From: an uncultured Gammaproteobacteria bacterium
GTDB taxonomy: Bacteria; Patescibacteriota; Microgenomatia; Levybacterales; UBA12049
DNA: 64,000 bases
Direction of reading: 5' to 3'
Assembly (NCBI GenBank): GCA_964553245.1
Contig: CAZKJM010000001.1
Span: forward strand, 447,555-511,554
In this document: positions 1-64,000 of the stretch, piece after piece
Position numbering within the stretch: the first letter of the stretch is position 1
Layout of the letters: the number at the start of each line of letters is the position of its first letter
The notes under the pieces: generated by a model
What the model was told of the DNA's origin: nothing
What the model saw: the letters and a program-made list of their open reading frames with translations, nothing else
Databases searched by the model: none
Position numbers and translations under genes: made by a program

Positions 1-1952
1 TAGCAAGTTGAGTTAACAGTATTTGTTCCATCTACACAGTTTTCGAAACAATAATCAGCGCCATTGCTTTCTGTCCATATCCACCAACCCAAAATTCCAA
101 TATCTACGCCAAGTTTTTCGGAGGCAATAACAGCCTGAGGCATTACTTGTTTCCATCTTTTTAAAATTTCTTCATCAAATATTTTGGGGTTTGGATTATT
201 GGGTGCTGGAAATCCGTATGACTCGAATTTTTTTTGATCAAAACTAGCGCTTGTTGTTTGTCCAGATATTGAACTTGATTGGTTTGCGTTTGATTCCAGC
301 GTCCATTTTACTGTTTTAGTAAGAGATGTGTTTGTTGTTTGGTTTCCGTTTGCGTCAAAAAGAGTTGGGTTGTTGTCTGCGCTTACAAACTCCGCATTAT
401 CGGGGATAGGATCGGTTATAGTTATTTGACTGGGGTTTCCGGAATAAGAAACATTAATTGTAAAGGTTATATCTGAATCAGCAGAGCCAGCAATTGGATT
501 TGGGACACTTTCCTTATTTACTGTTTTAGAAATGTTTACAACAGGATTTCCTCCTATACCAAGCCTTGATTGATAATCCCCAGCACCGAATATAAGAAGA
601 ATTAAGACTAATATAATTATAAAAATTATTACAGCAAGAATAACCCACCCGACAGGATTGCTTCCTAGCGCTACAGCTCCTCCTGTTCCCGCGGCTGCTG
701 TTCCGGCTCCGGCAGCTCCAGCAGCGCTGCCAGCCGCGCCTCCGCCACCAAGAAGAGATCCAAAGATTGATCCTCCGGCTTGCCCTAAAAATCCTCTCCC
801 GGCACTTCCAAACAATTGTCCTCCTAATCTAGGACCAGATTTAAATATAGATTTGCCTTTGTTAAAAAGACTATTTGCTCTATCTATGTAATTTTTGGGT
901 TGTTTAATTGAGGGGAGTCTAAAATTACCAAGTGTTTCATGATCTTCATTATTTGTCGTAGTCGTAGTGGGTGTAAAGGTGGTTGGGGCAAAATACTCAT
1001 TTTGCCTTGCCGAAGAAGAATTGCCGGATGAAGATATGTGCTCACTTAATCTAATTGAAAAACATTGAATAAAAAAAGAAGTTACTTGCTCTCTTGTTTT
1101 TATTGATCCTTTATCCCATTGACGACTCATGGGCTTTTTTAATTTTAAAAATTTTCTCCTTTCTCTTGCGCTTTGGAGTTTTTTTGCCTGTTCAATTTTT
1201 TTTAAGGTTTCGGTTAGAGCAATTGAAACCACATCTCTCTTTGGATCTTGGGCTGGAGCATTTTTTATTGCTTCAATTGCCCTCGCTTTTTCTAAAAGAT
1301 CTGACTTTTCTTTTAAAAATGCTTCGTCTACAGCAAAACGGAAATCGTGATCTTCTTTAATTTGCGCTTCGGTTTTGCCGGCATGCTTTATGCACCATTC
1401 GTCAAACACTTTTTTTTCTGTTCTTCGATATTCCTCTTGCCTTTCTTTTGGGTCCCCAGAGGTCGTGTAGTCTTCTACAACAGTTCTTTTTACAACTTTT
1501 GTAAATAGATCAGGGGCAACAGTTTTTTTTAATCTGACGTTGTATAAAAGCTCTTTTTCTAATTTTTTTATTGATTCATTAAAAAGTTCATCTTTTGTTA
1601 ATTCTTTTTTTTGTTTGCCAAAATAAACGGCGTTTTCCTTTTTGTCTTTTTTTTGCGTCAGATCGCTTGTTTTTTTGTCTTCTGTATCGCTTACCTCCAC
1701 ATGATTTGGGTTTAGGAGAACATTTTCTATGTCCGATCGGAATTTTTCGTATTCAGGATAATCAACCAAGAGCTTAAAAAGGCTATCGTGCGCTCTTTTT
1801 AAACTGTCAGGGGTTCCGAGTGAAGCGTATTTCATTATTAAACTAAATCCATCCCTTGCGGCTTGACCCTTTTCATCTTGTGGCAATGTACTTATGAATT
1901 GCTCAATCCTTTTTTGAACAAATTCCTTTGTTTGACTGTCTTGGTTACTCAT
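1..1952 (-). CDS. Edge-truncated membrane protein. N-terminal ~330 aa are charged/cytoplasmic, followed by a Gly/Ala-rich segment, one TM helix (WVILAVIIFIIILVLILLIF) and an extracellular Ser/Thr/Asn-rich region. The last residues in the window (…VIASEKLGVDIGILGWWIWTESNGADYCFENC…) may begin a peptidoglycan-hydrolase (lytic transglycosylase/VirB1-like) domain.
   Basis: Manual reverse-strand translation gives an uninterrupted frame of 650 codons from ATG at 1952..1950 to the window edge. The ORF track omits it because no stop lies in the window. Its ATG overlaps the VirB4 TGA stop (ATGA), consistent with translational coupling. The small + strand ORFs at 658-1777 are antisense to it. Confidence 0.7.
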   Translation of the reverse strand, partial: MSNQDSQTKEFVQKRIEQFISTLPQDEKGQAARDGFSLIMKYASLGTPDSLKRAHDSLFKLLVDYPEYEKFRSDIENVLLNPNHVEVSDTEDKKTSDLTQKKDKKENAVYFGKQKKELTKDELFNESIKKLEKELLYNVRLKKTVAPDLFTKVVKRTVVEDYTTSGDPKERQEEYRRTEKKVFDEWCIKHAGKTEAQIKEDHDFRFAVDEAFLKEKSDLLEKARAIEAIKNAPAQDPKRDVVSIALTETLKKIEQAKKLQSARERRKFLKLKKPMSRQWDKGSIKTREQVTSFFIQCFSIRLSEHISSSGNSSSARQNEYFAPTTFTPTTTTTNNEDHETLGNFRLPSIKQPKNYIDRANSLFNKGKSIFKSGPRLGGQLFGSAGRGFLGQAGGSIFGSLLGGGGAAGSAAGAAGAGTAAAGTGGAVALGSNPVGWVILAVIIFIIILVLILLIFGAGDYQSRLGIGGNPVVNISKTVNKESVPNPIAGSADSDITFTINVSYSGNPSQITITDPIPDNAEFVSADNNPTLFDANGNQTTNTSLTKTVKWTLESNANQSSSISGQTTSASFDQKKFESYGFPAPNNPNPKIFDEEILKRWKQVMPQAVIASEKLGVDIGILGWWIWTESNGADYCFENCVDGTNTVNSTC

Positions 1953-3877
1953 AGATTAGTTGGCGTGGTTGGGTTTCCTGTCTGTATTGGTTGTTGATCA
2001 GGAGTTATTTCCGGATTTAATTGTTGGGGAGTTTTGGCAAGCGGTGCTTCATCCGTTGGTTTTTCGCTTGATTCCGTTTCTGCCTGTTTTTGCATTTTTT
2101 CAAGCTCTTGAGGATTAGATGTAATTAGCGTGTGCTCAAAAGGAGCAGCAATTACTTTTATAGCAACGTGACTTTGTCCTGCAAAAAATAATCCTTCACC
2201 GATGTCTGCGGAAAGCAACAACTCCTTTTCTCCTTGAGAAAGATAAAATATTTGAGCAATATGGTCAATTTCGGTAGTGCTTTGCTTTAAAAGCACTTGA
2301 ATTGATGAATTGGATAAAACAGCTTTCCCGTAGTCTGTTGATAAAAAGTCCTGAACATCCTGCGTTGCTGTGGTAAGCGCAAGATAATATTTTCTTGATC
2401 TTTTGGCTATTCCATAAACAAACGAAGCTGAATCCTGATATTTCATTATGTACCAAGCTTCATCTAAGATAAGCAATCTCTTTTTAAGATTCTTTTTAAC
2501 TTTTGTCCAAACAAAGTCCAAAATTATATGCATTGCAACCGGTCTTAATTCTTCCTCCAGGGTTTTAATATTAAATACGGTAAAAGGATTCTTTATGTCA
2601 AAGTTAGATTGTTGATTAAATATGCCATTTAAGCTTCCTTTAATGAATTTTTCAAGTCTTAAGGCAAGTTCTCTTGCGGCAGGATCTTCCATTCCCAAAA
2701 GTACTTTGTATAAGTCCTCCATAAGTGGAGGTTGTTTTTTTTGAGTTGAAGGATCTGCGGTAATTCCTTTTTGTCTGTATGTTTCTACCAGAGCTCTATC
2801 AAGTATCGCGTCGTGGGCAGGATCAAGATTGCCCATAATTATTCTTAGCAAGCCGTGAAGAGATAATATTTTTAAGCCGAGTTCGTTTTCCCCTTCTTCG
2901 TAAAGACCAGAAAGATCAAAAGGATTAATTTTTACCGGCTCAGACGGAGTAAAAGAAACATGCTCCCCTCCTAATGTTTTTGTCAGCGCTTCGTATTCTC
3001 CTTCCGGATCAATAATTATTACTTCTGTGCCAAACATAAATTGTCGCATCGCTTCAAGCTTAATAAGATATGATTTTCCGGAACCTGATTTACCAAAAAC
3101 TACTTCATTTGCATTTTCCAGTGTGTATCGATCAAAAATAACTAGTGAACCGTTTTGTTCGTTGATGCCATACATTACTCCGCGATCCTGCGTTAAAGTA
3201 GCAGAGGTAAACGGAAAGGTAGAAGCAAGAGAAGTTGTGTCCATGTTTCTGGTTATGAATAATCTGTCTTGACCAATTGGAATTGTTGACTTAAACCCGT
3301 CTTCCATCTGAAGGGTAGCGGTTTTAGTAATCATCATAATGGAATTAAGTATTGAGTTTAGTCTTTTTGATGCTTCGCTAAGATCATCAAGATTATCCGA
3401 AGATAAAGTTATATACAAACTGAACTGGAAAAATCTTTCAACTCCTTTTGCAAGTTGCTCTTGTATTTCCAGTGCGTCATCAAGTGCTGCTCTTACTTTT
3501 GGATCAACAACTTTTCCCTCCTCGATTTCGGAGGAAATAGTCGCTTCCATTTCGGCAATTTTTCTTCTTAAATCTGCCAGAACATCGGAGGCAGAGGTTG
3601 GGTAAATAAACATTGATACATTCATTGAATGGTCAAAGTCAATTAAAGGCTGTAGCCAGTTTGGAGAAACATAACGTGGGTATCCTACTACAAAAAACGT
3701 ACGATAGTATAAATCTCCAACGCGGATATATTTAAAATCTACTTCAACCGATGGGGGAGCAATTACATCAACTAAAGAAACCATTCCTTTTTCAAGCTTT
3801 TTAATACCGGGACCTTTTGTGTTTTGCTGAACAGGGATTATTGGTTGTTGTTTTGTTTTCTTGCCAAATATTTTCAT
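1949..3877 (-). CDS. virB4: Type IV secretion ATPase, VirB4/TrbE/TraC family
   Basis: Walker A (VVFGKSGSGKSYLIKL) and the family-typical Walker B (LLILDEAWYIMK) are present. Length is 642 aa. Pilin and VirB6-like genes lie upstream in the same orientation. Confidence 0.85.
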   Translation of the reverse strand: MKIFGKKTKQQPIIPVQQNTKGPGIKKLEKGMVSLVDVIAPPSVEVDFKYIRVGDLYYRTFFVVGYPRYVSPNWLQPLIDFDHSMNVSMFIYPTSASDVLADLRRKIAEMEATISSEIEEGKVVDPKVRAALDDALEIQEQLAKGVERFFQFSLYITLSSDNLDDLSEASKRLNSILNSIMMITKTATLQMEDGFKSTIPIGQDRLFITRNMDTTSLASTFPFTSATLTQDRGVMYGINEQNGSLVIFDRYTLENANEVVFGKSGSGKSYLIKLEAMRQFMFGTEVIIIDPEGEYEALTKTLGGEHVSFTPSEPVKINPFDLSGLYEEGENELGLKILSLHGLLRIIMGNLDPAHDAILDRALVETYRQKGITADPSTQKKQPPLMEDLYKVLLGMEDPAARELALRLEKFIKGSLNGIFNQQSNFDIKNPFTVFNIKTLEEELRPVAMHIILDFVWTKVKKNLKKRLLILDEAWYIMKYQDSASFVYGIAKRSRKYYLALTTATQDVQDFLSTDYGKAVLSNSSIQVLLKQSTTEIDHIAQIFYLSQGEKELLLSADIGEGLFFAGQSHVAIKVIAAPFEHTLITSNPQELEKMQKQAETESSEKPTDEAPLAKTPQQLNPEITPDQQPIQTGNPTTPTNL

Positions 3878-4542
3878 TTTTCTTCCTTTCTTACAATAGC
3901 TGTTTTTATATTTTCGGTTATCTGGTTTGTTTCGATATGGGCATCGTTATAAAGCTCGTAATAAAGTTTAACCAATTCCTCTTTTTCTAGCGTTTTTGCT
4001 CCAAGGCTAAGCCTTGCGAGTTGAGCGTGAATCGTATCAAGCTTTGTATGCAAAGATGCTTTTGCCTCTTCGATAAAAGAGTTTTTCCCCGACTGTTTTT
4101 TTACCGTTGCATTTGCAGCTACGGTTGCAGCTCCTTTTTCAAGATACGAATAGGGTATGCAGATATAAAAATTTTTGTCCAGCACGATATTTACTTTAAC
4201 CAATTCCTGCACAAAATCTCTATACAATTTAATTTGACTTGCTAGCATTTCGTTTTGGGTATTTTTGGCTTCGTTGTCTAATAGTTTTAAGTATGAGCTA
4301 ATATCTAGCTTTTTACTCCTAATAATAATTTCTATTGGAAAAGAAAGTGAGTTTAGAAGCGACGCGTAGGAATATATTTTTGTATTTTGCTCTTCAAGCG
4401 ATAAAAGCGCAAAATTTGTCGCTCTAACTTCAATAATAGAACAGGCACTATTTCCGGACAGAAGAACAATATCGTCAATAATATCAATAATTTCCGTAAA
4501 TTTTTGAGTTGTTGAGTGTATTTTTTGGGCAGAATCTTTCAT
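3874..4542 (-). CDS. Hypothetical soluble protein within the T4SS-like operon
   Basis: 222-aa ORF with a 4-nt overlap to virB4 and 3 nt from the upstream gene. No TM segment or recognisable motif. Confidence 0.5.
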   Translation of the reverse strand: MKDSAQKIHSTTQKFTEIIDIIDDIVLLSGNSACSIIEVRATNFALLSLEEQNTKIYSYASLLNSLSFPIEIIIRSKKLDISSYLKLLDNEAKNTQNEMLASQIKLYRDFVQELVKVNIVLDKNFYICIPYSYLEKGAATVAANATVKKQSGKNSFIEEAKASLHTKLDTIHAQLARLSLGAKTLEKEELVKLYYELYNDAHIETNQITENIKTAIVRKEEK

Positions 4543-4545
4543 ATA

Positions 4546-5811
4546 TTAATTACCGAATAAACTTTTTCTTAATTCTTCTCGCTCATCAATAGAAATTACT
4601 TCAATCGGCAAGATTATTTCTCCGGTTGCCTGAAATTCAACAGAATCGAATCTATGTTTTTTTTCCGGATCCTCAAAGTCAATGGTGTATATGCCGTTGG
4701 ACAAAGGAGTTGCTGATGCAAATTGCCCAAGCGGGTTAGTCTTAAAAGCCCGGACTGGGTTTCCTTCCTCGTCTTTTACCTCAACTAAAATATTCGGTAG
4801 AGGATTGTTTCTTGAGTCTTTTATAATACCTGTTAAAACATTTGGAAAATCAGTAGAAATAGGAAGTCCTACGCTTTTGCCCATTTCTTTTGGAATGCTT
4901 CTAACATGTTTAGTTTGTTTTATTTGCGGCTCAGGGATCGCCATGCTTGGGGTGTAAACTTTTTTATTTTGTACCTCAAGTTTTTTTTGAAGTTCCAATA
5001 ATTGATTTTCTAATTGTTGTTTTTGAAGCATAGTTTCATTTAAGATCTTTTCAAGTTCAGTTACTTTTTGGTGCGCTGCCTCATACTCTTTGGATCCTGT
5101 TTTCTCCGAAACTTCTTTTTGCTTTGCTTCCTCAAGTTGTTTTTGAAGAATTACAGCTTCTTTCTGAAGCTCTTCTTCTTTTTCTTCCGGTTCTTCTTTA
5201 GCTTCTTTGGTTGGCATATCAACCGGTTTTGGTGGTTCCACTACAGTTTTTAAATTGTTTTTGCCAAAAATTGCAGCAAATGGATTAGGAAGAGAAAAAG
5301 AGCTGTCATCTTGCAGGGTCTTGGCTTGAATTATTGGGTTAGAAATATTATTCAAGGTTTGCAAAAATGATATTTCTTTTTCGTCCAATTTATTTTTAGG
5401 AGTTTTTGGTAGCGAGGATAAAAATGACTTGAGCTTTTCTTCCGAAATTGCGGGTTGAACAGGAGAGTGAGCCATTATTGCGCCTTGTTTTAATGTCCCA
5501 AACTCGGGAAAATAAAGATCTGCTCCGTTTTTTTGATAAACAAATTGAGTTGGGTTAAAAAGTGCCTTTGAAAAATTGCCAATCATTACATCCAATGGTC
5601 TTCCCTCTATTGGCAAAAAAGCAAAGCTTGCTCCGATTCCGGCTACTACAAGCGCAATCGGAAGTTTTATCAAAAGCAAAAACGGCATAGCAGTAATAAT
5701 CCAACCTAAAATTACGCCTGTTGCAAGATATGCAAACTGTTTGACAGTCATATTGCCGATTAGTTTAAACTGAAAGCCTGTTATATCTTGAGGAATAGGG
5801 TGATTTTCCAT
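4546..5811 (-). CDS. T4SS-associated membrane protein. The N-terminal two-TM module (VirB3/PrgI-like?) is followed by a long coiled coil (EEKEEELQKEAVILQKQLEEAKQ…) and a C-terminal beta-sandwich-like domain.
   Basis: The N-terminus (TGFQFKLIGNMTVKQFAYLATGVILGWIITAMPF…) carries two predicted TM helices and is placed immediately upstream of virB4, as VirB3/PrgI is. Coiled-coil heptads are visible. The C-terminal region (PNILVEVKDEEGNPVRAFKTNPLGQFASATPLSNGIYTIDFE) resembles a carboxypeptidase-regulatory-like/Ig-like fold. Confidence 0.45.
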   Translation of the reverse strand: MENHPIPQDITGFQFKLIGNMTVKQFAYLATGVILGWIITAMPFLLLIKLPIALVVAGIGASFAFLPIEGRPLDVMIGNFSKALFNPTQFVYQKNGADLYFPEFGTLKQGAIMAHSPVQPAISEEKLKSFLSSLPKTPKNKLDEKEISFLQTLNNISNPIIQAKTLQDDSSFSLPNPFAAIFGKNNLKTVVEPPKPVDMPTKEAKEEPEEKEEELQKEAVILQKQLEEAKQKEVSEKTGSKEYEAAHQKVTELEKILNETMLQKQQLENQLLELQKKLEVQNKKVYTPSMAIPEPQIKQTKHVRSIPKEMGKSVGLPISTDFPNVLTGIIKDSRNNPLPNILVEVKDEEGNPVRAFKTNPLGQFASATPLSNGIYTIDFEDPEKKHRFDSVEFQATGEIILPIEVISIDEREELRKSLFGN

Positions 5812-5958
5812 ATAAAACTACTGTATAACGTGAAAAATTTGCTTTCAAGATTATCAAACTAGGTCAAACAACAATTAAAATGTATCTAAAAACCGTGAAA
5901 AATGCAATATAGAAAAACAATAATAATTTATGTAATTATTTCTTTTAGAAAAAGAGGA

Positions 5959-6342
5959 TTAGGAACAGTTATTAAACCCAAAATAATTAATACATTCGGC
6001 TCCTGTTATATAGGCGATAATTTTTATTATTAAAAAAGATAAAAAGATTACCAATAAGCCGATAATTGCATAGGTTAAAGTTTTTTTTGCTTGATCAATT
6101 TTCTTTTGATCTCCGCCTGATGTTATAAAGCTGATTCCGGATAAAATAACAAAAATTAAGGCAACACTTCCCGATAAAATCAAGAGCCAATTAACAACTT
6201 GACCAAATACAACCGGAAGGCATTGAAGAGTTGCAACTCCGTCTACCATACAGTTTGACCAAGAAGCTCCGCCTGAAGTTCCTCCTGTGGAGCCGGTTCC
6301 AGGATCAGCTTTGGCGATAAGGTTAATAAAAGTTGCCAACAT
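5959..6342 (-). CDS. VirB2/TrbC-like T4SS pilin, paralogue 1
   Basis: 127 aa with two hydrophobic helices separated by the short polar loop TSGGDQKKIDQAKKTLTYA, shared with the neighbouring paralogues. It has Cys pairs near the N-terminal (SNCMVDGVATLQC) and C-terminal (AECINYFGFNNC) ends. Confidence 0.6.
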   Translation of the reverse strand: MLATFINLIAKADPGTGSTGGTSGGASWSNCMVDGVATLQCLPVVFGQVVNWLLILSGSVALIFVILSGISFITSGGDQKKIDQAKKTLTYAIIGLLVIFLSFLIIKIIAYITGAECINYFGFNNCS

Positions 6343-6386
6343 AAAGATAGATTAACAAAAGAAATATTAATTTACAATACGCTTTG

Positions 6387-6779
6387 TTATAAAGTCGGGA
6401 GTTCTAGATTATTGATGCTTGGGAGACCAAATACACTTAGTATAATGCTTATTATTAAGTAAGAAAGAAATACTACGATTAATCCAATAATAGCAGCTAC
6501 TATATGACTTCTTGCTGCTTCTACTTTTCCTTTATCTCCACCGGATGTGACCCATCTGATACCACCATATATTAAGTATCCAAGAGCAGCAACAATTGCT
6601 AATATAAATGCGGTATTAATTATTACACCGATTATTTTTCCAAAATCTCCAGCTTTAAGCTCGCATAGAGTTTGAGATATTCCTCCACCTTCGCAAAGAT
6701 TAATGGTCTCTGCAAACGCAAATGGAGCCAGTGTTAAATAGGTTGCTGCTGAGGTAATAATTCCTACAGTTTTTTTCAT
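6387..6779 (-). CDS. VirB2/TrbC-like T4SS pilin, paralogue 2
   Basis: Signal-peptide-like N-terminus (MKKTVGIITSAATYLTLAPFAFA), then TM1, loop (TSGGDKGKVEAARSH) and TM2. This is the classic VirB2 topology. Confidence 0.65.
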   Translation of the reverse strand: MKKTVGIITSAATYLTLAPFAFAETINLCEGGGISQTLCELKAGDFGKIIGVIINTAFILAIVAALGYLIYGGIRWVTSGGDKGKVEAARSHIVAAIIGLIVVFLSYLIISIILSVFGLPSINNLELPTL

Positions 6780-6824
6780 TTATAATTTAATGCTAGTATT
6801 AAATTCCTGTCTTGTCAAGTACTT

Positions 6825-7139
6825 TTATATAAAATTATTAATTCCGAATAGTCCTCCGATAATATTTACAATTAAATACGCTAATAAAACAACTACCAAC
6901 CCGGCTACGGCATAAAATAATTTTTTTCTTGCTGCTTGCAATTTTTGTTTATCGCCCTCTGATGTCATCCACTGAAATCCTCCGTAGATTAAAAAGCCTA
7001 AAGCCAGAATAATAGCAACTATATATAATATATTTACTCCGACACCGATAATTTTTTCAAGAGTACCTGCTCCACCGGTTGGAATTCCTTGTGGTCCTGT
7101 AATCTCTTGTCCTGCAATATTTAAAACGATCTCCTTCAT
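6825..7139 (-). CDS. VirB2/TrbC-like T4SS pilin, paralogue 3
   Basis: 104 aa with TM1, loop MTSEGDKQKLQAARKKL and TM2, the same motif as paralogues 1 and 2. Only 3 nt separate it from the upstream gene. Confidence 0.6.
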   Translation of the reverse strand: MKEIVLNIAGQEITGPQGIPTGGAGTLEKIIGVGVNILYIVAIILALGFLIYGGFQWMTSEGDKQKLQAARKKLFYAVAGLVVVLLAYLIVNIIGGLFGINNFI

Positions 7140-7142
7140 AAA

Positions 7143-8336
7143 TCAGCTGAATCCGGGTATTTTTAAAATATCAACACCAATTACCTGAAGTATAACAAGG
7201 GAAAAGATTATAAACAATAATCCAACAATAGCTGCTGTTAAAGACTCTTTTGCTCCCTGCATTTTTTCCGGGTTTCCTCTTGCCAAAATAATTTTGTAAC
7301 CAGATAGAATGATTAAGATTAATGCAATTCCCCCGGAAAGACTTAAAAGGACACCGAATAAAGATTTAATAAAAGACGCTGCATCTGTTCCTAATGTTAT
7401 TCCAAGCCCAGTATCTATGGATAAACATTTTCCGCCATCTCCCAACTCTGAACAATGCGCAGTAATCGGAGGAAGATTATCAAAAAGGTTATCAATAAAT
7501 ACTTTCCCCTCATTGCTTTCTTCTCCTAAAACATTTAGAACGATCCAGTCTTTATTATTGCCTTCAAAAACATATATAGTTTGATCTCCAATTGCCTTAT
7601 CTGGAACCTTAAGTTCTATTTTACATTCAGGCTCATCTAGACATTGCCTTAAATTGTCCGATCCGCCCTGGAACCTGTATTTATAAGTCCCGCTTTTGTT
7701 GTTATGGATTGTCAATGTAACTGTCTCTCCAGGATTTGCTTTTGAAGGATCGATTGACAACGTGAATGGAGCATTATGTTCTTGATCTAAATAAAAAGTT
7801 CTATAGGTCTCGACATGTTCTTTTTGTTTATTGGTTGCATAAAGTCTATAGACAGCGCCTCCTGTTCCAAAAATATCAAATTTTTCCACTTTAAATTGCG
7901 CTTTAATTTTCCAATTTTTCCCCCCATCATTACTAAAACAAGATTGTTGAACAAATGATGATCCTTGATGAGATAGGTCGCATGTTGAAGACTTTCTGTT
8001 AATTTTATACTCCAATTTCCATTCATGTTTTGAAGATTTAAAAACATTACTGGTTGATTCATTCTCTACCAAAATTAAGAGTTGATATTCTTCATCTGGT
8101 TTTGGCGCTGGTAATTGTCCCCCTCTTGAGTAATAAAGTGTTGTTTGAGTTTGAGCAGTGCTTACTTCTCCCCAAATAGCATCAGAAATATCTAGTTCAA
8201 CGTTTATAATGTCACCGTTTTTTACATTAGTTTTATCAATCGTTAGCGCAACTCCGCTTGCATGAACAGGGTTTTTAAAAAACAGGAAAAAAATTAAGAT
8301 TAAGATTGAAAATAGAATTCTTTTCAGGACAGGCAT
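7143..8336 (-). CDS. Pilin-fusion protein. After a signal peptide, a ~300-aa extracellular domain is fused to a C-terminal VirB2-like pilin module.
   Basis: The N-terminal signal is MPVLKRILFSILILIFFLFFKNPVHA. The Cys-containing extracellular region is beta-rich. The C-terminal 70 aa (…ILSGYKIILARGNPEKMQGAKESLTAAIVGLLFIIFSLVILQ…) repeat the TM-loop-TM motif of the three small pilins. Confidence 0.55.
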   Translation of the reverse strand: MPVLKRILFSILILIFFLFFKNPVHASGVALTIDKTNVKNGDIINVELDISDAIWGEVSTAQTQTTLYYSRGGQLPAPKPDEEYQLLILVENESTSNVFKSSKHEWKLEYKINRKSSTCDLSHQGSSFVQQSCFSNDGGKNWKIKAQFKVEKFDIFGTGGAVYRLYATNKQKEHVETYRTFYLDQEHNAPFTLSIDPSKANPGETVTLTIHNNKSGTYKYRFQGGSDNLRQCLDEPECKIELKVPDKAIGDQTIYVFEGNNKDWIVLNVLGEESNEGKVFIDNLFDNLPPITAHCSELGDGGKCLSIDTGLGITLGTDAASFIKSLFGVLLSLSGGIALILIILSGYKIILARGNPEKMQGAKESLTAAIVGLLFIIFSLVILQVIGVDILKIPGFS

Positions 8337-8374
8337 AATTAAATCGTAATTTAAAAAGTCTGTAAAAGCAAGTT

Positions 8375-9793
8375 TTAAGAAGTAAATTTAAGTCCCCGGC
8401 CTTTTACTGTTTGAAGATGCTTTGGATTATTTGGGTCATCTTCGATTTTTTTTCTGACCCGAAAAATAAGTTGATCCAAAGCCTGATCAGTTACTCCCGC
8501 TGTTGTTTGAGTATCCTTCCAAACAGCAGAAATTATTTCGTTTCTTTCTAAAATTTTTTCATGACTATCGATTAAAAATTTTAATAATCTAAATTCAAGA
8601 GTAGTGAGAGCATCGGATAAAACAATCTCACCTTTTTTAACTTGGTTTGTATTTTGATCGTAAATTATTTTATCCGAGGCGATTTTTATAAGCGCATTAT
8701 TTTTATCAAGAAACATTTCGAGTAGAGGAATTGAAATTTTCCCATTTTTTATTAAACCTATTTTTTCAAGTAGGTTAAGCTGTTCAAGATTAATCTTTTT
8801 AGCCATAGACTTTTGCTCAAACGGCGTTAAAAAACTCCAGATCTCAAAAAGACAGGCTTTAATTTGTTTTCTTTCTATTAAAAAATCAGCAATATTTTCT
8901 TTTGGAAAATCAGAGCTTGTTACAATTTCTGTAGCAAGTCTCGTAAGCTTACTGTGTCCTCCGGTAAGGCTAATTAATTTTTCAATTAATTCTTTTTTAA
9001 TTTTTTTACCCGAGACCTTTTCCAAATACGAAATTCTAAAATCCAGCCCGATTTTGTCTTTAATATTTAAATAGACAATTTTATCAGCAATAAATTCGTA
9101 AAACTGGTTTAATATTTCGGTAATTAAGGTTTCTTCAAGCGGTCTTGTCAGTGAAAATATTGAGGCAAAACGGTATTTAGCTTTATTTCTTAAAATTCTA
9201 AGATTTGCAAAAAACTCGCTTGAAATAACCGGGATGTACTCATCGAAACGATCAAATAAAAAAATAATCGACAATTTTTTTTCGATAGACAAGCAATCAA
9301 AAGCTTCTTTTAAACCCTGAAAAAGAACAAGTTCGTCGTTTAAGCTAAGATGTTCCTTAAAAATACGGTGAATTTCCCTATGTTCATTGATTAACTCTCT
9401 GTCTCTTAATGAATCGGCAAGAGACAAAAAAATATATTTATTTACGTCAAAAAGCGATCGGTTTTTAACCTCGGAAAAATTCATATAAACAAAATGAACA
9501 TTTTTTTGATTTTCTCCCAAATGCTTAACGCGGATTTTGTGATTATAGGCAAGCATCCTTAACAGATTTGATTTACCTGATCCAGGAAGACCAATTAATT
9601 GGCAGGAATTTCCCTCTTTTAGAAAATCTAAAATTTTCTGTATTTCTTCAAAACGGGAATCCTCAGGATAAAGGGATTCAAAATGAGTAAAACCATTATT
9701 GTTTGATTGTTTCATTGCAACACTATGGTAATTGTAAGTTTTTTGTAAGGAAAATATCAAGTTTAATAAGTTCTTAAGGATTAAAATCGCCAT
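8375..9793 (-). CDS. Transcriptional regulator with an N-terminal P-loop NTPase (AAA/STAND-like) fused to a C-terminal OmpR/PhoB-type winged helix
   Basis: Walker A is LIGLPGSGKSNLLRML. The C-terminus matches the trans_reg_C pattern (LTTLEFRLLKFLIDSHEKILERNEIISAVW…ALDQLIFRVRKKI…LQTVKGRGLKF). The annotated start at 9793 lies 4 bp from the divergent ORF start at 9797, so the internal Met at 9715 is a possible alternative start. Confidence 0.65.
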   Translation of the reverse strand: MAILILKNLLNLIFSLQKTYNYHSVAMKQSNNNGFTHFESLYPEDSRFEEIQKILDFLKEGNSCQLIGLPGSGKSNLLRMLAYNHKIRVKHLGENQKNVHFVYMNFSEVKNRSLFDVNKYIFLSLADSLRDRELINEHREIHRIFKEHLSLNDELVLFQGLKEAFDCLSIEKKLSIIFLFDRFDEYIPVISSEFFANLRILRNKAKYRFASIFSLTRPLEETLITEILNQFYEFIADKIVYLNIKDKIGLDFRISYLEKVSGKKIKKELIEKLISLTGGHSKLTRLATEIVTSSDFPKENIADFLIERKQIKACLFEIWSFLTPFEQKSMAKKINLEQLNLLEKIGLIKNGKISIPLLEMFLDKNNALIKIASDKIIYDQNTNQVKKGEIVLSDALTTLEFRLLKFLIDSHEKILERNEIISAVWKDTQTTAGVTDQALDQLIFRVRKKIEDDPNNPKHLQTVKGRGLKFTS

Positions 9794-9796
9794 AAT

Positions 9797-12499
9797 ATGA
9801 CAAAAGAATTTGAATTCCAGAAATTGACAAGCGAAGTTAATTTTTCTACACTCAAAGGTAGAAAGGTTATTTTTATGGAGAACTCAGAAACACCAAGGCC
9901 ACCTGAAGATAAGGGAATGGGTAAGAATGTGTTAGGCGGAGAAAATCCTGCTTCTTCAGAAGCTTCTGGAGTTAACGAAACAAGTGAACAAAGAGGAGAA
10001 GAGCTTCAAAGAAATCTTGCAAGGCTTGGTATAGGAAGCGAAGAGTTTGGAGATATTTCAGAAGAAGAGAGGTTGATGGCTCAAAGAGCACAACAAGAGT
10101 TTATAAGACAAGCAAGGGAGGGTCTTAGAGACAACATTTCCCCGCAGGAAAAACTAAAAAAAGAAGAAGAAAAAATCCTTAGCTTAGGATCAAGAGAAGA
10201 TCTTGATAAATTTTTAGTTTCAAAAGACAAGAATCTTTTGTTTTATCTTCTAGACGCAAAAAGATTAATAGAGAAAGGCGATTTTGCAATAGAAGACGAA
10301 AGAGCAAAGGAAAACTTTTTAAACGAATTAAATGAACTCATTGCGATGTCAAAAGGGGACAAATCAATAGTGGACGTCGATGATTATAAAAGAAGGGTTT
10401 CTGAAATTATTCATGGCAAAACTGATGCGGCTGGTAAAGAAAGCCTCGGCTTAATAGATTTATGTAAAAAACGCGAGCCCAGAGAAATGCACGGCGAAAT
10501 GCCTAAATGCCTTGAAGATCTTGCCGAATTAATCATGAGCTCGGAGGAAGATAAGTGGAGAAAAGACGGAGAAAGAGCGCTTATTAACGAAGAGGGAAGT
10601 GTAAATACGGAAAATTTATTAGCTTGGTTCAGGGACAGAATTATGTGGTTTCATGATTTTAATCCTGATTCGGAGATAAATTTGTTTAATCAAATCTCCG
10701 TGCCAACGCTGTACAGAACCTACTCATTTTCGGAAATGCTTGATAACAAAAGATATTTCTTAAAAAGAACAAAAAGGTTAGGAGAAGGAGAGTACGAACA
10801 TCATAGAAGCGAAGAATATGAAAAATTAAAAGACCATTTGCTTTACGAAGTTTGGTTGTTTAACACCTCGCATAATTATGACGTAAAATACCGCACTGTT
10901 ATGGGAATTGAATCTAAGGTTCCGGAGGTTTTAACAGAAATGTATTACACTAACGTTTTTACTAAGGATAGGAATAGACTTCTCAAGATTTTAAAGCTTC
11001 CTAAAATTGATCAGATAGAAGTAGGAAAGATTGTTAAGTCTAAAAATGGCGAGCAAGAAGGACAGGGAACAGTTGGAAGAGTCGTCAGAAGAGCTCTTCT
11101 TGCCTATTATTATCTTCCGGAGTTGGTTGCAGAAGATGATCAATTAGTAAATGGTGGGAATATGTTTGAAAAGTCACTCGGAGAAAATGGCTCGCTTGAA
11201 TTTTACGCTTCCCTTGTAAAACAGCTTGGTGGAGAAGTCCTAGACACAGGATCAATGGGTTTTAGAGACGCCAGAAATATTTTAAGAGAAAGAATAGCTG
11301 ATTTACTAGATAAAAAATATGGTCATAAATTTACCCAGCTAAATATTTTTGATGACGTAAATAAAGATAGAACGGTACTGCGTCTTATAAGAACTGCCTT
11401 AAGGGATGCGATTGCAAAGGTGGAAGGATTAGCAGATAAAAAAGGAAATCCGGACGAAAACGTTATCTATGGAGAGAACTGGGCAAATACAATGATTTAC
11501 TGGACAGGAATTTCTGCAAAAAACGATACTAATGCAATTGGTTTTGACGCGTGGACAAAAATAATGAGCGCAAAAGATTATAGAGTAAGACAAGCAGGAG
11601 CAAGAGGAATTTTTGGAGAAATGTACAATATTTATGGTTTAACAAGAATCGGATTAAATTTTTGGGAAGGAATTAAAGTAAGAAGAGAAGGAGACAGGGG
11701 TTTTAACTGCAATGTTTTGGAGGTTTTACAGGGTGGTCAAGGAAACGATATTAATCTTGATCGCGGAATAAGCGATTTTGATTTTCAGGATAATGCTCAA
11801 AGACAATTTGCGGCAAATCATATAAGAAATGCTTTTAGTTTTTTTGAATTTGTAATGAAAAAACACGGAATGAATTTTGACCAATTTTTATCTGTTGACG
11901 TATTCGGGAGAATAATTTTTGATCCAGGGAAAGCAGACGAAGTGTTTGATAAATTATGGAGCAAAGGACTTCGTTATACTTTTGATTTGCCGGATTTTTT
12001 TTGGGATCATGAGGTACGTGGTTGGTGGAGAGATAAAGATAAGGATGGTGAGGAGTGCGTATATTTTGGCTCAAAAAAACTAAGGGATTTAATGTTTAAC
12101 GAAGAACTAAATAATATGGGAATGTACGACAGAGAAAGATTTAAAGATCAAAAGAGTAAATTAGCAGCTCGCAATGTTTTTGCATACCTTATTGCTAAAG
12201 AATTATATGCGCATAGAGCATTTGATTCCAGATATAAAAGATACAGCGCAGAACAAATAATGGTAATAGAATCATATTTAAGAGGATACCCATTAGAAAT
12301 TGAAGAAACAGAAGGACACGAGGTTAAAATAAAAGATTACTTTTTCTCAAAAGAGGAATGGGAGCATGTTACAAAAATTTCTCATACACAATATAGTAAG
12401 ATGTTTATGGAAAATCTTGCGTTAACTGGAACCCAAGGAGCAATAGGCGGAGCCTTTTCAGGCATAAAACATTTTATTAAGGAACTAGTAAAATTCTAA
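9797..12499 (+). CDS. Hypothetical 900-aa soluble protein with no recognisable domain, embedded in the T4SS-like locus
   Basis: Long uninterrupted ORF with good coding character, no TM segments, an acidic/charged N-terminal ~250 aa and a Trp/Phe/Tyr-rich core. It is divergent from the regulator gene and convergent with the VirB6-like gene, overlapping it by 4 nt. The start may be a downstream Met (M26 or M41). Confidence 0.6.
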   Translation: MTKEFEFQKLTSEVNFSTLKGRKVIFMENSETPRPPEDKGMGKNVLGGENPASSEASGVNETSEQRGEELQRNLARLGIGSEEFGDISEEERLMAQRAQQEFIRQAREGLRDNISPQEKLKKEEEKILSLGSREDLDKFLVSKDKNLLFYLLDAKRLIEKGDFAIEDERAKENFLNELNELIAMSKGDKSIVDVDDYKRRVSEIIHGKTDAAGKESLGLIDLCKKREPREMHGEMPKCLEDLAELIMSSEEDKWRKDGERALINEEGSVNTENLLAWFRDRIMWFHDFNPDSEINLFNQISVPTLYRTYSFSEMLDNKRYFLKRTKRLGEGEYEHHRSEEYEKLKDHLLYEVWLFNTSHNYDVKYRTVMGIESKVPEVLTEMYYTNVFTKDRNRLLKILKLPKIDQIEVGKIVKSKNGEQEGQGTVGRVVRRALLAYYYLPELVAEDDQLVNGGNMFEKSLGENGSLEFYASLVKQLGGEVLDTGSMGFRDARNILRERIADLLDKKYGHKFTQLNIFDDVNKDRTVLRLIRTALRDAIAKVEGLADKKGNPDENVIYGENWANTMIYWTGISAKNDTNAIGFDAWTKIMSAKDYRVRQAGARGIFGEMYNIYGLTRIGLNFWEGIKVRREGDRGFNCNVLEVLQGGQGNDINLDRGISDFDFQDNAQRQFAANHIRNAFSFFEFVMKKHGMNFDQFLSVDVFGRIIFDPGKADEVFDKLWSKGLRYTFDLPDFFWDHEVRGWWRDKDKDGEECVYFGSKKLRDLMFNEELNNMGMYDRERFKDQKSKLAARNVFAYLIAKELYAHRAFDSRYKRYSAEQIMVIESYLRGYPLEIEETEGHEVKIKDYFFSKEEWEHVTKISHTQYSKMFMENLALTGTQGAIGGAFSGIKHFIKELVKF

Positions 12500-14196
12500 G
12501 ATTGTTTCCCCCAAGCCTTTTCTCCCCCAAGCCATTGTTTAGTGCCATCGGCCAATCGTTGTGCGATCTTAGAATTTTTATGGTTATCGGCATATTTTTG
12601 CGTAAGTCTAATAGGTAAGCTCCTAATAGGACCCGCTCCTCTAGTATAATCAGCAGGTCTTGTCAGTTGTTTCCAGCCGTAACCAGTTGGTTTTCCCAGC
12701 GTTGATGTTCCAACATGGAAGGCTTGACCGATTGGAGCCATCTCAAACTTTGGAGCCTTAAGCATTTTCTCTACCATAGTTGCAACATTCGGAGTTAATA
12801 AAATTATCCCCAGTCCTACAACTGCAGCTAATTGATCTGCATTTCCAACGTTACCTACCAACGGTGGGGTAAAAAAAGTATTTGCGCCGGTTGATTGAAT
12901 TGCATCTATAAAAACTTTTCCGAGCAAAAGCATGGCTACTACAGTAGGAAAAACAATTAACTTAGAGCCTATGCTTCTTAACCAGGAACCAAAACCGCGT
13001 TCGCTTCCCATAAACGGAATTATTCCTATAACAATAAATAAAGGGGACAGTACTATGTCTATGAGTATCCCAACATAAGTGAGCAAAAGCTTAAACCATA
13101 ACCTAAACATAGCAAAAGTTATAGCAACGGCAATAATTAAGAATGCAATTAGTTGACCAAGTCCTGCTAAAACCTTTTCTGCAAATCCAGCAGCAGTTAC
13201 AGCCCCTGCAATTCCACCGATAATACTACCGATAATTGGTATAGCAGATCCAGCAGCTACTCCTGCAGCAACAGACCCAGCCATCATAAGCATACCAAGT
13301 ATTCCTTGAAGTATTTTACCTGGACCAGTTTCGAGCATTGATTGTATAAATGTTCCTATGGCACCCGCAGCTTGCCATGACATACTAACGAAGTTTACAT
13401 TTTTATCGAAATAAATTGGAGCTTGATAATTTACTTGGTTTGCTATTTCAAGTTTAATTTGGGGATCAGCATTTGCAAACAAGTTTATTATTAAATATGT
13501 CGCAACCCACATTAAGTCTATTAGGAATCCGGCAATTGCAAACGAAAAAGTTACTAAAATGATTCCGATAATCATTTTAGGAATTTGATTTTGAATAGTC
13601 ATTACGGTACGCGGATCAATTTTTACACGTAACATTATTGCAAGTCCAACAAGAATAAAAACAAGCACAAAAACTATATAAATCATATTTCTAAAAGCAG
13701 CCCACGCGTTCATTAGTGGATTTAATTGTTGAAAACCGGTTGTTTGTGCAAGCGCTGGTTTTGCAATCCCAAAATTCTGAGCTAGATAATTTACATATTC
13801 AAAACTATGCGCAGGAATATTAAAAGTCATTGTAATCAAATTGTTTAAAACACCGATTACTCCTCCTCCGCCAATTTGTCCGGGTTCTGCAGCGGGTACG
13901 AATCCGATTTTTCCGGTTTTTGGATCTACGCCCAAGCATTGATGATTTTGACTGATTGGGTCATATCCGGTTAACTGACAAGCAACAGTTGCCATTAATT
14001 CTATAAACACATTTTGAGTATAGGTGTGCAGGTTTTGGGGAACATCGGGATTATTTACGGGAGCGGTGTAGCTATTCTGAGCAAAGGAAGATTTACTTAA
14101 GTTAAATAAGAAAATCAGTACAAGAAAAAAAACGGTTATTAACCGGGCAGCGAATCTCATTAATATTAGTTTGAAGTATTTTAATTGGTGTGTCAA
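12496..14196 (-). CDS. Polytopic membrane protein, VirB6/TrbL-like T4SS inner-membrane component
   Basis: A signal-like N-terminus (MRFAARLITVFFLVLIFLFNLSKSSFA, alternative start 14160) precedes a ~130-aa extracytoplasmic region. This is followed by at least six hydrophobic helices with Gly/Ala-rich stretches, as in TrbL/VirB6. Genomic context is the VirB4/pilin locus. Confidence 0.5.
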   Translation of the reverse strand: MTHQLKYFKLILMRFAARLITVFFLVLIFLFNLSKSSFAQNSYTAPVNNPDVPQNLHTYTQNVFIELMATVACQLTGYDPISQNHQCLGVDPKTGKIGFVPAAEPGQIGGGGVIGVLNNLITMTFNIPAHSFEYVNYLAQNFGIAKPALAQTTGFQQLNPLMNAWAAFRNMIYIVFVLVFILVGLAIMLRVKIDPRTVMTIQNQIPKMIIGIILVTFSFAIAGFLIDLMWVATYLIINLFANADPQIKLEIANQVNYQAPIYFDKNVNFVSMSWQAAGAIGTFIQSMLETGPGKILQGILGMLMMAGSVAAGVAAGSAIPIIGSIIGGIAGAVTAAGFAEKVLAGLGQLIAFLIIAVAITFAMFRLWFKLLLTYVGILIDIVLSPLFIVIGIIPFMGSERGFGSWLRSIGSKLIVFPTVVAMLLLGKVFIDAIQSTGANTFFTPPLVGNVGNADQLAAVVGLGIILLTPNVATMVEKMLKAPKFEMAPIGQAFHVGTSTLGKPTGYGWKQLTRPADYTRGAGPIRSLPIRLTQKYADNHKNSKIAQRLADGTKQWLGGEKAWGKQS

Positions 14197-14228
14197 GATT
14201 TATGCTTCTTTGGTATAATCTTGTAACT

Positions 14229-14315
14229 GGAGGGATCGCATAGAGGCCTAGTGCGTTCGCTTGGAGAGCGGATGTCGTCGTGAGATGACCGGGAGTTCGA
14301 ATCTCCCTCCCTCCG
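14229..14315 (+). tRNA. tRNA-Ser(GGA), type II with long variable arm
   Basis: Acceptor GGAGGGA/TCCCTCC, 3-bp D-stem, anticodon stem TTCGC/GCGGA with loop TTGGAGA, an 18-nt variable arm and T-arm GGGAG-TTCGAAT-CTCCC. The track ORF at 14102-14374 is an artefact over it. Confidence 0.8.
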
Positions 14316-14390
14316 CCTTCACCCGCCGAAGCCAGAATGGCGAAGGCGGGCTTCGATCGGGTTTCAGCGGACACAGTCCGCCATAATGAG

Positions 14391-14819
14391 TTATGAGTTA
14401 TGAGTTATGAGTTGTTTTGCTTCCTCCCAAACCTTTTTATCTGATTTGTAAGTTAATTTTTTTTCCACTTTTTCCACAGAAAGCCATTCAACGCTTTCCA
14501 TTTCTTTATCTTTTAAGCTTAAATCCTCAGTTAAATATTCCATTAAAAAATAATAAACGGTTTTCTTGATTTTTTGTTTTTCAAAAACATACCAATACTC
14601 AACCGGATTTAATGATTTTAGAATTTTGGCGTTAATACCTGTTTCTTCCAAAACTTCTCTTATTGCTGTGTCTTCTTTTTTTTCTTTTTCAATCTTATCT
14701 CCGATTAATCCCTTTGGAAAAACCCAGCCGTGATGTTGTGAATGCTGGCACACTAGAATTAAAAGTTTATTTTTTTCTTTTTTAAAGACTATGCCACCGG
14801 CAGAAAATTCAAATTTCAT
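14391..14819 (-). CDS. NUDIX hydrolase
   Basis: Nudix box GX5EX7REVLEETGI present (…KGLIGDKIEKEKKEDTAIREVLEETGINAKI). Overlaps the upstream GIY-YIG gene by 4 nt (ATGA). Confidence 0.7.
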   Translation of the reverse strand: MKFEFSAGGIVFKKEKNKLLILVCQHSQHHGWVFPKGLIGDKIEKEKKEDTAIREVLEETGINAKILKSLNPVEYWYVFEKQKIKKTVYYFLMEYLTEDLSLKDKEMESVEWLSVEKVEKKLTYKSDKKVWEEAKQLITHNS

Positions 14820-15058
14820 AATGGAAATAAATGTTTTTTTAAGAAAGCCCTTCCAGAACCAGATTTAAGGTATTTCTCAAAATTAAAAGCGGTATATTTA
14901 TCTATGAACGCAAAATAAGAGATCAGTCTTATTGGACGTAGTAATTTAGTTGCAGGTACATGTCCTTTTTTATGCCTTTCTATTCTTTCTTCCAAATTGC
15001 TTGTACAACCCGTATATGGTTTGCCGTTTTTACATTTTAAAAAATATACAAAAAACAT
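14816..15058 (-). CDS. Small stand-alone GIY-YIG domain protein (~80 aa)
   Basis: The GIY-YIG-like motif is MFFVYFLKCKNGKPYTGCTSNLEERIERHKKG. The track ORF (14816-15259) is over-extended across two tRNA genes. The real start is probably the Met at 15058, with AAGGAG 9 nt upstream. Confidence 0.6.
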   Translation of the reverse strand: MFFVYFLKCKNGKPYTGCTSNLEERIERHKKGHVPATKLLRPIRLISYFAFIDKYTAFNFEKYLKSGSGRAFLKKHLFPL

Positions 15059-15122
15059 ACTAATTTCTCCTTCGCGAACTACTAAGCGGATGTTATCCGC
15101 CGTAGCTCGCTTCGGCGAGCGA

Positions 15123-15212
15123 TGGCGGAGGAGAGAGGATTCGAACCTCTGTGAGCCGTAAAGCCCGCTCGGTTTTCGAGACCGGCCAAATAAACCACTC
15201 TTGCACTCCTCC
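15123..15212 (-). tRNA. tRNA-Ser(CGA), type II
   Basis: Reverse complement gives acceptor GGAGGAG/CTCCTCC, 3-bp D-stem CAA/TTG, anticodon loop CTCGAAA (one C·A mismatch at the stem top), a long variable arm, T-arm AGAGG-TTCGAAT-CCTCT and an encoded CCA. Confidence 0.65.
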
Positions 15213-15217
15213 ATAAG

Positions 15218-15290
15218 CGCTCTTGGGGAGAATCGAACTCCCAGCCTAAGCGTCCGCAACGCTTCGCTCTATCCGTTGAGCTACAAGAGC
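15218..15290 (-). tRNA. tRNA-Arg(GCG)
   Basis: Reverse complement GCTCTTG-TA-GCTC-AACGGATA-GAGC-G-AAGCG-TTGCGGA-CGCTT-AGGCT-GGGAG-TTCGATT-CTCCC-CAAGAGC-G. Every stem pairs perfectly and the anticodon is GCG. Confidence 0.75.
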
Positions 15291-15297
15291 CCGTTAC

Positions 15298-15346
15298 CGC
15301 TTCGCTCTATCCGTTGACCCCGATTAAATCGGGGTTGAACTACAGG
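15298..15346 (-). repeat. Truncated 5' copy of tRNA-Arg (5' acceptor strand, D-arm and 5' anticodon stem) interrupted by a 17-nt hairpin, upstream of the intact tRNA-Arg
   Basis: The 19-nt stretch gcttcgctctatccgttga occurs at 15261-15279 and again at 15299-15317. The second copy is followed by ccccgattaaatcgggg flanked by a ttga duplication, then actacagg, which is the D-stem region. It ends exactly at the anticodon stem/loop boundary. Confidence 0.55.
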
Positions 15347-15361
15347 CACAGATTAGCAAGT

Positions 15362-15375
15362 AGTATATAGCAAAT
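15362..15375 (-). promoter_or_regulatory. Putative extended -10 promoter (TGCTATATACT on the - strand) for the tRNA-Arg / tRNA-Ser(CGA) transcript
   Basis: The 14-mer agtatatagcaaat also occurs at 16266-16279, upstream of the other minus-strand tRNA pair. It resembles the TGCTATACT element upstream of three other genes. Confidence 0.4.
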
Positions 15376-15424
15376 AATAAATAGCTACACTGTGATTTTA
15401 CTTTAAAGTTGAATTTGAAGCAAA

Positions 15425-15997
15425 TTAATGGGAATTTTCCAAGGGAAAATTTTTAGAAAGCCAGTCGCCTGATTTTTCCATAAAAGTCGGCTTTATATAT
15501 TCCCTAAACGGGAGATAAGGCAAAAGTACTCTTTTTATGTGTTCTCTGTCAATGTTTCTTAATGTTAAGGTTAATTCCCCGGGGATAAATGCTTTTGTTC
15601 GTATGTGCAATACGTCTACGCCGTTTATCTTTTTAAAATAAAAATCATATAATTCTTGCCATAGGAAAAAATGATCCTCAACTTTTATTCCCTCAGTGCT
15701 TATTCTATAATGGAAATCCTGGGGGGGAACACTTGATAGCGCAAAGCTTACAAAGACCAAAGACAAAATTACCAGCATTAGTAAATATTGAGAAAAAAGA
15801 AAAAGAATAATCTCTACAAAAAACATAATCAAAAGCGCAGTTAAATAATATTGTTTTGTTCTTTTTTTAAATGGTCTGCCGGGAGAACTCCATGATAAAA
15901 GAGTTTTTACTTCCGTGGGGGGATAATTAAAGCTTGAATAAGGATGTTGTTCTTTAATTTCATTTGATTTAGGATTTTCCTTTATTTGTTTTTCCAT
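15425..15997 (-). CDS. Hypothetical membrane protein (190 aa, two TM helices)
   Basis: ORF of good length between tRNA genes with central hydrophobic helices (LTALLIMFFVEIILFLFSQYLLMLVILSLVFVSFAL). Confidence 0.45.
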   Translation of the reverse strand: MEKQIKENPKSNEIKEQHPYSSFNYPPTEVKTLLSWSSPGRPFKKRTKQYYLTALLIMFFVEIILFLFSQYLLMLVILSLVFVSFALSSVPPQDFHYRISTEGIKVEDHFFLWQELYDFYFKKINGVDVLHIRTKAFIPGELTLTLRNIDREHIKRVLLPYLPFREYIKPTFMEKSGDWLSKNFPLENSH

Positions 15998-16062
15998 AGA
16001 GCAGTATATTTTTAATCTACCCTAATCAGAAGTATTAGTCAATAAATATTGATTTTCAATTT

Positions 16063-16152
16063 TGGCGGAGAGGGTGGGATTCGAACCCACGTTCACCAAT
16101 TGGCGAAAGCGGTTTTCAAGACCGCCGCACTAGGCCTCTATGCGACCTCTCC
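16063..16152 (-). tRNA. tRNA-Ser(TGA), type II
   Basis: Reverse complement gives GGAGAGG…, D-stem GCA/TGC, anticodon stem GCGGT/ACCGC with loop CTTGAAA, a long variable arm, T-arm and an encoded CCA. Confidence 0.8.
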
Positions 16153-16157
16153 TAGGG

Positions 16158-16247
16158 CGGAGGAGGTGAGATTCGAACTCACGCGAGCTTATTCAGCTCA
16201 GGGGGTTAGCAACCCCCCGCAATGGACCGTGCTATGCGACTCCTCCT
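16158..16247 (-). tRNA. tRNA-Ser(GCT), type II
   Basis: Reverse complement gives GGAGGAG-TC-GCA…, anticodon stem GGGGG/CCCCC with loop TTGCTAA, a long variable arm and T-arm GTGAG-TTCGAAT-CTCAC. The track ORF 16049-16267 is an artefact over the two tRNAs. Confidence 0.8.
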
Positions 16248-16265
16248 TTTTAGCAATTAGCCAAT

Positions 16266-16279
16266 AGTATATAGCAAAT
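16266..16279 (-). promoter_or_regulatory. Putative extended -10 promoter for the tRNA-Ser(GCT)-tRNA-Ser(TGA) pair
   Basis: Same 14-mer as at 15362-15375. It reads TGCTATATACT on the - strand about 20 nt upstream of the tRNA 5' end. Confidence 0.4.
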
Positions 16280-16324
16280 GGTTAATATAGCTTTGGATAT
16301 TATAACATTTGGAAGCTTAACTTA

Positions 16325-16888
16325 CTATTCAGTTTTGTAAAAATAGACCTTTGCCGGGGTGTGTTCAAAAGAACACATTTCATCATTTGTTAAATGTTCA
16401 AAATATTTCCTCATTGGTCTAAGCGAATTACCGTGAGCAGAAATAAAAATTACATCATTCTTTTTCCAAGTCGGAATCTCTTCATTTAAAAATGACAATA
16501 CTCTTTTTTCAACGTCCTTTATGCATTCGCCTTCAGGCGGGGCAATATCGTAGGACCTATGCCATAAAGCATAGTTTCTTGGATCAGAATTAGAAATATC
16601 GTCTTTATTAAGCCCTGTTAGATTTCCGTAGTCTCTTTCTTTAATTCTAGGATCTTCTAAGATTTCTACATTTTTATGATAATTACTTAAAACTAGTTCT
16701 AGCGTATGTTTTGAGCGGATTTGGTCAGAAGTATAAGCTTTATTTACAGAGATGTCTTTTAATTCATCTCCTATTTTTTTTGCCTCTTCTTCTCCTTCTA
16801 AGGTTAAGTCAACGTCTCTAAAGCCCGAAAAAATATGGTTTTTATTATCTGTTGTTTGTCCATGACGAAAAATGTAAATCTTAGCCAT
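16325..16888 (-). CDS. Histidine phosphatase family protein (phosphoglycerate-mutase-like)
   Basis: N-terminal RHGQT motif (IYIFRHGQTTDN) and internal SAHGNSLR, both typical of the family. Confidence 0.7.
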   Translation of the reverse strand: MAKIYIFRHGQTTDNKNHIFSGFRDVDLTLEGEEEAKKIGDELKDISVNKAYTSDQIRSKHTLELVLSNYHKNVEILEDPRIKERDYGNLTGLNKDDISNSDPRNYALWHRSYDIAPPEGECIKDVEKRVLSFLNEEIPTWKKNDVIFISAHGNSLRPMRKYFEHLTNDEMCSFEHTPAKVYFYKTE

Positions 16889-16927
16889 AAATAAAGTATA
16901 TCGTATTTAGTATATAGTATCTAGTAT

Positions 16928-17620
16928 ATGGCAATTTTGGATTTTTTGTTTCCAAAGAAATGCGTTTTATGTAAAAAAATCGGTAGTTTTCTTTGCCCGG
17001 ATTGCTTTTCCCATCTTTCTTTTGACGTAAAAAGTTTATGCTTAGTTTGTAATAAGCCATCTTTTAATGGGATAACTCACCCGAGTTGTAAGTCTAAATA
17101 TTCAATTGATGGCTGTTTTTCTGCACTTTCTTATAACAAAACTGCAAAAAAACTAATTTATAATTTTAAATATAAACCATACCTAACGGAATTAAAACAG
17201 GTTTTAGGAGATTTATTTTATGAAAGTCTTATTCAAAACGAGGAATTGATGCGACAAATAGGGAATAGCGTATGGTATATGGTTCCGATACCTTTGTCAA
17301 AATTAAAGCTAAGAAAGCGCGGATATAACCAATCGGAAATTTTAGCGAAGGAATTGGCAAAAAAGCTTAATTTTCCGATACATAATTTACTAAACAGAAT
17401 CCGCGATACTAAAACCCAAGTCGGATTAAAAGTGGAGGAAAGAAGACTTAATATTAAAAACGCTTTTCAAGTTAGTAGTCAGGAGTTAGTAGTTAGCAGT
17501 GAGAATGTTTTTCTTGTTGATGATTTAGTAACAACCGGATCAACTCTTTTGGAAGCTGCAAAAGTTCTTAGAAAAGCAGGCGTGAAAAAAGTTATTGGTT
17601 TGACTTTAGCGAGGGATTAA
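16928..17620 (+). CDS. comF: ComF family protein (phosphoribosyltransferase domain)
   Basis: An N-terminal Cys-rich zinc finger (CVLCKK…CPDC…CLVCNKP) and a C-terminal PRTase motif (VFLVDDLVTTGSTL). Confidence 0.7.
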   Translation: MAILDFLFPKKCVLCKKIGSFLCPDCFSHLSFDVKSLCLVCNKPSFNGITHPSCKSKYSIDGCFSALSYNKTAKKLIYNFKYKPYLTELKQVLGDLFYESLIQNEELMRQIGNSVWYMVPIPLSKLKLRKRGYNQSEILAKELAKKLNFPIHNLLNRIRDTKTQVGLKVEERRLNIKNAFQVSSQELVVSSENVFLVDDLVTTGSTLLEAAKVLRKAGVKKVIGLTLARD

Positions 17621-17645
17621 AAAACCTATGAAATTGAACAGAAGA

Positions 17646-17918
17646 TTAAATTAATCGTTTGTTTCGAAAAGCAAAACCAGAATTAGTTTTAAGATATTTT
17701 TCAAAGTCAAGCGCCTTTTCCTTCGAAGAAAAGGATGCGTAAAATACGAGCTTAAATGGTCTAAGATTTTTTGTTGACGATACCATTCCATTTTGATGGT
17801 TTTTTAAGCGCGCTTTTAAATTAGATGTTGAGCCATGGTAAAAAGATTTATCTTTTAATTGGATAATGTAAGCAAAATACACAAATTCAGAATACCAAAA
17901 AATGCCCCACTTCGCCAA
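17646..17918 (-). CDS. Small stand-alone GIY-YIG domain protein (~90 aa), paralogue of 14816-15058
   Basis: The motif FVYFAYIIQLKDKSFYHGSTSNLKARLKNHQNG… aligns with the other copy (…KYLKSGSG/KYLKTNSG…). It lies immediately downstream of the tmRNA. Confidence 0.6.
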   Translation of the reverse strand: MAKWGIFWYSEFVYFAYIIQLKDKSFYHGSTSNLKARLKNHQNGMVSSTKNLRPFKLVFYASFSSKEKALDFEKYLKTNSGFAFRNKRLI

Positions 17919-17998
17919 CTAATTTGTTTAAACTCCGTGATTTAAAGAGGCTTCGTTTGGGGCACTCTTCTCAAACCATGTCATGCACTTATTTTTTA

Positions 17999-18038
17999 GA
18001 AGTGTGGTTTACCACTTCGTAGCTCCGATAAGATCGGA
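17999..18038 (-). other. Two stable hairpins just 3' of the tmRNA (GAAGTG-8nt-CACTTC and CTCCGAT-AAG-ATCGGAG)
   Basis: Perfect inverted repeats were read directly. On the - strand they are followed by an A-tract, not a U-tract, so they are not canonical intrinsic terminators. Confidence 0.4.
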
Positions 18039-18046
18039 GTGAAGAG

Positions 18047-18412
18047 TGGAGATGTCGAGCTATGAACTCGAGTCCAAGAAATTCGTTAAAAAACATCTAC
18101 AAGCTTATTCGATTTTTTAAATTTCGCTTTATTCTTATCCAATCGAAAGGAAAAAATAAAGTTAAGATTAAATAAATTCTATAAGGACCTAATCAACTTC
18201 CTTATTATTTCCCAAACTGTGTTTATGCCTAGATAATCCCGTTTAGGAAAAGATTAAATAGACAGTCTTTTAGTTATATGCGTATAAAGGCATATATGCC
18301 AATTGACTTCTAGAATTACTTCTAGCATTTATTTTTTGACTAGTTTAAAGACATTTAGTCGTTGTCTGCTTGCAGTTTTTAAAGTGCTTTCCTGTCGATG
18401 CAATGCATCCCC
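18047..18412 (-). ncRNA. ssrA: tmRNA (ssrA), ~366 nt
   Basis: The - strand 5' end is GGGGATGCATTGCATCGACAGG, matching the conserved GGGGNUG…UCGACNGG. The 3' end is T-arm TCGAG-TTCATAG-CTCGA followed directly by CATCTCC-A. That acceptor pairs with the 5' GGGGATG, including the G3·U wobble. It lies immediately downstream of smpB. The tag-peptide frame was not resolved by eye. Confidence 0.7.
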
Positions 18413-18448
18413 ATTGAACAGGAATTATACCACTTTGAAGCTAAAGAG

Positions 18449-18889
18449 TCAAATTTTACCCCTCAATTCTTCTTCTATTTCTCGATTTAAATCCCGTCTT
18501 TTTATGGCTTCTTTTTTCTCGTATTTTTTCTTTCCCTTACCAAGTCCAAGCTCAACTTTTATAAAACCGTGCTTAATGTACATTGAAACAGGCACAATTG
18601 CAAGATTTTGTCCATCAGTTTTGCCTTTTAAGGCTGTGATTTCTGCTTTGTGAAGCAAAAGCTTTCTTGTTCTTGCCTGATCATAATCTTTAAGACTTGC
18701 GTATTCATATGGAAAAATTTTAGCATTAACTAAGTATGCTTCGCTTCCTTGAATCTTGACAAAGCTTCCTGTTAAATCCGCATGCCCATTTTTAACTGCT
18801 TTTACTTCATAGCCATACAAGTTTATTCCGGCTTCAATCCGGTCTTGAAGTGAATAATCATAGTTAGCGCGCTTATTAAGAATTCTCAT
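18449..18889 (-). CDS. smpB: SsrA-binding protein SmpB
   Basis: Conserved SmpB sequence (NKRANYDY…GYEVKAVK…LLLHK…) followed by a basic C-terminal tail. Confidence 0.85.
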   Translation of the reverse strand: MRILNKRANYDYSLQDRIEAGINLYGYEVKAVKNGHADLTGSFVKIQGSEAYLVNAKIFPYEYASLKDYDQARTRKLLLHKAEITALKGKTDGQNLAIVPVSMYIKHGFIKVELGLGKGKKKYEKKEAIKRRDLNREIEEELRGKI

Positions 18890-18937
18890 GGTTCGATTTC
18901 ACTCACCATAATACGGCAAAGAAAGGGAAAAGTAAAA

Positions 18938-20779
18938 TTATTTTAAATCTATTTCGTAGATTTTGCCGGAGGATAGCACCAGAACTTTTTTATCGTTTTC
19001 CAAAACTTCAAATTCTTTTGCAGAGGATAAAATATTTGATGAATATTGTTCTTTATAATTTCCATTTTTTTCTAAAACAACGATTCTTGAATTACCATTG
19101 TCTAAAACATAAACATAATCAGAATCTACGTCGGTATAAATTTTGCTAGGGTTGGAAAGCGGGGAATCAACCCCGGTTAAATTAAATGCGTCTGCCTTTC
19201 CTTTGGTGAATTTAAGAATTGTTCCATCAGAAAGAAGGATCCAGATTGATCCATCTATTGCAATTGATTTTGCATTTTTTAGATCTGGTTCGGAATCGGT
19301 AAAATAATTTATTTGTCCGAATCCCTCGGATCCTCCTACAAACTTTATAACCCCGCCTTTTGTTTTATCCAAAACATAAATGTTGCTTAAGTATGGAAAA
19401 ACTCCTACAGGGTTTTTCCAGTAATCTTCATTTTTGATGATTTCTTTTGTGTTTTCTTTTCCTTTGGTTGTAGAATAAACACCGTCTTTGTCTATGGAAT
19501 AAATATTACTACTGTCTTTTGCAAAAGCAACAGCTTTGGATTCTTCAACGAATTTTAAGAATTCACTTTGGTCTTTTCCAACCTCTTTTGCCTTAACAGT
19601 GTTTATCTTAGAGGTATTTTTAACGGATTCTTCTATTTTTACCAGTAATTCAAGAATTTGTTGTTCCTCTTTGGAATTTTTATCAAATTTTTCTTTTCCA
19701 TCTTCCAGGATTTTTTTAGCCGAAACAAAACTATCCCTTGCCAAATTCTGATTTAAGTCCTCAAGGCTTTTTCCTTCGTCGTATTTTTTAAGAGCAACAG
19801 GATAAACTTGTTCAAAAAGAGCTTTTGTTTTAGCTTCGTTTTGTTTATTAATTGCAAAAATAATACTCGTAATCAAAACAACCAAAATAATTACAGTAAT
19901 TGAAAGATACATTCTTTTTGAGTGACTTAAGCTTATTGGTTTTTTTGGAACGATTTTTTTAAGAAAGGATGCTAGGAAAACATTTACGCTTCCTAATATT
20001 GCAAACTTATTGTAAGAAACCGTTTTTACAGGAGCTTCTTTTATGAGCTCTTCTTCGAGTGTTCTGTCTTCTTCGGATTCTTTTTTGTACTCCTCTTCAG
20101 CGCTAACTTCTTGTTCATCTTTTGGAACTTCTTTAAAGCTCATAATTATAGAAGCTGCTCCGCCTTCGTTGTGTCTGTGAATAATCGGCGCTAAAGTTTC
20201 AGCTATTTCATTTGGCGGGAGATTGTCCAAAATAGATGTTAATTTTTCTGAGGGGACAAGGTTTGAAAATTGGTTTGTTTCCAAAATCACAATATCGTTT
20301 TCCATAACATAACCTGACGCGCCTTTAATATTATTCTCCTCGTCTTTTGCTAGATTAAGGATTAGTCCGAAATTATTGTTTCTTTTTAAATAAATTTTTC
20401 CAGAGCCGAATACAAAAACATATAAAACGTTTTTTGCCAATGAGGTAATTACAAAAGAAGATCGTATGTTCTCCGGAATTTTTTTTGAGGTTGCTATGAT
20501 GGCATTTTTTACCGAATCAAGATTTTTATCTTCTAAGGCAAAATACTCGCTTTCTAGAGTGTCTAAGACTTCTTTTCCCAAAATTGCCAGAAAATCTTTA
20601 TCTTCTATTTTATCTTCTAAGGATTCTTCTGGATTTTCACCCTTTGTCTCTTTTTCTAAAGAAATAACTGCAAAAAGTTTCCCTGCATTGTATGCTTGTG
20701 CCCAAGAAGTAGTGTTTGGATTAGCAACTATTTTTGCAAAATTTATATTCGAGTCAGGCATTAATTTATAATATAACAA
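18938..20779 (-). CDS. Hypothetical single-pass membrane protein with a large N-terminal cytoplasmic domain, one TM helix (ISLSHSKRMYLSITVIILVVLITSIIFAI) and a C-terminal beta-propeller-like repeat region (NHL/YVTN-like)
   Basis: The C-terminal ~200 aa carry repeated strands such as YSIDKDGVY, IYVLDKTKG, IWILLSDG and YVYVLDNGNSRIVVL. The N-terminal domain is unassigned. Confidence 0.4.
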   Translation of the reverse strand: MLYYKLMPDSNINFAKIVANPNTTSWAQAYNAGKLFAVISLEKETKGENPEESLEDKIEDKDFLAILGKEVLDTLESEYFALEDKNLDSVKNAIIATSKKIPENIRSSFVITSLAKNVLYVFVFGSGKIYLKRNNNFGLILNLAKDEENNIKGASGYVMENDIVILETNQFSNLVPSEKLTSILDNLPPNEIAETLAPIIHRHNEGGAASIIMSFKEVPKDEQEVSAEEEYKKESEEDRTLEEELIKEAPVKTVSYNKFAILGSVNVFLASFLKKIVPKKPISLSHSKRMYLSITVIILVVLITSIIFAINKQNEAKTKALFEQVYPVALKKYDEGKSLEDLNQNLARDSFVSAKKILEDGKEKFDKNSKEEQQILELLVKIEESVKNTSKINTVKAKEVGKDQSEFLKFVEESKAVAFAKDSSNIYSIDKDGVYSTTKGKENTKEIIKNEDYWKNPVGVFPYLSNIYVLDKTKGGVIKFVGGSEGFGQINYFTDSEPDLKNAKSIAIDGSIWILLSDGTILKFTKGKADAFNLTGVDSPLSNPSKIYTDVDSDYVYVLDNGNSRIVVLEKNGNYKEQYSSNILSSAKEFEVLENDKKVLVLSSGKIYEIDLK

Positions 20780-21002
20780 TTGCTGTTAAGAAAAGCAAAA
20801 TCGCAAAAATAATATTAATCAAAGAAATTAAAACTAAAATGAATGATGACTGGGATTGTTCAACGACATTGTTCATAATTTTTACCCTTTTAAAAATAAT
20901 AAAAGAAAAAACGACATAAAAAAAGATCAGGATTACGATCCCAATTTTTATAAAAACAAACGGGTTTTGAAATGGATATAATATTATTTGTTCACTCTGC
21001 AT
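20766..21002 (-). CDS. Small hydrophobic membrane protein (78 aa, two TM helices)
   Basis: Short ORF that overlaps both neighbours by a few nt. Composition is strongly hydrophobic. Confidence 0.35.
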   Translation of the reverse strand: MQSEQIILYPFQNPFVFIKIGIVILIFFYVVFSFIIFKRVKIMNNVVEQSQSSFILVLISLINIIFAILLFLTAIVIL

Positions 21003-21846
21003 CGGAAGATCCTCCTATTAAGTCTTCTAAAATATTAACAACTCTTTCTGGTTTTGGAATAGAGATAAAATCAAATCTTAAAGATTTTCCTGCGGTTTCT
21101 GCGTATACATTGCCAAATCCAAAAAAAGACCCAAAAAAACCTGACTGAACATAATTAACACTCTCGATTAGGTTAAGTTTTGTCATTGAAACATCATGAT
21201 AAATAACATCTTGAAAGCAAATATCAACGAGCTTTTTGTTTGTTATAAGAGAAACATTGTAATACCAAGTAATAAAGTTAATAAACATGTAGGCAAAAAC
21301 AATTAGGTAGTAAAAAGAAATATAAATTAAAAGACTTGATGAAGAAATCGAAAAAATAAATGATATATCAGTGAGGTTAAACACAAAAGCTATTAGGAAT
21401 GGAGAAATAAGCAGAATAATACTTAAAAATACCCACGGGGTATTGGTGATAAAATGCCTTCTTAAGAGCAGTAAAATTTCCTCATCCTCATCTTGTTCGT
21501 TGTAGTGTAGTCCTCTTGGGTTTACTCTAAAAGCACTAAGTAATCCCGGAGGATTAGAGATTTTGGTTTTCTCAATTTTTTTCGAGGTTGTTTTTTTACC
21601 TGAGATGTCATCCAGTAATTTGCTAGAATGAATGTGCTTAGCAGTATTATCTAAAACTTCTTTTCCGTGAAGCATCACAGAATGTTCTTCTTCTTTAATT
21701 AATTTTCTTTTGGATTCCCTTTTTAGTTCATCTGGTTCTTTTTTATTTGCTATGAATATGTCTGGCATATGATTAAATTTTAAATTCAAAATTTTTATTT
21801 CCAAATCGGTTTTATCGTCTTTCCACATTATACAACGGTCCGACAA
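20992..21846 (-). CDS. Membrane protein with a bacterial PH-like domain (YdbT/bPH_2-like), tentative
   Basis: Two adjacent TM helices (WVFLSIILLISPFLIAFVF…LLIYISFYYLIVFAYMFINFI) are followed by a ~100-aa soluble domain. No catalytic motifs. Confidence 0.35.
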   Translation of the reverse strand: MSDRCIMWKDDKTDLEIKILNLKFNHMPDIFIANKKEPDELKRESKRKLIKEEEHSVMLHGKEVLDNTAKHIHSSKLLDDISGKKTTSKKIEKTKISNPPGLLSAFRVNPRGLHYNEQDEDEEILLLLRRHFITNTPWVFLSIILLISPFLIAFVFNLTDISFIFSISSSSLLIYISFYYLIVFAYMFINFITWYYNVSLITNKKLVDICFQDVIYHDVSMTKLNLIESVNYVQSGFFGSFFGFGNVYAETAGKSLRFDFISIPKPERVVNILEDLIGGSSDAE

Positions 21847-23509
21847 TTTGAATATTCGCAGGAGCTCTTAAGTTAAACCAATTTTTAAATTCAGAAGCAT
21901 CAAATGATTTTGAACCCGCGTCCCCAGAGAGGTTTATTGAATTTGTTTTTCCCGATCCGAAATCAACGCTTACAGAGACATCAGAGATGCTATTAAACGG
22001 TGTAATTCCTTTTGTTTTTAACTCCTGTTTTACTCGATCTTCGTTCCAGACTTCGCCTCCATAGGGATGTGACTTATCTGTTTGATAAAGATGATCGCTA
22101 GATGATGAATCTGCTTTTGCCAAGAGGATTACATTGACAATATCAGCAACTTCCGTTTGTTTTAACCAAGCTGTTTTATTGTAATTTGCCCTAGACCCCC
22201 AGTCGCAATAAAACCAGGGAGATTCTTTATCATAGGCGCGTTCATTTAATTCTGCAAAGCTTGTTGGGTTACCCCCAGATCCATCAAACTTACCTAAATT
22301 TTGAATATATCCTCCGTGAGTTGATGCATATTGCGTAAATCCTGGAGATCCACCGTCTATAAGGACCCAGCCTTTAGTTGACTCAACCGCTGTTTCCCAA
22401 TTGCCGCCTTTTGGATCCGGCTTAAAAACTTGGCATTGTTCGGTTGTACAAATTTGATTTGCTCCGTTATTGGTTGATCGAAGGGCGTAAGTTCTGGCGG
22501 CTACAGCTTGCGCTTTTAACACAGCTAAATTATTGTCTGTCCATGAATCAGGAACTTCGTAAATTCTTTTTACATAATCCTCAATTGATCCGGACCAACC
22601 GGTAGTCGTTGTTATTTGAATATTTTGATCATAATCCTTTCTAAGCGTCATTCCCGGATAATATTCCTGAAGAATTTGCTCTTCATTTTGTCCTGATTTT
22701 GCTCTTCCCCAAGCGCCATATTGATTTAATCCATTCCTATGTGGTGCTCCATAAGTAAAAAACGCAATCCTTGGAGAAAACCCTGGATCGATATCTCGAT
22801 CATCAGTACATCCACGCGCAGAGGTACCTGCAGATCTTGGAATATTAAGGCTTCCTAATTTTTGTGCCAATAATTGTTTTTGTTTTTCGGAAAGTTCGGC
22901 GATTTGTGAAGATAATTTAGACTGATATTCTTTTGCCCCACTCACTACTTTGTCCAGCTTTGCAGATTGTTCATCTAAATTTGTCCTTGCTAGGGTAAGA
23001 CGTTTTTGCTCATCTTCAAGCTGCAGCTTTTTTGTTTCCAAGTCTTCTATTACCAAAGCGATGTTGGTAATAATCAACTTATCTTGATCTGTTGCTGCTT
23101 TTTGATACGCTAAAATCTGCGTTATATCGGAAGCCTTCGAGGAAGAAAGAAATATTAAAATAGGAGAATAATAATAGCTTTTAATATAATAATCGTTTAT
23201 TGCCTTATAAAGAATTTTTTCTTGTTTTTCCAAATCCTTGTAGCCTTGATCTATTTTTATTTTTTTATTAGCAACGTCACTTTCTATAGCTGTAATTCTT
23301 GTTTTTATGCCGTCAATTTCTTTTTTTAAACTATTTAATTCCGATTCAAGCGGCTGTGTTGCTTTAACAGATTGATCCAAAGCTGCGGTCAAGTCATTTA
23401 TTTGTTTTGTAATATCATCTAACTCATCGGAAAAAGTTTTGGGTAAGTTATTAAAGACAAGCGTAATCACTAGTAATAAAAAGAAGAATATTGAAAGGAG
23501 TTTTTTCAT
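21812..23509 (-). CDS. SpoIID/LytB-domain peptidoglycan hydrolase with an N-terminal signal peptide and a long coiled coil
   Basis: The C-terminal region contains the SpoIID signature (AVLKAQAVAARTYALRS…GGYIQNLG…). The N-terminal ~230 aa are heptad-rich (LESELNSLKKEIDGIKTRITAIESD…), like the coiled coils of EnvC/PcsB. Confidence 0.7.
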   Translation of the reverse strand: MKKLLSIFFFLLLVITLVFNNLPKTFSDELDDITKQINDLTAALDQSVKATQPLESELNSLKKEIDGIKTRITAIESDVANKKIKIDQGYKDLEKQEKILYKAINDYYIKSYYYSPILIFLSSSKASDITQILAYQKAATDQDKLIITNIALVIEDLETKKLQLEDEQKRLTLARTNLDEQSAKLDKVVSGAKEYQSKLSSQIAELSEKQKQLLAQKLGSLNIPRSAGTSARGCTDDRDIDPGFSPRIAFFTYGAPHRNGLNQYGAWGRAKSGQNEEQILQEYYPGMTLRKDYDQNIQITTTTGWSGSIEDYVKRIYEVPDSWTDNNLAVLKAQAVAARTYALRSTNNGANQICTTEQCQVFKPDPKGGNWETAVESTKGWVLIDGGSPGFTQYASTHGGYIQNLGKFDGSGGNPTSFAELNERAYDKESPWFYCDWGSRANYNKTAWLKQTEVADIVNVILLAKADSSSSDHLYQTDKSHPYGGEVWNEDRVKQELKTKGITPFNSISDVSVSVDFGSGKTNSINLSGDAGSKSFDASEFKNWFNLRAPANIQIVGPLYNVERR

Positions 23510-23577
23510 GGCTATGTAATTATAACAGATATAATTATGCCCTATTTCTTTTTTAAAAAAACTGTTATCATTTTTTA

Positions 23578-23832
23578 ATGAGCAAAAGGCAAAACTCCTT
23601 TTTAAACGTACTTTCTCAATTCTTACTGCCCTTTTTTACCGTATTGGGATTTTTGTTTACATCTTTTAAGATTCCTCAATGGGGATTAATCTTTAATCTT
23701 ATTGCTCAAGTTTTTTGGTTGTATTCCGGATGGCAAGCTTGGAAAAAAGCAAATCAAATCGGAATATTTATTGCTTCAGTAATGATCACAATAATTGTTG
23801 CATACGGGGTTTTAAATTATTGGGTTTTTTAA
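23578..23832 (+). CDS. Small membrane protein (84 aa, 3 TM)
   Basis: Hydrophobic ORF with a Trp-rich loop. Confidence 0.35.
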   Translation: MSKRQNSFLNVLSQFLLPFFTVLGFLFTSFKIPQWGLIFNLIAQVFWLYSGWQAWKKANQIGIFIASVMITIIVAYGVLNYWVF

Positions 23833-23839
23833 CAACGTC

Positions 23840-23870
23840 TTCTTGAAAAAAGGATTTTTTATGCTATACT
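23840..23870 (+). promoter_or_regulatory. Putative sigma-70 promoter TTGAAA-16-TGCTATACT (extended -10) for the LytR_C gene
   Basis: ttgaaaaaaggattttttatgctatact at 23843-23870. A GGGG RBS follows, then the ATG at 23890. Confidence 0.45.
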
Positions 23871-23889
23871 GCTTGTAGATTTAGGGGTT

Positions 23890-24477
23890 ATGGAAGATAC
23901 TGTATTTCAGGAACCTTCTCAGACATTTCCTGCTCCCCGAAGACGAAATCAAAAACGCCTAGCTCTTTTTATTGTTGCGGTTTTAATTATTGTCATTTTT
24001 ACGATATTTATCTCTTTAGCAAACTCCGGCAAGCAAAATCAAAATGAGGAAAAACTGACACCAACTCCTACGGTTGAAAAAATAACAGATACACCTACTC
24101 CAACCCCGGAGGAAGAAACCACTCCAACTCCTGAAGAAACAAAAACCCCAACCCCAAAACCTACCAATAATCCGATTGATAAAACAACAGGACTTGATAG
24201 AAGTGAGTTATCGGTTGCGGTGGAAAACGGAAGTGGGGAAGCAGGTGTTGCTGGTAAGGCAGCGGGAATCTTAAAAGAGTTAGGTTATAAAATTGCATCT
24301 ACAGGAAACGCGGATAATTACGACTATCAGAACGTGACAATAAAAGTAAAAAGCAGCAAAAGTGATTACATAACTCTTTTAAAAACCGATTTGGGGAAAA
24401 ACTATACAGTTGGCGAAGCTTCAAGCGATCTCTCCGCATCGGTTTCCGCAGATGCTTTGGTTATTGTTGGAAAGTAA
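23890..24477 (+). CDS. LytR_C (LytR cell-envelope-related C-terminal) domain protein with an N-terminal TM and a Pro/Thr-rich linker
   Basis: LytR_C pattern: LSVAVENGSGEAGVAGKAAGILKELGYKIASTGNADNYDYQNVTIK. The linker is PTPTVEKITDTPTPTPEEETTPTPEETKTPTPKPT. Confidence 0.6.
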   Translation: MEDTVFQEPSQTFPAPRRRNQKRLALFIVAVLIIVIFTIFISLANSGKQNQNEEKLTPTPTVEKITDTPTPTPEEETTPTPEETKTPTPKPTNNPIDKTTGLDRSELSVAVENGSGEAGVAGKAAGILKELGYKIASTGNADNYDYQNVTIKVKSSKSDYITLLKTDLGKNYTVGEASSDLSASVSADALVIVGK

Positions 24478-24531
24478 AAAACAAACAACTTTACTATTGC
24501 CCAAAAACAATCTTTGAAGTATAAATAAGAT

Positions 24532-25482
24532 ATGAATAATGTATTTGATCTTATTGCCGTTGGCAATGCTACAGTTGATCTTTTTTTAACAATTCACGAC
24601 GAGAACAAGCACTTTCATTTAAACGAAGAAAAAGAACTTTGTGTAAAATACGCAGACAAAATATTGGTTGATAATGCCAAGTTTTTACTTGGCGGAAACG
24701 CATGTAACGTTGCGGTTGGACTTAAGAGGTTAGGGTTTAAAACAGCAATTGTCGCAGAAATAGGACAAGATGAATTTTCCAAAAAAATAATGAATGGTCT
24801 TAAAAAAGAAGAGGTAGATGATAGTTTAATTATAAAATCAAACAATGAAATATCGCCGTTCTCGATAATTTTAAACTACAAAAAAGAAAGGACAATTTTT
24901 TCCGAAAATACGGAAAAAGACCACGATTTCGATTTTAAGGATTTTTCCTCCAACTTTATTTATTTAACTTCTCTTGGAAAAAAATGGATGGATGCTTATG
25001 ATAAAACATTGGATTTTGCAAAAAGAAAAAATGCAAAAATAATTTTTAATCCCGGAACGCCGCAAATAGATGCCGGAGAAAATCATATTTCAAAAATTTT
25101 AGAAAATACGGATATTTTAATAGTTAACAAAGAAGAAGCAGAGAAAATAGTAAATACTGATAAAGAAGCAATGAAGGACTTATTAAGGAGATTAAAAGAG
25201 CATGGTCCGAGAATTGTGGCAATAACAGATGGGCTTAATGGAGCATACTGTATAGATGAAAATGAACAAATTTATTACCAGCCAATAACAGAAGCAGAAA
25301 TTGTGGAAAGAACCGGGGCTGGAGACTCTTTTTCTTCTGGTTTTGTTGCAGCGTTAATGCATAAAAAAACCATAAAAGAAGCGATGCATTGGGGAAGCCA
25401 TAATGCAGCATCTGTAGTTAGAAAAGTTGGCGCACAACAGGGATTATTAAAAAAATTAGAAATGGAAGAGCTGCTAAAATGA
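24532..25482 (+). CDS. PfkB-family carbohydrate kinase (ribokinase/5-dehydro-2-deoxygluconokinase-like)
   Basis: N-terminal GG motif (LLGGNACNVAVGLKRLG) and C-terminal GAGDSF anion hole (GAGDSFSSGFVAAL). Confidence 0.75.
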   Translation: MNNVFDLIAVGNATVDLFLTIHDENKHFHLNEEKELCVKYADKILVDNAKFLLGGNACNVAVGLKRLGFKTAIVAEIGQDEFSKKIMNGLKKEEVDDSLIIKSNNEISPFSIILNYKKERTIFSENTEKDHDFDFKDFSSNFIYLTSLGKKWMDAYDKTLDFAKRKNAKIIFNPGTPQIDAGENHISKILENTDILIVNKEEAEKIVNTDKEAMKDLLRRLKEHGPRIVAITDGLNGAYCIDENEQIYYQPITEAEIVERTGAGDSFSSGFVAALMHKKTIKEAMHWGSHNAASVVRKVGAQQGLLKKLEMEELLK

Positions 25483-26408
25483 TAGACCTTTCAAAATTAG
25501 GATATAACAAACCTCTTTTTATTTTACCCTTTGATCATAGAGCCTCATTTATAAAAGGGATTTTTGGAGATGAGGTTAAAGAAATCAACAATGTTCAAAA
25601 ACAAAAAATTATTGAAGAAAAACAAATGATATACGAAGCATTTAAAAAAGCGATTTTGGAAAAAATTCCAAAAGAAAATGCAGCAATTTTGGTTGATGAA
25701 GAATTCGGTGATTTGATTTTGCAGGACGCGGTTAAAAATAATTTTAACACTTGTCTTACAACAGAAAAAAGCGGACAGGAAATTTTTGATTTTGAATACG
25801 GAGACAAATTTCCTGAACATATAAAAAAATACAATCCAAAATTTGTTAAAGCGCTAATAAGATATAACCCTGAGGGAGAGGTAGAGGTAAATAAAAATCA
25901 AGAAGAAAAATTAAGACTACTTAATAATTATTGTCATAACGAAGGTTATTTATTTTTGCTGGAAGTTTTAATTCCTCCAACAAAAAACCAATTAGAAAAA
26001 ACTGGTGGAAATTTAATTGTTTACGAAGAAAGCGTAAAGCCAGAATTAGCTTTAAGAATGATTGATTTACTAAGAAAAGCAAGTATTGAGCCGGATGTTT
26101 GGAAGCTTGAGGGTTTAAGCTCTAAGAAAAATTACGAAAAAACTTGTTTAAAAATCAAAGAGGGAAATAGGAAAAACGTTTCGGTAGTAATTTTAGGAAG
26201 AGGAGAAAAGAAAGAGCTGGTTGATAAATGGATAGTTCAGGGCGCAAGAGAAAAGGGAGTAATAGGTTTTGCGATTGGAAGAACAGTTTTTTGGCAGCCA
26301 TTAGTAAGTTACAGAAATAAAAATTTAACAAAAGAAGAAGCAATAGATATAATAAGTAGTAATTATCAATACTATTACCAATTATTTATTGATAATAAAA
26401 ATCTATGA
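25479..26408 (+). CDS. TIM-barrel aldolase-like protein (LacD/DUF2090-type), tentative
   Basis: The N-terminus (ILPFDHRASFIKGIF) resembles the tagatose-bisphosphate-aldolase / DUF2090 start. It overlaps the PfkB kinase by 4 nt. The PfkB-DUF2090 pairing is recalled from inositol-type clusters. Confidence 0.4.
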   Translation: MIDLSKLGYNKPLFILPFDHRASFIKGIFGDEVKEINNVQKQKIIEEKQMIYEAFKKAILEKIPKENAAILVDEEFGDLILQDAVKNNFNTCLTTEKSGQEIFDFEYGDKFPEHIKKYNPKFVKALIRYNPEGEVEVNKNQEEKLRLLNNYCHNEGYLFLLEVLIPPTKNQLEKTGGNLIVYEESVKPELALRMIDLLRKASIEPDVWKLEGLSSKKNYEKTCLKIKEGNRKNVSVVILGRGEKKELVDKWIVQGAREKGVIGFAIGRTVFWQPLVSYRNKNLTKEEAIDIISSNYQYYYQLFIDNKNL

Positions 26409-26854
26409 AGATTTTTTTAGCAGCAGACCACGCAGGATTTGAGTTAAAAGAAGAGGTAAAAAAATATTTACTGGAAAAAGGAATAACTATTGAGGATTGC
26501 GGTGCAGAAATATTCCATCCGGAAGATGATTACCCTGATTTTGTCCAATTAGCTGCAAGAAAAGTTGCTGAAAATTCAAAATCAATGGGAATTGTTTTTG
26601 GAAAATCAGGAGCAGGAGAGGCAATTGTTGCCAATAAAATAAAAGGAATAAGAGCAATTCTAGGGTTTAACAAGGAGAACGTTATCCTTTCAAGACAGCA
26701 TAATGATGCAAACGTGCTTTCCTTGGGCTCTCAATTCGTTTCAAAAGACGAGGTAAAAGAATTAGTTGACTTTTTTTTAAACACGCCTTTTTCCAATGAA
26801 GATCGCCACAAAAGAAGAATCGAAAAAATAACAGAAATAGAAAAAGAGTCATAA
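26405..26854 (+). CDS. rpiB: Ribose-5-phosphate isomerase B (RpiB/LacAB family)
   Basis: MKIFLAADHAGFELKEEV…GIVFGKSGAGEAIVANKIKGIRAIL matches the RpiB signature. Confidence 0.8.
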   Translation: MKIFLAADHAGFELKEEVKKYLLEKGITIEDCGAEIFHPEDDYPDFVQLAARKVAENSKSMGIVFGKSGAGEAIVANKIKGIRAILGFNKENVILSRQHNDANVLSLGSQFVSKDEVKELVDFFLNTPFSNEDRHKRRIEKITEIEKES

Positions 26855-26858
26855 GTAT

Positions 26859-27488
26859 ATGTGGGAAATTATTCCTGGAATATTGGAAAAAGACTGGAAT
26901 TCAATTGAGGGAAAGATAGGGCTTATTAAGTCTTTTGCAAAGACAATACAAATAGATGTTATTGATGGAAAATTTGCGCCAAACGCTACTTTTTTAGACC
27001 CAAAACCATTTAAAAAATATTCTGGCGACATTTTTTTTGAAGTTCAACTAATGGTTGAAAACCCACTGGATTACATAGAAAATTTTGCAAACGCAGGTTT
27101 TAAAAGATTTATAGGCCAAATAGAAGAAATGCCGGATCAAAAAACCTTTATCGATTTTGCGAAAAAATTTGGAGAAGCAGGATTAGCAATTGATGCTCAA
27201 ACGTCATTGGATAACATAAAGGTGGATTTTAATTACCCTGACTGTTTTACATTAATGAGCGTTAAAGCTGGTTTTTCGGGGCAACTGTTTATTTCATCTG
27301 TCTTGGAAAAGACAAAAGCCTTAAGAGAAAAAACTTTAAAGCCAATAGAGATAGACGGTGGGATAAATAGAAGTACAATAAGAGGGGTTAAAGAATTTGG
27401 CGCAAACAGATGTGTGGTAAATAGTGCATTATTTAAAGCAAATAATTTAAAAAATGAATTTGAAAACCTTCGTGATTTATCATTTTAG
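26859..27488 (+). CDS. rpe: Ribulose-phosphate 3-epimerase-like protein
   Basis: IIPGIL…IDVIDGKFAPNATF…VQLMVENP resembles Rpe motifs (IDVMDGHFVPNLTF, HLMV). Confidence 0.65.
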   Translation: MWEIIPGILEKDWNSIEGKIGLIKSFAKTIQIDVIDGKFAPNATFLDPKPFKKYSGDIFFEVQLMVENPLDYIENFANAGFKRFIGQIEEMPDQKTFIDFAKKFGEAGLAIDAQTSLDNIKVDFNYPDCFTLMSVKAGFSGQLFISSVLEKTKALREKTLKPIEIDGGINRSTIRGVKEFGANRCVVNSALFKANNLKNEFENLRDLSF

Positions 27489-29674
27489 TTTATAGCAACG
27501 GGAACAGCGCTTGGGGTAGCAATAAAAGTGCAATTTACAATTTTTTCCGTTCCTTTTATGAAATATTCATTTTTACTTTGGCAAAACTTACTAACAATGT
27601 TTTCTGGAACGATAGGCGTTTCTTTTGGTTTATCTTTAATAAGGTGAGTCATAAGCTTATTCCAAATCGGTGCAGCTCCTGTTATTCCGGAGGCAATTCC
27701 ACTCATCGGGCTATTGTCGTTATTTCCGACCCATACGGCAACAAGTACGGATTGAGTATATCCAATAGTCCAGTTATCCCTTATGTTATTTGAAGTTCCT
27801 GTTTTAACCGATACATATTTACCAGGAATGTTTAAGGGAGAATTTGTTCCAAACTCAATTGCTCTTGCATTATTGTCAGCTAAAATATCGGAGATAATGA
27901 ACGCAACCCCTTTATCCAGTATTCTTGTTTTTGAAATATTTTTCTTTTCGTATAAAACTTCTCCTTTTGAATCGGTTACTTTTAATAATGGGTTAAGATT
28001 TACTTTTTCTCCCTGATTTGCCAAGGATCCATAGGCTACTGCCATATCAGTCATTTTTACCTCCGCTGCCCCAAGAGTTATTGAGAGTCCGTAATCTTTA
28101 GCCTCTTTCCATGTGGTTATTCCCATCCTTTTTGCCAAGCCGACCATTTTTTCGATACCGATTTTATTCAATGTTTTAACAGCTGGAATATTGATTGAAT
28201 TTCCGAGAGCGGTTCTTAATGTCATAAGCCCCCTAAATTGTCCATCGTAATTAACCGGAATATAATCTTCTGCTCCCGAAAACCTAAATCTTATAGGAGA
28301 ATCGTCAATTAAAGTTGCAGATGTAAATCCATTGTTTAACGCTTCGCTGTAGGTAATTACTTTTATTGTTGAGCCGGGTTGTCTTAGGGCTGTTGTAACA
28401 TTATAGTTTCCGCTTGCAGGGTCTTCGTAATCTTTACTTCCAACCATTGCTAAAATATCACCGTTTTTTGGGTTGGTTATTAATGCTGCGCCATTGGTTA
28501 AGTTATAAAAATAACTATTGCTGACTTCGTTTCTTACTGTTTCTTCGGCAAATTCTTGAGTTTTTAGATCAAGGCTTGTGACAACATTTAGTCCTCCCTT
28601 TTCAACCATTGGAAGCCCGTATTTTTTAATAAGTTGTTCTTTTATATACATTACAAAGTGAGGTGCAAGAATCGGCGATTGGGGAGAGCGAATATTTAAT
28701 TCTTCTTGTATTGCTTGCTCTTTTTGTTTTTTAGTAATATATCTTAGTTCTTGCATTCTTTCCAAAACCTCTTTTTGCCTTTTTTTCCATAAATCAGGAT
28801 TTTCTCCGTAAGGGGAATAAATACTTGGTGCCTTTGGCATCCCTGCTAAAAATGCAGCCTCTGCCAGTGATACATCTTTAACTGATTTATTAAAGTATGT
28901 TTGTGAAGCAGCTTCTATTCCCCAAGAAGTCCCGCCATATGGAACTTGATTGAAGTACATTTGTAAAATTTGGTCTTTTGTGTAAATTTGCTCTGCCCAG
29001 AAAGCCAAAATAATTTCTTTTATTTTTCTTTCTATAGTAATTTCCGGAGTTAATAAGCTCGATTTAATTAATTGTTGAGTAATTGTTGATCCTCCCTGAA
29101 GAGGTTCTCCGGAAAGGTCTGCGATTGCAGCTCTAACTATAGCTGTTAAATCAAACCCTGGATTTTTATAAAAATCCTTGTCTTCTATTGCAATAGTTGC
29201 GTCTTTTAAATATTTTGGAATATTGGACAAGGGCACAATGGTTCTATTTTGATTTGCGTAAATTTGGTATAAGAGCTTATTGTTTCGATCGTAAATTTTC
29301 GTGGTTTGAGCAATTTCTGCTCCTGATAAGGTTTTTGGATCAGGCAAATTTTGAAGAAAAATTAAAACTAATAAGGGTATAAAAACTAAAAATAACGAGC
29401 AAAAAACCCCGATTATAAAATATCTAAATTTCGTAAAAAAGGGTAGAGGGAAAAGTTTCACTGGTTTTTTGTGTTTCAGTTTTTTAATTTTTATTTTCTT
29501 TTTCTTCTCAGAGATTTTATATTTAAAAACAGGAAGCTTGGTCTTTTTTACTCTTATTTTAGAAAAAAATGTTTTTACAAGAGATAACGGCAGTTTTAAG
29601 ATAAAAAGCGTAATATCTCCGATAAGAATGAAAAAATTAGTTATTAAAACAATAATTTTTAAAATTATTCCCAT
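27485..29674 (-). CDS. Class A penicillin-binding protein (bifunctional glycosyltransferase GT51 / transpeptidase), PBP1A-like
   Basis: Carries the GT51 motifs EDKDFYKNPGFD and GGSTITQQL and the TP motifs RQPGSTIK, SxN and KTGT, with an N-terminal TM. Confidence 0.85.
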   Translation of the reverse strand: MGIILKIIVLITNFFILIGDITLFILKLPLSLVKTFFSKIRVKKTKLPVFKYKISEKKKKIKIKKLKHKKPVKLFPLPFFTKFRYFIIGVFCSLFLVFIPLLVLIFLQNLPDPKTLSGAEIAQTTKIYDRNNKLLYQIYANQNRTIVPLSNIPKYLKDATIAIEDKDFYKNPGFDLTAIVRAAIADLSGEPLQGGSTITQQLIKSSLLTPEITIERKIKEIILAFWAEQIYTKDQILQMYFNQVPYGGTSWGIEAASQTYFNKSVKDVSLAEAAFLAGMPKAPSIYSPYGENPDLWKKRQKEVLERMQELRYITKKQKEQAIQEELNIRSPQSPILAPHFVMYIKEQLIKKYGLPMVEKGGLNVVTSLDLKTQEFAEETVRNEVSNSYFYNLTNGAALITNPKNGDILAMVGSKDYEDPASGNYNVTTALRQPGSTIKVITYSEALNNGFTSATLIDDSPIRFRFSGAEDYIPVNYDGQFRGLMTLRTALGNSINIPAVKTLNKIGIEKMVGLAKRMGITTWKEAKDYGLSITLGAAEVKMTDMAVAYGSLANQGEKVNLNPLLKVTDSKGEVLYEKKNISKTRILDKGVAFIISDILADNNARAIEFGTNSPLNIPGKYVSVKTGTSNNIRDNWTIGYTQSVLVAVWVGNNDNSPMSGIASGITGAAPIWNKLMTHLIKDKPKETPIVPENIVSKFCQSKNEYFIKGTEKIVNCTFIATPSAVPVAIN

Positions 29675-29770
29675 ATTTTAAAAGAGGCAGATTAATAAAA
29701 ATAAATTCAAAAGATAAAATCAGGTTTGCCAAATTATACTATAGGAGCCTTTTAAAGAAAAGGACTTCTT

Positions 29771-31945
29771 TTATGGAGTTGGTGATGGGGTTAAAGTTGG
29801 TGATGGATGGGGACAATTTAAACAATACTTATCTCCGGTAAGATCTGTAATTATTTGTTGCTCTTTTAATTCTAAATTATCTGTTTTCCCCGGAGGGGGA
29901 AGATCTTGAGTATCTTTGTCAATCCAAACTTGCTGATTTGAAATGTTTGCGTATTTACCTTCAGTTCCTTTTATAAAATATTCGTAACGTGCTTGGCATC
30001 CTGATGGGCTATCTTTTGAGCTTGATAAAGATCCTGATAGTGAACATACTGATTTTTGAATTACATTTGAAGGTCGTTGAATTGACTGAGGTAGTTTATC
30101 TTTTAAAAGCCTAACCATGATTTCGTGCCAAATCGGTGCAGCTCCTGTTATACCGGAAACCAATCCGCTCATTGGGGTATTGTCATTATTTCCAACCCAC
30201 GTTGTAACAACATATGATGGAGTATAACCAATGGTCCAGTTGTCTCGGTAATCGTTTGTTGTTCCTGTTTTTACAGAAACAATTTGATTTGGAATTCTAA
30301 GTTCTGAATTTGAACCAAAGGCAATAAGTCTTGCGTTATTATCGGCTAAAATATCGGATATAATAAATGAAACGCCGTCAGGTAGCACTTTTTTCCCGAA
30401 AATTGGGCTTTTTGGCGGTATGTATTCCTCTAATGTCTTACCGCGTTTGTCGATTACTTTTAAAATCGGATGTAAGTCAACTTTATATCCTCCGGTTGCA
30501 AAAACACCGAAAGCCTGAGTCATATCATACATGGTGACTTCTCCTCCTCCAAGAGTAAGAGATAATCCGTAATCGTCAGGATTTTTAAAGGTTGTTATTC
30601 CCATTGCAGAAGCGGTTGCGATCATATTTTTTATTCCGTTTGCTTTTAGCATTTTTACAGCAGGGATGTTTAAAGAGCTTCCTAAAGAGTCTCTCATAGA
30701 AACAATTCCGTGGAATTTTCCGTCGTAATTAACCGGACAATAATTCTTTCCGCCCTGATTTGGAAAACAGGTTTTTTGATCTATAAAAGGCGTTGCTGGA
30801 GAGTAGCCATTGATTAATCCAACTGCATAATTAATTGGCTTTATAGAAGAACCCGGTTGTCTTAGGGAAAGAGCAACATTTACGTTTCCATCAATGTCGG
30901 TGTCAAAATAATTCCTGCTTCCAACCATTGCTAAAACTTCACCAGTTGATGGATTGGATACCATAGCGGCACCATTTGATACGCGGTAACTTTTGAGGCT
31001 TTTTACTTCCGCTGCAACTGTTGCCTGAACCATGTCCTGAATATCTAGATCAAGGCTGGTTGTGACTTTAAGTCCTCCTTCTTCAACAATTTTTTCTCCG
31101 TATTTTTTAATTAAAAGATCCCTAATAAAAAGGGAAAAATGAGGAGCTTTAATCGAAGTGGAAAAGCGTTTATAATTTAAAGGTTCTTTTTCCGCTTTTT
31201 CTTTTTGCTCTTTAGTTATATATTTTTCTTCGTACATTGCTTGAAGAACCTGAAATTGTCTTTGTTTTGCTCGTTCAGGATGGGAACCAAATGGGGAAAA
31301 AGCTGTTGGTGCTTCGGGAAGACCTGTTAAAAGAGCGGATTCGGCAAGATTTAATTCCTTTGCCTTTTTGCCAAAATATGTTTGCGCCGCAGCCTCTATT
31401 CCATAGGCGGTTCCTCCATAGGGTGTTTGATTAAGATACATTTCTAAAATTTTATTTTTTGAATATAAAAATTCTGTTGCGAATGCTAAAATGACTTCTT
31501 TTATTTTTCTGGTTATTGTCCTTTCTTGGCTGAGCAAACTATTTTTGACAAGTTGCTGAGTTAGAGTTGATCCTCCCTGAAGCTCTTTATGAAAAATAAT
31601 GGAGTAAGCTGCTCTTGTAATTCCTTTTAAATCGATTGCTCCATGTGAATAAAAATTTCGATCTTCTATTGCGATAGTAGCTTGTTGAATTTGCTTGGGA
31701 ATTTGCGAGAGAGGGATAAATGTTTGATCCTTAGAGCGATAAATATTATAAAGCAATTTTCCGTTTTTATCATAAATTTGACTAGATTGTGGATTTGAAG
31801 AGCTGCCTAATTTTGTTGGGGAAGGAAGATCTTTTAAAAAATAAATATAAAAAGGAATAAGGAGAACAATAAGAAAAGTAAAAATAAATATCAGTTTCTT
31901 AGGAATTTTTTTAGCTTTTTTTAGTTTCTTTTTAATGACCTGCAC
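29771..31945 (-). CDS. Class A penicillin-binding protein, second tandem paralogue
   Basis: EDRNFYSHGAIDLKG…GGSTLTQQL, RQPGSSIKP and KTGTT. It is collinear with the neighbouring PBP and has a Pro/Thr-rich C-terminal tail. Confidence 0.85.
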   Translation of the reverse strand: MQVIKKKLKKAKKIPKKLIFIFTFLIVLLIPFYIYFLKDLPSPTKLGSSSNPQSSQIYDKNGKLLYNIYRSKDQTFIPLSQIPKQIQQATIAIEDRNFYSHGAIDLKGITRAAYSIIFHKELQGGSTLTQQLVKNSLLSQERTITRKIKEVILAFATEFLYSKNKILEMYLNQTPYGGTAYGIEAAAQTYFGKKAKELNLAESALLTGLPEAPTAFSPFGSHPERAKQRQFQVLQAMYEEKYITKEQKEKAEKEPLNYKRFSTSIKAPHFSLFIRDLLIKKYGEKIVEEGGLKVTTSLDLDIQDMVQATVAAEVKSLKSYRVSNGAAMVSNPSTGEVLAMVGSRNYFDTDIDGNVNVALSLRQPGSSIKPINYAVGLINGYSPATPFIDQKTCFPNQGGKNYCPVNYDGKFHGIVSMRDSLGSSLNIPAVKMLKANGIKNMIATASAMGITTFKNPDDYGLSLTLGGGEVTMYDMTQAFGVFATGGYKVDLHPILKVIDKRGKTLEEYIPPKSPIFGKKVLPDGVSFIISDILADNNARLIAFGSNSELRIPNQIVSVKTGTTNDYRDNWTIGYTPSYVVTTWVGNNDNTPMSGLVSGITGAAPIWHEIMVRLLKDKLPQSIQRPSNVIQKSVCSLSGSLSSSKDSPSGCQARYEYFIKGTEGKYANISNQQVWIDKDTQDLPPPGKTDNLELKEQQIITDLTGDKYCLNCPHPSPTLTPSPTP

Positions 31946-31970
31946 AAGCCATATAATAGCATTATCTTAA

Positions 31971-33023
31971 TTGTCTGGCAATTATTTTAGGATCGGATAT
32001 AATAAAATTATGGACTTGAACTCTTTTTTTTACACGTTTTCACAAACAGGAGTTAATTGGATAGACTTATTAATCTTAATTGTAATTACCATTTATATGG
32101 TAGAAGGTTACATATTGGGGTTTTGGTCTTCTTTCTATGATTTTTTAAGCTTTATTTTCTCTTTTATTGCCGGACTTAGCTTTTATCATTTACTATCAAA
32201 ATTGTTAGTCAGTTATTTTTCCATTCCCCAAGGTTTTGCAAACGCAGCCTCTTTTTTTGTTATAGCTTTTTTATTCGAATTAATAATTAGCTTTATAATT
32301 AAAAATCTTGCAATGCTTAAATCTGAAAAAGAAGTTAAAGAAAGCGATAAAACGGATTTTTGGGATAAGATATTAGGAATAATTCCTTCTGTTTTGTCTG
32401 CGATAGTCTTGATTTCTTTTGTTTTAACAATGATTACTTCATTACCCTTGTCACTATTTTTAAAACAATCAGTTTCAAACTCGGTAACGGGTAATATTTT
32501 AGTTGAAAAAACGCAATGGTTTTCCAAGAACATAAACTCTATTTTCGGGCAGGCCGTAAATGACACCCTGTCTTTTTTAACTGTTGAGCCTCAAAGCAAC
32601 GAAACAGTAAATTTAAATTTTAAAGTAAAAATTCCTAAGATTGATCAGTCTTCGGAAAATAAAATGCTTGAGCTTATTAATATGGAAAGACAAATAAGAG
32701 GGTTATCAAAGCTTGAAATGTCCTATGATTCACAAAAACTTGCAAGACATTATTGCGAAGATATGTTAAAGCGCGGGTATTTTTCGCATTATTCCCCTGA
32801 GGGATTTTCTCCTTTTGACAGAATGGCACAGTTTGATATTTATTATACTTATGCAGGCGAAAACTTAGCATTTGCCCCCAATGTTCAACTGGCAATGCGG
32901 GGATTAATGCAGAGCAAAGGACACAGAGAAAATATTTTATCAAGCGAATTTAAAAAAGTCGGTGTTGGAGTTGCGGATGGAGGAATATACGGACAAATGT
33001 ATTGTCAGGAGTTTACAGATTAA
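31971..33023 (+). CDS. CvpA-family membrane protein fused to a C-terminal CAP/SCP (PR-1-like) domain
   Basis: The N-terminal ~170 aa have four TM helices (CvpA-like). The C-terminal domain carries SCP-like motifs (…RHYCEDMLKRGYFSHYSPEG…GENLAF…GHRENIL…). Confidence 0.55.
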   Translation: MSGNYFRIGYNKIMDLNSFFYTFSQTGVNWIDLLILIVITIYMVEGYILGFWSSFYDFLSFIFSFIAGLSFYHLLSKLLVSYFSIPQGFANAASFFVIAFLFELIISFIIKNLAMLKSEKEVKESDKTDFWDKILGIIPSVLSAIVLISFVLTMITSLPLSLFLKQSVSNSVTGNILVEKTQWFSKNINSIFGQAVNDTLSFLTVEPQSNETVNLNFKVKIPKIDQSSENKMLELINMERQIRGLSKLEMSYDSQKLARHYCEDMLKRGYFSHYSPEGFSPFDRMAQFDIYYTYAGENLAFAPNVQLAMRGLMQSKGHRENILSSEFKKVGVGVADGGIYGQMYCQEFTD

Positions 33024-33025
33024 AT

Positions 33026-34054
33026 ATGAAAAACAAACTGCCCGTTTTAGATAAAAAGTTAATAAGCAATAAGAAGGTTTTTTTAAGACTTGATTTAGAT
33101 GTTCCTATCATAAACGGGGAAATCAAAGATGAAACCAGATTAATCGCAGGCTTAAAGACTTTGCAGTTTTTATTAAATTATTCCTCAAAAATAATTATTT
33201 GTGGACATTTGGGAAGACCAATCGGTTTTGATAAAAATTTTAGTTTAAAGCCGGTTGCAGAATGGTTTAGGGACAAGCTTAAAGTTCAGAGCTCAAAGTT
33301 CAAAAACGAGAGAATGGGAGAATTTTTGGGTTGGGAAATCGGCGAAAAAATCTTTTTATTGGAAAATATCCGTTTTTATGAAGAAGAAGAAAGAAGCGAT
33401 AAAAAATTCAGCAAAAAATTAGCGCATTTGGCAGATATTTATGTAAATGACGCATTTGCAGCATCTCACAGAAACCATGCATCAATAGCGGGTGTTCCAA
33501 AATACTTAACTCATTTTGCAGGATTTAATCTTGAAAATGAGATTAAAAATCTTTCTTTGGTTTTTGAAAATCCTATGAGACCATTAACTGTGATTATTGG
33601 CGGAGCTAAGATAGAGACAAAGCTTCCGCTTGTTGAAAAAATGGATAAAATTGCTGATTCAATTTTAATTGGCGGAAAAATAGCGTTGGAGAAAAATAAG
33701 ATTAAAACCAAAGATAATAAAGTATATATTGCTGTTTTAAATAAAGAAGAAATGGACATAAACCAAGACGATATTTCATTTTTCAAAAAAATCATTAATA
33801 GATCAAGAATGATCATTTGGAACGGACCAGTCGGAAAAATAGAGGAAAAAGAATATCAAAAGGGAACAGAAAAAGTTGCTAGGGCAATTATTCAAACAAA
33901 AGTTTTTTCGATAGTTGGCGGTGGGGATACGATTGATTTTATTAATAAAATAGGCTTAATAAATAAATTTTCCTTTATCTCAACTGGTGGAGGGGCGATG
34001 TTGTCTTTTTTATCGGGCGAAAAGCTTCCCGGAATTGAAGTTTTAAAAACATAA
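33026..34054 (+). CDS. pgk: Phosphoglycerate kinase
   Basis: PGK N-domain motif VFLRLDLDVPI…DETRLIAGLKTL…CGHLGRP. The track start at 33002 overlaps cvpA, so the Met at 33026 is preferred. Confidence 0.8.
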   Translation: MKNKLPVLDKKLISNKKVFLRLDLDVPIINGEIKDETRLIAGLKTLQFLLNYSSKIIICGHLGRPIGFDKNFSLKPVAEWFRDKLKVQSSKFKNERMGEFLGWEIGEKIFLLENIRFYEEEERSDKKFSKKLAHLADIYVNDAFAASHRNHASIAGVPKYLTHFAGFNLENEIKNLSLVFENPMRPLTVIIGGAKIETKLPLVEKMDKIADSILIGGKIALEKNKIKTKDNKVYIAVLNKEEMDINQDDISFFKKIINRSRMIIWNGPVGKIEEKEYQKGTEKVARAIIQTKVFSIVGGGDTIDFINKIGLINKFSFISTGGGAMLSFLSGEKLPGIEVLKT

Positions 34055-34094
34055 AGTATTGAACCTTCTGATTTAAAAAGTATATACTATTTAT

Positions 34095-35168
34095 ATGTTT
34101 CGCGTTGCAATTAATGGTTACGGAAGAATTGGAAGAATTGCCCATAGGGTAATTTTGGAACGTTTTTCGGAACATATAGATTTAGTTGCTATAAACGCCG
34201 GATCCTCAACGGATATTAAGGGGTGGATGAATCTTTTAAAATATGATACTGCTTATGGTCCAATTTTATCCTTAAACATAAATTATCAGGATCCTGAGCC
34301 AATGCCTTTGATAAAGGATTTAGTTGGTTATTTAATTATTGAAGATAAAAAAATACCTGTTACTTCTCAAAAAGACCCAATGCTTCTTCCCTGGCAAGAT
34401 TTGGAAGTAGACGTAGTTATTGAATCAACAGGTCATTTTACGACCCTTGAAAAACTCCAGAAGCATTTAAATGCAGGTGCAAAATCAGTTATTTTATCAG
34501 CTCCGTCAAAAGGCGAGGGGGTACCAACTTATGTTTTGGGAGTAAATGCCCAAGATTATCAGGGAGAAAAAATTATCAATAATGCTTCGTGTACAACCAA
34601 CTGCATTGCGCCGGTTGCCAAAATTATGGTTGATAATTTTGGCGTGGAAAAAGCAATGATGACAACAATACACAGCTATACTTCGGATCAAAAACTTCAC
34701 GATGGTGGGCATAGCGATTACAGAAGATCAAGAGCAGCTGCTTACAATATTGTTCCTACATCAACCGGCGCTGCTATTGCAACAGGAGAAGTAGTTGGGG
34801 AGTTAAAGGAAGTATTCGAAGGCTTGGCAGTTAGAGTACCTGTAATAGTTGGGTCGCTTTCTGATTTTACTTTTGTTTTAAAAAAAGAAACAACAGTAGA
34901 TGAAGTTAATAATATTTTAAAACAGGCATCGGAAGACCCAAATTATGAAGGGATCTTAATGACATCAGAAGAACCGATTGTTTCTTCTGATATAATAGGA
35001 AATCCATATTCGTCTATAGTTGATTTATCTTTAACTCAAGTAATCGGAAATCTGGTTAAGATAGTTGCATGGTACGATAACGAATATGGTTATGCAAACA
35101 GGTTAATAGAGGAAGTGTTAATGGTTGGAAATTATTTAAATCAAAAACTGCCCCAATCCAATAGTTAG
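34095..35168 (+). CDS. gap: Glyceraldehyde-3-phosphate dehydrogenase
   Basis: NGYGRIGR NAD-binding motif and the catalytic ASCTTNC. Confidence 0.9.
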   Translation: MFRVAINGYGRIGRIAHRVILERFSEHIDLVAINAGSSTDIKGWMNLLKYDTAYGPILSLNINYQDPEPMPLIKDLVGYLIIEDKKIPVTSQKDPMLLPWQDLEVDVVIESTGHFTTLEKLQKHLNAGAKSVILSAPSKGEGVPTYVLGVNAQDYQGEKIINNASCTTNCIAPVAKIMVDNFGVEKAMMTTIHSYTSDQKLHDGGHSDYRRSRAAAYNIVPTSTGAAIATGEVVGELKEVFEGLAVRVPVIVGSLSDFTFVLKKETTVDEVNNILKQASEDPNYEGILMTSEEPIVSSDIIGNPYSSIVDLSLTQVIGNLVKIVAWYDNEYGYANRLIEEVLMVGNYLNQKLPQSNS

Positions 35169-35170
35169 TT

Positions 35171-35755
35171 ATGGTTAAGCAAAAAGCATTACAAGATATA
35201 AAGGTTATTACAGTTTCGGGAAGAATTGCTTCTGGGGCAACAACGCTGGCAAAAAACCTCGCGGACGCTTTGGGCTGGAAATTGTTGGAAGGCGGGGCGC
35301 TATTTGAAAAAATTCATCAGGAATTAAACCTTGATCAGGAAATGGTAGATAAAAGACCGGATCATTTTGATCTAGAATACGAAAAGAAGGTAAAGCAAAT
35401 TTGTAAAAATGATAAAAATATAATTATCCAAAGCCATCTTGCAGGATATGATGCACAGGGAATAAATGGAGTTTTTAAAATACTAGTCGAGTGCACGGAT
35501 CACGGCATTGATAAGCCAGAAATAAGGATAGATAGGCTTGTTAATAGAGATGGAATCAACACTCAAAAGGCAAAGCAGGAGGTTTTGGAAAGAGAAAGAC
35601 GACATCTAGAGAAATTCAGGAGACTTTATGCAAATGGGGATAGTAATTGGGTTTATTGGGATAAAAAGTATTATGATTTAATCATAAATACATTCACTTA
35701 CAATAAAGAAGAGAGTTTAGAGTTAGCGTTTAAAAAAATCGGAATAACAGAATAA
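35171..35755 (+). CDS. Cytidylate-kinase-like P-loop NMP kinase
   Basis: Degenerate P-loop VSGRIASGATTLAKNLADALGW, similar to archaeal-type Cmk. Confidence 0.45.
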   Translation: MVKQKALQDIKVITVSGRIASGATTLAKNLADALGWKLLEGGALFEKIHQELNLDQEMVDKRPDHFDLEYEKKVKQICKNDKNIIIQSHLAGYDAQGINGVFKILVECTDHGIDKPEIRIDRLVNRDGINTQKAKQEVLERERRHLEKFRRLYANGDSNWVYWDKKYYDLIINTFTYNKEESLELAFKKIGITE

Positions 35756-35799
35756 TCTCCTTATTGATTATTATGTTATAATAGGCTAGATTTAGCATT

Positions 35800-37068
35800 A
35801 TGAAAATCTCCAATATAATGCAAAAATGTATAGCTTCAGTAACGGAAGATACTCCATTAAAAGAGGTTGGTAGGCACATTTTTAGTTTTGGAATAAGTGC
35901 AGTCCCTGTTGTTAGGGACGGAAAACTCGTTGGAATTGTCACAGAGTCAGATATGCTTAGAAAAATGTATCCTTCTATGGAAGAGTTAGCAGAAGACTAT
36001 ATTCATCTTCGGGATTTTGAGCAAATGGAAAGAAATCTCAAAAGTATTTTGGATAGTCCGGTTTCCGAGGTTATGAATAAGAGAGTAAAAACAATATCTC
36101 CAGATACTCCAATAATGAACGCGCAATCGACAATGCTTGTAAATGAGTTTAGTCATTTACCAGTTGTTGATAATGACGGTAAGTTAGTTGGAATAGTATC
36201 TCAAGGGGATATTTTTAGAAGATTAATAAAAGATGAAATCCCAAAGCTTGAAAGAGAAAAGTACGCTGATTTTATTTCTCAGTTTTATGATTCAATGGTA
36301 GATTGGGAAAAAAGATTTAAAGATGAGTTTCCTGCACTTATAAATCTTTTTGAGAAAGAAAAAGTGAAAAATATTATTGATTTAGGATCATGGACAGGAG
36401 AATACACATTAGGATTGTTAAAAAAAGGAAAATATAATATTCTGGGGCTTGATCATAATCCGGAAATGATAAGCCTTGCAAATAAAAAAAGAGAAGAATT
36501 GTCAGAAAATTTAAAACACAGAATTGATTTTACCTTAACAGATTATAAAAATATAACAAAAGAAGTAAAAGAAAAATTCGATGTTGCGTTAAGCGTTGGA
36601 AATGCGTTGCCTTATTTTCCGATTGAACCACAAGAGCTTTTTAAGAATACTGCAAAAGTTTTAAAAAGTAAAAATGCTCTTTTTGTTTTGCACACAATAA
36701 ATTTTGATAAAATATTGGAGTCAAGAGGAAGACTTTTAAATTTTAAAATAGAAGAAGAAGGTTGTAACGAAACAAAGGAAAGATTGGTAATAGAATTCTT
36801 TGAAAGAAAAGGTGAAAGAGATTTAAAACAACATTTGATCGTTTTTAACAATGACGGGAAAAATTGGTTATTTAGAGGATTGACATCTATAGATATTCAT
36901 TACTTTAATAAGGAAGACATCGAAAAAGCTTTTAAAAAAGCTGGTTTTAAAAAAATAAATTTTTATGGTTCGAAGGGAGAATACAAGTGGGATTTTGGTA
37001 AATTAAACTTTGACGAAAAGTTTGATTCAGATGAAAGCGATTGGTTAATAGCGGTTGCAAAAAAATAA
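35800..37068 (+). CDS. CBS-pair domain protein fused to a class I SAM-dependent methyltransferase
   Basis: Two CBS repeats (…PVVRDGKLVGIVTESDML…, …PVVDNDGKLVGIVSQGDIF…) followed by MTase motif I (IIDLGSWTGEYT). Confidence 0.6.
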   Translation: MKISNIMQKCIASVTEDTPLKEVGRHIFSFGISAVPVVRDGKLVGIVTESDMLRKMYPSMEELAEDYIHLRDFEQMERNLKSILDSPVSEVMNKRVKTISPDTPIMNAQSTMLVNEFSHLPVVDNDGKLVGIVSQGDIFRRLIKDEIPKLEREKYADFISQFYDSMVDWEKRFKDEFPALINLFEKEKVKNIIDLGSWTGEYTLGLLKKGKYNILGLDHNPEMISLANKKREELSENLKHRIDFTLTDYKNITKEVKEKFDVALSVGNALPYFPIEPQELFKNTAKVLKSKNALFVLHTINFDKILESRGRLLNFKIEEEGCNETKERLVIEFFERKGERDLKQHLIVFNNDGKNWLFRGLTSIDIHYFNKEDIEKAFKKAGFKKINFYGSKGEYKWDFGKLNFDEKFDSDESDWLIAVAKK

Positions 37069-37636
37069 AATGTTTAAAAAAGCAATATTAATATTTTTAT
37101 CTATTTTTTTATTTTTTATTTTATTTACTTCAGATATCTTCGCAGAAGAAATAATTAAAGAAGAAAGTTCTCCTTCTGCCAAAAAACAAATAATTGACTA
37201 CAACCTTCCTTATCCTGGAATCTTGCCGGATAACCCTTTCTATATAGTTAAAACAGTAAGGGACGGAATAATTCGTTTTTTTATTTCTGATCCTCTTAAA
37301 AAAGCAGAATTTGATTTACTTCAGGCGGATAAAAGATTAAACGCAGGTTACTATTTATTTGTTAAGGGTGATAAGAGTAGGAAATTAGCAATTAGTACAA
37401 TTTCCAAAGGAGAAAATTACTTTTTTAATGCAATAGAAGGTGCAATAAAAGCAGAAAAACAAGGCGTAGAAACCGATGTATTTTGGGAAAAGCTTTTAAC
37501 TTCCTCAAAAAAACACAAAGAAATCTTAGAAGATTTAAAATTAAAATCTTCTAAAGATCTTATTTCGAACATAGAGACTGAACTGAAGAGAGTGAATGAC
37601 TTTAGCAAAAAGGTAGAAAAAATTAAGCTTAAATAA
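37055..37636 (+). CDS. Hypothetical secreted protein (signal/TM anchor plus helical domain)
   Basis: N-terminal hydrophobic segment ILIFLSIFLFFILFTSDIFA. No known motif. Confidence 0.4.
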   Translation: MQKNKMFKKAILIFLSIFLFFILFTSDIFAEEIIKEESSPSAKKQIIDYNLPYPGILPDNPFYIVKTVRDGIIRFFISDPLKKAEFDLLQADKRLNAGYYLFVKGDKSRKLAISTISKGENYFFNAIEGAIKAEKQGVETDVFWEKLLTSSKKHKEILEDLKLKSSKDLISNIETELKRVNDFSKKVEKIKLK

Positions 37637-37794
37637 AGAGGATTTATTAACTAAAAGTACACTTTTTTTACTCTTAAGCGCAAGGCATATTTTTAATAAA
37701 TATGTCTTTTTTGTTCATTTTTTTGCTCGGTAGAATTTCAGTTAAAAATCAAGGCTAAAAAACAGGTTGACGTTTTTTGATATATTTATTAATA

Positions 37795-37847
37795 GTTGAC
37801 ATGTCAGATCTAGGGTTTTATGATTTTTTTGGCACTAGATATAGTGA
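37795..37847 (+). promoter_or_regulatory. Promoter TTGACA-17-TATGAT with an NrdR-box-like palindrome (GCACTAGATATAGTGA) upstream of nrdR-nrdJ
   Basis: ttgacatgtcagatctagggttttatgat is followed by the palindrome cacta-gata-tagtg at 37832-37847. This matches the NrdR box consensus acaCwAtATaTwGtgt at most positions. Confidence 0.5.
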
Positions 37848-37853
37848 TTTTTT

Positions 37854-38303
37854 ATGAAATGTCCATATTGTGGGAGCAGAGACACGGAAGTAGTTGAAAC
37901 AAGAGTCAGTGAAGATTTAGACACAATTAGAAGAAGAAGAGCTTGTACAAACTGCGAAAAAAGATTTACGACTTACGAAAGAGTAGAAAATATAAATTTA
38001 GTAGTCATTAAAAAAGATGGGAAAAGAGAACAGTTTAATAGAGATAAATTAAAAAATGGAATAATAAGATCCTGCGAAAAAACAAAAATATCGGTTGCGG
38101 ACATAGAACAAATTGTAACAGAAATAGAAAGAGAGCTAAGAGGAGCAGATTCAGTAGAAGTGGAAAGTAAAAAAATTGGACAGATGGTGGCAGTAAGGTT
38201 AAAAAAATTGGACAAAGTTGCGTACATAAGGTTTTCGAGCGTATTTAGAAGATTCGTGGACGTAGAAGACTTTGAAAAGGAAGTCAAAAAATTAATTAAA
38301 TAA
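37854..38303 (+). CDS. nrdR: Transcriptional repressor NrdR
   Basis: MKCPYCGSRDTEVVETR zinc ribbon followed by the ATP-cone. Confidence 0.85.
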   Translation: MKCPYCGSRDTEVVETRVSEDLDTIRRRRACTNCEKRFTTYERVENINLVVIKKDGKREQFNRDKLKNGIIRSCEKTKISVADIEQIVTEIERELRGADSVEVESKKIGQMVAVRLKKLDKVAYIRFSSVFRRFVDVEDFEKEVKKLIK

Positions 38304-38306
38304 TTT

Positions 38307-40793
38307 ATGAAACTAGACGGAATTAGAGAAAAAGTATTTTTAGATAGATATGCCTTAAAAGACAAAAAAGGTAATCCTATCGAAAAGACCCCCGATGAAA
38401 TGTGGAGAAGGGTTGCGAAGGGTGTTTCACAAGCAGAAAAAAAATCAGAGCGTACAAAATGGGAGAAAAAATTCTATGAAGCAATGCAGGATTTTAAATT
38501 TGTTCCGGGTGGAAGAATTCTGGCAGGTGCAGGTACAGGCTATCAAGTAACATTCTATAATTGCTTTGTCCTCCCTAGCCCTAAAGATTCAAGAGACGGG
38601 ATTTTAGAAAATCTAAAACATATGACCGAGATTATGGCAAGAGGAGGAGGAGCGGGAATAAATCTTTCTTCTTTAAGACCAAGAGGAGCAAGGGTAAAAA
38701 AGGTAAATGGTTTTTCCTCCGGTCCGATTAATTGGGCAGAGCTTTATTCCATAACCACAAAAGACATAATTCAACAAGGAGGTTCAAGAAGAGGAGCATT
38801 AATGTTAATGCTTTGGGATTGGCATCCGGATATTGAAGAATTTATTACGGTAAAACAGGATCTTACTAAAATTAACGGCGCTAATTTATCCGTTTGTGTT
38901 TCCGATAAATTTATGGAGGCAGTTAAAAAAGATGAAGATTGGGATTTAGTTTTTCCGGATATTGACGACAAAGATTACGATGAAAAATGGGACGGAAACT
39001 TGGAAACTTGGAAATCTCTAAAGAAAAAAGTAAAAGTTTTTAAAACAATAAAAGCAAGACATCTTTGGGATTTAATTTGTGAAGCTGCATGGAGATCTGC
39101 AGAGCCGGGAATCGTTTTTATGGAAAGATATAATAAATGGTATAACAACTGGTATTGGAATAAAGTTAATTGTACAAATCCTTGCGGCGAAGAAGGATTG
39201 CCCGCTTGGGGAGTTTGTAATTTAAGCTCTTTAAATCTCTCAGCCTTTGTAAAAGGATATTCTGTAGATAAAGCAGGAGAGATGGACTATAAATCATTAG
39301 CGGAATACGCAAAAATTGGCGTTAGACTGCAGGACGATGTTATAGATATGGATTCCTACGCTTTTCCTCAAATCAGACAAGTTCAGGTAAATGGAGAAAG
39401 AAGAATTGGGCTTGGCACAATGGGGCTTGGAGACGCTTTAATAAAAATGCATCTTCGCTATGGAACAGAAGAATCCTTAAAAGTCATCGAGAAAATTTTT
39501 AAAACAATAAGGGACGCTGCTTATGAGGTGTCATCTGAGCTTGCAAAAGAAAAAGGTGTATTTCCTAAGTTTAACAGTCAAAAATATACAAAGGGCTATT
39601 TTATTAAAAAGTTACCAAAAGAATTAAGAACAAAAATTAAGAAACAGGGTATTAGGAATTCTCTTTTGCTTCAAGCGGCGCCAACTGGATCAACCAGTCT
39701 TTTATCGGGAGTATCATCGGGAATAGAGCCGATTTATGAATTTGAATTTATTAGAAAAGACAGGCTTGGAGAGCACAAAATTTATCACCATCTGTATGAA
39801 GAATGGAAAAATGCCCATCCGGATTTATCGGAAAGCGAAAAGCCTGAATACTTTGTTTCTGCAAACGATCTTACTCCCGCAGATCATGTAAAAGTTCAAG
39901 GAACAATCCAAAAATATGTAGATGCTTCCATTTCCAAAACAGTTAACGCTCCAAGGACACATACAGTTAATGATGTAAAAAATCTTTATATGATGGCTTA
40001 TGAAGAAGGTTGTAAGGGAATTGCTTATATGAGGGAAGGATCAAGAGAAGGAGTTTTGGTTAGAAAAGAGGATAAAAAAGAAGAATTAGCTAATTTACAA
40101 GCCGGCGGAGAAAGAACTGCGCCAAAAAATACAATTACACCAAGACCGTATATGGTAGAAGGAGTGACTTATAAAACAGAAACCCCTGTTGGGCAAACGT
40201 ATATAACCATAAATCATGATGAGTGTAAGGAGCCGTTTGAGATATTTATAACCGTTGGAAAATCCGGTTCAGACGTTGCTGCAATGGCGGATGGATTAGG
40301 AAGAATGATTTCTTTATTTCTAAGACTTAACGGACATCTTTCTTCAAGAGAAAGAGTAAAGCAGGTTATAGCGCAATTAATCGGAATCGGTGGTGCAAAA
40401 AGCGTTGGCTTTGGAGATAAAAGAGTAAGATCATTGCCGGATGCGGTTGCCAAAGTTTTAGCAAGGCACTTTTCTTTTAGAGTTAACGGTGTAGTTGAAG
40501 ATAAGCCTCGTACTTTGCATGCAAACGGAGCTTCTAATCAAAATGGTCATAAAAATGGATTAATGAATGGGCACACTTTACCAGTAAATAATATTGCTTC
40601 TTCGGAAAAACAGGATGATCAGCCAATTGTAGTTATGAAACAACTTACTTTGGAAACGCAAGAGGGTAATCTTTCATCCTCGGAAGGTGTCTCCACAGGG
40701 CTTTTTGATATTTGTCCGGATTGTGGAAGTGGAAGCTTAGCTTACGAAGAAGGCTGTAGAAAATGCTACAGTTGTGGATATTCAGAGTGTTAA
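38307..40793 (+). CDS. nrdJ: Class II (adenosylcobalamin-dependent) ribonucleotide reductase NrdJ
   Basis: Active-site CTNPCGEEGL and a C-terminal zinc ribbon (CPDCGSGSLAYEEGCRKCYSCGYSEC). A single long chain lies immediately after nrdR. Confidence 0.85.
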   Translation: MKLDGIREKVFLDRYALKDKKGNPIEKTPDEMWRRVAKGVSQAEKKSERTKWEKKFYEAMQDFKFVPGGRILAGAGTGYQVTFYNCFVLPSPKDSRDGILENLKHMTEIMARGGGAGINLSSLRPRGARVKKVNGFSSGPINWAELYSITTKDIIQQGGSRRGALMLMLWDWHPDIEEFITVKQDLTKINGANLSVCVSDKFMEAVKKDEDWDLVFPDIDDKDYDEKWDGNLETWKSLKKKVKVFKTIKARHLWDLICEAAWRSAEPGIVFMERYNKWYNNWYWNKVNCTNPCGEEGLPAWGVCNLSSLNLSAFVKGYSVDKAGEMDYKSLAEYAKIGVRLQDDVIDMDSYAFPQIRQVQVNGERRIGLGTMGLGDALIKMHLRYGTEESLKVIEKIFKTIRDAAYEVSSELAKEKGVFPKFNSQKYTKGYFIKKLPKELRTKIKKQGIRNSLLLQAAPTGSTSLLSGVSSGIEPIYEFEFIRKDRLGEHKIYHHLYEEWKNAHPDLSESEKPEYFVSANDLTPADHVKVQGTIQKYVDASISKTVNAPRTHTVNDVKNLYMMAYEEGCKGIAYMREGSREGVLVRKEDKKEELANLQAGGERTAPKNTITPRPYMVEGVTYKTETPVGQTYITINHDECKEPFEIFITVGKSGSDVAAMADGLGRMISLFLRLNGHLSSRERVKQVIAQLIGIGGAKSVGFGDKRVRSLPDAVAKVLARHFSFRVNGVVEDKPRTLHANGASNQNGHKNGLMNGHTLPVNNIASSEKQDDQPIVVMKQLTLETQEGNLSSSEGVSTGLFDICPDCGSGSLAYEEGCRKCYSCGYSEC

Positions 40794-40975
40794 CTAGTGC
40801 ATAGGTAATTGCCGTTAAATTCGGCAGCAGTGCCGCTACTGTAAATTCCGCGAAGCCTCTTGGGCAAAGTGGAATAAAGCCAGAAAACTATGTACGTTCG
40901 CCAAAAGGCGGATGTTTCCCGAGCAGGAATTTTTTTGTAAAAAACCTCCTCGGGATTACCTAGGGAGGATTTTTT
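40794..40975 (+). promoter_or_regulatory. Candidate cobalamin riboswitch / structured leader upstream of the PduO-type adenosyltransferase
   Basis: The 182-nt region is unusually GC-rich for this genome. It contains GCCGCTACTGTAA (compare the conserved gCcCccgCaACtGtaa element), AGCCAG (B12-box-like) and a GGAGG RBS within a possible sequestering hairpin. Confidence 0.35.
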
Positions 40976-41533
40976 ATGGTTAAACAGATTCACCGCGAGT
41001 TTAAAATATATACAAAAAGGGGGGACAAGGGTTTTACCTATCTTTTTAATGGCAAAAAAATTAAAAAAGACAATAATAGAGTGCAAGCTTATGGGAATAT
41101 TGATGAATTAAATTCAATAGTAGGAATTTTAATTGCCTTTTTAAGAGATAAGCAACTAAAAAAAGAGTTGATCTGTGTTCAAAAAGATTTGTTTTTAGTA
41201 GGTGGGTATTTAGCAAAATCAATTGGTAGAGAAATAGAGATACTTAATAAAAGAACAAAAGAGATAGAACTGCTAATCGATAAATTATCGGTAAAACTTC
41301 CCAAAATTACTTCTTTTATATTACCAGGGGGTACAATAGAGGCTTCGTTTATGCATTTTGCAAGAACTGTTTGTAGAAGATCGGAAAGAAGTGTCGTTTT
41401 ATTGTCCAAAAAAGAAACCGTAGAAAAAACAGTGATTGTTTATTTGAATAGGCTTTCAGACGCCCTTTTTATAATGGCTAGATTTATAAATTTTAAAGAA
41501 GGGAAAAAAGAGGAGGTCTGGAAAACAAAATGA
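40976..41533 (+). CDS. PduO-type ATP:cob(I)alamin adenosyltransferase
   Basis: N-terminal IYTKRGDKGFTYLFNGKKIKKDNNRVQAYGNIDELNSIVG closely matches the PduO/MMAB signature (YTKTGDKG…EAYG..DELNS). Confidence 0.85.
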   Translation: MVKQIHREFKIYTKRGDKGFTYLFNGKKIKKDNNRVQAYGNIDELNSIVGILIAFLRDKQLKKELICVQKDLFLVGGYLAKSIGREIEILNKRTKEIELLIDKLSVKLPKITSFILPGGTIEASFMHFARTVCRRSERSVVLLSKKETVEKTVIVYLNRLSDALFIMARFINFKEGKKEEVWKTK

Positions 41534-42600
41534 AAGAAAAAATTGCCGGATCAATTGCGTTTAGATTAGAATATCAGCCACAAGTATTGGAAAAGGAAAT
41601 AAGAGAAGACGTAATTTCTTATCTTTGGGAATACCGTTTTAGTGGTCAAAAATATGATTATTCCCTTTCTTTTACAGACGGAAAAATAACAGATATCCAT
41701 AGGGGGGAATCGATGGTGGTTAAGGGAGAAAGAGCAGTTGAGGACAGGAAAATCCGAGGATTATCCACAACAAGAGAAGAAGCGGAATTGGTTGGCATTA
41801 AAAGATTAGAAGACCAACTTAGTTTATTAAAAAACGAGGGAACAATCATTTGGGCAAGTCCTCCTGGATCAACGGAAGATGGATATGGTGATTATGGATT
41901 TTTATATGTCGGTAAAGTTAGATCGGATGATTCTAGTAATAAAGAAATAACAATGACTGCTATAAGAGTGGAGAGTCCGACTGTAAAAGGTTTTAATGAA
42001 GTTTTTTCCGATTTATTAAAGGATAAAGTAGAGGCAAAAAATCCAGAAGATTTTATTTCTGCGCCGCTTGTTTTAGAAAGACAAATGGATATTGGTCATA
42101 TTGAAGAAATTTTGCATAAGGTTTTTTTATACGAAGAAAAGACAAAAGAAAAAGAATTATTTAAAAGAGTTTTAAAAAGACTGAATCCATTAATTACTGA
42201 TTTTACAAATTTTTATGGAAAGGCAAGTCCTGAGGAAAGACAAAAAGCGTTATATGCATTAGAGAATTATGCACTTATTTTAAAGGCTGAAGAAAATGTT
42301 TTGGATAAAGAAAATGTAATTTATGTAAGTCAAAAACAAGAGCAAAGCCTGGTAGCAATTATGCCTGTCTTGGGTTACGAACCGCCGAAGGTTCTTGGCA
42401 GTTGTGGAAGTACCAAAACAGAGAGCAATAATATCTTTGGACCAAAAACTATTTTAAATTCACTTTTAGAAGATGATAATTACGGATCAAGAGCGTTTAA
42501 GTGTCCAAGGTGCGGACAAGTTAATATTAGACCAAAAAATGAGCTTGTAAGTCATTGTCAGTATTGTGGAAGCAATGAGGTAAGTTGTTCTAATTCATAG
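41530..42600 (+). CDS. Hypothetical protein with a C-terminal zinc-ribbon (CPRCGQ…CQYCGS)
   Basis: 356-aa ORF with a 4-nt overlap to the upstream gene. No known domain apart from the terminal Cys4 pair. Confidence 0.45.
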   Translation: MKEKIAGSIAFRLEYQPQVLEKEIREDVISYLWEYRFSGQKYDYSLSFTDGKITDIHRGESMVVKGERAVEDRKIRGLSTTREEAELVGIKRLEDQLSLLKNEGTIIWASPPGSTEDGYGDYGFLYVGKVRSDDSSNKEITMTAIRVESPTVKGFNEVFSDLLKDKVEAKNPEDFISAPLVLERQMDIGHIEEILHKVFLYEEKTKEKELFKRVLKRLNPLITDFTNFYGKASPEERQKALYALENYALILKAEENVLDKENVIYVSQKQEQSLVAIMPVLGYEPPKVLGSCGSTKTESNNIFGPKTILNSLLEDDNYGSRAFKCPRCGQVNIRPKNELVSHCQYCGSNEVSCSNS

Positions 42601-42639
42601 GTTTGTTTAACCTCTTTTTTAATGCTATTATGATTATGT

Positions 42640-43053
42640 ATGGATGATGTTCAACGAAATTCCCAAAATTCGCAAGCTAGCAGCCATATGCAGCCGTTTA
42701 GTTCAATGCATAAAGAGCAAGCGCCGATTTCGGAAATCGGAAATGTCAGCGATTTTTTATCTCACGCGGAAAAGGGGCCTGAATTAGATGATGACCTAAA
42801 GAGAGCTGGAGTGGAAAAAGCCGGCGAGAGATTTGAATTATCAAAGGAGCATAATGATTTTGGAATAGAAGACGCAAAAGAATCAATTAAGCCGCATTTG
42901 GAACCAAAAGGAACAGTAAAAATATTAACTAACGATGAAGCAACGCAAATAGATAAAAAAGATAAAAATACAGAAGATTCAATAAAATGGCTAGCTAGAC
43001 TACGTTTAAAAATTCAAAAAGTGTGGCAAAATATAAGAGGAAATAAAATTTAA
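42640..43053 (+). CDS. Hypothetical acidic protein (137 aa)
   Basis: ORF ending 5 nt before the T4CP-like gene. Low complexity and charged. Confidence 0.35.
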   Translation: MDDVQRNSQNSQASSHMQPFSSMHKEQAPISEIGNVSDFLSHAEKGPELDDDLKRAGVEKAGERFELSKEHNDFGIEDAKESIKPHLEPKGTVKILTNDEATQIDKKDKNTEDSIKWLARLRLKIQKVWQNIRGNKI

Positions 43054-43057
43054 ATTT

Positions 43058-45427
43058 ATGATAGAAGCTCTCACCATGGAAAATTTAGTTCCATCATTAA
43101 TATTATTTGGAGCTTATGCTTTAGCAATAACGGTTTTAGTATTTTTCATAGCGTTTGTAGCCTACTCGTTGTTTATTTTATATAAAAACAGAAATAGGGA
43201 AAAAGATGCGCTTAATTCAACGCTTCTTCAGGTTTCACTAACCAGAGATAATGAGGTTAAAATTGATGCTGCAGAACAGCTTTTTGCATCTTTAGCATCG
43301 GTCAGAAAAGGAGGAAAATTAAGTTTTTTAAAACCTCAACCCCATTTTTCTTTTGAGATTGTCGGAATACCCGGGGACATCAGTTTTTATATTTATACCC
43401 CGAATAAACTAAAGGATTTAATCGAGAAGCAAATAAATGGTGCTTATCCAGAAGCGGAAATAAAAGTTGTTGATGAAAAAACGCAAAAAGAGGGATATGT
43501 AATCGGTAATGAATATAATATTTTCTCCAAAGAAGGAAAAGTTGCCTTTACTTCCCTTAAGCTTAAAACTTCAAATTATTATCCAATAAAAGTTTTTAAA
43601 GATTTACCTGTTGATCCTTTGTCTTCTATTACATCAGTCTTGGCAAAAATGACCGAAGGAGAAGGAGCTGCAATTCAAGTTTTATTTAGTCCGGTAGATG
43701 GAAAATGGAAAAAAATGGGAAGGGGATATATTTCCCGAACTAAAAAAGGAGAGGCAAATCCGGAAACGGCTAAATATTCGGCAGACTCTAAAGAGCTGGA
43801 AGCAGTAGAAAACAAAATATCAAAAACGGGTTTTGATACGGTTATAAGAATTGTAGTTTCCTCAAGCACAAAAGAAGCTGCAAGTGCTCATCTTAGCAAT
43901 ATTATAACCAGCTTTGGCCAGTTTAACGGAATAAACTCTTTTACTAAAAATAAACATAGGCTTAAAGGTTTGTTTATGAATGATTTTATTTACCGTTTTA
44001 TGCCAATGTATGGTCAGACTTCGGTGTTGTCGAATGAAGAACTGGCAACGGTTTTCCATTTTCCGAACAAATCGGTAACAACGCCTCATATTCATTGGCT
44101 AAATTCCAAAAGGGCACCAGCTCCTGCACAAATACCTGATAACGGTCTTTTTTTGGGAAGAAGTACTTATAGAGGCTTGTCAAAGCCGGTTTACATGCAA
44201 AGAGACGATAGAAGACGCCATATGTACGTTATTGGAAAAACCGGTGTTGGAAAATCCGAGTTTTTAAAAGATATGATTTTGCAGGATATTAGAAATGGAG
44301 AAGGGGTTTGTTTTATAGATCCTCACGATACAATTGATAAATTACTTCCTCTGATTCCGCCGGAGCGTGCAGAAGACGTAATCCTTTTTGAGCCTTCGGA
44401 TACAGATAGACCAATGGGGCTAAATATGTTAGAAGCACAAACAGAAGACCAGAAACATTATGTTGTTTCGTCGATAATAGGCCTTATGTATAAACTTTAT
44501 GATCCAAATAAAACCGGAATTATCGGACCAAGGTTTGAGCACGCAATAAGAAATGCAATGCTAACAGTAATGTCAGAACCGGGAAATACTTTTGTAGAAG
44601 TAGTAAGGGCTTTAACAGATTCCAGTTTTGTAGAAGAATTATTGCCAAAAGTACAGGATCCAATGGTAAGAAGATATTGGACAGATCAAATTGCTCAAAC
44701 ATCGGATTTTCATAAATCAGAAGTTTTAGATTATATTGTTTCTAAGTTCAGTAGATTCGTAAGCAATAAAATGATGAGAAACATTATTGGTCAGTCTGAA
44801 TCTGCTTTTAATTTTAGAAAAGTAATGGATGAGGGTAAAATTCTTTTAATTTCTTTATCAAAAGGAAGAATTGGGGAAGAGAATTCAAGCTTTTTAGGAC
44901 TCGTTTTAGTGCCAAAGATTTTAGTTGCCGCAATGAGCAGGCAGGATATTCCGGAAGAAAAAAGAAGGGACTTTTATTTATACGTTGATGAGTTTCAAAA
45001 TTTTGCAACGCCTGATTTTGCCCAAATACTTTCAGAGGCAAGAAAATACAGGCTTAATTTAACGGTTGCTAACCAGTTTATCGGTCAAATGGACGAGGAG
45101 GTAAAAAACGCAATTTTTGGAAACGTTGGTTCTCTTGTTTCATTTAGAGTTGGTGTAACAGATGCTAATTATCTTCAACATGAATTCCAACCTGTATTTA
45201 CAGAAGCAGATCTTATTAATGTAGACAGGTTTAATGCTTATATAAAAACGGTTGTCGGTGGAGAACCTGTTTTGCCTTTTTCAATTGATCTAACTCGTGA
45301 TATGACAAAAGAAAAACAGACCGAAAATCCAAGAGTAGCAGAATTAATTCGTGAGCTTTCAAGATTAAAATATGGTCACGATGTTACCACCGTAGAGCAG
45401 CAAATTGCCCAAAGGGCAAGATTGTAA
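43058..45427 (+). CDS. Type IV coupling protein-like ATPase (VirD4/TraG/TraD family)
   Basis: N-terminal TM anchor, Walker A (YVIGKTGVGKSEF), Walker B (FYLYVDEFQNF) and the family-typical segment ARKYRLNLTVANQFIGQMDEE… Length is 789 aa. Confidence 0.6.
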   Translation: MIEALTMENLVPSLILFGAYALAITVLVFFIAFVAYSLFILYKNRNREKDALNSTLLQVSLTRDNEVKIDAAEQLFASLASVRKGGKLSFLKPQPHFSFEIVGIPGDISFYIYTPNKLKDLIEKQINGAYPEAEIKVVDEKTQKEGYVIGNEYNIFSKEGKVAFTSLKLKTSNYYPIKVFKDLPVDPLSSITSVLAKMTEGEGAAIQVLFSPVDGKWKKMGRGYISRTKKGEANPETAKYSADSKELEAVENKISKTGFDTVIRIVVSSSTKEAASAHLSNIITSFGQFNGINSFTKNKHRLKGLFMNDFIYRFMPMYGQTSVLSNEELATVFHFPNKSVTTPHIHWLNSKRAPAPAQIPDNGLFLGRSTYRGLSKPVYMQRDDRRRHMYVIGKTGVGKSEFLKDMILQDIRNGEGVCFIDPHDTIDKLLPLIPPERAEDVILFEPSDTDRPMGLNMLEAQTEDQKHYVVSSIIGLMYKLYDPNKTGIIGPRFEHAIRNAMLTVMSEPGNTFVEVVRALTDSSFVEELLPKVQDPMVRRYWTDQIAQTSDFHKSEVLDYIVSKFSRFVSNKMMRNIIGQSESAFNFRKVMDEGKILLISLSKGRIGEENSSFLGLVLVPKILVAAMSRQDIPEEKRRDFYLYVDEFQNFATPDFAQILSEARKYRLNLTVANQFIGQMDEEVKNAIFGNVGSLVSFRVGVTDANYLQHEFQPVFTEADLINVDRFNAYIKTVVGGEPVLPFSIDLTRDMTKEKQTENPRVAELIRELSRLKYGHDVTTVEQQIAQRARL

Positions 45428-45488
45428 TATACACCTGATAGGTTAAATTCTTTTGATACGTCTTGTTTTGTGCTAAAATTACTCGGAA

Positions 45489-45560
45489 GCGTCTGTAGCT
45501 CAGTGGCAGAGCGCTACTCTTATAAAGTAGATGTCCTTGGTTCGAACCCAAGCAGACGCA
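45489..45560 (+). tRNA. tRNA-Ile(TAT)
   Basis: GCGTCTG-TA-GCTC-AGTGGCA-GAGC-G-CTACT-CTTATAA-AGTAG-ATGTC-CTTGG-TTCGAAC-CCAAG-CAGACGC-A. Every stem pairs perfectly and the anticodon is UAU. Confidence 0.75.
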
Positions 45561-45563
45561 CAA

Positions 45564-46424
45564 TTAAAGCTCTGAGAGGATGTTTGTTTCTTTGCCGCGT
45601 TCTGGTACGTATTGAAGATATCTTTCGGTTGTAGAAAGCCTTTTATGACCCAAGAGCTTAGAAAGCATTACTAAAGAAACACCGTGTTTTAAATGATGTG
45701 CAACAAAAGTGTGTCTTAAATCATTTACTTTTGCCCCTTTAATTTCTGCTAATCTAAAGTATCTTTCGACCGCAGTCCTAATGTTTCTGATTAAAAATGG
45801 TTTTCCGGATTTAGTTATAAACAAAGTGTTTTCGGTTGCCTTTGGTCTTACTTCTAAATATTTTTCCAAAGCGTCTTTTGCTCTTTTATTAAGCGGCACT
45901 GTTCTTTCTTCGTGTTTTTCAAAAGGTGCAATATGAAGACTATCCTTTTGCATATCAGATAATGTTAAAGCTGCTAATTCTCCGATTCTAATTCCGGTTT
46001 GAAGCAATAATTCGATTACCGCATACATTCTTGCGTCATTTCTTGCAGCGTCTCTTAATGCTCTATACTCGGTTGGGGTAAGGATTCTGGGTGGAGCAAG
46101 TTGGTAGGTTGGGTGAGTAATTAAAAGCGATGGATCATCGGTTATATATTCACTGATTTTTAAAAACCTATAAAAAGTTCTGGTTGAGTTTATTTTTCTA
46201 GAGACCGATTTTGGCGTATAACCATCTTTATTCATTTTTGCCAAAAATGCTTCCAAATCTTCTTTTTTAACATCGTGAACTTGAGCTTTTTGAAGCTCTT
46301 CTAGAAAACCGACAAGCTGGTCAATGTCTTTACCGTAGGCAATAACAGTTGAGTTTGAATGCTTGTTATCCTTTAAATATTTTTTAAACTGTTCGTGGGC
46401 ATCGCGAAGTTTAACTGGTTTCAT
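45564..46424 (-). CDS. Tyrosine recombinase (XerC/XerD-like)
   Basis: Catalytic R…HxxR…Y region (LRHTFVAHHLKHGVSLVMLSKLLGHKRLSTTERYLQ) and an N-terminal SAM-like core-binding domain. It ends 3 nt from the tRNA-Ile 3' end. Confidence 0.8.
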   Translation of the reverse strand: MKPVKLRDAHEQFKKYLKDNKHSNSTVIAYGKDIDQLVGFLEELQKAQVHDVKKEDLEAFLAKMNKDGYTPKSVSRKINSTRTFYRFLKISEYITDDPSLLITHPTYQLAPPRILTPTEYRALRDAARNDARMYAVIELLLQTGIRIGELAALTLSDMQKDSLHIAPFEKHEERTVPLNKRAKDALEKYLEVRPKATENTLFITKSGKPFLIRNIRTAVERYFRLAEIKGAKVNDLRHTFVAHHLKHGVSLVMLSKLLGHKRLSTTERYLQYVPERGKETNILSEL

Positions 46425-46527
46425 AATAATATCCTATAATATCACTAAAAATACCTATAGTCAAGGGTATTTTTTACAAAATAATCTAAAAACAGTCAAA
46501 GTATGTTAATATAGTTAAAAGTAGTTC

Positions 46528-46869
46528 ATGAAGAAGATACTATTTGTAGTTACGGTTATAATTCTGCTCTTAATAATTAATAATCTTTCACGCTCAATTT
46601 ATGATTTGTGGAAAAAGCAGGATCTTCTTACTAAAGCTCAGAAAGAGCTTGTAAAAGAACAACAATTAAATCAAAAGCTTAAAGCAGAATTGTCCTTTGC
46701 GAAAACCCGTCAATTTATAGAGGAAGAGGCTAGAAATAAGCTTTTTTTACTAAAACCGGGTGAGCAACAAGTGTTAATTTCCGAAGATCAGCTTAATCTA
46801 GGAAAACAAAAGTCAACAAAACCGGAAATTCCAAATTGGCAAAAATGGTTAAACTTATTTGTAAAATAG
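46528..46869 (+). CDS. Septum formation initiator (FtsB/DivIC-like)
   Basis: N-terminal TM followed by a coiled coil (LWKKQDLLTKAQKELVKEQQLNQKLKAEL). Confidence 0.5.
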   Translation: MKKILFVVTVIILLLIINNLSRSIYDLWKKQDLLTKAQKELVKEQQLNQKLKAELSFAKTRQFIEEEARNKLFLLKPGEQQVLISEDQLNLGKQKSTKPEIPNWQKWLNLFVK

Positions 46870-46873
46870 GCAT

Positions 46874-47659
46874 ATGTTGAAACAAAGAGAAATAATTAAG
46901 AGGGCAGCATTGGAGGCTGGAAAAATAATTTTGGCAACTAAGCCAACGGAAAATGTAAAGGAAAAAGCAGGAAGGGCGAATCTAGTTACAGAAGCGGATC
47001 TTAAAAGCGAAAATGCAATAGTTGAGCTTATAAATCAACACTTTCCCGAAGACTTAATATTGTCAGAAGAAACAAAAAGTAACATCCCAAATCCATTATT
47101 AGCAGAAAAGCTCTGGGTTGTGGACCCAATTGACGGAACAAATAATTTTAGATACGAAAGAAATTATTCTTGTGTTTCAATTGCCTATGCGGAAAAAGGC
47201 GTAGTGCAATTAGGGGTAGTTTATGATCCGTTTAGAGATGAAATGTTTTATGCAGAAAAAATGCAGGGAGCATTTTTAAACGGAAAAAAGATTTTTGTCT
47301 CCAAGTTAAAAGATTTAGCAAGGTCAGTGGTAGCCAGTGATAATTCTTACGAGTCCGAAGGAACCAAGTATAACCTTGAGTTATTTTTAAAATTAAATCC
47401 AGCGCCTTGGTTTTTGATAAAAGGAAGCGCCACTTTAACAATGTGCGAAGTTGCTGCCGGTAGAATTGATCTCTATTTTCACAATTATTTAAAACCATGG
47501 GATAATGCGGCAGCGTTTTTAATAGTTGAGGAAGCAGGCGGAGTAGTAAGAGGTATTAGCGGTAATAATGCAAATTTTATGTCGGAAAGCGTAATTTGTG
47601 GAAACGAAGAACTTGTAAAAAACTTTGTTGCGGGGCTAGGAGTTGCGCCTAGCCTGTGA
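46874..47659 (+). CDS. Inositol monophosphatase family protein (SuhB-like)
   Basis: Signature WVVDPIDGTNNF and the metal-binding EE motif. Confidence 0.75.
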   Translation: MLKQREIIKRAALEAGKIILATKPTENVKEKAGRANLVTEADLKSENAIVELINQHFPEDLILSEETKSNIPNPLLAEKLWVVDPIDGTNNFRYERNYSCVSIAYAEKGVVQLGVVYDPFRDEMFYAEKMQGAFLNGKKIFVSKLKDLARSVVASDNSYESEGTKYNLELFLKLNPAPWFLIKGSATLTMCEVAAGRIDLYFHNYLKPWDNAAAFLIVEEAGGVVRGISGNNANFMSESVICGNEELVKNFVAGLGVAPSL

Positions 47660-47708
47660 GATTATGAGCCTCACGTGCACTGTACACTACCCCGCACGTA
47701 AAGCACAT

Positions 47709-47748
47709 TTTAACAGAATTTTGAATTTAGGTCAAAGTTTGCTATACT
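47709..47748 (+). promoter_or_regulatory. Promoter TTGAAT-16-TATACT with TGn extended -10 (TGCTATACT) for the tRNA(CAT) gene
   Basis: ttgaatttaggtcaaagtttgctatact. The -10 element ends about 9 nt before the tRNA 5' end at 47758. Confidence 0.55.
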
Positions 47749-47757
47749 TGAGGCTAC

Positions 47758-47831
47758 GCCAGGGTAGCTCAGTCGGTTAGAGCACAGCATTCATAACGCT
47801 GAGGTCGTGGGTTCGATCCCCACCTCTGGTA
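47758..47831 (+). tRNA. tRNA with CAT anticodon (elongator Met or Ile2; not initiator-like)
   Basis: GCCAGGG-TA-GCTC-AGTCGGTTA-GAGC-A-CAGCA-TTCATAA-CGCTG-AGGTC-GTGGG-TTCGATC-CCCAC-CTCTGGT-A. The acceptor has two G·U pairs. It lacks the three G:C anticodon-stem pairs of initiator tRNA. Confidence 0.65.
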
Positions 47832-47879
47832 CACATTCGACTCGCTTCACTCGCTCAGTGCAAGCACCAGTTATTCATT

Positions 47880-48664
47880 ATGAATAATCAGCCTATTGGA
47901 ATTTTTGATTCTGGCCTTGGTGGTTTATCTGTTTTAAAAGAAATCGAAAAACTGCTTCCCAAAGAAAATTTTATTTACGTTGCTGATCAGGCAAATTTTT
48001 CTTATGGGTTAAAGTCAAAAAAAGAGCTTGAGGCACTTACGACTAAAATCGTACAATTTTTAATCAATAAAAAAGTAAAATTAGTAGTTGTCGCATGTAA
48101 CACGGCCACAATTCAGGCAATAGAGTGTTTAAGGAAAAACTTCACAATCCCAATAATTGGCATTGTGCCTGTTATTAAAACCATTTCCTCTATTTCCAAA
48201 ACAAAAAACACGGCAGTATTTGCAACTCCGTCAACAACAAAAAGTAAGTACTTAAGTAGTTTAATAAAAAAATATGCTCATGGCGTAAAGGTTTATAAAA
48301 TAAGCGGAATTGGATTAGAGCAGCTAATAGAGCAGGGGGAATTTAATGACGGCAGAATTAAGAATGCATTGGAAAAGTCACTGGCTAAGTTAAAAAATAA
48401 AAACATTGATGTTATTGCTCTTGGTTGTACGCATTATCCATTTATCAAGCCTCAAATTCAAAGAATACTCGGTTCAAAAATTACCATTATTGATTCGGGA
48501 GGTGCGGTTGCAAGGAGAGTAAAGTCGATTTTAATTCAAGAGAATTTGCTTGCCGGAGATAAAAGGGAAAACAGCTTTTATACTTCTTGCGATGCAAAAA
48601 GGTTTAAAAGAATGCTAAAATCACTATTAAGAATAGAAACAGATAATGTTTTTGGTTTAAATAT

Positions 48665-48668
<4 letters not shown>
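47880..48668 (+). CDS. murI: Glutamate racemase
   Basis: IGIFDSGLGGLSV… and VVACNTAT motifs. Confidence 0.85.
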
Positions 48669-52339
<3,671 letters not shown>

Positions 52340-52353
52340 TAAATAATAAATGG

Positions 52354-52382
52354 TTGACAAAATAAGCATTTAGTTTTATAGT
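52354..52382 (+). promoter_or_regulatory. Consensus sigma-70 promoter TTGACA-17-TATAGT, 7 nt upstream of a GTG-start ORF (leaderless?)
   Basis: ttgacaaaataagcatttagttttatagt. The ORF GTG at 52390 has no intervening RBS. Confidence 0.5.
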
Positions 52383-52389
52383 TTGCATC

Positions 52390-52941
52390 GTGAAGGAAAG
52401 ATATAGCGAGGAAAGATCAGAAAAAAGAACAGTAGTCGTGCATTTATTATTTTCTAAAACTCCAGAACCAGAAGTTTATCGCGCTTCATTAAAAAACGGA
52501 GAAGACCCCTCAGCTTATGCTTTAAATATTCTTGGCAAAGATGGAGCCTATGGTTATAAAATTGGAGATCTTTATTCAGGAACAATAATTCTTGATGGTA
52601 AGACGAGGGCTTATCAGACAACAGAGCAAATGGAGCCAGGTATAGTTTATGTTGACGCGGAAAAATTTTCCGTTGAAGATTCAAGGAAAGCATTAAGGGA
52701 ATTAGAAGAAGAATTTGCTTTTGAAAACGAAGGTAATATCTATGCAACAAAAACAATAGACAAAGACCCTGGATATAAATTGGAATATTTAACATTAAGT
52801 GAATCATTGAAAAATGTTCTTCGTCTTAGGGAAAGAGCGGGAGATGAATTTGTGGAGCCGGAATTAGTAAGAGCAAGAGATGGATCATGGCATATTTTGG
52901 GAACAAAGGATAAAATGGTAAAGTCTAAAGATAAAAGATAA
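52390..52941 (+). CDS. Hypothetical protein (183 aa; apparent GTG start)
   Basis: ORF directly downstream of the consensus promoter. No recognised domain. Confidence 0.4.
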   Translation: MKERYSEERSEKRTVVVHLLFSKTPEPEVYRASLKNGEDPSAYALNILGKDGAYGYKIGDLYSGTIILDGKTRAYQTTEQMEPGIVYVDAEKFSVEDSRKALRELEEEFAFENEGNIYATKTIDKDPGYKLEYLTLSESLKNVLRLRERAGDEFVEPELVRARDGSWHILGTKDKMVKSKDKR

Positions 52942-52967
52942 ATTTTTCAAAATACCACTTAAGTTAT

Positions 52968-53459
52968 ATGGAGAGATTTTTAAGCCCACGAAGACCAAGA
53001 GAAGAAGCCGTAAAACAGTGGCAAACAATACAAGTCTTAGAAGAAATTACTTTTGGTAAAAAGAGTTTTTTTCGGACAAGAGTTAATTCTAAACTTTCTA
53101 ATCAAGGGATAGCAAGTGAGGTTATAGAAATCAGCAGACGAGCATATGGATTTGTAAAAATTGACAGTAGAGATCCAGAAACCGAAGATGCGAATCCAAA
53201 AATTAATTATATTGACGCACGCTTTTTTACTATGGAAGAAACTCTCCGTTTTCCACCAAAATTTGAACGTTCTTTAAAAAAGAAAGAATATTTAAGCTTA
53301 ATGTATGCAATGAGCGAATATATGACGATGCTTGCAGTGAGCGAATGCAAAAATGAAAACGAAATAAAAAAACCAAGAGGGATAATTAGAAGAAGAGATG
53401 GATTATTTACGGTTTTAAAAAATGGGGATAGAATTATTTCGACGACTCAAAAAAACTAG
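52968..53459 (+). CDS. Hypothetical protein (163 aa)
   Basis: ORF with coding-like composition and no recognised domain. Confidence 0.4.
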   Translation: MERFLSPRRPREEAVKQWQTIQVLEEITFGKKSFFRTRVNSKLSNQGIASEVIEISRRAYGFVKIDSRDPETEDANPKINYIDARFFTMEETLRFPPKFERSLKKKEYLSLMYAMSEYMTMLAVSECKNENEIKKPRGIIRRRDGLFTVLKNGDRIISTTQKN

Positions 53460-53465
53460 AAATAT

Positions 53466-53485
53466 AGCCTCTACTATGCTATACT
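53466..53485 (+). promoter_or_regulatory. Extended -10 promoter element TGCTATACT, 7 nt upstream of the ftsH ATG (possible leaderless transcript)
   Basis: ctactatgctatactgaccaccATG, the same 9-mer as at 23862 and 47740. Confidence 0.4.
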
Positions 53486-53492
53486 GACCACC

Positions 53493-55370
53493 ATGCGAAA
53501 CGGTAAAAAAAGAAAAATAAAAATTACAAAACCAAATGTCAGGTTTTCTTGGAAAAATGGAATTATTTATGCTTTTTTAGCGGTTTTTATTTGGTTTGTA
53601 ATTATCGGAATTACTCAGCCTATAGGAGAAAATGGATCAGAAACAAAAGACGTTCCTCTCTCGCAAATTATTACAGAAGTAAAACAAAACAAAATTAAAC
53701 AAATTGAAGTTTCTGGAAATAAAATTACAGCAATAGATAAAGAAGGAAAAACCATAGAAGCAAATAAGGAAGAAGGCGCAAATCTTTATCAGATTTTTAA
53801 AGATTCAGGTATATCTTTGGAAAAAACAAAAGTTGTTGTTAAGGATGATACTACTTTAAATACTTGGGTTAGTATTCTTTCTTCGGTTTTGCCTGTAATC
53901 TTAATGGTTGCTTTTTTCTACTTTATATTTAGACAGGCCCGTGGAGCACAGGAGAATGTTTTTTCTTTTGGTCAGTCAAAAGCAAAAATGTTTAATAAGG
54001 GAATTCAAAGGGTTACATTTGCAGACGTTGCGGGAGTAGATGAGGCAAAACAGGAGTTATCGGAAATCGTTGATTTTCTTAAAAACCCGAGTAAATATAA
54101 GGCAATGGGAGCAAGAACCCCAAAGGGAGTGTTAATGATTGGTCCATCAGGTACCGGTAAAACACTTTTAGCAAGAGCAACGGCAGGCGAAGCAAATGTT
54201 CCGTTTTTTTCTATGGCAGGATCTGAATTTATGGAAATGCTGGTTGGCGTTGGAGCATCAAGGGTAAGGGATTTATTTAATACTGCAAAAAAGGCACAGC
54301 CTGCAATTATTTTTATAGACGAAATCGATGCGATTGGAAGACAACGTGGGGCAGGGTTAATGGGTGGACATGATGAAAGAGAGCAAACATTAAATCAGAT
54401 TCTAGTAGAAATGGATGGATTTGCTCCGACGGAACAATTAATCGTAATTGCAGCAACCAATAGACCTGATGTTTTGGATCCGGCTTTGGTAAGACCGGGA
54501 AGATTTGACAGGCGAGTTGCTTTGGATATGCCGGATGTTGAAGGTAGAAAAGCGATTTTAGCAATTCATGCAAAAGGAAAGCCATTTGCAGAGGACGTTA
54601 ATTGGGACAAAGCATCCAAGAGAACGGTTGGTTTTTCTGGTGCGGATTTAGAAAATATGCTAAATGAAGCGGCGATTTTAGCAGCCCGTTTAGGCAAAAA
54701 AGCAATAGAAATGAAAGACTTGGAGGAAGCGGCAACTAAAGTAAAATTGGGACCGGAGAAAAAAAGACTTCAAACAGAAGAGGATCGAAAGATGACTGCA
54801 TATCATGAAGCAGGTCACGCGATTGTTTCATGGTCGATGCCGCATACTGATCCCGTGCACAGAATCTCAATTGTTTCAAGAGGAATGTCCTTGGGTCATA
54901 CGATGCTTGAACCAACAGAGCATTTACACGAAACAAAAACATATCTTCTTGAGCAAATTGCAGTAATGCTTGGGGGAAGAGCAGCGGAGAATTTAATTTT
55001 TAAGGAAATGACAACAGGAGCAGCAGATGATATTTCCAAGGCAACTATGGTTGCAAGAACAATGGTAACAGAGTATGGAATGAGCGACATAGGACCGATT
55101 AACCTTGATGGAGAAAAAAGAATGATTTATGAACAAGCGCCGATTTCTCCGGATATGTCTGCAAAAATTGACGCAGAAATTAAAAAAATAACAGACGATG
55201 CGTATAAAAAAGCAGCTTCAATTTTGGTTAAGCATAAGAAAAAACTGGATAAATTAGCAGAAGAACTTCTTAAAAAAGAAACACTTGAATCAGAAGATTT
55301 CGAGGCGCTGGTTGGCAAAAAACCACTGATGGAAAAATCTGTTAAACTAAAAAAGACCATAAGGTCTTGA
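53493..55370 (+). CDS. ftsH: ATP-dependent zinc metalloprotease FtsH
   Basis: AAA Walker A ([13 protein letters not shown]), SRH, and the HEAGH zinc-binding motif (HEAGHAIV). Confidence 0.9.
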
Positions 55371-55371
55371 T

Positions 55372-57048
55372 ATGAAAAAAATATTCAAGTCTCTAACACT
55401 CGGTCTTATTCTGTTTATTTTTTCTACGTCTTCTTCTTTTGCCTCGGCTGAATCAATCGAAGTTTTCAATACACAAATAACCGTGCGTAAAGATGGAAGT
55501 CTTGATGTTATCGAAAACATAAAATACAATTTTTTTGACAATCAAAAACACGGTATTTACAGAGATATACCATTGGCAAGCTCTAATAACGGTGTTTACA
55601 AAGAAATTGGAGTTGAAGTAAAAGAGGTTTTAAGAGATGGAACAAGCGAGAGGTATACAAAGACAGTAAATAATAATAAATTAAATCTTAAAATCGGAAA
55701 AGCGGAACAGACGATTTCCGGAATTCACAATTATATAATTTCTTATAAAGTTACTAATGTAATCGGAAATTTTGATGATCACGATGAAATATATTGGAAC
55801 GCAACCGGTACTGATTGGGAAGTAGGAGTTAATTCTACAAGTGTTAAAATAATTCCGGATTTTGATACTTCGATTACTAAATTTACCTGTTTTACAGGAA
55901 GCTTTGGCTCCAAGGACAAAAATTGCGAATTCAGTAAAGACGGCGAAGTCGGAATTTTTAAATCAACAGCTGTTTTAAATCCAGGAGAAGGATTAACAAT
56001 TGTTGCTGGATTTCCGCCAAATACTTTTCCAAAAAGCAAAATAAGCGTTTTAGAAAATAAGGAATTATCCCCGTTTTGGACAGCAGTAATAATTGGATTA
56101 GTAATTTTAGCAACTGTTTTGTATTATATTGCGCTTCCATTTTTTGTTTTTCGCTGGTATTTAAGAAACAGACATAAATCCCGTTTTGGAAGCCCTTCCG
56201 TTAACTTTGATTTACCAAAAGATAACGACAACAACCGCTTACTTCCCGCAGAAGCAGGAGTGATGGATACGGCAAGATTGGAAAAAGATGATGTTGTTGC
56301 AACAATTTTTGACTTGGCAATAAGAAAATATATTTTTATAGAGCAGATTAAAAAGAAAAAATTTTTGGGTCTTGGTGAAGATAAAGACTTTTTGATAAAA
56401 AAGAAAAAAGATTTTAATGACCTAACAGGATTTGAAAAAACCCTATTAGAAAGGCTTTTTAAGAACGGTGAATCGGTTGAGTTAGGTTCATTGTCCTCGG
56501 ATTTTTATGAAACATTTACGAAACTACAAAAAGACATTTTTTCTATTCTAATTAAGAAAGGTTTTTACAAGGAAAACCCACAGAATAAAAAAGCTCTTTA
56601 TGCAGGTCTTGGATTTTTTTCGGTTATTTTTTTCCTAAACTTGCCTCTTGCTTTTATTCTATTCTGGATGTTCGGCGAATATAACGGCAGAACAGACTTA
56701 GGGGATGAGGTAGACTTTCGAGTTGATGGACTTAAGCTTTTCTTAAAAAGCATGGACAGGGAACATAAATGGTATGCCAATCAACTTGCTTTAGTTGAGC
56801 AAATGATTCCGTATTCAATTGCCTTAGGTTACATAGACAAATTTATGGAGCAATTAAAAATTTCTTATCCGGATTATGATCCTACATGGTACAAAGGGAA
56901 TATGGCGTTTTTTGCAGTGTCAAATAGTATGTTTAACTCAATGAATAGTAGCATTGCAACAAATGCTCCTTCAAGATCGAGTGGTTTTTCCGGTGGAGGC
57001 GGATTCTCCGGCGGGGGATCCGGTGGAGGCGGAGGAGGAAGTTGGTAG
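55372..57048 (+). CDS. DUF2207-family membrane protein with a C-terminal Gly-rich tail
   Basis: Signal peptide, a large extracellular N-domain, TM helices around residues 240-265 and ~420, and the C-terminus SGFSGGGGFSGGGSGGGGGGSW typical of DUF2207. Confidence 0.5.
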   Translation: MKKIFKSLTLGLILFIFSTSSSFASAESIEVFNTQITVRKDGSLDVIENIKYNFFDNQKHGIYRDIPLASSNNGVYKEIGVEVKEVLRDGTSERYTKTVNNNKLNLKIGKAEQTISGIHNYIISYKVTNVIGNFDDHDEIYWNATGTDWEVGVNSTSVKIIPDFDTSITKFTCFTGSFGSKDKNCEFSKDGEVGIFKSTAVLNPGEGLTIVAGFPPNTFPKSKISVLENKELSPFWTAVIIGLVILATVLYYIALPFFVFRWYLRNRHKSRFGSPSVNFDLPKDNDNNRLLPAEAGVMDTARLEKDDVVATIFDLAIRKYIFIEQIKKKKFLGLGEDKDFLIKKKKDFNDLTGFEKTLLERLFKNGESVELGSLSSDFYETFTKLQKDIFSILIKKGFYKENPQNKKALYAGLGFFSVIFFLNLPLAFILFWMFGEYNGRTDLGDEVDFRVDGLKLFLKSMDREHKWYANQLALVEQMIPYSIALGYIDKFMEQLKISYPDYDPTWYKGNMAFFAVSNSMFNSMNSSIATNAPSRSSGFSGGGGFSGGGSGGGGGGSW

Positions 57049-57094
57049 AAAAATTACTTGACACAAAAAAACATTAGTGGGAAACTAAAGCTAT

Positions 57095-57703
57095 ATGAAA
57101 ATATTCTCAATTTCAGATGCAATTAGTTTTGGGTTTAAAACAGTAAAGAGGAACTTCTTTTTCTTTTTAGGTGTAGTTGCAATTGTTTTTGCAGTATCTG
57201 CTGTTAACAGTAGTCTTCAGGAAAGCTTAATTGACCAGTGGTTTTTATACACTTTAGTAAGCATAGTTTTTTGGATTATTGCAGAAGTTGTCGGAATGGG
57301 AGTTATTAGGATTAATCTTTCTTTTGTTGACGGTAAGAAGCCTAAATTTTCCGATCTTTTTATACTCAATTGGAGACAGTTATTAAATTATATCTTAAGT
57401 TCATTTTTAGTAGGCTTAACGGTGCTTGGGGGCATGATACTTTTGATAGTCCCCGGAATTATTTTCGCCTTAAAACTTCAGTACACGACTTATTTAATAG
57501 TTGATAAAAATATTGGTCCAATTGAAGCATATAAAAAAAGCTGGAAAATGACTAAAGGACAAGTTTGGCATTTGTTTTTACTTGCCCTAACTTTTATTGG
57601 AATTAATTTAGCTGGATTACTACTTCTTGTAATCGGATTATTATTTTCTGCGCCCTTATCGATGGTTGCAGCTACTTCCGTTTATAGAAAGCTTTCCTCT
57701 TAA
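57095..57703 (+). CDS. Hypothetical membrane protein (about 4-5 TM)
   Basis: Hydrophobic helices throughout. No motif. Confidence 0.4.
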   Translation: MKIFSISDAISFGFKTVKRNFFFFLGVVAIVFAVSAVNSSLQESLIDQWFLYTLVSIVFWIIAEVVGMGVIRINLSFVDGKKPKFSDLFILNWRQLLNYILSSFLVGLTVLGGMILLIVPGIIFALKLQYTTYLIVDKNIGPIEAYKKSWKMTKGQVWHLFLLALTFIGINLAGLLLLVIGLLFSAPLSMVAATSVYRKLSS

Positions 57704-57733
57704 AAACCTTTTTAAAATGTTATAATTCAAGCT

Positions 57734-58666
57734 ATGGATAAACTGATTCTCGTTGATGGCAACGCAATTTTACATCGGGCTTTTCACGCACTTCCTCCGC
57801 TTAATAACATAGAAGGTCAGATGACCAACGCGGTTTTTGGTTTTTTTTCAATGCTTTTTAAAATAATAACAGATTTAAAACCGGAGTATTTAGCAGTTTG
57901 CTTTGATAGACCAAAGCCGACATTTAGACAAGAGCTTTACGTCGGCTATCACGCACAAAGACCAAAAATGGACGAAAATTTAGTTCCGCAAATAGGCTTG
58001 GTTCACGAAGGTTTGGAAAAAGCAGGAATAAAAATTTTTGAAATAGACGGATATGAAGCAGACGATTTAATAGGAACTCTTTCTTACCAAGCGGTAAAGA
58101 TTGAAAAAAATGCTCATGTAATAATTGTCTCGGGAGACCGGGATATGCTTCAATTGGTAAATCATAGGGTTAATGTTTTAGCACCAATTATTGGAATTAC
58201 AAAAATGATTTTATTCGATGAGGAAAAGGTTAAGGAAAAATACGGACTTAAACCGCTTCAGATTATTGACTACAAAGCACTCGTTGGAGACCCATCGGAT
58301 AATTACCCGGGAGTTTCTGGAGTTGGTCCTAAAACAGCAAGTGAGTTATTAAAAAAATATGAAACATTTGAAAATTTATACAAACATTTAAACGAACTTC
58401 CCGAAAAACTCTCCGTAAGGCTGGCAGAAGATGCGGAGCAGGCAGCTTTGTGCCGCAAATTGGCAACCATAGTTACGAATGCACCGATTCACCTAAAACT
58501 TACCGAGCTAGATATGGCAAAACTTAAAAAAGAAAAATTAATTAATTTTTTCGAAAAAATGAACTTTAAAAGTTTAATCAATCGTTTGTCAAACGGGGTA
58601 GAGAATCATATTCAGGAGCAAAAGGCAAAAAAAGAAAACAATAATGAGCAACTGGGTTTAATATGA
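57734..58666 (+). CDS. 5'-3' exonuclease (FEN/Pol I N-terminal domain family)
   Basis: LILVDGNAILHRAFHALPPL…, an acidic metal site (…GYEADDLIGT…SGDRDMLQL) and a HhH segment (GVSGVGPKTA). Confidence 0.75.
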   Translation: MDKLILVDGNAILHRAFHALPPLNNIEGQMTNAVFGFFSMLFKIITDLKPEYLAVCFDRPKPTFRQELYVGYHAQRPKMDENLVPQIGLVHEGLEKAGIKIFEIDGYEADDLIGTLSYQAVKIEKNAHVIIVSGDRDMLQLVNHRVNVLAPIIGITKMILFDEEKVKEKYGLKPLQIIDYKALVGDPSDNYPGVSGVGPKTASELLKKYETFENLYKHLNELPEKLSVRLAEDAEQAALCRKLATIVTNAPIHLKLTELDMAKLKKEKLINFFEKMNFKSLINRLSNGVENHIQEQKAKKENNNEQLGLI

Positions 58667-59358
58667 AAATAAAAAAACACGGAAATTTAAGATATGTAGA
58701 TGAGGGAAAAGGTGATGCTATTCTGTTTTTTCATGGCTGGGCTGTAACTCCTTTTTCGTACCTTAATTCAATCAAATTCTTAGCAAAGGATTTTAGGGTA
58801 ATAGCCCCATTTATAGATTCATTTAGAAAATTTAAAAGCATAACAAAAGATACGGAAGATCTTTTGAAAAACTTACAAATAGAAAAAGTATTAGTTATTG
58901 GTCATTCTGCAGGAGGAATTACGGCAGCTAGTTTTGTAGCAAATTGCAATAAGTCTTCTTCGGGATTAATACTTATTAACTCAGCCGGAATAAAAACTAA
59001 AAAAAACGTCTCTATACATATGTTAAAATGGCTTAATTATTTACGTATATTAGTTACTAGACATATACAGCATTTTTCCTTAATGATAATGGATTTTTTA
59101 AGAAATTTGCTATTTTTTAAAGATTTGATAGACGAAGCAATTTTTATTAGAAATTATTCATTTAATGACCTTAGCTTGAATATTCCCGTTTTTATTATTT
59201 GGGGTAAGGATGATCATTTAATATCGGTTAATAATGCTTATGAATTAAATAAAATTTTTGTCGGATCAAAGCTGGAAATTGTTGAAGGTGATCACGAATG
59301 GCTTGCAGAAAATCCGCAATTACTGGTTAAAAAAATTAAGGAATTTTTAGAAAAATGA
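58663..59358 (+). CDS. Alpha/beta hydrolase fold protein
   Basis: Nucleophile elbow GHSAGG and the C-terminal GDHE. Confidence 0.5.
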   Translation: MKIKKHGNLRYVDEGKGDAILFFHGWAVTPFSYLNSIKFLAKDFRVIAPFIDSFRKFKSITKDTEDLLKNLQIEKVLVIGHSAGGITAASFVANCNKSSSGLILINSAGIKTKKNVSIHMLKWLNYLRILVTRHIQHFSLMIMDFLRNLLFFKDLIDEAIFIRNYSFNDLSLNIPVFIIWGKDDHLISVNNAYELNKIFVGSKLEIVEGDHEWLAENPQLLVKKIKEFLEK

Positions 59359-60470
59359 AGATTGCTATAGTTCACGATTATATAAAAGAATACGGTGGAG
59401 CAGAAAGGGTTTTGGAGACTCTTCACGAAATTTATCCGGATGCACCGATTTTTACCTCTGTTTATCTACCAAAGTATTTAGGACCACATAAAAAACGGTT
59501 TAAAAAAATGGACATTAGAGCTTCTTTTTTACAAAATCTACCATTTAAATCAAAGTTAATTAGCCCGATAAGACTTATTGCACCAATGCTTTTTAGGCGT
59601 TTTGATTTTTCTAAATTCGATGTTGTAATTGTTTCTGCAACCGGAGCATATACTCCAAACGCAATTAATAAAAACAATGCAGTGCAAGTTTGTTATTGTC
59701 ATACGCCGCCAAGATATTTATACGGTTTTGCAACGGCAAGAGAATGGAAGAATAATATAGTCTTTAGAATTTTAGGAGAAATTGCAAACCATTTTTTAAG
59801 ACTTACCGATTTTAAATCATCGGAAACCGTGGATTATTTTATAGCAAATTCAGAAAATGTAAGAAGAAGAATCCAAAAATTTTATAAAAAAGACGCGAAA
59901 GTAATATATCCACCTGTAGAAACAAATCCTAAATCCAAAGTTCTAAAATCTAAAAAAATACAAAACACAAAATATTATCTTGCCGGGGGGAGGTTGGCAA
60001 GACCAAAGCACATAGATTTAATTATAGAAACGTGTTCCAAAAATGATATTCCGCTTAAAGTTTTTGGGAAGGCATTTGCCGGTTATGGAAAGGAATTAAA
60101 AAATATCGCCGGTCCAACGGTTGAATTTTTAGGAGAAGTTACAGATGAGGAAAAATTAGCTTTAATGAAAAACGCAAAAGCGTTTATTTTTGCTTCGGAA
60201 GATGAGGATTTTGGTATCACGCCTGTTGAGGCAATGTCGGTTGGCACGCCTGTTATTGCTTATGCATCGGGTGGAGTCTTAGAGTCGGTTATAGACGGCA
60301 AGACAGGTTTATTTTTTAATGAATTAACAGTAGGAAATATAAGAAAAGCGATAGAGAAACTTCAAAAAACAAAAATTAACAAGCAAGATTGTATAAAACA
60401 AGCCCAAAGTTTTAGTAAGGCAAGGTTTAAAAGAGAAATAAAAAAGTTTGTGGAAGCAAGAATAAATTAG
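59355..60470 (+). CDS. Glycosyltransferase family 4 (GT-B)
   Basis: C-terminal EX7E-type motif (ASEDEDFGITPVEAMSVGTPVIAYASGG). Confidence 0.75.
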   Translation: MKIAIVHDYIKEYGGAERVLETLHEIYPDAPIFTSVYLPKYLGPHKKRFKKMDIRASFLQNLPFKSKLISPIRLIAPMLFRRFDFSKFDVVIVSATGAYTPNAINKNNAVQVCYCHTPPRYLYGFATAREWKNNIVFRILGEIANHFLRLTDFKSSETVDYFIANSENVRRRIQKFYKKDAKVIYPPVETNPKSKVLKSKKIQNTKYYLAGGRLARPKHIDLIIETCSKNDIPLKVFGKAFAGYGKELKNIAGPTVEFLGEVTDEEKLALMKNAKAFIFASEDEDFGITPVEAMSVGTPVIAYASGGVLESVIDGKTGLFFNELTVGNIRKAIEKLQKTKINKQDCIKQAQSFSKARFKREIKKFVEARIN

Positions 60471-60475
60471 CAGTA

Positions 60476-60560
60476 TGCCGGAGTTGCCAGAAGTTGACCC
60501 CATAGAGATTTTACCTCGCGCCAGAGGCTTACAGCCTCGTGCTCGCGAGGGGCAATTCTA
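60476..60560 (+). repeat. Partial duplication of the fpg 5' end (ATGCCGGAGTTGCCAGAAGTTGA, giving a 'MPELPEVDPI*' pseudo-start) followed by a GC-rich extended hairpin
   Basis: Compare the true fpg start ATGCCAGAGTTGCCGGAGGTAGAA at 60594. The hairpin is CCTCGCGCCAGAGGCT-TAC-AGCCTCGTGCTCGCGAGG (about 13 bp in two segments). Confidence 0.6.
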
Positions 60561-60593
60561 CGGGGCAAGAACATTAAAGGAGGTTGATTATTA

Positions 60594-61499
60594 ATGCCAG
60601 AGTTGCCGGAGGTAGAAACGTTGAGGCTTGGTTTAGTCAAATATGTTGTAGGGCATAAGATTTTAGATGTGGAAATAAGAGTTCCCAAGATTTTTCAGGG
60701 TGACAAAAATAAAATTATTGGTGCAAAAATTATTGGAGTAAAAAGAATAGGGAAAGGATTGATAATAGAACTTGATAATGGATTTTGCCTTGCAGTTCAC
60801 CTTAAAATGACCGGACAGTTAATTTACAGGGGGAAGGAAACTAAGGATATTGTTCTTTCAAAAAAAACAGGTGGTGATTTACCTTCAAAGTACAGCCACG
60901 TCATATTTAAGCTCAAAAATCCTCCGCCAGCCGGCGGATCAAAACTTAAAAATGACAAGCCCGATTCTTTTCTATATTTTAACGATTTAAGAAAATTCGG
61001 CTGGGTTAAGGTTTTAAAAAGAGAAGAAGTTGAAGAATTAGCGTTTTTTAAAGAAATGGGTCCAGAGCCATACAAAAAAACCGATTTAAATCGGTTGGTT
61101 TTGACTTTAAAAAGATTTTCCGAGTTAATAAAAAAAAATAACTTAGCAATTAAAGTTTTTTTGATGGATCAAAAAAGAATTGGAGGAATTGGTAATATTT
61201 ATGCAAACGAAGCATTATTCATGGCTGGGTTAGATCCAAGAAGAAAAGCCAATCAACTTACAGACAATGAAATAAGAAAACTTTATTCCTCAGTTTTTAA
61301 CGTAATTAAACAAGGATTAAAGTATGGCGGATCATCGGATGAGAATTTTATTAATGTTTTAGGACAGGAAGGTGCTTATCAACAGCATTTTTTGGTTTAC
61401 AATAGAAAGGGTAAAAAATGTCATCAATGTAAAGGATTTATCAACAAAATAAAGCTTGGAGGTAGAGGTACATATTTCTGTCCAAATTGCCAAAAATAA
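60594..61499 (+). CDS. mutM: Formamidopyrimidine-DNA glycosylase (Fpg/MutM)
   Basis: N-terminal MPELPEVE (catalytic P2/E3) and a C-terminal zinc finger (CHQCKG…CPNCQ). Confidence 0.85.
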   Translation: MPELPEVETLRLGLVKYVVGHKILDVEIRVPKIFQGDKNKIIGAKIIGVKRIGKGLIIELDNGFCLAVHLKMTGQLIYRGKETKDIVLSKKTGGDLPSKYSHVIFKLKNPPPAGGSKLKNDKPDSFLYFNDLRKFGWVKVLKREEVEELAFFKEMGPEPYKKTDLNRLVLTLKRFSELIKKNNLAIKVFLMDQKRIGGIGNIYANEALFMAGLDPRRKANQLTDNEIRKLYSSVFNVIKQGLKYGGSSDENFINVLGQEGAYQQHFLVYNRKGKKCHQCKGFINKIKLGGRGTYFCPNCQK

Positions 61500-61566
61500 C
61501 ACATTGACGTTATTCAAACTGTATGCTAAGATCAGGATCTAGCAACCTAAAAATTGCTAGTTTTTT

Positions 61567-62316
61567 ATGCCTAAAAAATGGTTAAAGCGTAAACTTGGAA
61601 GAGAAAAGCGAACACCAAATTCGTATACGGAAAAAATCGTAATTTCCGTAGGTGGATCTTTAATTATTCCCAATGGGGGAATTGATAAGGAATTTCTTTG
61701 CAAATTAAACAAATTTATTAGAAATCAACTGGCAAGAAACAAACACCGCCAGTTTTTTTTAATTACAGGAGGAGGTAAGACAACAAGACATTATCAAAAG
61801 GCAGCAATGGACGTGGTAGGTAAATTAGCAAACGAAGACTTAGACTGGATCGGAATACATGCAACAAGACTAAATGCTCACTTGGTAAGAACAATCTTTA
61901 GAGACATAGCACATCCTTACATAATTAAGGATTACGAAACAATTTTAAAACCCATAGAACCGGTTGTGATTGCCTCTGGATGGAAACCGGGGTGGTCAAC
62001 GGATTACGACGCTGTAATTATTTGTGAAGATTATGGTGCAAAACAAATAATTAATTTAAGTAACATTAATATGGCTTACGATAAAGATCCTAAGAAATAT
62101 AAAGATGCAAAACCGATAAGGAAAACAACTTGGAGAGAGTTCAGAAAAATAGTCGGTAGTAAATGGACGCCCGGAATGAATGCTCCGTTTGATCCAATTG
62201 CCGCTAAAAAGGCGGAAGAATTAAAGCTCAAAGCAGTATTGATGAGCGGGAAAAATTTTGAAAATTTAAACAATTTTTTGGACGGAAACAAATTCGTAGG
62301 AACTGTAATTGAATAA
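61567..62316 (+). CDS. pyrH: UMP kinase (amino-acid-kinase family, archaeal-like short form)
   Basis: IVISVGGSLI… and ITGGG motifs of the AAK fold. Confidence 0.55.
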   Translation: MPKKWLKRKLGREKRTPNSYTEKIVISVGGSLIIPNGGIDKEFLCKLNKFIRNQLARNKHRQFFLITGGGKTTRHYQKAAMDVVGKLANEDLDWIGIHATRLNAHLVRTIFRDIAHPYIIKDYETILKPIEPVVIASGWKPGWSTDYDAVIICEDYGAKQIINLSNINMAYDKDPKKYKDAKPIRKTTWREFRKIVGSKWTPGMNAPFDPIAAKKAEELKLKAVLMSGKNFENLNNFLDGNKFVGTVIE

Positions 62317-62360
62317 CCTCAAATTGAAAAATGTTCCCCAAGACTGTAAAATGCTTGTAC

Positions 62361-63443
62361 ATGTTTTTAAAATCCCTCGCGCTAAATAACTTTAGGAATT
62401 ATCAAAAATTGGAGTTGGAATTTAACCCCAAAACAACAGTTGTTATAGGACCAAATACTTATGGAAAAAGTAATTTGGCAGAAGCCATATTTTTGCTTTC
62501 TACTGGAAAAAGTTTTAGAGCAGAAAAAGATTTTGAAATGATTAAATTTGGCGAGGATGTTGCAAGGGTTATTGGAGAAGCTGGAGATATAAAACTAGAA
62601 GCAGTTTTAGCGATTGGGCAAAATAACGGGAAAAACGGATTTTTAAAAAAGCTTTTGGTAAACGGAATTTCAAGAAGAAGAATTGACTTTGCTGCAAATT
62701 TATCTGTAGTTTTATTTTCTCCGGAGGATTTAGATATTATTATAGATTCTCCTAGTTTAAGAAGAAATTTTTTAGATAATGTTTTAGAGCAAACAGACAG
62801 AGAGTATAGGCTTTCTTTAATTAATTATACCAAAGCTTTAAGGCAAAGAAACGCGCTTTTAGAAAGAATAAGGGAAGTACATGCAGACAGCTTAAAAACT
62901 CAAAGCTTTGGAGATGAGAAACAACTTGAATATTGGAATAATATTTTAATTGAAAACGGAGAAAAAATTACTTTAAAAAGGGAAGAATTTTTAGAATTTG
63001 TTAATAGCCAGTCAAAAGATCTTTTTGATTTTATGACAATTTACGATAAAAGTATTATTTCTCATCAAAGATTGTTGCAGTATAAAAACGAGGAAGTTTT
63101 TGCAGGAGTAACTTTAGTTGGTCCGCATAGGGATGATTTTTCTCTTTCCATGTTTGATAAAGAGAGGCAATCTACGCACGACATTAAACATTATGGATCA
63201 AGAGGACAGCAAAGGTTGGCAATTTTACAACTTAAGCTTTTAGAGCTATTGTTTATAGAAAAAAAATTAGGATATAGACCTTTGCTTTTACTTGATGATA
63301 TTTTTTCGGAACTTGACGAAGATCACATAAGATTGGTGCTTGAGGTTATAGATAAACAGCAGACAATTATTACAACAACACATAAAGAGTTTATTCCGAA
63401 AAAAATATTAGCTAAAATGCAAATAGTTGAATTAAAAAAATGA
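62361..63443 (+). CDS. recF: DNA replication and repair protein RecF
   Basis: LKSLALNNFRNY, Walker A GPNTYGKSNLAEAI and the signature/D-loop LLLDDIFSELD. The start is probably the Met at 62361 rather than the track start 62331. Confidence 0.8.
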   Translation: MFLKSLALNNFRNYQKLELEFNPKTTVVIGPNTYGKSNLAEAIFLLSTGKSFRAEKDFEMIKFGEDVARVIGEAGDIKLEAVLAIGQNNGKNGFLKKLLVNGISRRRIDFAANLSVVLFSPEDLDIIIDSPSLRRNFLDNVLEQTDREYRLSLINYTKALRQRNALLERIREVHADSLKTQSFGDEKQLEYWNNILIENGEKITLKREEFLEFVNSQSKDLFDFMTIYDKSIISHQRLLQYKNEEVFAGVTLVGPHRDDFSLSMFDKERQSTHDIKHYGSRGQQRLAILQLKLLELLFIEKKLGYRPLLLLDDIFSELDEDHIRLVLEVIDKQQTIITTTHKEFIPKKILAKMQIVELKK

Positions 63444-64000
63444 TTGACTTTAGTATCGAAGAATTAAAAAAACTTTATAAACCTGCTTTCAATTCGCACA
63501 AGGGACAGAACGGAAAATTAATGATAATTGGCGGATCTAAGCTGTTTCACGCAGCATCACTTTGGTCTTTAAAAGTAGCAAGTAGAATTGTTGATATGGT
63601 TTTTTATTCGTCTGTTCCGGAAAACAACCAAATAATAATAGAACAGAAAAAAGAATTTCGAGACGGAATTATTATTCCAAGAGATAAAATTGATAATTAC
63701 ATACAGGAAGCAGATTGTATCTTAATCGGACCTGGTCTTCCTAGAAAAAATGGGGAAGAGGCCGGAGATGACGACACAAAAGAGCTTTCTGAAAGATTGC
63801 TTAAAAAATACAAAGATAAAAAATTGGTTATAGATGGAGGAAGCCTGCAGGTAATAGATCCGGAATTTATTCCTCATGGATCGATATTAACACCACACCA
63901 CAGGGAGTTTAGAGACCTCAAATTAAAAATTAAAAATGAAAAATTAAAAATTACAATTCAAAATTCAAAAATTGAAGAACAAGCCCAAATATTTGCTAGG
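63440..64000 (+). CDS. NAD(P)H-hydrate dehydratase (YjeF C-terminal / Nnr-like), truncated at the window end
   Basis: Manual translation gives MIDFSIEELKKLYKPAFNSHKGQNGKLMIIGGSKLFHAASLW…, which matches the family (HKGxxG…GG…GA). The ATG overlaps the recF stop (ATGA). The track omits it because no stop lies in the window. Confidence 0.65.
   Translation, partial: MIDFSIEELKKLYKPAFNSHKGQNGKLMIIGGSKLFHAASLWSLKVASRIVDMVFYSSVPENNQIIIEQKKEFRDGIIIPRDKIDNYIQEADCILIGPGLPRKNGEEAGDDDTKELSERLLKKYKDKKLVIDGGSLQVIDPEFIPHGSILTPHHREFRDLKLKIKNEKLKITIQNSKIEEQAQIFAR

Follow-up and report, generated by a model that had tools for sequence, protein, structure and literature searches.

The first 14,196 positions of the stretch of DNA analysed here (64 kb, hereafter the window) encode, with a probability of roughly 0.8, a chromosomal, vertically inherited Patescibacteria-clade T4SS of Levybacteria, a repurposed descendant of the conjugation apparatus of the monoderm MPF-FATA class. 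The host of the window is a Levybacteria (Microgenomatia, CPR) genome, and the closest relatives of every gene of the locus belong to Patescibacteria (Levybacteria). Nearly all ultra-small CPR/Patescibacteria carry a chromosomal pilus-bearing T4SS beside the replication origin. Loci of this kind are already described: Patescibacteria-clade T4SS were published in 2023-2025; they share the architecture seen here, lie near dnaA, lack a relaxase and have their T4CP at a distance (Quinonero-Coronel et al. 2025, PMC12102498). This T4SS is essential in Saccharibacteria, and in Southlakia epibionticum it is, together with its pilin array, required for epibiotic growth (PMC10633639, PMC12857230). The Patescibacteria T4SS is one of a small number of machines with a demonstrated essential role in the epibiotic CPR lifestyle. 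The locus of this type that was examined by experiment is SEML1_0006-0019 of S. epibionticum (Wang et al. 2023, PMC10633639). No new kind of system is added by the window, which nevertheless provides a Levybacteria example that is clean and contiguous; the modest leads that go beyond the published work are a VirB6 candidate, a conserved, putative nucleotide-switch regulator that abuts the gene of a 900-aa protein (X900), and the recognition of X900 as a fast-evolving family.

Within positions 1-14196, a packed row of minus-strand genes comprises a regulator, four pilins, PrgI/VirB3, a TrsD-like protein, VirB4 and the start of a hydrolase gene; upstream of the row lie a divergent VirB6-like polytopic gene and, on the opposite strand, the gene of X900. 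The row from regulator to hydrolase is a tightly coupled operon, with intergenic gaps of 38, 3, 45, 44, 147, 3, -4 and -4 bp. All parts listed in a preliminary description of this DNA are present where it had placed them, and the TrsD-like ORF at 3874-4542 has to be added to its list. The features are:

3-1952, minus strand: N-terminal 650 of the 1025 aa of a Gly-rich, membrane-anchored predicted hydrolase, which runs off the window
1949-3877, minus strand: VirB4-family ATPase, 642 aa, Walker A (GKSGSGKS) and Walker B (LLILDEAW) both intact
3874-4542, minus strand: TrsD-like protein, 222 aa, PF26593 (TraC-like), overlapping virB4 by 4 bp
4546-5811, minus strand: extended PrgI/VirB3, 421 aa, PrgI score 30.6 (threshold 27)
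5959-6342, minus strand: VirB2-like pilin, 127 aa, PF18895 (T4SS_pilin), 41.4 bits
6387-6779, minus strand: VirB2-like pilin, 130 aa, PF18895, 31.0 bits
6825-7139, minus strand: VirB2-like pilin, 104 aa, PF18895, 37.9 bits
7143-8336, minus strand: large pilin, 397 aa, PF18895, with a C-terminal VirB2-like module (residues 322-386)
8375-9715, minus strand: NTPase-wHTH regulator, 446 aa (maximal ORF to 9793; likely start M27)
9716-9796: divergent intergenic region of 81 bp between the regulator and X900 genes
9797-12499, plus strand: X900, 900 aa, soluble, without TM helix or signal peptide
12496-14160, minus strand: divergent VirB6/TrbL-like polytopic membrane protein, 554 aa (maximal ORF to 14196, 566 aa)
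43058-45427, plus strand: T4CP (VirD4/TraD)-like ATPase of 789 aa; a TM segment at the N terminus, Walker motifs GKTGVGKS (A) and YLYVDEF (B)

The ATPase at 1949-3877 matches Pfam P-loop_TraG (1.5e-27), VirB4 of PDB entry 4ag5 (4.8e-46) and NCBIfam NF045971 ("VirB4-like conjugal transfer ATPase, CD1110 family"; 399.6 bits, cutoff 325), which bears out its earlier assignment to the VirB4 family. Among the 120 matches listed, those that are named all come from Patescibacteria or Levybacteria (72-95 % identity). In BLASTP, the protein aligns with PrgJ of pCF10 at 25 % identity over 552 residues (6e-42), and it is without the first ~180-240 residues of PrgJ/CD1110-type VirB4. The separately encoded TrsD-like protein, the gene of which is present in 79 of the 80 Levybacteria loci used as the set of related loci, is, as judged from profile matches, related to the N-terminal domain of VirB4 (VirB4_plasma profile positions 98-233 at 1.1e-10; TrsD profile at 0.002); the same splitting off of the VirB4 N-terminal region as TrsD is found in the pGO1 subclass, unlike in pCF10. 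The VirB3/PrgI-like fusion of the preliminary description proved correct, since the protein passes the PrgI threshold and ends in a CarboxypepD_reg-like beta-sandwich (residues 326-383), which follows a membrane hairpin (residues 5-92) and a charged coiled-coil linker; a pairwise BLASTP comparison with pCF10 PrgI was negative.

With the Patescibacteria-clade T4SS the locus shares a VirB4 with Patescibacteria relatives (among the matches listed), an adjacent TrsD-like gene, PrgI/VirB3, tandem divergent VirB2-like pilins, peptidase-type hydrolases directly downstream of virB4, the lack of a relaxase, a remote T4CP-like gene and the neighbourhood of dnaA/dnaN, and it differs in the extension of PrgI to 421 aa. 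The suggested kinship with CPR/episymbiont systems is thereby supported by the nearest relatives and by the published anatomy (PMC12102498, PMC10633639). The MPF-FATA system of pCF10 (prgH-prgL / pcfC) resembles the locus in the order of PrgI, VirB4 and hydrolase, which is collinear with prgI-prgJ-prgK, in a VirB4 that aligns with PrgJ and scores above the equivalog cutoff of the CD1110 family, and in the absence of both the VirB7/9/10 core and VirB11. pCF10, however, encodes surface adhesins, a relaxase and an adjacent T4CP but lacks a VirB2 pilin, whereas the window locus is chromosomal, has four pilins and is without relaxase or adhesin genes. The MPF-FATA trait of surface adhesins in place of a VirB2-type pilin is thus not seen here, four PF18895 pilins being present; VirB2 pilins in an MPF-FATA-type system are a known peculiarity of Patescibacteria systems (PMC12857230).

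The four tandem pilins noticed earlier all exceed the PF18895 gathering score and have two hydrophobic helices each. Their pairwise identity in local alignments is 23-55 %, and a 54-nt segment recurs in register in all four genes. The large pilin carries a signal peptide and a variable extracellular domain of ~300 aa; in the related loci, conservation is limited to its C-terminal quarter, and wherever such a pilin occurs its gene is the first of the array. It is a candidate tip or adhesin subunit.

The polytopic protein, whose gene lies 8.6 kb upstream of virB4 and whose true start is probably at 14160, had been called VirB6/TrbL-like, and this call is indirectly supported. Two of its 45 homologues match Pfam TrbL/VirB6, one of them (P0227) above the threshold (TrbL, 32 bits, cutoff 25.9; mapping to query residues 290-467), and in a Foldseek search with its model, TrwI/VirB6 chains took ranks 1, 2 and 6 of 350,542 chains (top match TrwI, E 0.018, probability 0.95, with a low TM-score of 0.27). 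On the other side, the window protein gave no Pfam or NCBIfam match of its own, profile-profile comparison with the TrwI family alignment was weak (hhalign, E 0.03, probability 1.7 %), and similarity to PrgH of pCF10 was not detectable. VirB6 is reported to be scarce in Microgenomatia (PMC12102498), whereas the window has a VirB6-like gene; the "missing" VirB6 of Microgenomatia is probably the divergent polytopic protein of this locus.

A truncated Gly-rich membrane protein with a possible hydrolase domain had also been proposed; both exist, the domain lying outside the window. The complete 1025-aa protein, the gene start of which overlaps the virB4 stop (ATGA), consists of a long cytoplasmic part, a Gly-rich stretch, one TM helix (437-455), a DUF11-like Ig domain and a LAS/Peptidase_M74 murein-endopeptidase domain (residues 884-962; 31.9, threshold 25). 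By its domains, it is a predicted hydrolase and a putative functional analogue of VirB1/PrgK. Leftward of position 1, the locus runs on with a C39-like peptidase (Peptidase_C39_2, 1.8e-18), a 196-aa protein, dnaN and dnaA. The cell-wall hydrolases that correspond to the VirB1 role are the M74/LAS and C39_2 peptidases; SLT and CHAP domains are absent from both, and they are not VirB1 homologues. Searches of Pfam and NCBIfam models gave no match for a VirB8-like bitopic protein. Judged by its position, the TM-anchored 196-aa protein whose gene follows that of the C39 peptidase (L001 11519-12109) is a candidate for a VirB8-like component.

The regulator, which probably starts at 9715, combines an N-terminal STAND/NACHT-type P-loop NTPase (GLPGSGKS) with a C-terminal OmpR/PhoB-type winged helix, in agreement with its first description as an NTPase-wHTH protein (Trans_reg_C, 1.9e-17; STAND/NACHT-type P-loop matches weak). 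No regulator of the locus is mentioned in the main text of PMC12102498, as far as a term search shows. In the related loci, the regulator gene always abuts the 5' end of the X900 gene, which in turn always sits between the VirB6-like gene and the regulator gene. The 81-bp intergenic region contains a sigma-70-like site (TTGATA-18-TACAAT, minus strand, 9760-9731), which is a consensus match only. X900 has a disordered N-terminal part of ~90 residues and a confidently modelled remainder for which no match was found among solved structures. It is matched by 256 clusters at 50 % identity and is a fast-evolving family, not the orphan for which it had been taken. Its conserved position, rapid divergence and lack of a structural match make it a plausible candidate for a cargo or host-interaction factor. 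From the conserved adjacency, we tentatively consider the possibility that X900 works specifically with the Levybacteria T4SS, its most attractive role being that of a translocated effector, and that its expression is gated by the adjacent STAND-type regulator; if so, the two would provide a Patescibacteria T4SS with its first candidate pair of substrate and regulator.

The repurposed machine may be envisaged as follows. The extended PrgI/VirB3 would hold a VirB4 hexamer and its N-domain-like partner TrsD at the membrane, and this assembly would dock on the VirB6-like polytopic protein to form a membrane translocon. Two peptidases, the LAS metallopeptidase anchored in the membrane and the C39-like enzyme, would open the peptidoglycan, and VirB4 would pull the VirB2-like pilins out of the membrane for polymerisation into a surface filament or conduit, with the large first pilin as a putative variable tip or adhesin. 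The filament would touch the host cell and support an exchange of cargo, either by export of effectors, possibly including X900, or by uptake of host molecules. The regulator may switch the pilin operon and/or the X900 gene, as their conserved adjacency suggests. Such a machine would not be a conjugation apparatus of a mobile element.

Alternatively, the VirB2/3/4/6 set might import DNA from the host or the environment, either to obtain nucleotides or for transformation, like Helicobacter ComB or archaeal Ced, an idea raised in the literature (PMC11665869). Helicobacter pylori ComB and Ced are likewise derived from T4SS, are without relaxase and have kept a VirB4-type ATPase. This proposal is favoured by the absence of a relaxase from the window and of a T4CP from the locus, and by a ComFC-like gene (16928-17620) that lies 2.7 kb from the locus and recurs near it in L082 and L083. 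The similarity of VirB4 to the DNA-import ATPase CedB (5.1e-16) points in the same direction, but is sub-threshold (58 bits, cutoff 700), and the Ced proteins are distantly similar only. ComB, moreover, requires VirB7/9/10 homologues (it has VirB7-10 homologues and works with ComEC), whereas the scan of the window found none of these families. Because comEC is dispensable in S. epibionticum but the T4SS is essential (PMC10633639, PMC12857230), the essential role is not ComEC-dependent transformation, and we regard DNA import as an unlikely function of the locus.

A filament made by VirB4 and the pilins for attachment alone, without any translocation, also appears improbable. The four pilins, one of them large and with a variable extracellular domain, and the absence of a coupling protein from the locus would fit such an organelle, and conjugative pili serve mainly for attachment (PMC12857230). 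Adhesion in these genomes, however, relies on type IV pili (PMC12857230), and the retained VirB6-like channel protein and the extreme conservation of VirB4 suggest more than adhesion.

The ATPase encoded at 43058, 29 kb from the locus, had been named as the likely coupling ATPase. It lies at or just above the Pfam thresholds of T4CP families (TraG-D_C 24.2, threshold 22; TrwB_AAD_bind 22.0, threshold 20.5; T4SS-DNA_transf 20.1, threshold 20.1) but far below the cutoff of every NCBIfam T4CP model, and its sequence makes it a weak T4CP-like candidate for the machine. Among the ORFs of at least 100 aa scanned in the 64-kb window (all except a few that overlap larger genes or tmRNA), no members of relaxase, VirB7/9/10 or VirB11 families were found, which agrees with what had been noted at first sight.

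The genomic setting argues for vertical inheritance. The window is chromosomal, with tmRNA, tRNAs and housekeeping genes all through it, and the order VirB6-like protein, X900, regulator, pilins, PrgI, TrsD and VirB4 recurs across Levybacteria, as the synteny comparison proposed in the preliminary description now shows. An integrated conjugative element or its remnant at the adjacent tRNA-Ser (14229-14317), still serving DNA transfer, is very improbable and largely refuted: the conjugation-type family of VirB4 (CD1110), the tRNA itself and the T4CP-like gene and tyrosine recombinase elsewhere in the window would fit it, but neither relaxase nor integrase is found within the locus or next to it, the tRNA has its 3' end directed away from the locus, the GC content is uniform, and the recombinase at 45564 has the size and architecture of XerC/D. 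At the locus, no mobile-element context was seen in terms of integrase, att repeats, atypical composition or patchy distribution. In 63 related genomes the same locus adjoins dnaN, which lies 0.05-6.6 kb downstream of virB4 and is convergent in every case. Across species-level relatives, VirB4 is conserved more strongly than DnaA (mean identity to the window proteins in the same 56 genomes: VirB4 73.8 %, DnaA 62.9 %, DnaN 52.8 %), which underlines that the machine belongs to core physiology and is not a mobile accessory.

The locus at positions 1-14196 of the window is a member of an already published kind of type IV secretion system (T4SS), as the preliminary description had correctly recognised from its likeness to systems of CPR bacteria. 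Its anatomy matches point by point that of the Patescibacteria-clade T4SS, in which VirB4 is nested in MPF-FATA, TrsD and PrgI are abundant, VirB2 arrays occur especially in Microgenomatia and Saccharimonadia, relaxases are almost absent, the coupling protein (T4CP) is encoded far from virB4, and dnaA and dnaN are close (Quinonero-Coronel et al. 2025, PMC12102498). In addition, prgI-prgJ-prgK of pCF10 are collinear with the genes for PrgI, VirB4 and the large hydrolase of this locus. Thirteen features were delineated at 1-14196; the genes discussed here and the adjoining tRNA gene are as follows.

Genes of the T4SS locus and the adjoining tRNA gene
First in the minus-strand row, minus strand: regulator, 446 aa from the likely start
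Second in the row, minus strand: large pilin, 397 aa
Third in the row, minus strand: pilin, 104 aa
Fourth in the row, minus strand: pilin, 130 aa
Fifth in the row, minus strand: pilin, 127 aa
Sixth in the row, minus strand: PrgI-like protein, 421 aa
Seventh in the row, minus strand: TrsD-like protein, 222 aa
Eighth in the row (1949-3877), minus strand: VirB4, 642 aa
Ninth in the row, running past the window edge, minus strand: membrane-anchored protein, 1025 aa
9797-12499, plus strand: X900, a soluble protein of 900 aa
12496-14160, minus strand: VirB6-like polytopic protein, 554 aa from the likely start (maximal ORF 566 aa, to 14196)
From 14229, beyond the VirB6-like gene: tRNA-Ser(gga)

From the regulator to the hydrolase gene the gaps along the row are 38, 3, 45, 44, 147, 3, -4 and -4 bp, an operon-like arrangement that is partly translationally coupled. 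The X900 gene lies upstream of the regulator gene and diverges from it, with 81 bp between them; it converges with the gene of the 554/566-aa polytopic protein, the 3' ends overlapping by 4 bp. Folding of the 147-bp gap between the last pilin gene and prgI was no better than that of shuffled sequences (z 0.46) in a search for a terminator or attenuator, promoter and terminator scans gave no enrichment over shuffles, and the sole standout among repeated operator-like motifs in 5700-9900 was an in-frame repeat due to pilin paralogy.

The surroundings are plainly chromosomal: the window is AT-rich (GC 0.29-0.38) and free of a compositional island, and it carries a tmRNA gene (18044-18412) together with SmpB, eight tRNA genes called by ARAGORN, seven of them confirmed by Rfam, and housekeeping genes for glycolysis, the pentose-phosphate pathway, peptidoglycan, ribonucleotide reductase, FtsH, TrpRS, Tgt, a RecF-like protein and others alike. 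Four tRNA-Ser isoacceptors and one tRNA-Arg are clustered at 14229-16246; since the maximal GIY-YIG ORF (14816-15259) overlaps two of these tRNAs, its true start is probably M68, giving a protein of about 80 aa. The 70-nt tRNA-Met called by ARAGORN at 47627-47696(-) overlaps the 3' end of an inositol-monophosphatase ORF and may be a false positive, because Rfam did not report it at the gathering threshold. At 16928-17620, 2.7 kb from the VirB6-like gene, lies a gene for a ComFC-like protein, in which a double zinc ribbon is joined to a phosphoribosyltransferase, and Pribosyltran genes also lie near the locus in the related loci L082 and L083, in the latter with a weak zinc-ribbon match; the published survey noted a comF association for the ABY1 class only (PMC12102498).

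The core components were recognised by profile searches, in agreement with most of the initial assignments. VirB4 matches Pfam P-loop_TraG (1.5e-27), as well as DUF87 and AAA_10, reaches 399.6 bits against NCBIfam NF045971 ("VirB4-like conjugal transfer ATPase, CD1110 family"; curated cutoff 325) and matches the C-terminal domain of Thermoanaerobacter VirB4 (4ag5) at 4.8e-46. The NF045971 alignment spans profile positions 179-734 of 752, and that with pCF10 PrgJ (25% identity over 552 residues) begins at PrgJ residue 241. The N-terminal region missing from VirB4 is represented by the 222-aa ORF upstream, a gene absent from the first list, which matches positions 98-233 of a mycoplasma-ICE VirB4 model (1.1e-10), weakly matches TrsD and carries PF26593 (TraC-like) in precomputed annotation. 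The VirB3/PrgI-like fusion contains a PrgI domain at residues 5-92 (30.6 against a gathering score of 27); beyond it come a coiled coil rich in charged residues and a domain of CarboxypepD_reg-like type. Likewise, all four tandem VirB2-like pilins exceed the gathering score of PF18895 (T4SS_pilin; 31-41 bits against 26.6) and show the two-helix VirB2 topology; their pairwise local-alignment identity is 23-55%, and the four genes share, in the same register, a repeat of 54 nt that encodes the second helix. The large pilin additionally possesses a signal peptide and an extracellular domain of ~300 aa; conservation among relatives is confined to its C-terminal quarter, and a sequence search against the PDB gave no match for it. 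In the regulator, a P-loop NTPase that weakly matches NPHP3_N, nSTAND3 and NACHT is joined to an OmpR/PhoB-type Trans_reg_C domain with a strong match (1.9e-17), in line with the proposed NTPase-wHTH architecture.

The full-length 1025-aa protein is known from L001, a contig with an identical VirB4 that extends to the left of the window. It has a single transmembrane helix (residues 437-455) and a DUF11-like domain, and a sequence search of the PDB with the full protein gave no match. The possible hydrolase domain of the truncated protein proved to be real but is encoded outside the window: a Peptidase_M74/LAS murein-endopeptidase domain covers residues 884-962 (31.9 bits against 25), and its sequence shows H-x6-D and H-x-H motifs. 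The genes that follow in L001 are those of a Peptidase_C39_2 protein (1.8e-18) and of a TM-anchored protein of 196 aa, then dnaN, dnaA, rnpA and yidD, with dnaN and dnaA convergent with the T4SS row. The locus is the origin-proximal T4SS cluster. Among related loci, the virB4-dnaN segment with its hydrolases and the ectodomain of the large pilin are variable. The T4SS operon (window 1-9715(-) and L001 12112-14704) is transcribed towards dnaN and dnaA and would be head-on to replication if oriC lies upstream of dnaA. A highly conserved operon near the origin would not usually be oriented in this way.

The 566-aa polytopic protein, which had been called VirB6/TrbL-like, has itself no Pfam or NCBIfam match, but probably is the VirB6 of the system. 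About 900 clusters make up its family, whose named members are all Patescibacteria or Levybacteria. Of 45 aligned members, two have a match to Pfam TrbL/VirB6 (P0227 with 32.0 bits against 25.9, P0211 with 24.9), over a stretch equivalent to positions 267-467 in the window protein, which form the best conserved of its TM regions. When its AlphaFold model (pLDDT 70.6) was compared by Foldseek with 350,542 chains, TrwI/VirB6 of the R388 stalk (7o3v) took ranks 1, 2 and 6 (E 0.018, probability 0.95), with low TM-scores. Against a 31-member TrwI alignment, hhalign gave one weak local match (E 0.03, probability 1.7%), which aligns the invariant P385/W405 of the family with the invariant P181/W199 of TrwI. 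The family showed no more than weak local similarity to R388 TrwI alone and no detectable similarity to pCF10 PrgH, its profile had no relevant match among PDB sequences, and tblastn of the TrbL-positive P0227 against 72,556 plasmids gave no match. The candidate matters a little, because VirB6 was reported as "scarce" in Microgenomatia, which was ascribed to extreme divergence (PMC12102498).

X900 is not the orphan it was taken for: in a search of 1.84 billion cluster representatives it matches 256 at E<=0.001 and 128 at <=1e-30, mostly of 800-1650 aa. It has neither a TM helix nor a signal peptide, and its AlphaFold model (47 homologues) is confident (pLDDT 84.5, pTM 0.76; mostly >90 from residue 240 to about 870). 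Nevertheless, searches returned no match in Pfam and NCBIfam below E 0.01, none for its profile among PDB sequences and none for its model among solved structures by Foldseek below E 0.2; Pfam recognised no fused domains in 29 longer homologues. X900 was rejected as a recognisable relaxase, as neither an HUH-type nor another relaxase fold was found. Related loci that reach that far hold a large opposite-strand gene between the VirB6-like gene and the regulator; in eight loci missed by the X900 profile, an ORF of 800-1240 aa with faint similarity occupies the same place, which indicates a fast-diverging family. Only 7 loci were recovered when metagenomes were scanned with the X900 alignment; a first, broader alignment was too divergent for searching. 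The regulator gene always abuts the 5' end of the X900 gene (divergent in most loci, tandem and co-oriented in about nine), which suggests a regulator-target pair.

A likely coupling ATPase had been placed 29 kb away, at 43058-45427(+). This ORF encodes a hydrophobic segment near the N-terminus as well as Walker A and B motifs; it is T4CP-like by its motifs and by Pfam matches that reach or barely exceed their thresholds (TraG-D_C 24.2 against 22, TrwB_AAD_bind 22.0 against 20.5, T4SS-DNA_transf 20.1 against 20.1) and a candidate partner of the locus, but it falls far below the cutoffs of the NCBIfam T4CP models, and its likeness to TrwB is confined to the P-loop. Its neighbours are a 356-aa protein, a 137-aa ORF, tRNA-Ile(tat) and a XerC/D-sized recombinase. 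The 356-aa protein (41530-43053 region), directly upstream, is weakly similar to CagD of the Helicobacter cag island (Pfam 8.9e-4, below cutoff; PDB 3cwx 0.0065), and the 137-aa ORF that follows it has no matches; together with the T4CP-like ATPase, the two may form a small second T4SS-related module. The tRNA-Ile (45489-45561), located before the XerC/D-like recombinase gene (45564-46424), has a UAU anticodon, which is uncommon in bacteria.

The locus is conserved as a core function. More than 7,900 proteins are related to VirB4 at E<=1e-10; identity is 72-100% among the 120 listed, of which the named ones are Patescibacteria or Levybacteria. The 80 loci compared come from species-representative genomes, and every properly labelled one belongs to Levybacteria; many of the MAG records (L002-L081) are titled "uncultured Gammaproteobacteria bacterium" yet have Levybacteria-like genes, and these titles appear to be placeholder mislabels in public records. 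TrsD is present in 79 of the 80, PrgI in 75, the pilin array in about 55 and the regulator in at least 35, a count limited by the fetched flank length. About 13 loci reaching far enough upstream contain PrgI-TrsD-VirB4 only (e.g. L006, L008, L019, L042), the pilin/regulator/VirB6 part presumably lying elsewhere. A split system is seen in L083, where the VirB6-like gene, the large ORF, the regulator and the pilin array (16100-21779) are located away from PrgI-TrsD-VirB4 beside dnaN. In 63 loci dnaN lies 0.05-6.6 kb downstream of virB4, always convergent, and across 56 genomes with both genes mean identity to the window protein is higher for VirB4 (73.8%) than for DnaA (62.9%) and DnaN (52.8%). 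This pattern marks a core function that is passed on vertically and kept under strong purifying selection, not a mobile element.

In reviews, the role of the Patescibacteria T4SS is called "completely unknown" (PMC11665869); in Southlakia epibionticum a homologous cluster, pilin array included, is essential for epibiotic growth and comEC is dispensable (PMC10633639; PMC12857230). For the present locus, VirB4 and TrsD would act on a membrane platform of PrgI and the VirB6-like protein, dedicated peptidases would breach the cell wall, and VirB4 would power the assembly of a VirB2-type filament, which would include the variable large pilin and may contact the host and pass cargo; the NTPase-wHTH regulator may control the pilin operon and/or the X900 gene. 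DNA uptake and a role in adhesion only are less probable alternatives as functions. A conjugative ICE is effectively excluded. No conjugation functions are encoded in the window: among scanned ORFs >=100 aa no relaxase, VirB7/9/10 or VirB11 family was found, as first noted. Insertion of an ICE at the tRNA-Ser was rejected, since integrase and relaxase are absent, the 3' end of the tRNA faces away, GC is even along the window and the locus keeps its place next to dnaN in 63 genomes. Modest new leads come from the VirB6 candidate, from the regulator and from X900, which evolves fast and has no structural match.

Two small four-helix-bundle genes occur inside the T4SS cluster of L082 (14527-14898 and 20243-20620), one ahead of the regulator gene and the other separating prgI from trsD; both match Pfam 23S_rRNA_IVP, the first also weakly the Avd-like family (bAvd), and the window contains no such genes. 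Avd-like proteins accompany diversity-generating retroelements. Finally, the window encodes two tandem class A penicillin-binding proteins of 729 and 724 aa (27485-31945) and a SpoIID-domain protein (21812-23509), a remarkable commitment to peptidoglycan remodelling in a reduced genome.

Follow-up and report, generated by a model that had tools for sequence, protein, structure and literature searches.

Introduction

VirB1 of the Agrobacterium-type (MPF-T) T4SS is a soluble SLT protein of small size that resides in the periplasm. In Gram-positive bacteria, passage through the thick wall requires the multidomain T4SS peptidoglycan hydrolases PrgK (pCF10), TraG (pIP501) and CwlT (ICEBs1), cell-associated proteins with a short N-terminal anchor and extracellular catalytic domains, in which an SLT or muramidase domain is paired with a CHAP or NlpC/P60 domain, PrgK carrying a LytM domain as well. 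Another wall enzyme, MepA, is the penicillin-insensitive murein DD-endopeptidase of family Peptidase M74.

The chromosomal T4SS of Patescibacteria combine an MPF-FATA-like VirB4 with PrgI and arrayed VirB2-like pilins; they are located close to dnaA and lack a neighbouring relaxase or coupling protein (Quiñonero-Coronel et al. 2025). Canonical VirB1 homologues are poorly associated with virB4 in most patescibacterial classes, and a 2025 survey, which left the wall-lysis step open, named the peptidase and lysozyme homologues encoded after virB4 as possible stand-ins for VirB1; VirB8 homologues are also rare (PMC12102498). In the saccharimonadial epibiont Candidatus Southlakia epibionticum ML1, SEML1_0006-0019 form an essential T4SS cluster (Wang et al. 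2023, PMC10633639), the T4SS being essential for epibiotic growth. SEML1_0007, a protein of 1113 aa encoded directly downstream of VirB4 and ending in a Hedgehog/DD-peptidase domain, was itself scored as essential for epibiotic growth by Tn-seq (PMC10633639). Here we describe the gene occupying the corresponding position in an ultra-small patescibacterium, whose genome is placed in Candidatus Levybacteria (Microgenomates group) by the relatives of its VirB4.

The gene downstream of virB4

The window (the whole stretch of DNA analysed, 64,000 nucleotides) begins inside a minus-strand frame that an earlier note, made from the sequence alone, had described as a coding sequence of at least 650 codons cut by the window edge and missed by the ORF track. 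Direct translation from window position 1952 to 1 gave 650 codons without a stop, compared with 20-51 stops in each of the remaining five frames across 1..1952; given the local base composition, the probability of such a stop-free run is ~1.5e-21, which rules out a chance ORF or antisense artefact. The ORF track does list merely short plus-strand ORFs of 60-88 aa in this region, because the ORF lister skips frames running off the window. The gene was extended upstream, as the note had proposed, with contig L001 (Logan assembly, run SRR8476420), which is 100% identical to window positions 1..9717 and whose assembly may not be independent of the window's reads. On this contig the frame continues to a stop at codon 1026, so that the window holds the first 650 of 1025 codons and the other 375 lie past window position 1 (L001:9716-10843). 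Neither the frameshift nor the stop that the note had named as refuting its continuous frame was found; as the frame runs on in the identical contig and homologues are full-length, a frameshifted pseudogene is ruled out. The identical 1025-aa protein is recorded in NCBI, JGI, ENA and Logan.

The proposed coupling to virB4 was borne out at the level of gene layout (Table 1): the ATG of the hydrolase gene (1952-1950) and the TGA (1951-1949) of the upstream ORF share the tetranucleotide ATGA, a 4-nt overlap that fits translation of the hydrolase coupled to that of virB4. The product of the upstream ORF matched NCBIfam conju_CD1110 with 399.6 bits (cut-off 325) as well as Pfam P-loop_TraG and DUF87. 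The operon order is regulator, four pilins, PrgI, TraC-like protein, VirB4 and hydrolase, the STAND-type NTPase at its head having a presumably regulatory role, judging from its domains and position. Outside the window, the hydrolase gene is followed by genes for a C39-like cysteine peptidase (220 aa, papain-like Peptidase_C39_2) and a PEGA-like protein, and then by dnaN and dnaA, 1.3-3.9 kb past its end; it is the last large gene of a chromosomal T4SS operon close to the replication origin. A scan of 40 window ORFs detected neither a relaxase nor a VirD4 coupling protein, and dnaA/dnaN synteny is kept in four related loci, which speaks against a mobile conjugative element. A conju_CD1110-type VirB4, PrgI, four T4SS_pilin genes, a nearby dnaA and no detected relaxase together identify the locus as a chromosomal T4SS of the Patescibacteria type.

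Table 1 Features of the T4SS locus in window coordinates; aa numbers refer to the predicted hydrolase.
Feature	Position	Strand	Basis or remark
Hydrolase gene, 5' part	1..1952	-	650 of 1025 codons; translation and L001
Predicted lysozyme-like domain (aa 573 to about 800), of which the window encodes the first 78 residues, aa 573-650	3..236	-	
DUF11-type Ig-like domain, aa 464-572, predicted extracellular	237..563	-	Pfam DUF11
Single TM helix, core aa 436-458	579..653	-	Hydropathy scan
Low-complexity linker, aa 311-433	654..1022	-	Low confidence in modelled part (aa 311-345)
N-terminal domain, aa 1-310	1023..1952	-	Lys/Glu-rich, all-alpha, no signal peptide
ATGA overlap, hydrolase start and virB4 stop	1949..1952	-	Layout typical of translational coupling
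VirB4-type ATPase, 642 aa	1949..3877	-	NCBIfam and Pfam
TraC-like protein, 222 aa	3874..4542	-	Matches N-terminal part of longer VirB4-family ATPase; separate ORF here
PrgI (VirB3-like) fused to CarboxypepD_reg-type domain, 421 aa	4546..5811	-	
VirB2-like T4SS pilin genes, four in tandem	5959..8336	-	
STAND-type NTPase with Trans_reg_C DNA-binding domain	8375..9793	-	Head of cluster

Domain architecture of the predicted hydrolase

The N-terminal domain, which is probably cytoplasmic, is conserved in about nine distinct homologues, with Y175, W186 and D240 invariant. It was modelled by AlphaFold with moderate confidence (pLDDT 69.8, pTM 0.47), and a fold search returned no informative match, and none to any T4SS subunit. 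As the earlier note had observed, a Gly/Ala-rich low-complexity stretch, GGGGAAGSAAGAAGAGTAAAGTGGA (aa 402-426, window 675-749), adjoins the membrane segment, and in P0002, too, the TM helix comes after a comparable stretch rich in Gly, Ala and Thr. In agreement with the single TM helix noted before, the hydropathy scan used for topology prediction found only one strongly hydrophobic segment (aa 436-458), pointing to a bitopic protein with its N-terminus inside and its C-terminus outside. The Ig-like domain that follows scored 18.8-22 bits with Pfam DUF11, under the cut-off of 24.6, and 28.4 bits once the lysozyme-like domain was deleted in silico, a hint that the lysozyme-like domain may be inserted into the Ig-like one; a DUF11-type domain recurs among family members.

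From the residues IWTESNGADYC (aa 625-635), the earlier note had suspected the start of a lytic-transglycosylase-type domain and hence a VirB1-like cell-wall hydrolase. A lysozyme-like domain does begin just ahead of IWTES. Its AlphaFold model (mean pLDDT 83.6, about 95 in the fold core formed by the first 230 residues) predicts a lysozyme-like alpha-helical fold with a beta-hairpin lobe, in which E628-S629 closes a helix (residues 46-56 of the domain model) directly before the beta-hairpin. Across 41 homologous domains no variation is seen at E628, Q663, D748 or the cysteine pair C639/C650. The putative catalytic Glu628 of WTES, encoded at window 69-71, is the probable general acid; Q663 sits in WQVG, which we compared with the GLMQ-like Gln motif of SLT/GH23; and the two conserved cysteines may form a disulfide, which in that case would fit an extracytoplasmic location. 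In the sole hhalign alignment, against an approximate goose lysozyme template sequence, E628 lay opposite the catalytic E73; the match was not significant (E=0.13) and serves as a lead only.

Sequence models gave a different result. SLT, SLT_2 and SLT_3 had no match in the full-length protein even at E<=10, and SLT-type models matched none of the 41 homologous middle domains. Pfam and NCBIfam searches of both the window fragment and the full-length protein, which covered the families proposed in the earlier note, returned no SLT, CHAP, NlpC/P60, LytM or Glucosaminidase domain. No lysozyme or transglycosylase was recovered when the middle-domain profile was run against PDB sequences; this search and a phmmer search of the same sequences with the full protein produced chance matches alone, one to a flagellar protein through low complexity and one to mL42. 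Foldseek against the PDB ranked MltE and g-type lysozyme at the top, at values that were not significant (best E 0.83). The middle domain is most likely a very divergent lysozyme-like (GH23-like) glycan-cleaving domain, the modelled fold being compatible with either lytic transglycosylase or muramidase activity. Of the earlier proposal, the lytic-transglycosylase-type fold and the invariant Glu stand and the SLT sequence match does not; because the SLT, CHAP and NlpC/P60 HMMs came up empty and Foldseek was not significant, the protein can be called VirB1-like in predicted role and fold only, sequence-level membership of the SLT, CHAP or NlpC/P60 families being unsupported.

The C-terminal domain of ~150 residues, encoded outside the window, matched Pfam Peptidase_M74 with 31.9 bits in the whole protein and 34.8 bits as a C-terminal fragment (cut-off 25). 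A 23-sequence profile of the domain matched E. coli MepA (1tzp) with E=5.9e-9, aligning HasHkkGidvD with HASHQTGLDVD and HenHfHvr with HRAHMHVR. Both LAS motifs, H-x6-D (H939/D946) and H-x-H (H1012/H1014), are present and are also invariant in the 23 homologues, and in a larger set of 96 homologues H936, H939, G942, D946, H1009, H1012 and H1014 show no or hardly any variation; the two motifs are presumably zinc-binding and catalytic, ligand roles being assigned by analogy with LAS enzymes. By its sequence, the domain is a MepA-like LAS zinc peptidase of the M74 family. It is not a MepA orthologue, since it reached 28 bits with the MepA equivalog model NF006947, for which the cut-off is 272, and the compact M74-type module recurs in many Patescibacteria proteins. 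The outcome that the earlier note had named as refuting its hydrolase idea, namely that the complete C-terminal domain would lack homology to hydrolases, did not materialize, because the protein ends in a MepA-like peptidase and thus in a predicted wall hydrolase.

This architecture also bears on whether the protein might be mainly a structural scaffold that joins the VirB4 complex to the wall, its hydrolase domains being secondary, and that stands in for VirB8-like or VirB6-like subunits, which are difficult to detect in Patescibacteria. Such a role would agree with the long conserved cytoplasmic domain and the virB4 overlap, with the rarity of VirB8 homologues in this group (PMC12102498), and with the Ig-like spacer, a feature typical of envelope-spanning structural proteins. 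However, the putative catalytic residues are strictly conserved in both enzyme domains, the N-terminal domain has no fold match to any T4SS subunit, and a single TM helix is unlike the polytopic VirB6. We therefore consider a primarily structural role unlikely.

Comparison with described systems

The predicted hydrolase resembles VirB1 in its modelled lysozyme-like (GH23) fold and in the presumed role of lysing peptidoglycan locally so that T4SS and pilus can assemble, but it is a 1025-aa bitopic membrane protein that has no SLT HMM match and carries an extra peptidase. With PrgK, TraG and CwlT it shares a transfer-operon gene near a VirB4-type ATPase, a cell-associated build with catalytic domains outside the cell, and the combination of glycan-cleaving and peptide-cleaving domains; topology and activities are predicted here. 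It differs from them in having a MepA-like LAS zinc peptidase, with CHAP and NlpC/P60 not detected, in a glycosidase domain that escapes SLT models, and in the about 430 cytoplasmic residues predicted before the TM helix. Relative to E. coli MepA (1tzp, 1u10), the C-terminal 150 residues match M74 and the H-x6-D and H-x-H motifs align, whereas the module is smaller: it spans ~150 aa, and in the 255-residue MepA chain roughly 175 residues are aligned.

The likeness to the Southlakia locus extends to the surrounding genes. SEML1_0007 is likewise a large "hypothetical protein" following VirB4 with a LAS-fold C-terminus, a comparison that was made by annotation and does not imply homology beyond the C-terminal domain; its next genes encode a protein with a cysteine-proteinase domain and a PEGA protein, and dnaN lies within a few kb. 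In Southlakia, however, the lysozyme-like domains belong to SEML1_0006, the gene that follows, which also encodes the cysteine proteinase, whereas here the lysozyme-like domain is fused ahead of the LAS peptidase and the gene after it encodes a C39-like peptidase only.

Conservation and module exchange among relatives

A homologue search with the full protein, which scored the 8000 candidates sharing most words, a list that low-complexity words may crowd, returned two proteins, and a search with the N-terminal 308 aa returned nothing and also missed the query protein itself. Homologue sets were instead taken from an exhaustive representative search and from genome loci. All eight examined proteins with the middle domain are encoded in a virB4 cluster, seven of them directly downstream of virB4, and the 4-nt start/stop overlap with virB4 recurs in L002, L004, L055, L059, L064, L065 and L068. 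Among 80 genome loci, the middle domain was found beside virB4 only in the closest relatives. The genes directly after virB4 in related genomes (n=36) encode M23 (seven) and CHAP (four) domains, and Amidase_3, M15_4, Glucosaminidase, YkuD, SLT and SLT_3 in one case each; at least 19 of these 36 have no recognisable hydrolase domain. The hydrolase families in this position favour the wall-opening role proposed below, and the genes lacking one, like the confinement of the middle domain to close relatives in the loci examined, weigh against it.

These data weigh on a general autolysin of growth or division that adjoins the T4SS genes by accident. Many bacteria use MepA-type endopeptidases and lytic transglycosylases for housekeeping, and the locus is chromosomal and lies beside dnaA and dnaN. 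Against this, overlap and adjacency with virB4 are kept in relatives whose VirB4 identities range from about 60% to 85%, and in the eight cases available the middle domain was not seen outside virB4 clusters, making an accidental neighbour very improbable.

The second hydrolase module differs among family members, being M74, M15_4, Amidase_2, Amidase_3 or SLT_3, all of which are wall hydrolases. It is swapped even at 84-85% VirB4 identity, with M74 in the present locus, Amidase_2 in L002 and M15_4 in L004. Such exchange raises the question of which wall is cut, since the target could be the wall of a host bacterium, instead of or besides the producer's own, at an epibiont-host contact zone, where a breach would let the T4SS or its pilus reach the host membrane and the exchangeable C-terminal module would fit host wall chemistry. 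Besides the module exchange, the rate of change is in keeping with this: between two relatives, the hydrolase evolves fastest in the cluster, BLASTP aligning just 278 residues at 38% identity, while the aligning neighbour proteins, among them VirB4 with 84%, are 54-84% identical. The T4SS of Southlakia, moreover, is essential for epibiotic growth (PMC10633639). On the other hand, the TM helix anchors the protein in the producer's membrane and signals for cleavage or secretion are not evident, the organism has no known host, and rapid evolution is usual for surface-exposed proteins generally. The machine must also cross the producer's own peptidoglycan. That the organism makes this polymer is indicated by its gene content: two class A PBPs, an Asp/Glu racemase, a MurD-type Mur ligase and a SpoIID-domain protein are all encoded in the window. 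On balance, we regard action on a host wall as rather unlikely, if less so than a scaffold.

Proposed role

We propose, with a probability of about 0.75, that this two-enzyme bitopic hydrolase is the T4SS's own peptidoglycan-opening enzyme. According to this proposal, about 430 residues, comprising the conserved all-alpha domain and the Gly/Ala-rich linker, would lie in the cytoplasm and be followed by one TM helix, and the ectodomain would present in order the Ig-like spacer, the lysozyme-like domain with Glu628 and the MepA-like LAS zinc peptidase. The TM anchor would hold the hydrolase at the secretion machine, and the cytoplasmic domain, for which the fold search was uninformative, might aid its retention there by binding the ATPase complex, although such an attachment to VirB4 is conjectural. 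The enzyme would cut glycan strands as well as peptide cross-links locally, and these cuts would let the channel and the VirB2-like pilus cross the wall, which we infer to be the producer's own.

In this Levybacteria lineage, the slot right after virB4 is filled by a fused hydrolase with two predicted enzyme activities, and HMM surveys may have missed a VirB1 there because the glycosidase domain escapes all curated sequence models. The positionally analogous gene SEML1_0007 has already been reported as essential, which bears only indirectly on whether machine assembly or substrate transfer would require the hydrolase here. E628, H939, D946, H1012 and H1014 are offered as residues for mutation, and the conserved cytoplasmic domain is a candidate handle for recruiting the enzyme to the machine. 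Whether the protein has a role in host specificity becomes testable through the exchange of hydrolase modules between close relatives. We tentatively consider a combined reading, with odds well below even, in which the protein is a T4SS tool for breaching the host wall with a host-tuned exchangeable module, and its glycosidase domain founds a T4SS-specific sequence family of the lysozyme-like superfamily. If this were true, the hydrolase would be a host-range determinant in Patescibacteria, with a cytoplasmic domain that keeps it at the machine and a C-terminal module (M74, M15, amidase or SLT) tuned to host peptidoglycan chemistry, and the glycosidase domain would represent a sequence family not described before and confined to these secretion systems.

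A probable membrane-anchored wall hydrolase encoded after virB4

Translation of the minus strand from window position 1952 to 1 gave 650 codons without a stop; the remaining five frames over this interval each contained 20-51 stops, and the probability of an equally long stop-free run at the local base composition is ~1.5e-21. The ORF list gave only short antisense ORFs (60-88 aa) over 1-1952, because the ORF lister leaves out frames running off the window. This bears out the earlier note, which had proposed a continuous minus-strand frame of at least 650 codons missed by the ORF track and coupled to virB4: the ATG at 1952 overlaps, as ATGA, the TGA that ends ORF 1949..3877 just upstream. A 15.8-kb contig of the Logan assembly of SRR8476420 (L001), retrieved by exact look-up with the VirB4 protein, was 100% identical to window 1..9717, and on it the frame runs on to a stop after 1025 codons. 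The identical protein sequence is recorded in NCBI, JGI, ENA and Logan, the largest carrying contig being 561,761 bp. The Gly/Ala-rich stretch does precede a single TM helix, and IWTESNGADYC, previously seen at the visible end, is placed at aa 625-635; all factual elements of the note were correct.

Features of the T4SS cluster and of the hydrolase protein
Feature	Position	Strand	Remarks
STAND-NTPase/Trans_reg_C regulator	operon head, inside window, upstream of hydrolase gene
Four tandem T4SS_pilin genes, VirB2-like	window 5959-8336	-
PrgI (VirB3-like) fusion protein	between pilins and TraC-like ORF
TraC-like protein, 222 aa	window 3874-4542	-	matches N-terminal region of Mycoplasma-type VirB4 model NF045975
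VirB4 ATPase, 642 aa	window 1949-3877	-	NCBIfam conju_CD1110, 399.6 bits (cut-off 325)
Peptidase_C39_2 (papain-like) protein, 220 aa	L001:10860-11522, outside window beyond position 1		next after hydrolase gene
PEGA-like protein, 196 aa	L001:11519-12109, outside window		weak match; after C39 gene
Low-complexity linker	aa 311-433		ends in Gly/Ala-rich stretch (aa 402-426)
TM helix, the only one	aa 436-458		hydrophobic segment
DUF11-type Ig-like domain	aa 464-572		Pfam DUF11 18.8-22 bits alone (cut-off 24.6), weak
Middle (lysozyme-like) domain	aa 573 to ~800		alignment, AlphaFold model
Segment FTITLRPK…TYIINQA	aa ~812-840		conserved within family
MepA-like LAS zinc peptidase	aa 875-1025		Pfam M74, 31.9 bits (cut-off 25)

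The T4SS operon and its surroundings

The genes run in the order regulator, four pilins, PrgI fusion, TraC-like protein, VirB4 and hydrolase, and their intergenic spacing (−4 to 147 nt) is consistent with a single operon. The TraC-like ORF overlaps the ATPase ORF by 4 nt, with the identical split in all related loci listed, and VirB4 appears to be encoded as two ORFs. The product of the first pilin gene (7143-8336) has 397 aa, and its pilin domain is confined to aa 322-386; since the counterpart in the related locus L002 is 176 aa long, the N-terminal extension varies. The PEGA-like gene is followed by dnaN and dnaA, encoded on the other strand, and beyond them by rnpA and yidD. The C39 gene is absent from L002. 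The cluster is an origin-proximal, relaxase-less T4SS of the Patescibacteria type reported by Quiñonero-Coronel et al. 2025 (PMC12102498); a T4SS of the same type is essential in Southlakia epibionticum (Wang et al. 2023, PMC10633639).

The T4SS regulator is flanked by two large ORFs, at 9797-12499 (+; 900 aa, strongly G-skewed) and 12496-14196 (-; 566 aa), which gave no Pfam match and may encode components of the T4SS or the cell surface that have escaped recognition; a 936-aa ORF takes the equivalent place in L002 and a further related locus, L003. Most VirB4 relatives (58-86% identity) stem from MAGs that bear the titles Candidatus Levybacteria/Levyibacteriota, Microgenomates or 'Patescibacteria group'. 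Among loci L004-L083, many records with a Levybacteria-type VirB4 cluster go under 'uncultured Gammaproteobacteria', 'uncultured Pseudomonadales' or 'Nevskiaceae bacterium'; judging by gene content, we suspect these titles to be taxonomic mislabels.

Elsewhere in the window, a tRNA-Ile with anticodon UAU (45489-45561, +), uncommon in bacteria, adjoins a tyrosine recombinase (Phage_integrase) gene (45564-46424, -); Pfam finds nothing in a 789-aa ORF at 43058-45427. Four tRNA-Ser and one tRNA-Arg cluster at 14229-16246. Since tRNA-Ser(CGA) (15123-15212) falls inside the listed ORF 14816-15259 (GIY-YIG domain, aa 68-135), the true start of this ORF is probably further downstream.

Two candidate catalytic domains

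The C-terminal domain belongs to the MepA-like LAS peptidases: the family profile matched MepA (1tzp) with E=5.9e-9 and with the H-x6-D and H-x-H motifs aligned, and the motif residues are invariant among homologues. A MepA orthologue is ruled out (28 bits against a 272-bit equivalog cut-off).

The middle domain has no match in Pfam, NCBIfam or PDB sequences. Its AlphaFold model is confident (pLDDT ~95 over the first 230 residues), and Foldseek ranked MltE and g-type lysozyme on top, without significance, indicating a distant relationship to lysozyme/GH23 families. E628, C639, C650, Q663 and D748 are invariant in a 41-sequence alignment of the domain. In the model a helix ends at E628, directly ahead of a beta-hairpin, a position that would correspond to the general-acid Glu of lysozymes and GH23 enzymes. 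The earlier suggestion of a VirB1-like wall hydrolase is thus supported in substance by the lysozyme-like model and invariant E628, although Pfam and NCBIfam recognise no such family in this domain.

When the lysozyme-like domain was cut out in silico (aa 456-572 and aa 812-852 kept), the DUF11 score rose from 22.0 to 28.4 bits with wider profile coverage. This suggests, as a lead rather than a result, that the enzyme domain may be inserted within the Ig domain, whose last strands would come from FTITLRPK…TYIINQA. The first half of this construct corresponds to window 237-587. A comparable Gly/Ala/Thr-rich stretch also lies ahead of the TM helix in homologue P0002. A rival, less probable reading is that the protein is mainly a structural scaffold.

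Module exchange at the virB4 slot

An exhaustive search with the ectodomain as query gave 287 cluster representatives, which show the middle domain and the C-terminal domain to be modules that occur independently of each other. Full-length middle-domain proteins have a common layout: an N-terminal part of 270-720 residues, one or two TM segments, then an Ig domain and the middle domain, followed by a tail that varies and is Amidase_3, M15_4, SLT_3, Amidase_2 (once along with SLT) or without a recognised domain. Among them the M74 tail was found in the present protein only. All eight middle-domain proteins with loci examined are encoded in virB4 clusters, seven directly after virB4 (P0001, P0002, P0023/L004, P0005, P0009, P0013 and P0116); the exception, P0006, is found three genes beyond that position and follows an M23 protein. 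In four of the eight loci dnaN and dnaA are nearby. This synteny speaks against an unrelated housekeeping autolysin, which is unlikely.

Pfam matches of the gene that follows virB4 directly in 36 related genomes were to M23 (seven), CHAP (four), and Amidase_3, M15_4, Glucosaminidase, YkuD, SLT and SLT_3 (one each), and at least 19 of the 36 had no recognisable hydrolase domain; the slot is thus a wall-hydrolase site with shuffled contents. Between L001 and L002, whose VirB4 proteins are 84% identical, the hydrolase aligns over only 278 residues (38% identity, BLASTP), and among the cluster proteins that can still be aligned it has diverged furthest. Similarity between the PEGA-like proteins of these two loci is undetectable, the pilins are 54-71% and DnaA and DnaN 66-74% identical, and evolutionary rates are very uneven inside one cluster. 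Fast evolution and module swapping would also fit the rival reading of a host-directed wall breacher, a role compatible with a T4SS-dedicated hydrolase.

Proposed function

Among published proteins, the closest counterpart is S. epibionticum SEML1_0007 (1113 aa), encoded directly after VirB4, ending in a Hedgehog/DD-peptidase domain and essential by Tn-seq; it is mentioned only within the supplementary tables of PMC10633639, and one sentence in PMC12102498 gives it as a possible VirB1 substitute. The C39 and PEGA-like genes mirror the SEML1_0006 cysteine-proteinase domain and the SEML1_0005 PEGA protein. In contrast to SEML1_0007, the protein described here combines in one chain a LAS peptidase with a lysozyme-like domain that sequence models do not detect; it has a conserved cytoplasmic domain of ~300 aa, and its second module is clearly exchanged between close relatives.

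Three features, the lack of a signal peptide, the presence of just one TM helix and a conserved Cys pair in the enzyme domain, point to an N-in/C-out topology. Prompted by the gene overlap and the conservation of the cytoplasmic domain, we conjecture that this domain docks onto the ATPase complex. Two class A PBPs, a MurD-type Mur ligase, an Asp/Glu racemase and a SpoIID-domain protein encoded in the window indicate that the organism possesses its own wall to cross. VirB1 opens the wall locally in Gram-negative systems, as do PrgK, TraG and CwlT in their Gram-positive counterparts. The protein would belong, as a variant, with the known T4SS-associated multidomain wall hydrolases; on the best-supported reading it would be a T4SS-dedicated, membrane-anchored, bifunctional peptidoglycan hydrolase, which would open the wall locally for passage of the channel and VirB2-like pilus.

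Follow-up and report, generated by a model that had tools for sequence, protein, structure and literature searches.

A tandem array of VirB2-like pilins, one fused to a fast-evolving Ig-like ectodomain, in a Levybacteria-like type IV secretion locus

Our analysis of a 64,000-nucleotide stretch of DNA (hereafter the window, 64 kb) identified four tandem genes for VirB2-like pilins, one of which fuses a conserved pilin module to a large Ig-like ectodomain. From these genes and their relatives we consider it probable, if by a modest measure, that the products form a heteromeric pilus or stalk of a T4SS, with the long subunit presenting a host-binding domain. On this reading, the four genes make up the pilin cassette of a T4SS that is chromosomal and of monoderm type (PrgI / TraC-like / VirB4); the organism is Levybacteria-like and belongs to the Patescibacteria (CPR, Microgenomatia). 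The pilin ORFs, all on the minus strand and exactly where the initial annotation had placed them, lie directly upstream of the PrgI/VirB3-like, TraC-like and VirB4-like genes:

8375..9793, minus: P-loop (STAND-like) NTPase fused to an OmpR-type winged helix (Trans_reg_C 63.5 bits; NPHP3_N/nSTAND3/AAA)
7143-8336, minus: long pilin, 397 aa (PF18895 35.1 bits, module at residues 322-386)
6825-7139, minus: short pilin class A, 104 aa (PF18895 37.9 bits)
6387-6779, minus: short pilin class B, 130 aa (PF18895 31.0 bits)
5959-6342, minus: short pilin class C, 127 aa as called (PF18895 41.4 bits)
4546..5811, minus: PrgI (VirB3-like) membrane protein (PF12666 30.6 bits; PF13620 E 1.6e-5)
3874..4542, minus: TraC-like T4SS protein, 222 aa (precomputed Pfam PF26593 of an identical or orthologous gene)
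1949..3877, minus: VirB4-like T4SS ATPase, 642 aa (P-loop_TraG 96.8 bits, DUF87, AAA_10)

A shared VirB2-like module

The four ORFs had been proposed to share a TM-loop-TM module, and both hydropathy and profile HMM searches agree with this. By hydropathy, each module has two TM segments separated by a short charged loop, and the 397-aa and 130-aa proteins carry an additional N-terminal signal-peptide-like segment. All four exceed the gathering cutoff of PF18895 (T4SS_pilin; 26.6 bits), with E values of 1e-7 to 1e-10, and the same profile is matched by 85/85 window and orthologous short pilins and by 120/120 long homologues. Alignment of the four window modules gave 36-40% mutual identity and 15 invariant columns. 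The TrbC/VirB2 profile PF04956 (gathering cutoff 27.9 bits) is matched weakly by class A (14.6 bits, E 0.038) and by one other window pilin (13.6 bits, E 0.081); the remaining two have no match, and none of the four reaches the cutoff. At E<=0.1 this profile is matched by 26 of the 85 window and orthologous short pilins (best E 7.8e-8), and the CagC profile by five of them. Such weak PF04956 matches indicate superfamily kinship to TrbC/VirB2 and not family membership; by profile HMM, the four modules belong to the VirB2-like pilin superfamily, which upholds the kinship initially suggested. The loop consensus first derived for the array holds approximately for the three short pilins, whose aligned loops read ITSGGDQKK, VTSGGDKGK and MTSEGDKQK, but not for the long pilin, which reads ILARGNPEKMQGAKESL.

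The 64-kb window contains no further pilin modules, save for a weak match inside a 566-aa polytopic membrane protein. Pfam searches at E values up to 10 with this protein and a neighbouring 900-aa protein returned nothing useful, nor did PDB sequence searches with profiles of the long-type module and of the 85 short pilins return anything meaningful.

The long pilin and its ectodomain

The long pilin is predicted to consist of the following parts, the last line marking the segment that diverges at the DNA level:

8259..8336, minus: Sec-type signal peptide, residues 1-26 (MPVLKRILFSILILIFFLFFKNPVHA↓SGV; hydropathy and AF2)
7776..8258, minus: Ig1, distal Ig-like beta-sandwich, about residues 27-187, with Cys119/Cys133 (AF2)
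7467..7775, minus: Ig2, Ig-like beta-sandwich, about residues 188-290, with Cys232/Cys238, then linker (AF2)
7146..7466, minus: conserved long-type module, residues 291-397 (PF18895, AF2, homologue identity)
7450..8330, minus: hypervariable cassette (sliding-window comparison with the closest relative, L085)

In the signal peptide, hydropathy peaks over residues 2-20, V-H-A comes next, and AF2 predicts a helix at 3-20; a simple pattern detects a similar N-terminus in 95 of the 120 long homologues. In the AF2 model (mean pLDDT 72.8), Ig1 has strands within residues 29-184, with block pLDDT mostly 75-90 and disordered loops at 53-76 and 94-102, and Ig2 has strands at 192-283; the linker that follows is Pro-rich (PPPPC) in most long homologues. 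The conserved module begins with a Cys295-x8-Cys304 beta-hairpin and continues into a VirB2-like helical hairpin with helices at 319-351 and 356-390 (pLDDT ~80-85) and the loop RGNPEK between them. The signal peptide, the six cysteines (119, 133, 232, 238, 295 and 304) and the all-beta prediction accord with the secreted, Cys-containing, beta-rich N-domain described initially. A search of this domain for adhesin-like folds had been suggested; Foldseek recovered generic tandem Ig/FnIII folds (LILRB, KIR, Fab, RbmA), with no specific adhesin family among the matches.

The fusion of ectodomain and pilin is real and common. The C-terminal module is matched at E<=1e-30 by 713 representative proteins, each standing for a 50%-identity cluster, and nearly all of the best 150 of these are proteins of 142-820 aa that end in the module. 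Its relatives were also confirmed in 163 stretches taken from species-level genomes, and in the 80 loci kept the ORFs that carry it are long. Nearly all related loci have one long pilin, which is always first in the array, and other long pilins bear fn3, CarboxypepD_reg or PKD ectodomains. It had been considered at the outset that the 397-aa ORF might be an assembly or frameshift artefact joining a secreted-protein gene to a pilin gene. An identical 397-aa protein occurs on three contigs (collection sources listed: NCBI, JGI, Logan and ENA), and this, together with the recurrence of the architecture across genomes and hundreds of clusters, leaves the artefact reading with practically no probability, and we rejected it. 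Fused VirB2 pilins had also been described as non-standard, which is right in that they are unusual among characterised T4SSs, but in Levybacteria-type loci they are the rule.

The long pilin combines a conserved C-terminal anchor with a variable N-terminal head, Ig1 varying most. In 98% of pairs of long homologues, the C-terminal modules agree at about 60 of 100 residues, and only 6% of pairs show significant similarity in their N-terminal regions. In 81 related loci, BLAST (E<1e-3) detected no similarity to Ig1 or Ig2, and VirB4 is 71-85% identical (median 73.5%) in the 25 closest loci; a search of 5.8 billion proteins with Ig1+Ig2 alone (residues 27-290) returned no homologue besides itself at E<=0.01. 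Comparison of the window with L085 locates the change: VirB4 is 95%, the TraC-like protein 97% and PrgI 90% identical, short pilins A, B and C are 90%, 95% and 87% identical, and within the long pilin the module is 80% identical, Ig2 29% (E 3e-5), and Ig1 unalignable, with no BLAST match. At the DNA level, identity falls to 25-50% at 7450-8330 against 77-94% in the flanks, and the roughly 900 bp of divergence include many indels and unalignable sequence. By these sequence comparisons the ectodomain is a hypervariable cassette, with turnover far faster than that of any other part of the locus.

Diversity-generating retroelements (DGRs) were considered as the source of this variation. A DGR target is a short variable region with adenine-templated positions, accompanied by a nearby template repeat and a reverse transcriptase. 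The divergence here is ~900 bp long and indel-rich and not confined to a short, point-mutated variable region, and DGR-driven variation was therefore rejected.

Short pilin classes and proposed assembly

Class A, which starts 3 nt past the stop codon of the long pilin, has neither signal peptide nor cysteines, and its loop reads MTSEGDKQKLQAARKK; among its orthologues (array position 1 in 53 loci), 4/53 have a signal-peptide-like N-terminus and 0/53 a Cys loop. Class B has a Sec signal peptide (…APFAFA↓ETINL), a Cys29-x9-Cys39 loop ahead of TM1 and the inter-helix loop VTSGGDKGKVEAAR. Class C has Cys31/Cys41 ahead of TM1 and Cys117/Cys126 in its C-terminal tail, all (nearly) invariant, and the inter-helix loop ITSGGDQKKIDQAKK; AF2 places its helical hairpin at 42-74/79-113, and Foldseek comparison of this model with the PDB gave no match under E 1.8. 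The leader of class C is variable, and since most orthologues begin M-x-W-x-x-C, the first ~27 residues of the window protein may represent a degenerate leader.

The four genes look like old, position-specific classes. Exactly three short pilins are present in 53 loci, and of the 159 best hits of these pilins in other loci, 154 fall on the gene with the same position in the array; each short class has its own leader and cysteine signature; the order long-A-B-C is repeated in ~50 Levybacteria-type loci. This recurring order and the same-position orthology argue against recent duplicates, and with the class-specific signatures they led us to reject recent tandem duplication as the main explanation. 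The wider order (regulator-like gene, long, A, B, C, PrgI, TraC-like, VirB4) is found in the large majority of ~80 related loci, and the synteny of pilins and T4SS genes is kept in the ~40 loci long enough to display it. Pilin modules also occur joined in single ORFs: P0180 combines an ectodomain, the long module and two short modules, and P0177 and P0178 have 6-8 tandem pilin modules (12-16 TM helices). P0177 occurs on three contigs, among which are one from JGI and one from ENA. The linkers of the poly-pilins have AxA↓Q-type signal-peptidase-like sites after each second helix, so that they may be processed into monomers, and these ORFs provide Rosetta-stone support for co-assembly.

The VirB2-like hairpin of each product, a TM helix, a short basic loop and a second TM helix, would by analogy with solved conjugative pili expose its loop to the cytoplasm during storage in the membrane and line the lumen with it after assembly, both termini facing outward. 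The pilin termini of conjugative pili lie on the outer side. In solved structures, the basic loop between the helices is turned towards the lumen, with the two termini adjacent (PMC12037004). The long, A, B and C proteins would then co-assemble as non-interchangeable subunits of one heteromeric pilus or stalk. The long subunit would be exported by Sec, lose its leader and insert its conserved hairpin into the same assembly, either as a minor subunit placed at its tip or base or as a component of the shaft, and since the N-terminus of a VirB2-type hairpin faces outward, the Ig-like domains would extend beyond the outer surface on the linker. With an ectodomain of ~28 kDa on each subunit, a 5-start VirB2-type lattice would be crowded, which makes the long protein an improbable sole major pilin, and its loop RGNPEK, against TSGGDK in the short pilins, could mean a different role, for example as anchor or base.

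Fast turnover is as expected of an ectodomain that contacts host or prey cell surfaces, or of one under counter-selection. No Pfam matches to VirB5 or PrgB (E<=0.1) and no LPxTG motif were detected, and in a T4SS without a recognisable adhesin of either type the Ig-like ectodomain would fill the adhesin role; as it matches no specific adhesin family, a ligand cannot be proposed. We infer co-polymerisation, location in a filament and adhesin function from family, architecture, synteny, orthology and hypervariability. The idea of a heteropolymeric pilus or tip adhesin, put forward in the initial annotation, is compatible with the position-specific classes, the hypervariable ectodomain and the poly-pilin fusions. 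The fuller version, in which Levybacteria-type cells build a heteromeric VirB2-type pilus from four dedicated classes and an "adhesin-pilin" with a swappable, hypervariable Ig-like head determines the host cells to which the epibiont can attach or into which it can inject, is tentative. To our knowledge, no PF18895 protein has so far been seen to form a filament.

The long protein might instead be a membrane-anchored surface protein (an adhesin, receptor or assembly factor) that uses its pilin-derived hairpin as an anchor and as a dock to the base of the T4SS channel, one or more of the short pilins polymerising alone. Its module forms a strongly conserved subfamily with the distinct loop noted above, it is present in a single, leading copy, and a two-Ig ectodomain on every subunit would probably be sterically difficult, all of which fits this reading. 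However, ~60% identity over 100 residues, spanning helices, loop and Cys-bracketed hairpin, exceeds the constraint expected of a simple anchor, the module is homologous to the co-encoded pilins, and in P0180 it precedes short pilin modules within one polypeptide; we regard the anchor as rather unlikely. A conduit or ring of PF18895 proteins spanning membrane and wall, capped at the surface by the long member and forming no extended pilus, is unlikely in our estimate. The 6-8-hairpin poly-pilins do resemble a polytopic membrane assembly more than filament subunits, and pili are otherwise absent from monoderm T4SSs (PMC12857230). The processing sites in the polyprotein linkers and the sequence kinship to TrbC/VirB2 and CagC pilins speak against it, though the distinction is mostly one of filament length, and most features are common to the conduit and to the heteromeric pilus.

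Arrays of virB2 paralogues can also be read as sets of interchangeable major pilins, and antigenic or host-range variation has been proposed for those of Bartonella and Anaplasma. For Patescibacteria, PMC12102498 suggests host-range versatility and reports a mean paralogue identity of 25% in its survey. The low identity among the window pilins and the 3 to 5 short pilins of some related loci could be read in this way. Against it, each class keeps its position across ~50 genomes and has its own leader and cysteine signature, and the variation sits in the ectodomain of one gene, the short pilins being 87-95% identical between close relatives. An antigenic-variation array is thus very unlikely, and we rejected it as the main explanation on position-specific orthology and class signatures.

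Relation to known systems and neighbouring genes

Tandem VirB2-like arrays of Patescibacteria have been published (441 arrays of 2-11 genes; PMC12102498), so the array itself is not new, and multi-pilin arrays adjoining virB4 are a described T4SS feature of the phylum (PMC12102498, PMC10633639, PMC12857230). The window array resembles these in its PF18895 modules, its place beside PrgI/VirB3 and VirB4, its MPF-FATA-like chromosomal T4SS near the replication origin and its tandem divergent paralogues, which are especially abundant in Microgenomatia. In the text available, the published arrays are treated as small-pilin sets (Quinonero-Coronel et al. 2025; Wang et al. 2023; PMC12857230), and we found no mention of a large-ectodomain pilin fusion, position-specific classes or ectodomain hypervariability in the accessible parts of PMC12102498, PMC10633639 and PMC12857230. 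In Southlakia the T4SS pilin arrays are essential, and a PrgB-type adhesin was not found in the phylum (PMC10633639, PMC12102498). With both the array and its kinship to VirB2 already published, the advance is incremental and not categorical.

The conjugative pili characterised so far each consist of a single kind of pilin, 7-10 kDa in size, and often show stoichiometric lipid or pilins cyclised head to tail; we know of no folded ectodomain on a characterised conjugative pilin. The window proteins share with TrbC/VirB2/TraA pilins (T-, F-, H-, RP4, R388) the two-helix hairpin with a basic loop, a leader in some members, genes adjoining virB3/virB4 homologues and weak but recurrent similarity to the PF04956 and CagC profiles. 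They differ from those pili in comprising four classes in a monoderm and in scoring below the PF04956 cutoff; a Sec-type leader is present in the long pilin and class B, absent from class A and variable in class C, and the mature long pilin, at ~40 kDa, is far outside the 7-10 kDa range. Archaeal Ced/Ted pilins (PDB 8dfu, 8dft) match no better than unrelated helical hairpins and have no ectodomain fusion. With VirB5 minor pilins and PrgB-type LPxTG adhesins the long pilin would share only the proposed role in target-cell contact; it has no homology to them and would be anchored by a pilin hairpin, unlike attachment by sortase or non-covalent tip binding. The Pam pili of Saccharimonadia and Microgenomatia are CPR-specific surface filaments made of Ig-like domains, but they assemble by donor-strand exchange with chaperone-usher-like factors from an operon near ATP synthase genes (bioRxiv 10.64898/2026.03.03.709456), whereas the long pilin belongs to a T4SS locus and has a T4SS pilin hairpin as its anchor; on this different assembly principle and operon, we rejected them as the source of the Ig-like domains.

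The one Patescibacterium tested genetically cannot live as an epibiont without its T4SS and pilin array, and a conserved hairpin with a fast-changing Ig-like head is an obvious candidate for host contact. The fixed long-A-B-C order argues for pilins that belong together in a single machine, as opposed to spare variants, which alters how published arrays are interpreted. If the adhesin-pilin reading is correct, the heteromeric VirB2-type pilus would be the first of its kind from a monoderm and the first pilus of conjugative type to contain several pilins, and the ectodomain type could then be read as a marker of host specificity in uncultured CPR bacteria. The long pilin offers a protein to seek in sheared appendages, an Ig domain to use as bait for host surface ligands and an ectodomain sequence to correlate with co-occurring host taxa in metagenomes.

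A promoter and terminator scan of positions 5700-9900 found sites no more frequent than in shuffled controls, and so gave no evidence for differential transcription. The PrgI protein continues through a coiled-coil/E-K-rich linker into a C-terminal CarboxypepD_reg-like beta-sandwich, likewise in L002, L004 and L085. The TraC-like gene was found in 43 related loci, after PrgI where listed, and dnaN lies just beyond VirB4 in L004 and L002. The NTPase-winged-helix gene was detected in 47 related loci and, where its place is listed, adjoins the long pilin on the upstream side; it is a candidate regulator of the cassette. A 23S_rRNA_IVP/bAvd-like gene is located near this gene in L002-L004.

Pilin array and gene series

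The minus strand of positions 1-9793 carries a single tight gene series, in a window with a G+C content of ~34% whose best-matching loci belong to Candidatus Levybacteria / Levyibacteriota (Patescibacteria, class Microgenomatia):

8375-9793, minus: regulator, a P-loop NTPase fused to an OmpR-type winged helix
7143-8336, minus: long pilin (397-aa ORF)
6825-7139, minus: short pilin A (104 aa)
6387-6779, minus: short pilin B (130 aa)
5959-6342, minus: short pilin C (127 aa)
4546-5811, minus: PrgI/VirB3-like protein with a C-terminal CarboxypepD_reg-like domain
3874-4542, minus: TraC-like protein (222 aa)
1949-3877, minus: VirB4-like ATPase
1-1952, minus: large partial ORF downstream of VirB4 (~1025-aa protein), cut by the window start

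The initial annotation had claimed a tandem array of four pilins, one fused to an ectodomain, and this was borne out: all four ORFs exceed the curated cutoff of PF18895 (T4SS_pilin) in a Pfam scan (E 1e-7 to 1e-10), hydropathy analysis gave two strong hydrophobic segments in every pilin module, and the modules align at 36-40% identity. No other pilin module was found in the 64 kb, save for a weak match inside a polytopic membrane protein. The loop consensus proposed earlier holds approximately for the three short pilins, but the long pilin reads ILARGNPEK instead. The VirB2/TrbC assignment stood in part: two of the four ORFs gave weak TrbC/VirB2 (PF04956) matches over the right part of the profile, but the window's own pilins fall under the PF04956 cutoff in the Pfam scan and are therefore classed as PF18895, not as canonical TrbC/VirB2. 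When 85 short pilins (the window's three and orthologues from related loci) were scanned singly, all matched PF18895, 26 matched TrbC/VirB2 (best E 7.8e-8) and five matched CagC, the Helicobacter VirB2 homologue, which supports the view that short pilins are superfamily relatives of TrbC/VirB2 and CagC.

Such arrays, and their VirB2-like nature, are real and already published. A survey of 3,035 Patescibacteria genomes with PF18895 and PF04956 (Quinonero-Coronel et al., 2025; PMC12102498) counted 441 arrays, each of 2-11 pilin genes, which share 25% identity on average and occur above all in Microgenomatia and Saccharimonadia. Of two further papers, one demonstrated that the pilin series of the Southlakia T4SS locus is essential (Wang et al., 2023; PMC10633639) and the other highlights a possible pilus in a monoderm (2025 review; PMC12857230). 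In the passages searched, none of these three sources was found to speak of pilins with a large fused ectodomain, and the literature found to name PF18895 or T4SS_pilin is limited to the survey plus, in the case of PF18895, a preprint on structure clustering. The searchable literature appears not to describe the fusion of a pilin to an ectodomain, the constant position of this pilin within a cassette of four classes, or its cassette-like hypervariability.

Four subunit classes

ORF calls and custom HMMs were applied to 85 sequences, comprising 84 related loci and the window's first 30 kb. The order regulator, long pilin, three short pilins, PrgI, TraC-like and VirB4 recurs throughout, and the short pilins fall into three classes:

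Class A, position 1: typically ~110 aa, no leader, no Cys
Class B, position 2: typically ~139 aa, Sec leader, Cx9C before TM1
Class C, position 3: typically ~107 aa, often starting M-x-W-x-x-C, with four invariant or nearly invariant Cys, two per terminus

Each class thus has its own leader and Cys signature, and for the 53 loci with exactly three short pilins, 154 of 159 best BLAST matches in another locus shared the query's array position. Both lines of evidence argue against interchangeable variants and for four conserved subunit classes with complementary roles in one assembly rather than recent duplicates.

The window's class C pilin (5959-6342, minus) has two Cys just before TM1 and two in its C-terminal tail, both on the extracytoplasmic side. 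Through disulfides, these pairs could link the two termini, possibly in analogy to the head-to-tail cyclisation seen in TrbC/TrhA pilins.

Long pilin and its hypervariable ectodomain

The 397-aa ORF might have been a frameshift artefact joining two genes. This was refuted, as the identical protein occurs on three contigs (collection sources: NCBI, JGI, Logan and ENA) and its architecture recurs across clusters. A profile of the C-module (the C-terminal Cys loop plus VirB2-like hairpin) retrieved 713 representative clusters (50% identity) at E<=1e-30, 6,417 at <=1e-10 and 36,742 at <=1e-3; almost all of the best 150 of the 713 are long proteins, and relatives were confirmed in 163 stretches in a scan of one genome per species. 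Of 422 database homologues, the best 120 are 227-689 aa in length, nearly all with the pilin module at the extreme C-terminus, and some homologues are already named 'pilin' by NCBI.

As had been claimed, the N-domain is predicted to be beta-rich, carries a signal peptide (Sec-type leader …NPVHA|SGV) and contains Cys, six in the whole protein. An AF2 model (22-sequence alignment, mean pLDDT 72.8) predicts:

Residues 3-20: leader helix
Residues ~29-184: beta-sandwich Ig1
Residues ~192-283: second beta-sandwich, Ig2
Cys295 and Cys304: bracketing a small hairpin
Residues 319-351 / 356-390: helical hairpin

The adhesin-like fold that had been envisaged was not recovered by Foldseek, whose PDB matches to the model were confined to generic proteins with tandem Ig/FnIII folds (LILRB, KIR, Fab and Vibrio RbmA). 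In most homologues, the C-module is preceded by a Pro-rich linker whose last residue is an invariant Cys, and a few have Pfam-recognisable fn3, CarboxypepD_reg or PKD ectodomains instead. A Cys-x8-9-Cys loop before TM1 is also present in classes B and C.

Significant similarity was seen for 98% of C-module pairs from the 120 homologues (~60% identity), but for only 6% of their N-region pairs. BLAST found no ORF similar to Ig1 or Ig2 (E<1e-3) in any of 81 species-level loci, and an ectodomain-only search of 5.8 billion proteins returned the query as sole match. VirB4 identity is 71-85% across the 25 closest loci (overall median 73.5%), and that of the short pilins is 36-73%. Against the closest relative, L085, DNA identity is 77-94% in the flanks, 25-50% between ~8330 and 7450, and rises again within the hairpin-coding part; protein identities are as follows:

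Protein identity to L085
VirB4: 95%
TraC-like: 97%
PrgI: 90%
pilA / pilB / pilC: 90% / 95% / 87%
Regulator: 86%
Long C-module: 80%
Ig2: 29%
Ig1: undetectable

The ectodomain divergence is a long unalignable stretch with indels, which is unlike DGR variation and would fit either replacement by recombination or intense diversifying selection.

Locus L004, from another assembly, carries the identical long pilin; upstream of its regulator, a 121-aa 23S_rRNA_IVP gene (bAvd-like four-helix bundle; 569-934) replaces the window's 900-aa gene. Both gene types are present in L002 (23S_rRNA_IVP at 6228-6608) and L003. This swap is a strain-level rearrangement beside the cassette.

Proposed role and neighbouring genes

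Solved structures of conjugative pili (PMC12037004) show the basic loop between the two helices on the lumen side and both termini next to each other on the opposite side, so any N-terminal addition to a VirB2-type hairpin is expected to point outward. We propose that the long pilin may be an adhesin-pilin, whose conserved hairpin would co-assemble with classes A-C and whose Ig-like head would give target-cell contact, as a counterpart of VirB5 or PrgB in other T4SSs; the survey reports that no PrgB-type adhesin was found in Patescibacteria (PMC12102498). Since a two-Ig head per subunit would crowd a 5-start lattice, a minor or terminal role is more plausible, with tip, base or along the shaft as candidate places. 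An extended pilus built from the PF18895 cassette is putative. Its fused ectodomain, fixed place and hypervariability make the long pilin a credible and testable candidate for the part of the Patescibacteria T4SS that recognises the host.

Natural fusions support physical association of long-type and short modules. In P0180 (L086 923-2374), a single ORF spans an ectodomain, a long-type module and two short modules. The poly-pilins P0177, P0178, P0180 and P0204 are single ORFs with 3-8 tandem PF18895 hairpins, eight in P0177 (L087 6001-8463; on three contigs, two from different sources, JGI and ENA) and six in P0178. Following each second helix, their linkers contain signal-peptidase-like AxA|Q-type sites (AHA|Q or VYA|Q). 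These sites suggest cleavage by signal peptidase, so that each TM2 may serve as leader for the module that follows. The next genes after P0177 encode a 155-aa pilin, a 383-aa pilin+PKD fusion and a 718-aa multi-PKD protein.

Two genes upstream of the cassette, and syntenic in most related loci, 12496-14196 (minus) encodes a 566-aa protein with a signal peptide, a ~140-aa extracytoplasmic region and ~7 TM helices. It is 47% identical to its L085 counterpart, has no Pfam match even at E 10, and its TM hairpin 170-229 weakly matches the custom pilin HMM (E 3e-7). It is a candidate divergent VirB6-like channel subunit, a component described as 'scarce' in Microgenomatia by the survey (PMC12102498). 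Divergently transcribed from the regulator, 9797-12499 (plus) encodes a 900-aa protein that has neither a signal peptide nor a Pfam family. Its position is kept in many loci (versions of 942-1248 aa), and it is only 33% identical to its L085 counterpart, versus 90-97% for the T4SS core. This makes it the second gene at the locus to evolve fast, and its product is possibly a T4SS substrate or effector.

The PrgI/VirB3-like protein (4546-5811) is likewise a fusion, in which an E/K-rich coiled-coil-like linker connects a PrgI membrane part at the N-terminus to a CarboxypepD_reg-like beta-sandwich at the C-terminus, making it a second T4SS membrane component with an Ig-like extracellular domain; this architecture is also present in L002, L004 and L085. 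The spacer between pilin C and PrgI is only 147 nt (5812-5958) in the window, and in L085 an extra 473-aa acidic low-complexity ORF (9195-10616, minus) lies between them on the opposite strand. ORF 1-1952 contains a Gly-rich TM segment, a 'conserved repeat'-like segment and a possible hydrolase end. In L004 (8772-13581), the ~1025-aa protein is followed by a 220-aa Peptidase_C39_2-like protein, a 196-aa protein and dnaN, so the T4SS locus abuts the replication-origin region, in line with reports for Patescibacteria. The cumulative GC skew minimum of the window lies at ~6-10 kb.

Follow-up and report, generated by a model that had tools for sequence, protein, structure and literature searches.

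A predicted one-component regulator with a STAND-like NTPase module and an OmpR-type DNA-binding domain in the T4SS-like locus of Levybacteria

The DNA analyzed here (hereafter the window, 64,000 nucleotides in length) is a chromosome segment of low GC content, about 32-38%, with tRNA genes and a tmRNA gene. Its nearest relatives were all found in Patescibacteria, most of them under the label Levybacteria or Levyibacteriota. Many of the GTDB records that contain orthologous loci bear the title 'uncultured Gammaproteobacteria', yet their content is clearly that of Patescibacteria. The part of the window considered here is a T4SS-like locus with the gene for a putative regulator (REG):

1949-5811, minus strand: PrgI/VirB3-like, TraC-like and VirB4-like ATPase genes of the T4SS-like locus
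5959-8336, minus strand: four T4SS_pilin (PF18895) genes, downstream of REG
8375-9715, minus strand: REG, 446 aa, with its ATG at 9715 and its stop codon at 8375-8377 (from the ORF, the lengths of homologues, the position of the promoter and a cassette in locus L001)
9797-12499, plus strand: 900-aa gene, fast-evolving and without known family or fold; predicted to be the direct target

The same order recurs in orthologous loci. A NUDIX gene, a gene for a TM protein of ~560 aa and the ~900-aa gene on the opposite strand are followed by a small 23S_rRNA_IVP gene in some loci, then by REG, four to five T4SS_pilin genes, PrgI, the TraC-like gene, the VirB4-like ATPase gene, dnaN and dnaA. In the window, the protein next to the 900-aa gene (12496-14196, minus strand, 566 aa) has about nine hydrophobic segments and no family match; nearly every locus has it beside the 900-aa gene, and it could be a divergent VirB6-like channel subunit. 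Such subunits are scarce in Microgenomatia according to a survey of Patescibacteria T4SS (PMC12102498). The first 'pilin' gene (7143-8336, minus strand) encodes 397 aa, of which only the final ~65 residues match T4SS_pilin, and its long N-terminal part is unannotated and differs in length among genomes (247-597 aa). In one genome, a DUF6922 + AbiEii (toxin-antitoxin-like) pair lies between REG and the first pilin gene (L003:11333-12219, L004:1629-2515). Less than 10 kb from the locus, the window also carries four tRNA-Ser genes and one tRNA-Arg gene with small ORFs between them, and the tmRNA gene (14229-16246 and 18044-18412).

The open reading frame flagged in an earlier note on this DNA (8375-9793, minus strand, 472 aa) was confirmed and includes the Walker A peptide quoted there. 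The true start of REG is almost certainly the ATG at 9715, which corresponds to M27 of the 472-aa ORF. This is because all homologues, including a 446-aa protein with 100% identity, start at the equivalent of M27 and none has the 26-codon extension, because a conserved REG promoter sits downstream of the ATG at 9793, and because a 523-bp cassette interrupts the DNA 5 nt upstream of the ATG at 9715 in a strain with otherwise identical flanks.

This cassette (L001:483-1005, at the equivalent of window positions 9718-9720) contains a 121-aa 23S_rRNA_IVP/bAvd-like gene between short tandem repeats of ~8 bp. IVP-like genes occupy the same spot in L003, L005, L010, L011, L014, L016, L017, L019, L028, L032, L034, L037, L040, L047, L051 and L087, and the cassettes of other genomes have different repeat units (ctagttgc, aagtcgta and others). 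The cassette looks like a small mobile or selfish element; no copy of it was detected in the 64-kb window by tblastn.

The REG protein consists of two modules, the first of which contains the nucleotide-binding motifs:

8681-9688, minus strand: STAND/Orc-Cdc6-like nucleotide-binding oligomerisation module with P-loop NBD, helical and winged-helix domains (residues ~10-345)
9569-9592, minus strand: Walker A, GLPGSGKS (K48, S49), from the ORF translation and the alignment
9239-9268, minus strand: Walker B, IIFLFD and then RFDE, in a D-x-h-D-E pattern like that of NACHT (in the alignment D155 never varies and R156 hardly does)
8378-8677, minus strand: OmpR/PhoB-type winged-helix DNA-binding domain (Pfam match at 8387-8608)

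The earlier note had proposed an OmpR-type winged helix at the C-terminus, and both the Pfam score and the fold indicate that it is genuine. Trans_reg_C (PF00486) matched residues 396-469 of the ORF with 63.5 bits (cut-off 26.2, E=1.9e-17), and the DNA-binding profile matched chains of PhoB, RegX3, WalR, KdpE, ToxR and CadC. An AlphaFold2 model from 35 orthologues was confident (pLDDT 88.3, pTM 0.82). The C-terminal fold follows the OmpR/PhoB pattern of an N-terminal beta sheet, a three-helix core with the recognition helix and a C-terminal hairpin wing, and the recognition helix was nearly invariant across the orthologue alignment. The proposed N-terminal Walker A NTPase was also borne out, as a STAND-like P-loop module with the NBD, helical and winged-helix (NOD) architecture of STAND NTPases. 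When curated STAND models were compared with this part of the protein, NPHP3_N scored just above its threshold (25.1 vs. 24.8), and nSTAND3 (21.8 vs. 27.2), NACHT (18.7 vs. 26.7) and AAA_16 (17.3 vs. 32.6) scored below theirs. Further motifs seen in the alignment are a sensor-1-like Arg, a GxP-like LTGGHxxLTR and a winged-helix signature.

As the note had also claimed, the protein lacks a receiver domain: Pfam gave no Response_reg match at E<=0.1, and the N-terminus has a P-loop fold. NCBIfam response-regulator models matched only with their C-terminal 100 model positions and with scores far below the cut-offs. The ~100 aa that follow the NOD are the OmpR domain, and there are no C-terminal sensor repeats of the TPR, WD40, LRR or SUPR type and no hydrophobic segments in the protein. 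Pfam found no BTAD domain at E<=0.1 and the DNA-binding domain is C-terminal, which places the protein outside the SARP/AfsR type; it likewise differs from the MalT/LAL type, as its C-terminal domain is Trans_reg_C and not GerE/LuxR. Judged by the Cdc6/ORC models and an origin role, it is not a member of the Orc1/Cdc6 initiators. A PADLOC search for an anti-phage defence STAND returned mad8 as the best match (E=2.3e-4, 18.8 bits), restricted to the P-loop, and this assignment was rejected. In public annotations the protein is merely 'helix-turn-helix domain-containing'.

The window copy contains the STAND motifs GxxxxGK[ST] and hhhhD (GSGKS and FLFDRFDEY) and likely binds nucleotide. At the position of the Walker A Lys, the best 120 orthologues have Arg in 102 cases, Lys in 15 and Gln in one, and the 82 locus-encoded copies have Arg, Lys and Gln in 75, five and two cases, respectively. 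The Walker B Asp is replaced by N, S or E in about 10 of these 82 copies. In a neighbour-joining tree rooted on remote relatives, in which GxxGxGKS and D-E are retained, the Lys-type copies, including that of the window, lie near the base. Since ~85% of the orthologues have Arg instead of the Walker A Lys, the family as a whole can probably do without ATP hydrolysis, although nucleotide binding may matter. The positive charge is kept but the catalytic Lys is not, which weakens the model of a hydrolysis-driven switch. The nucleotide switch suggested in the earlier note is plausible for the window copy, but the Arg found in most orthologues makes it unlikely that the family depends on hydrolysis.

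A word-indexed search returned more than 1000 full-length homologues, all from Patescibacteria/Levybacteria. The best 120 homologues of the regulator share 52-86% identity with it, and all come from Patescibacteria sources. When the N-terminal module was searched against 1.84 billion cluster representatives, 589 matches had E<=1e-3 and 42 had E<=1e-30; nearly all were 430-470 aa long, and Trans_reg_C was present at the C-terminus in 10/10 distant matches tested. Orthologues are restricted to Levybacteria, and the regulator is found in the T4SS-like locus of every Levybacteria (CPR) genome examined. The locus sample comprised 87 fetched loci and the window; 79 have adjacent pilin genes, and the other eight are without the necessary flank. 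Pilin genes adjoin REG in 79/79 loci with enough flank, as well as in the deep orthologues L087 and L088. In those loci REG sits between the pilin operon and the homologues of the 900-aa and 566-aa proteins, near dnaA.

Two arrangements were observed. In type A (53/79 loci, the arrangement of the window), REG is co-directional with the pilin genes; in type B (26/79), REG alone is inverted, so that it is transcribed away from the pilins, in the same direction as the 900-aa gene. The two deepest orthologues, L087 and L088, whose N-terminal modules show 32% and 37% identity, are of type B and lie in the same locus. A position at the head of the pilin operon, as described in the earlier note, therefore applies to type A only. 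The note's idea of a dedicated T4SS regulator is partly supported: the link to the locus is strong, and for direct control of the pilins the argument is one of synteny. The note had counted a C-terminal domain unlike OmpR/PhoB and homologues without T4SS context as observations against its reading, and neither check refuted it. All orthologues with enough flank lie in the locus, and only remote relatives, at ~30% identity or less, lie outside it: their genes neighbour those for TCAD9 or Pepco proteins, and no T4SS genes were seen around them (one relative was left out as its contig was too short). The lack of T4SS neighbours in the remote relatives sets the T4SS-linked clade apart from an older, differently partnered family.

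The intergenic regions on both sides of REG contain promoters and, on the side of the 900-aa gene, an array of short repeats:

9716-9793, minus strand: the 26 codons by which the mechanical ORF runs past REG at the 5' end, probably untranslated; contains the promoter and the operator-like array
9753-9762, minus strand: conserved box ACTTGATATT, which contains the -35 element TTGATA (9755-9760) of the REG promoter
9731-9736, minus strand: -10 hexamer TACAAT of the REG promoter; top promoter-like match (10/12), conserved across loci
9732-9749, minus strand: candidate operator CTTACAA-aaaa-CTTACAA, an exact 7-bp direct repeat with an 11-bp period
9782-9787, plus strand: -10-like TAAAAT of the 900-aa promoter, 9 nt ahead of the ATG, aligned across 31 loci
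8343-8371, minus strand: conserved promoter belonging to the pilin operon itself, TTGCTT-17-TACGAT; the -10 is followed 6 nt later by the ATG

In type A loci, the REG promoter consists of TTGATA, 18 nt and TACAAT, with the ATG 0-15 nt past the -10. The distance is 15 nt in the window, which leaves a very short leader without an evident Shine-Dalgarno sequence. Read on the plus strand, the box ACTTGATATT is AATATCAAG, and there it takes the place of a -35 in the promoter of the 900-aa gene. When the window by itself was scanned for promoters and terminators, 15 promoter-like sites emerged, compared to 17.1 in shuffles, which is not above expectation; it is only their conservation across genomes that lends the promoter calls weight. 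The start codons of REG, the first pilin gene and the 900-aa gene all lie 6-15 nt past a -10 without an evident Shine-Dalgarno sequence, and a GTG start of the first pilin gene is common in other genomes. Such starts suggest that the lineage has leaderless or near-leaderless mRNAs.

The earlier note had recommended a check for repeats in 9715-9797, and this region indeed contains the exact direct repeat, which is conserved across genomes. The array has the consensus nTTAyAA + 4 nt, the 7+4 geometry of a pho box, with two to four units in most orthologous loci, and the complete element reads (G/A)CTTGATATT followed by two to four phased units. PhoB binds 7+4-bp direct repeats, and OmpR/PhoB domains in general bind tandem repeats one helical turn apart. 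Within the window alone, the 7-bp repeat is weak in AT-rich DNA (8 matches with up to 2 mismatches vs. 5.7 expected). Across 1.46 Mb, two TTAYAA units 11 bp apart (>=11/12) occurred 210 times, compared to 114-138 in shuffles. The whole excess, 80 matches, is located at the junction of REG and the 900-aa gene, and the other 130 are at chance level; the array was the sole enriched site in the 1.46 Mb searched. It reached >=11/12 in 45/71 loci with a long divergent ORF, with the first unit 37 or 46-49 nt from the ATG of that ORF, and in about one third of the loci the best two units reached only 9-10/12. Many loci have three to four units, more than a bare promoter requires.

In the window, the second CTTACAA unit overlaps the -10 of the REG promoter. 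As this unit doubles as the -10 and the box as the -35, part of the conservation of the array in type A loci reflects promoter function. The array nevertheless remains beside the start of the 900-aa gene in loci where the IVP cassette parts it from REG. In type B loci it also stays beside the 900-aa gene, abutting the stop codon of REG, and the deep orthologue L088 has GTTGTAA-ggtt-GTTGTAA 22 nt upstream of a TACAAT ahead of its 900-aa homologue. Because the array is kept there after inversion or displacement of REG, its position is set by the 900-aa gene and not by REG. The array is likely to be the operator of the regulator, a prediction based on conservation and geometry.

In the direction of the 900-aa gene, 31 aligned loci show the repeats, AATATCAAG (or AATATAAAG), 19-21 nt, a -10-like hexamer (TAAAAT, TAAACT or TACACT), 7-9 nt and the ATG; no -35 element was recognisable in these loci. 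The array of the window lies ~32 nt upstream of this -10, on the other strand. Because the array keeps a fixed distance from the ATG of the 900-aa gene in both orientations of REG, this gene, plus REG's own promoter in the window, is the best-supported candidate for a direct target. It had been called an orphan, a description that did not hold, since nearly all loci have a homologue of 620-1600 aa at this position. We recovered 10 homologues in addition to an identical database copy. They share 27-39% identity, whereas regulators from related genomes reach 59-86% and VirB4, among the non-identical loci, 64-85%. The N-terminal quarter of the 900-aa protein is disordered and variable, and this feature together with fast divergence is a pattern known in surface, effector or conflict-related proteins. 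The 900-aa protein was also considered as a divergent TCAD9 partner and rejected (hhalign probability 3.8%).

On the other side of REG, the pilin promoter begins 0-10 nt from the stop codon of REG. Its conserved form in both arrangements, the divergent regions of type B included, is aCTTGCA..TTTTGnn(c/t)TAC(G/T)AT with a GTG or ATG start close behind. In the window, REG and the first pilin gene are 38 nt apart, and no terminator-like site lies between them. Repeats had been suspected in the leader at 8337-8374 as well, but this stretch holds the conserved promoter and no array. A two-unit PWM of the array scored a median of -1.1 and a maximum of 8.1 bits at the pilin promoter, compared to >=14 bits in 41% of the junctions between REG and the 900-aa gene. 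The same array was also sought as an operator at the pilin promoter and elsewhere within 10 kb on either side, and nothing above chance was found.

On balance, we consider it probable that REG is a one-component STAND-OmpR regulator with the array as its operator and the 900-aa gene as its target, which is the best overall explanation for these sequences. According to this model, REG would act as a cytoplasmic one-component transcription regulator whose STAND-like module drives self-association. Self-association would set at least two C-terminal winged helices head to tail on the 11-bp-phased heptads, and we infer that the protein bound to the array is REG. Since the array overlaps REG's own -10, autorepression is proposed: an occupied array in the window would cover the spacer and the -10 of the REG promoter, and occupancy would also lower read-through into the pilin genes. 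Towards the 900-aa gene the effect would be of opposite sign, as an OmpR-family protein bound at the array could recruit RNA polymerase and activate transcription.

It is also conceivable, if unlikely, that the protein chiefly activates or represses the pilin operon, along with the T4SS genes that follow, from the pilin promoter. Pilin adjacency is invariant, the genes being either co-directional or divergent with back-to-back promoters, and the short gap without a terminator-like site would permit read-through. However, the conserved sigma-70-like pilin promoter starts so close to the stop codon of REG that type A loci offer no room for an upstream site, the array scores there are low, and no other shared repeat was apparent by eye in either arrangement. 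We regard it as quite unlikely that the array is promoter architecture only, with tandem -10-like hexamers for REG and an UP-like element for the 900-aa gene, and that the protein binds another site. The box and the last unit do match the -35/-10 consensus with an 18-nt spacer, the units are A/T-rich, a single 7-bp repeat in an AT-rich window is insignificant by itself, and the A/T-rich array lies at about -45 to -70 of the 900-aa gene, where it could serve as an UP-like element. This reading does not account for the two to four phased units that persist where they are no longer part of a REG promoter (type B, L088) and also past the -10, nor for the conserved C/T and G positions, which go beyond A/T richness; moreover, OmpR/PhoB sites are known to have this geometry, with 11-bp phasing and a 4-nt A-rich spacer.

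A role in conflict or defence as a STAND sensor, or as a DNA-loading AAA+ protein (Orc/Cdc6-, MuB- or TnsC-like) for a relaxase-less T4SS, appears very unlikely. PADLOC gave no meaningful match, and the T4SS-linked clade lacks the canonical GKS/DE motifs that conflict-type relatives retain. In addition, an OmpR domain and repeats embedded in promoters suit transcription control, and the gene occupies a conserved single locus in the core chromosome near dnaA and not a variable island.

Patescibacteria widely carry T4SS-like genes and pilin arrays, located near dnaA and the replication origin, and these were reported to be essential to the epibiotic growth of a Saccharimonadia strain (PMC12102498). 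This survey names no regulator, and neither the survey nor the NTP-dependent conflict-system paper or the STAND phylogeny paper describes this architecture or the regulator. The Levybacteria T4SS-like locus now has a conserved DNA-binding protein with a predicted operator and target, which provides a testable handle, although the reach is limited to a family confined to one uncultured lineage. A stronger reading would make REG the first regulator to be identified for the T4SS-like apparatus of Patescibacteria, namely a sensor-less, hydrolysis-independent switch, with an Arg-type P-loop in most species, in which nucleotide- or partner-gated oligomerisation controls the 900-aa gene through the array. 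Taken as a whole, we consider this doubtful; if true, the 900-aa protein may be a substrate, an effector or a cytoplasmic component of the host-interaction system. With a STAND module that lacks a sensor and, in most species, the Walker A Lys, the family bears on the question of how far STAND switches can be simplified.

The two-module architecture and the length of ~440-470 aa are shared with remote relatives that combine nSTAND1/AAA_16 with Trans_reg_C (E 1e-21 to 1e-11). These reach nSTAND1 at 45.4 bits and, unlike REG, retain the canonical GxxGxGKS + D-E, have TCAD9 or Pepco partners and have no T4SS genes nearby. With PhoB/OmpR, REG shares the DNA-binding fold and a candidate site with the 7+4-bp tandem geometry of the pho box, but it has no receiver domain. 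The fold is also that of the one-component regulators ToxR and CadC, whose transmembrane or periplasmic sensor REG lacks. Orc1/Cdc6 proteins are replication initiators. REG has no sequence membership among them or among the archaeal PF01637-type Walker ATPases (PABY2304, 2qen; SSO1545, 2fna), and it adds an OmpR domain.

MalT, GutR and AfsR are the STAND proteins known as transcription regulators (STAND phylogeny paper). With its OmpR domain and 11-bp repeats, REG comes closest to AfsR/SARPs in its mode of action. Like MalT/LAL proteins, REG has an N-terminal NOD and a C-terminal DNA-binding domain; however, MalT carries a LuxR-type DNA-binding domain and a large maltotriose-binding SUPR sensor, whereas REG is OmpR-type and sensor-less. 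AfsR and the large SARPs of Streptomyces also combine an OmpR-type DNA-binding domain with a STAND module and use 11-bp (or 22-bp) repeats over the core promoter. The sites of SARP/AfsR proteins are direct repeats, spaced by 11 or 22 bp, that overlap the -35 and the spacer, and ATP binding activates AfsR (PMC10936776). In AfsR, however, the domain order is reversed, with the DNA-binding domain at the N-terminus, and REG has neither a BTAD nor a TPR sensor. The proteins also differ in size (446 aa vs. ~1000 aa for AfsR), in the Walker A Lys, which is Arg in most orthologues of REG, and in context (a CPR T4SS-like locus vs. an antibiotic cluster of Actinobacteria). By its domain composition, REG belongs to neither the AfsR/SARP nor the MalT family.
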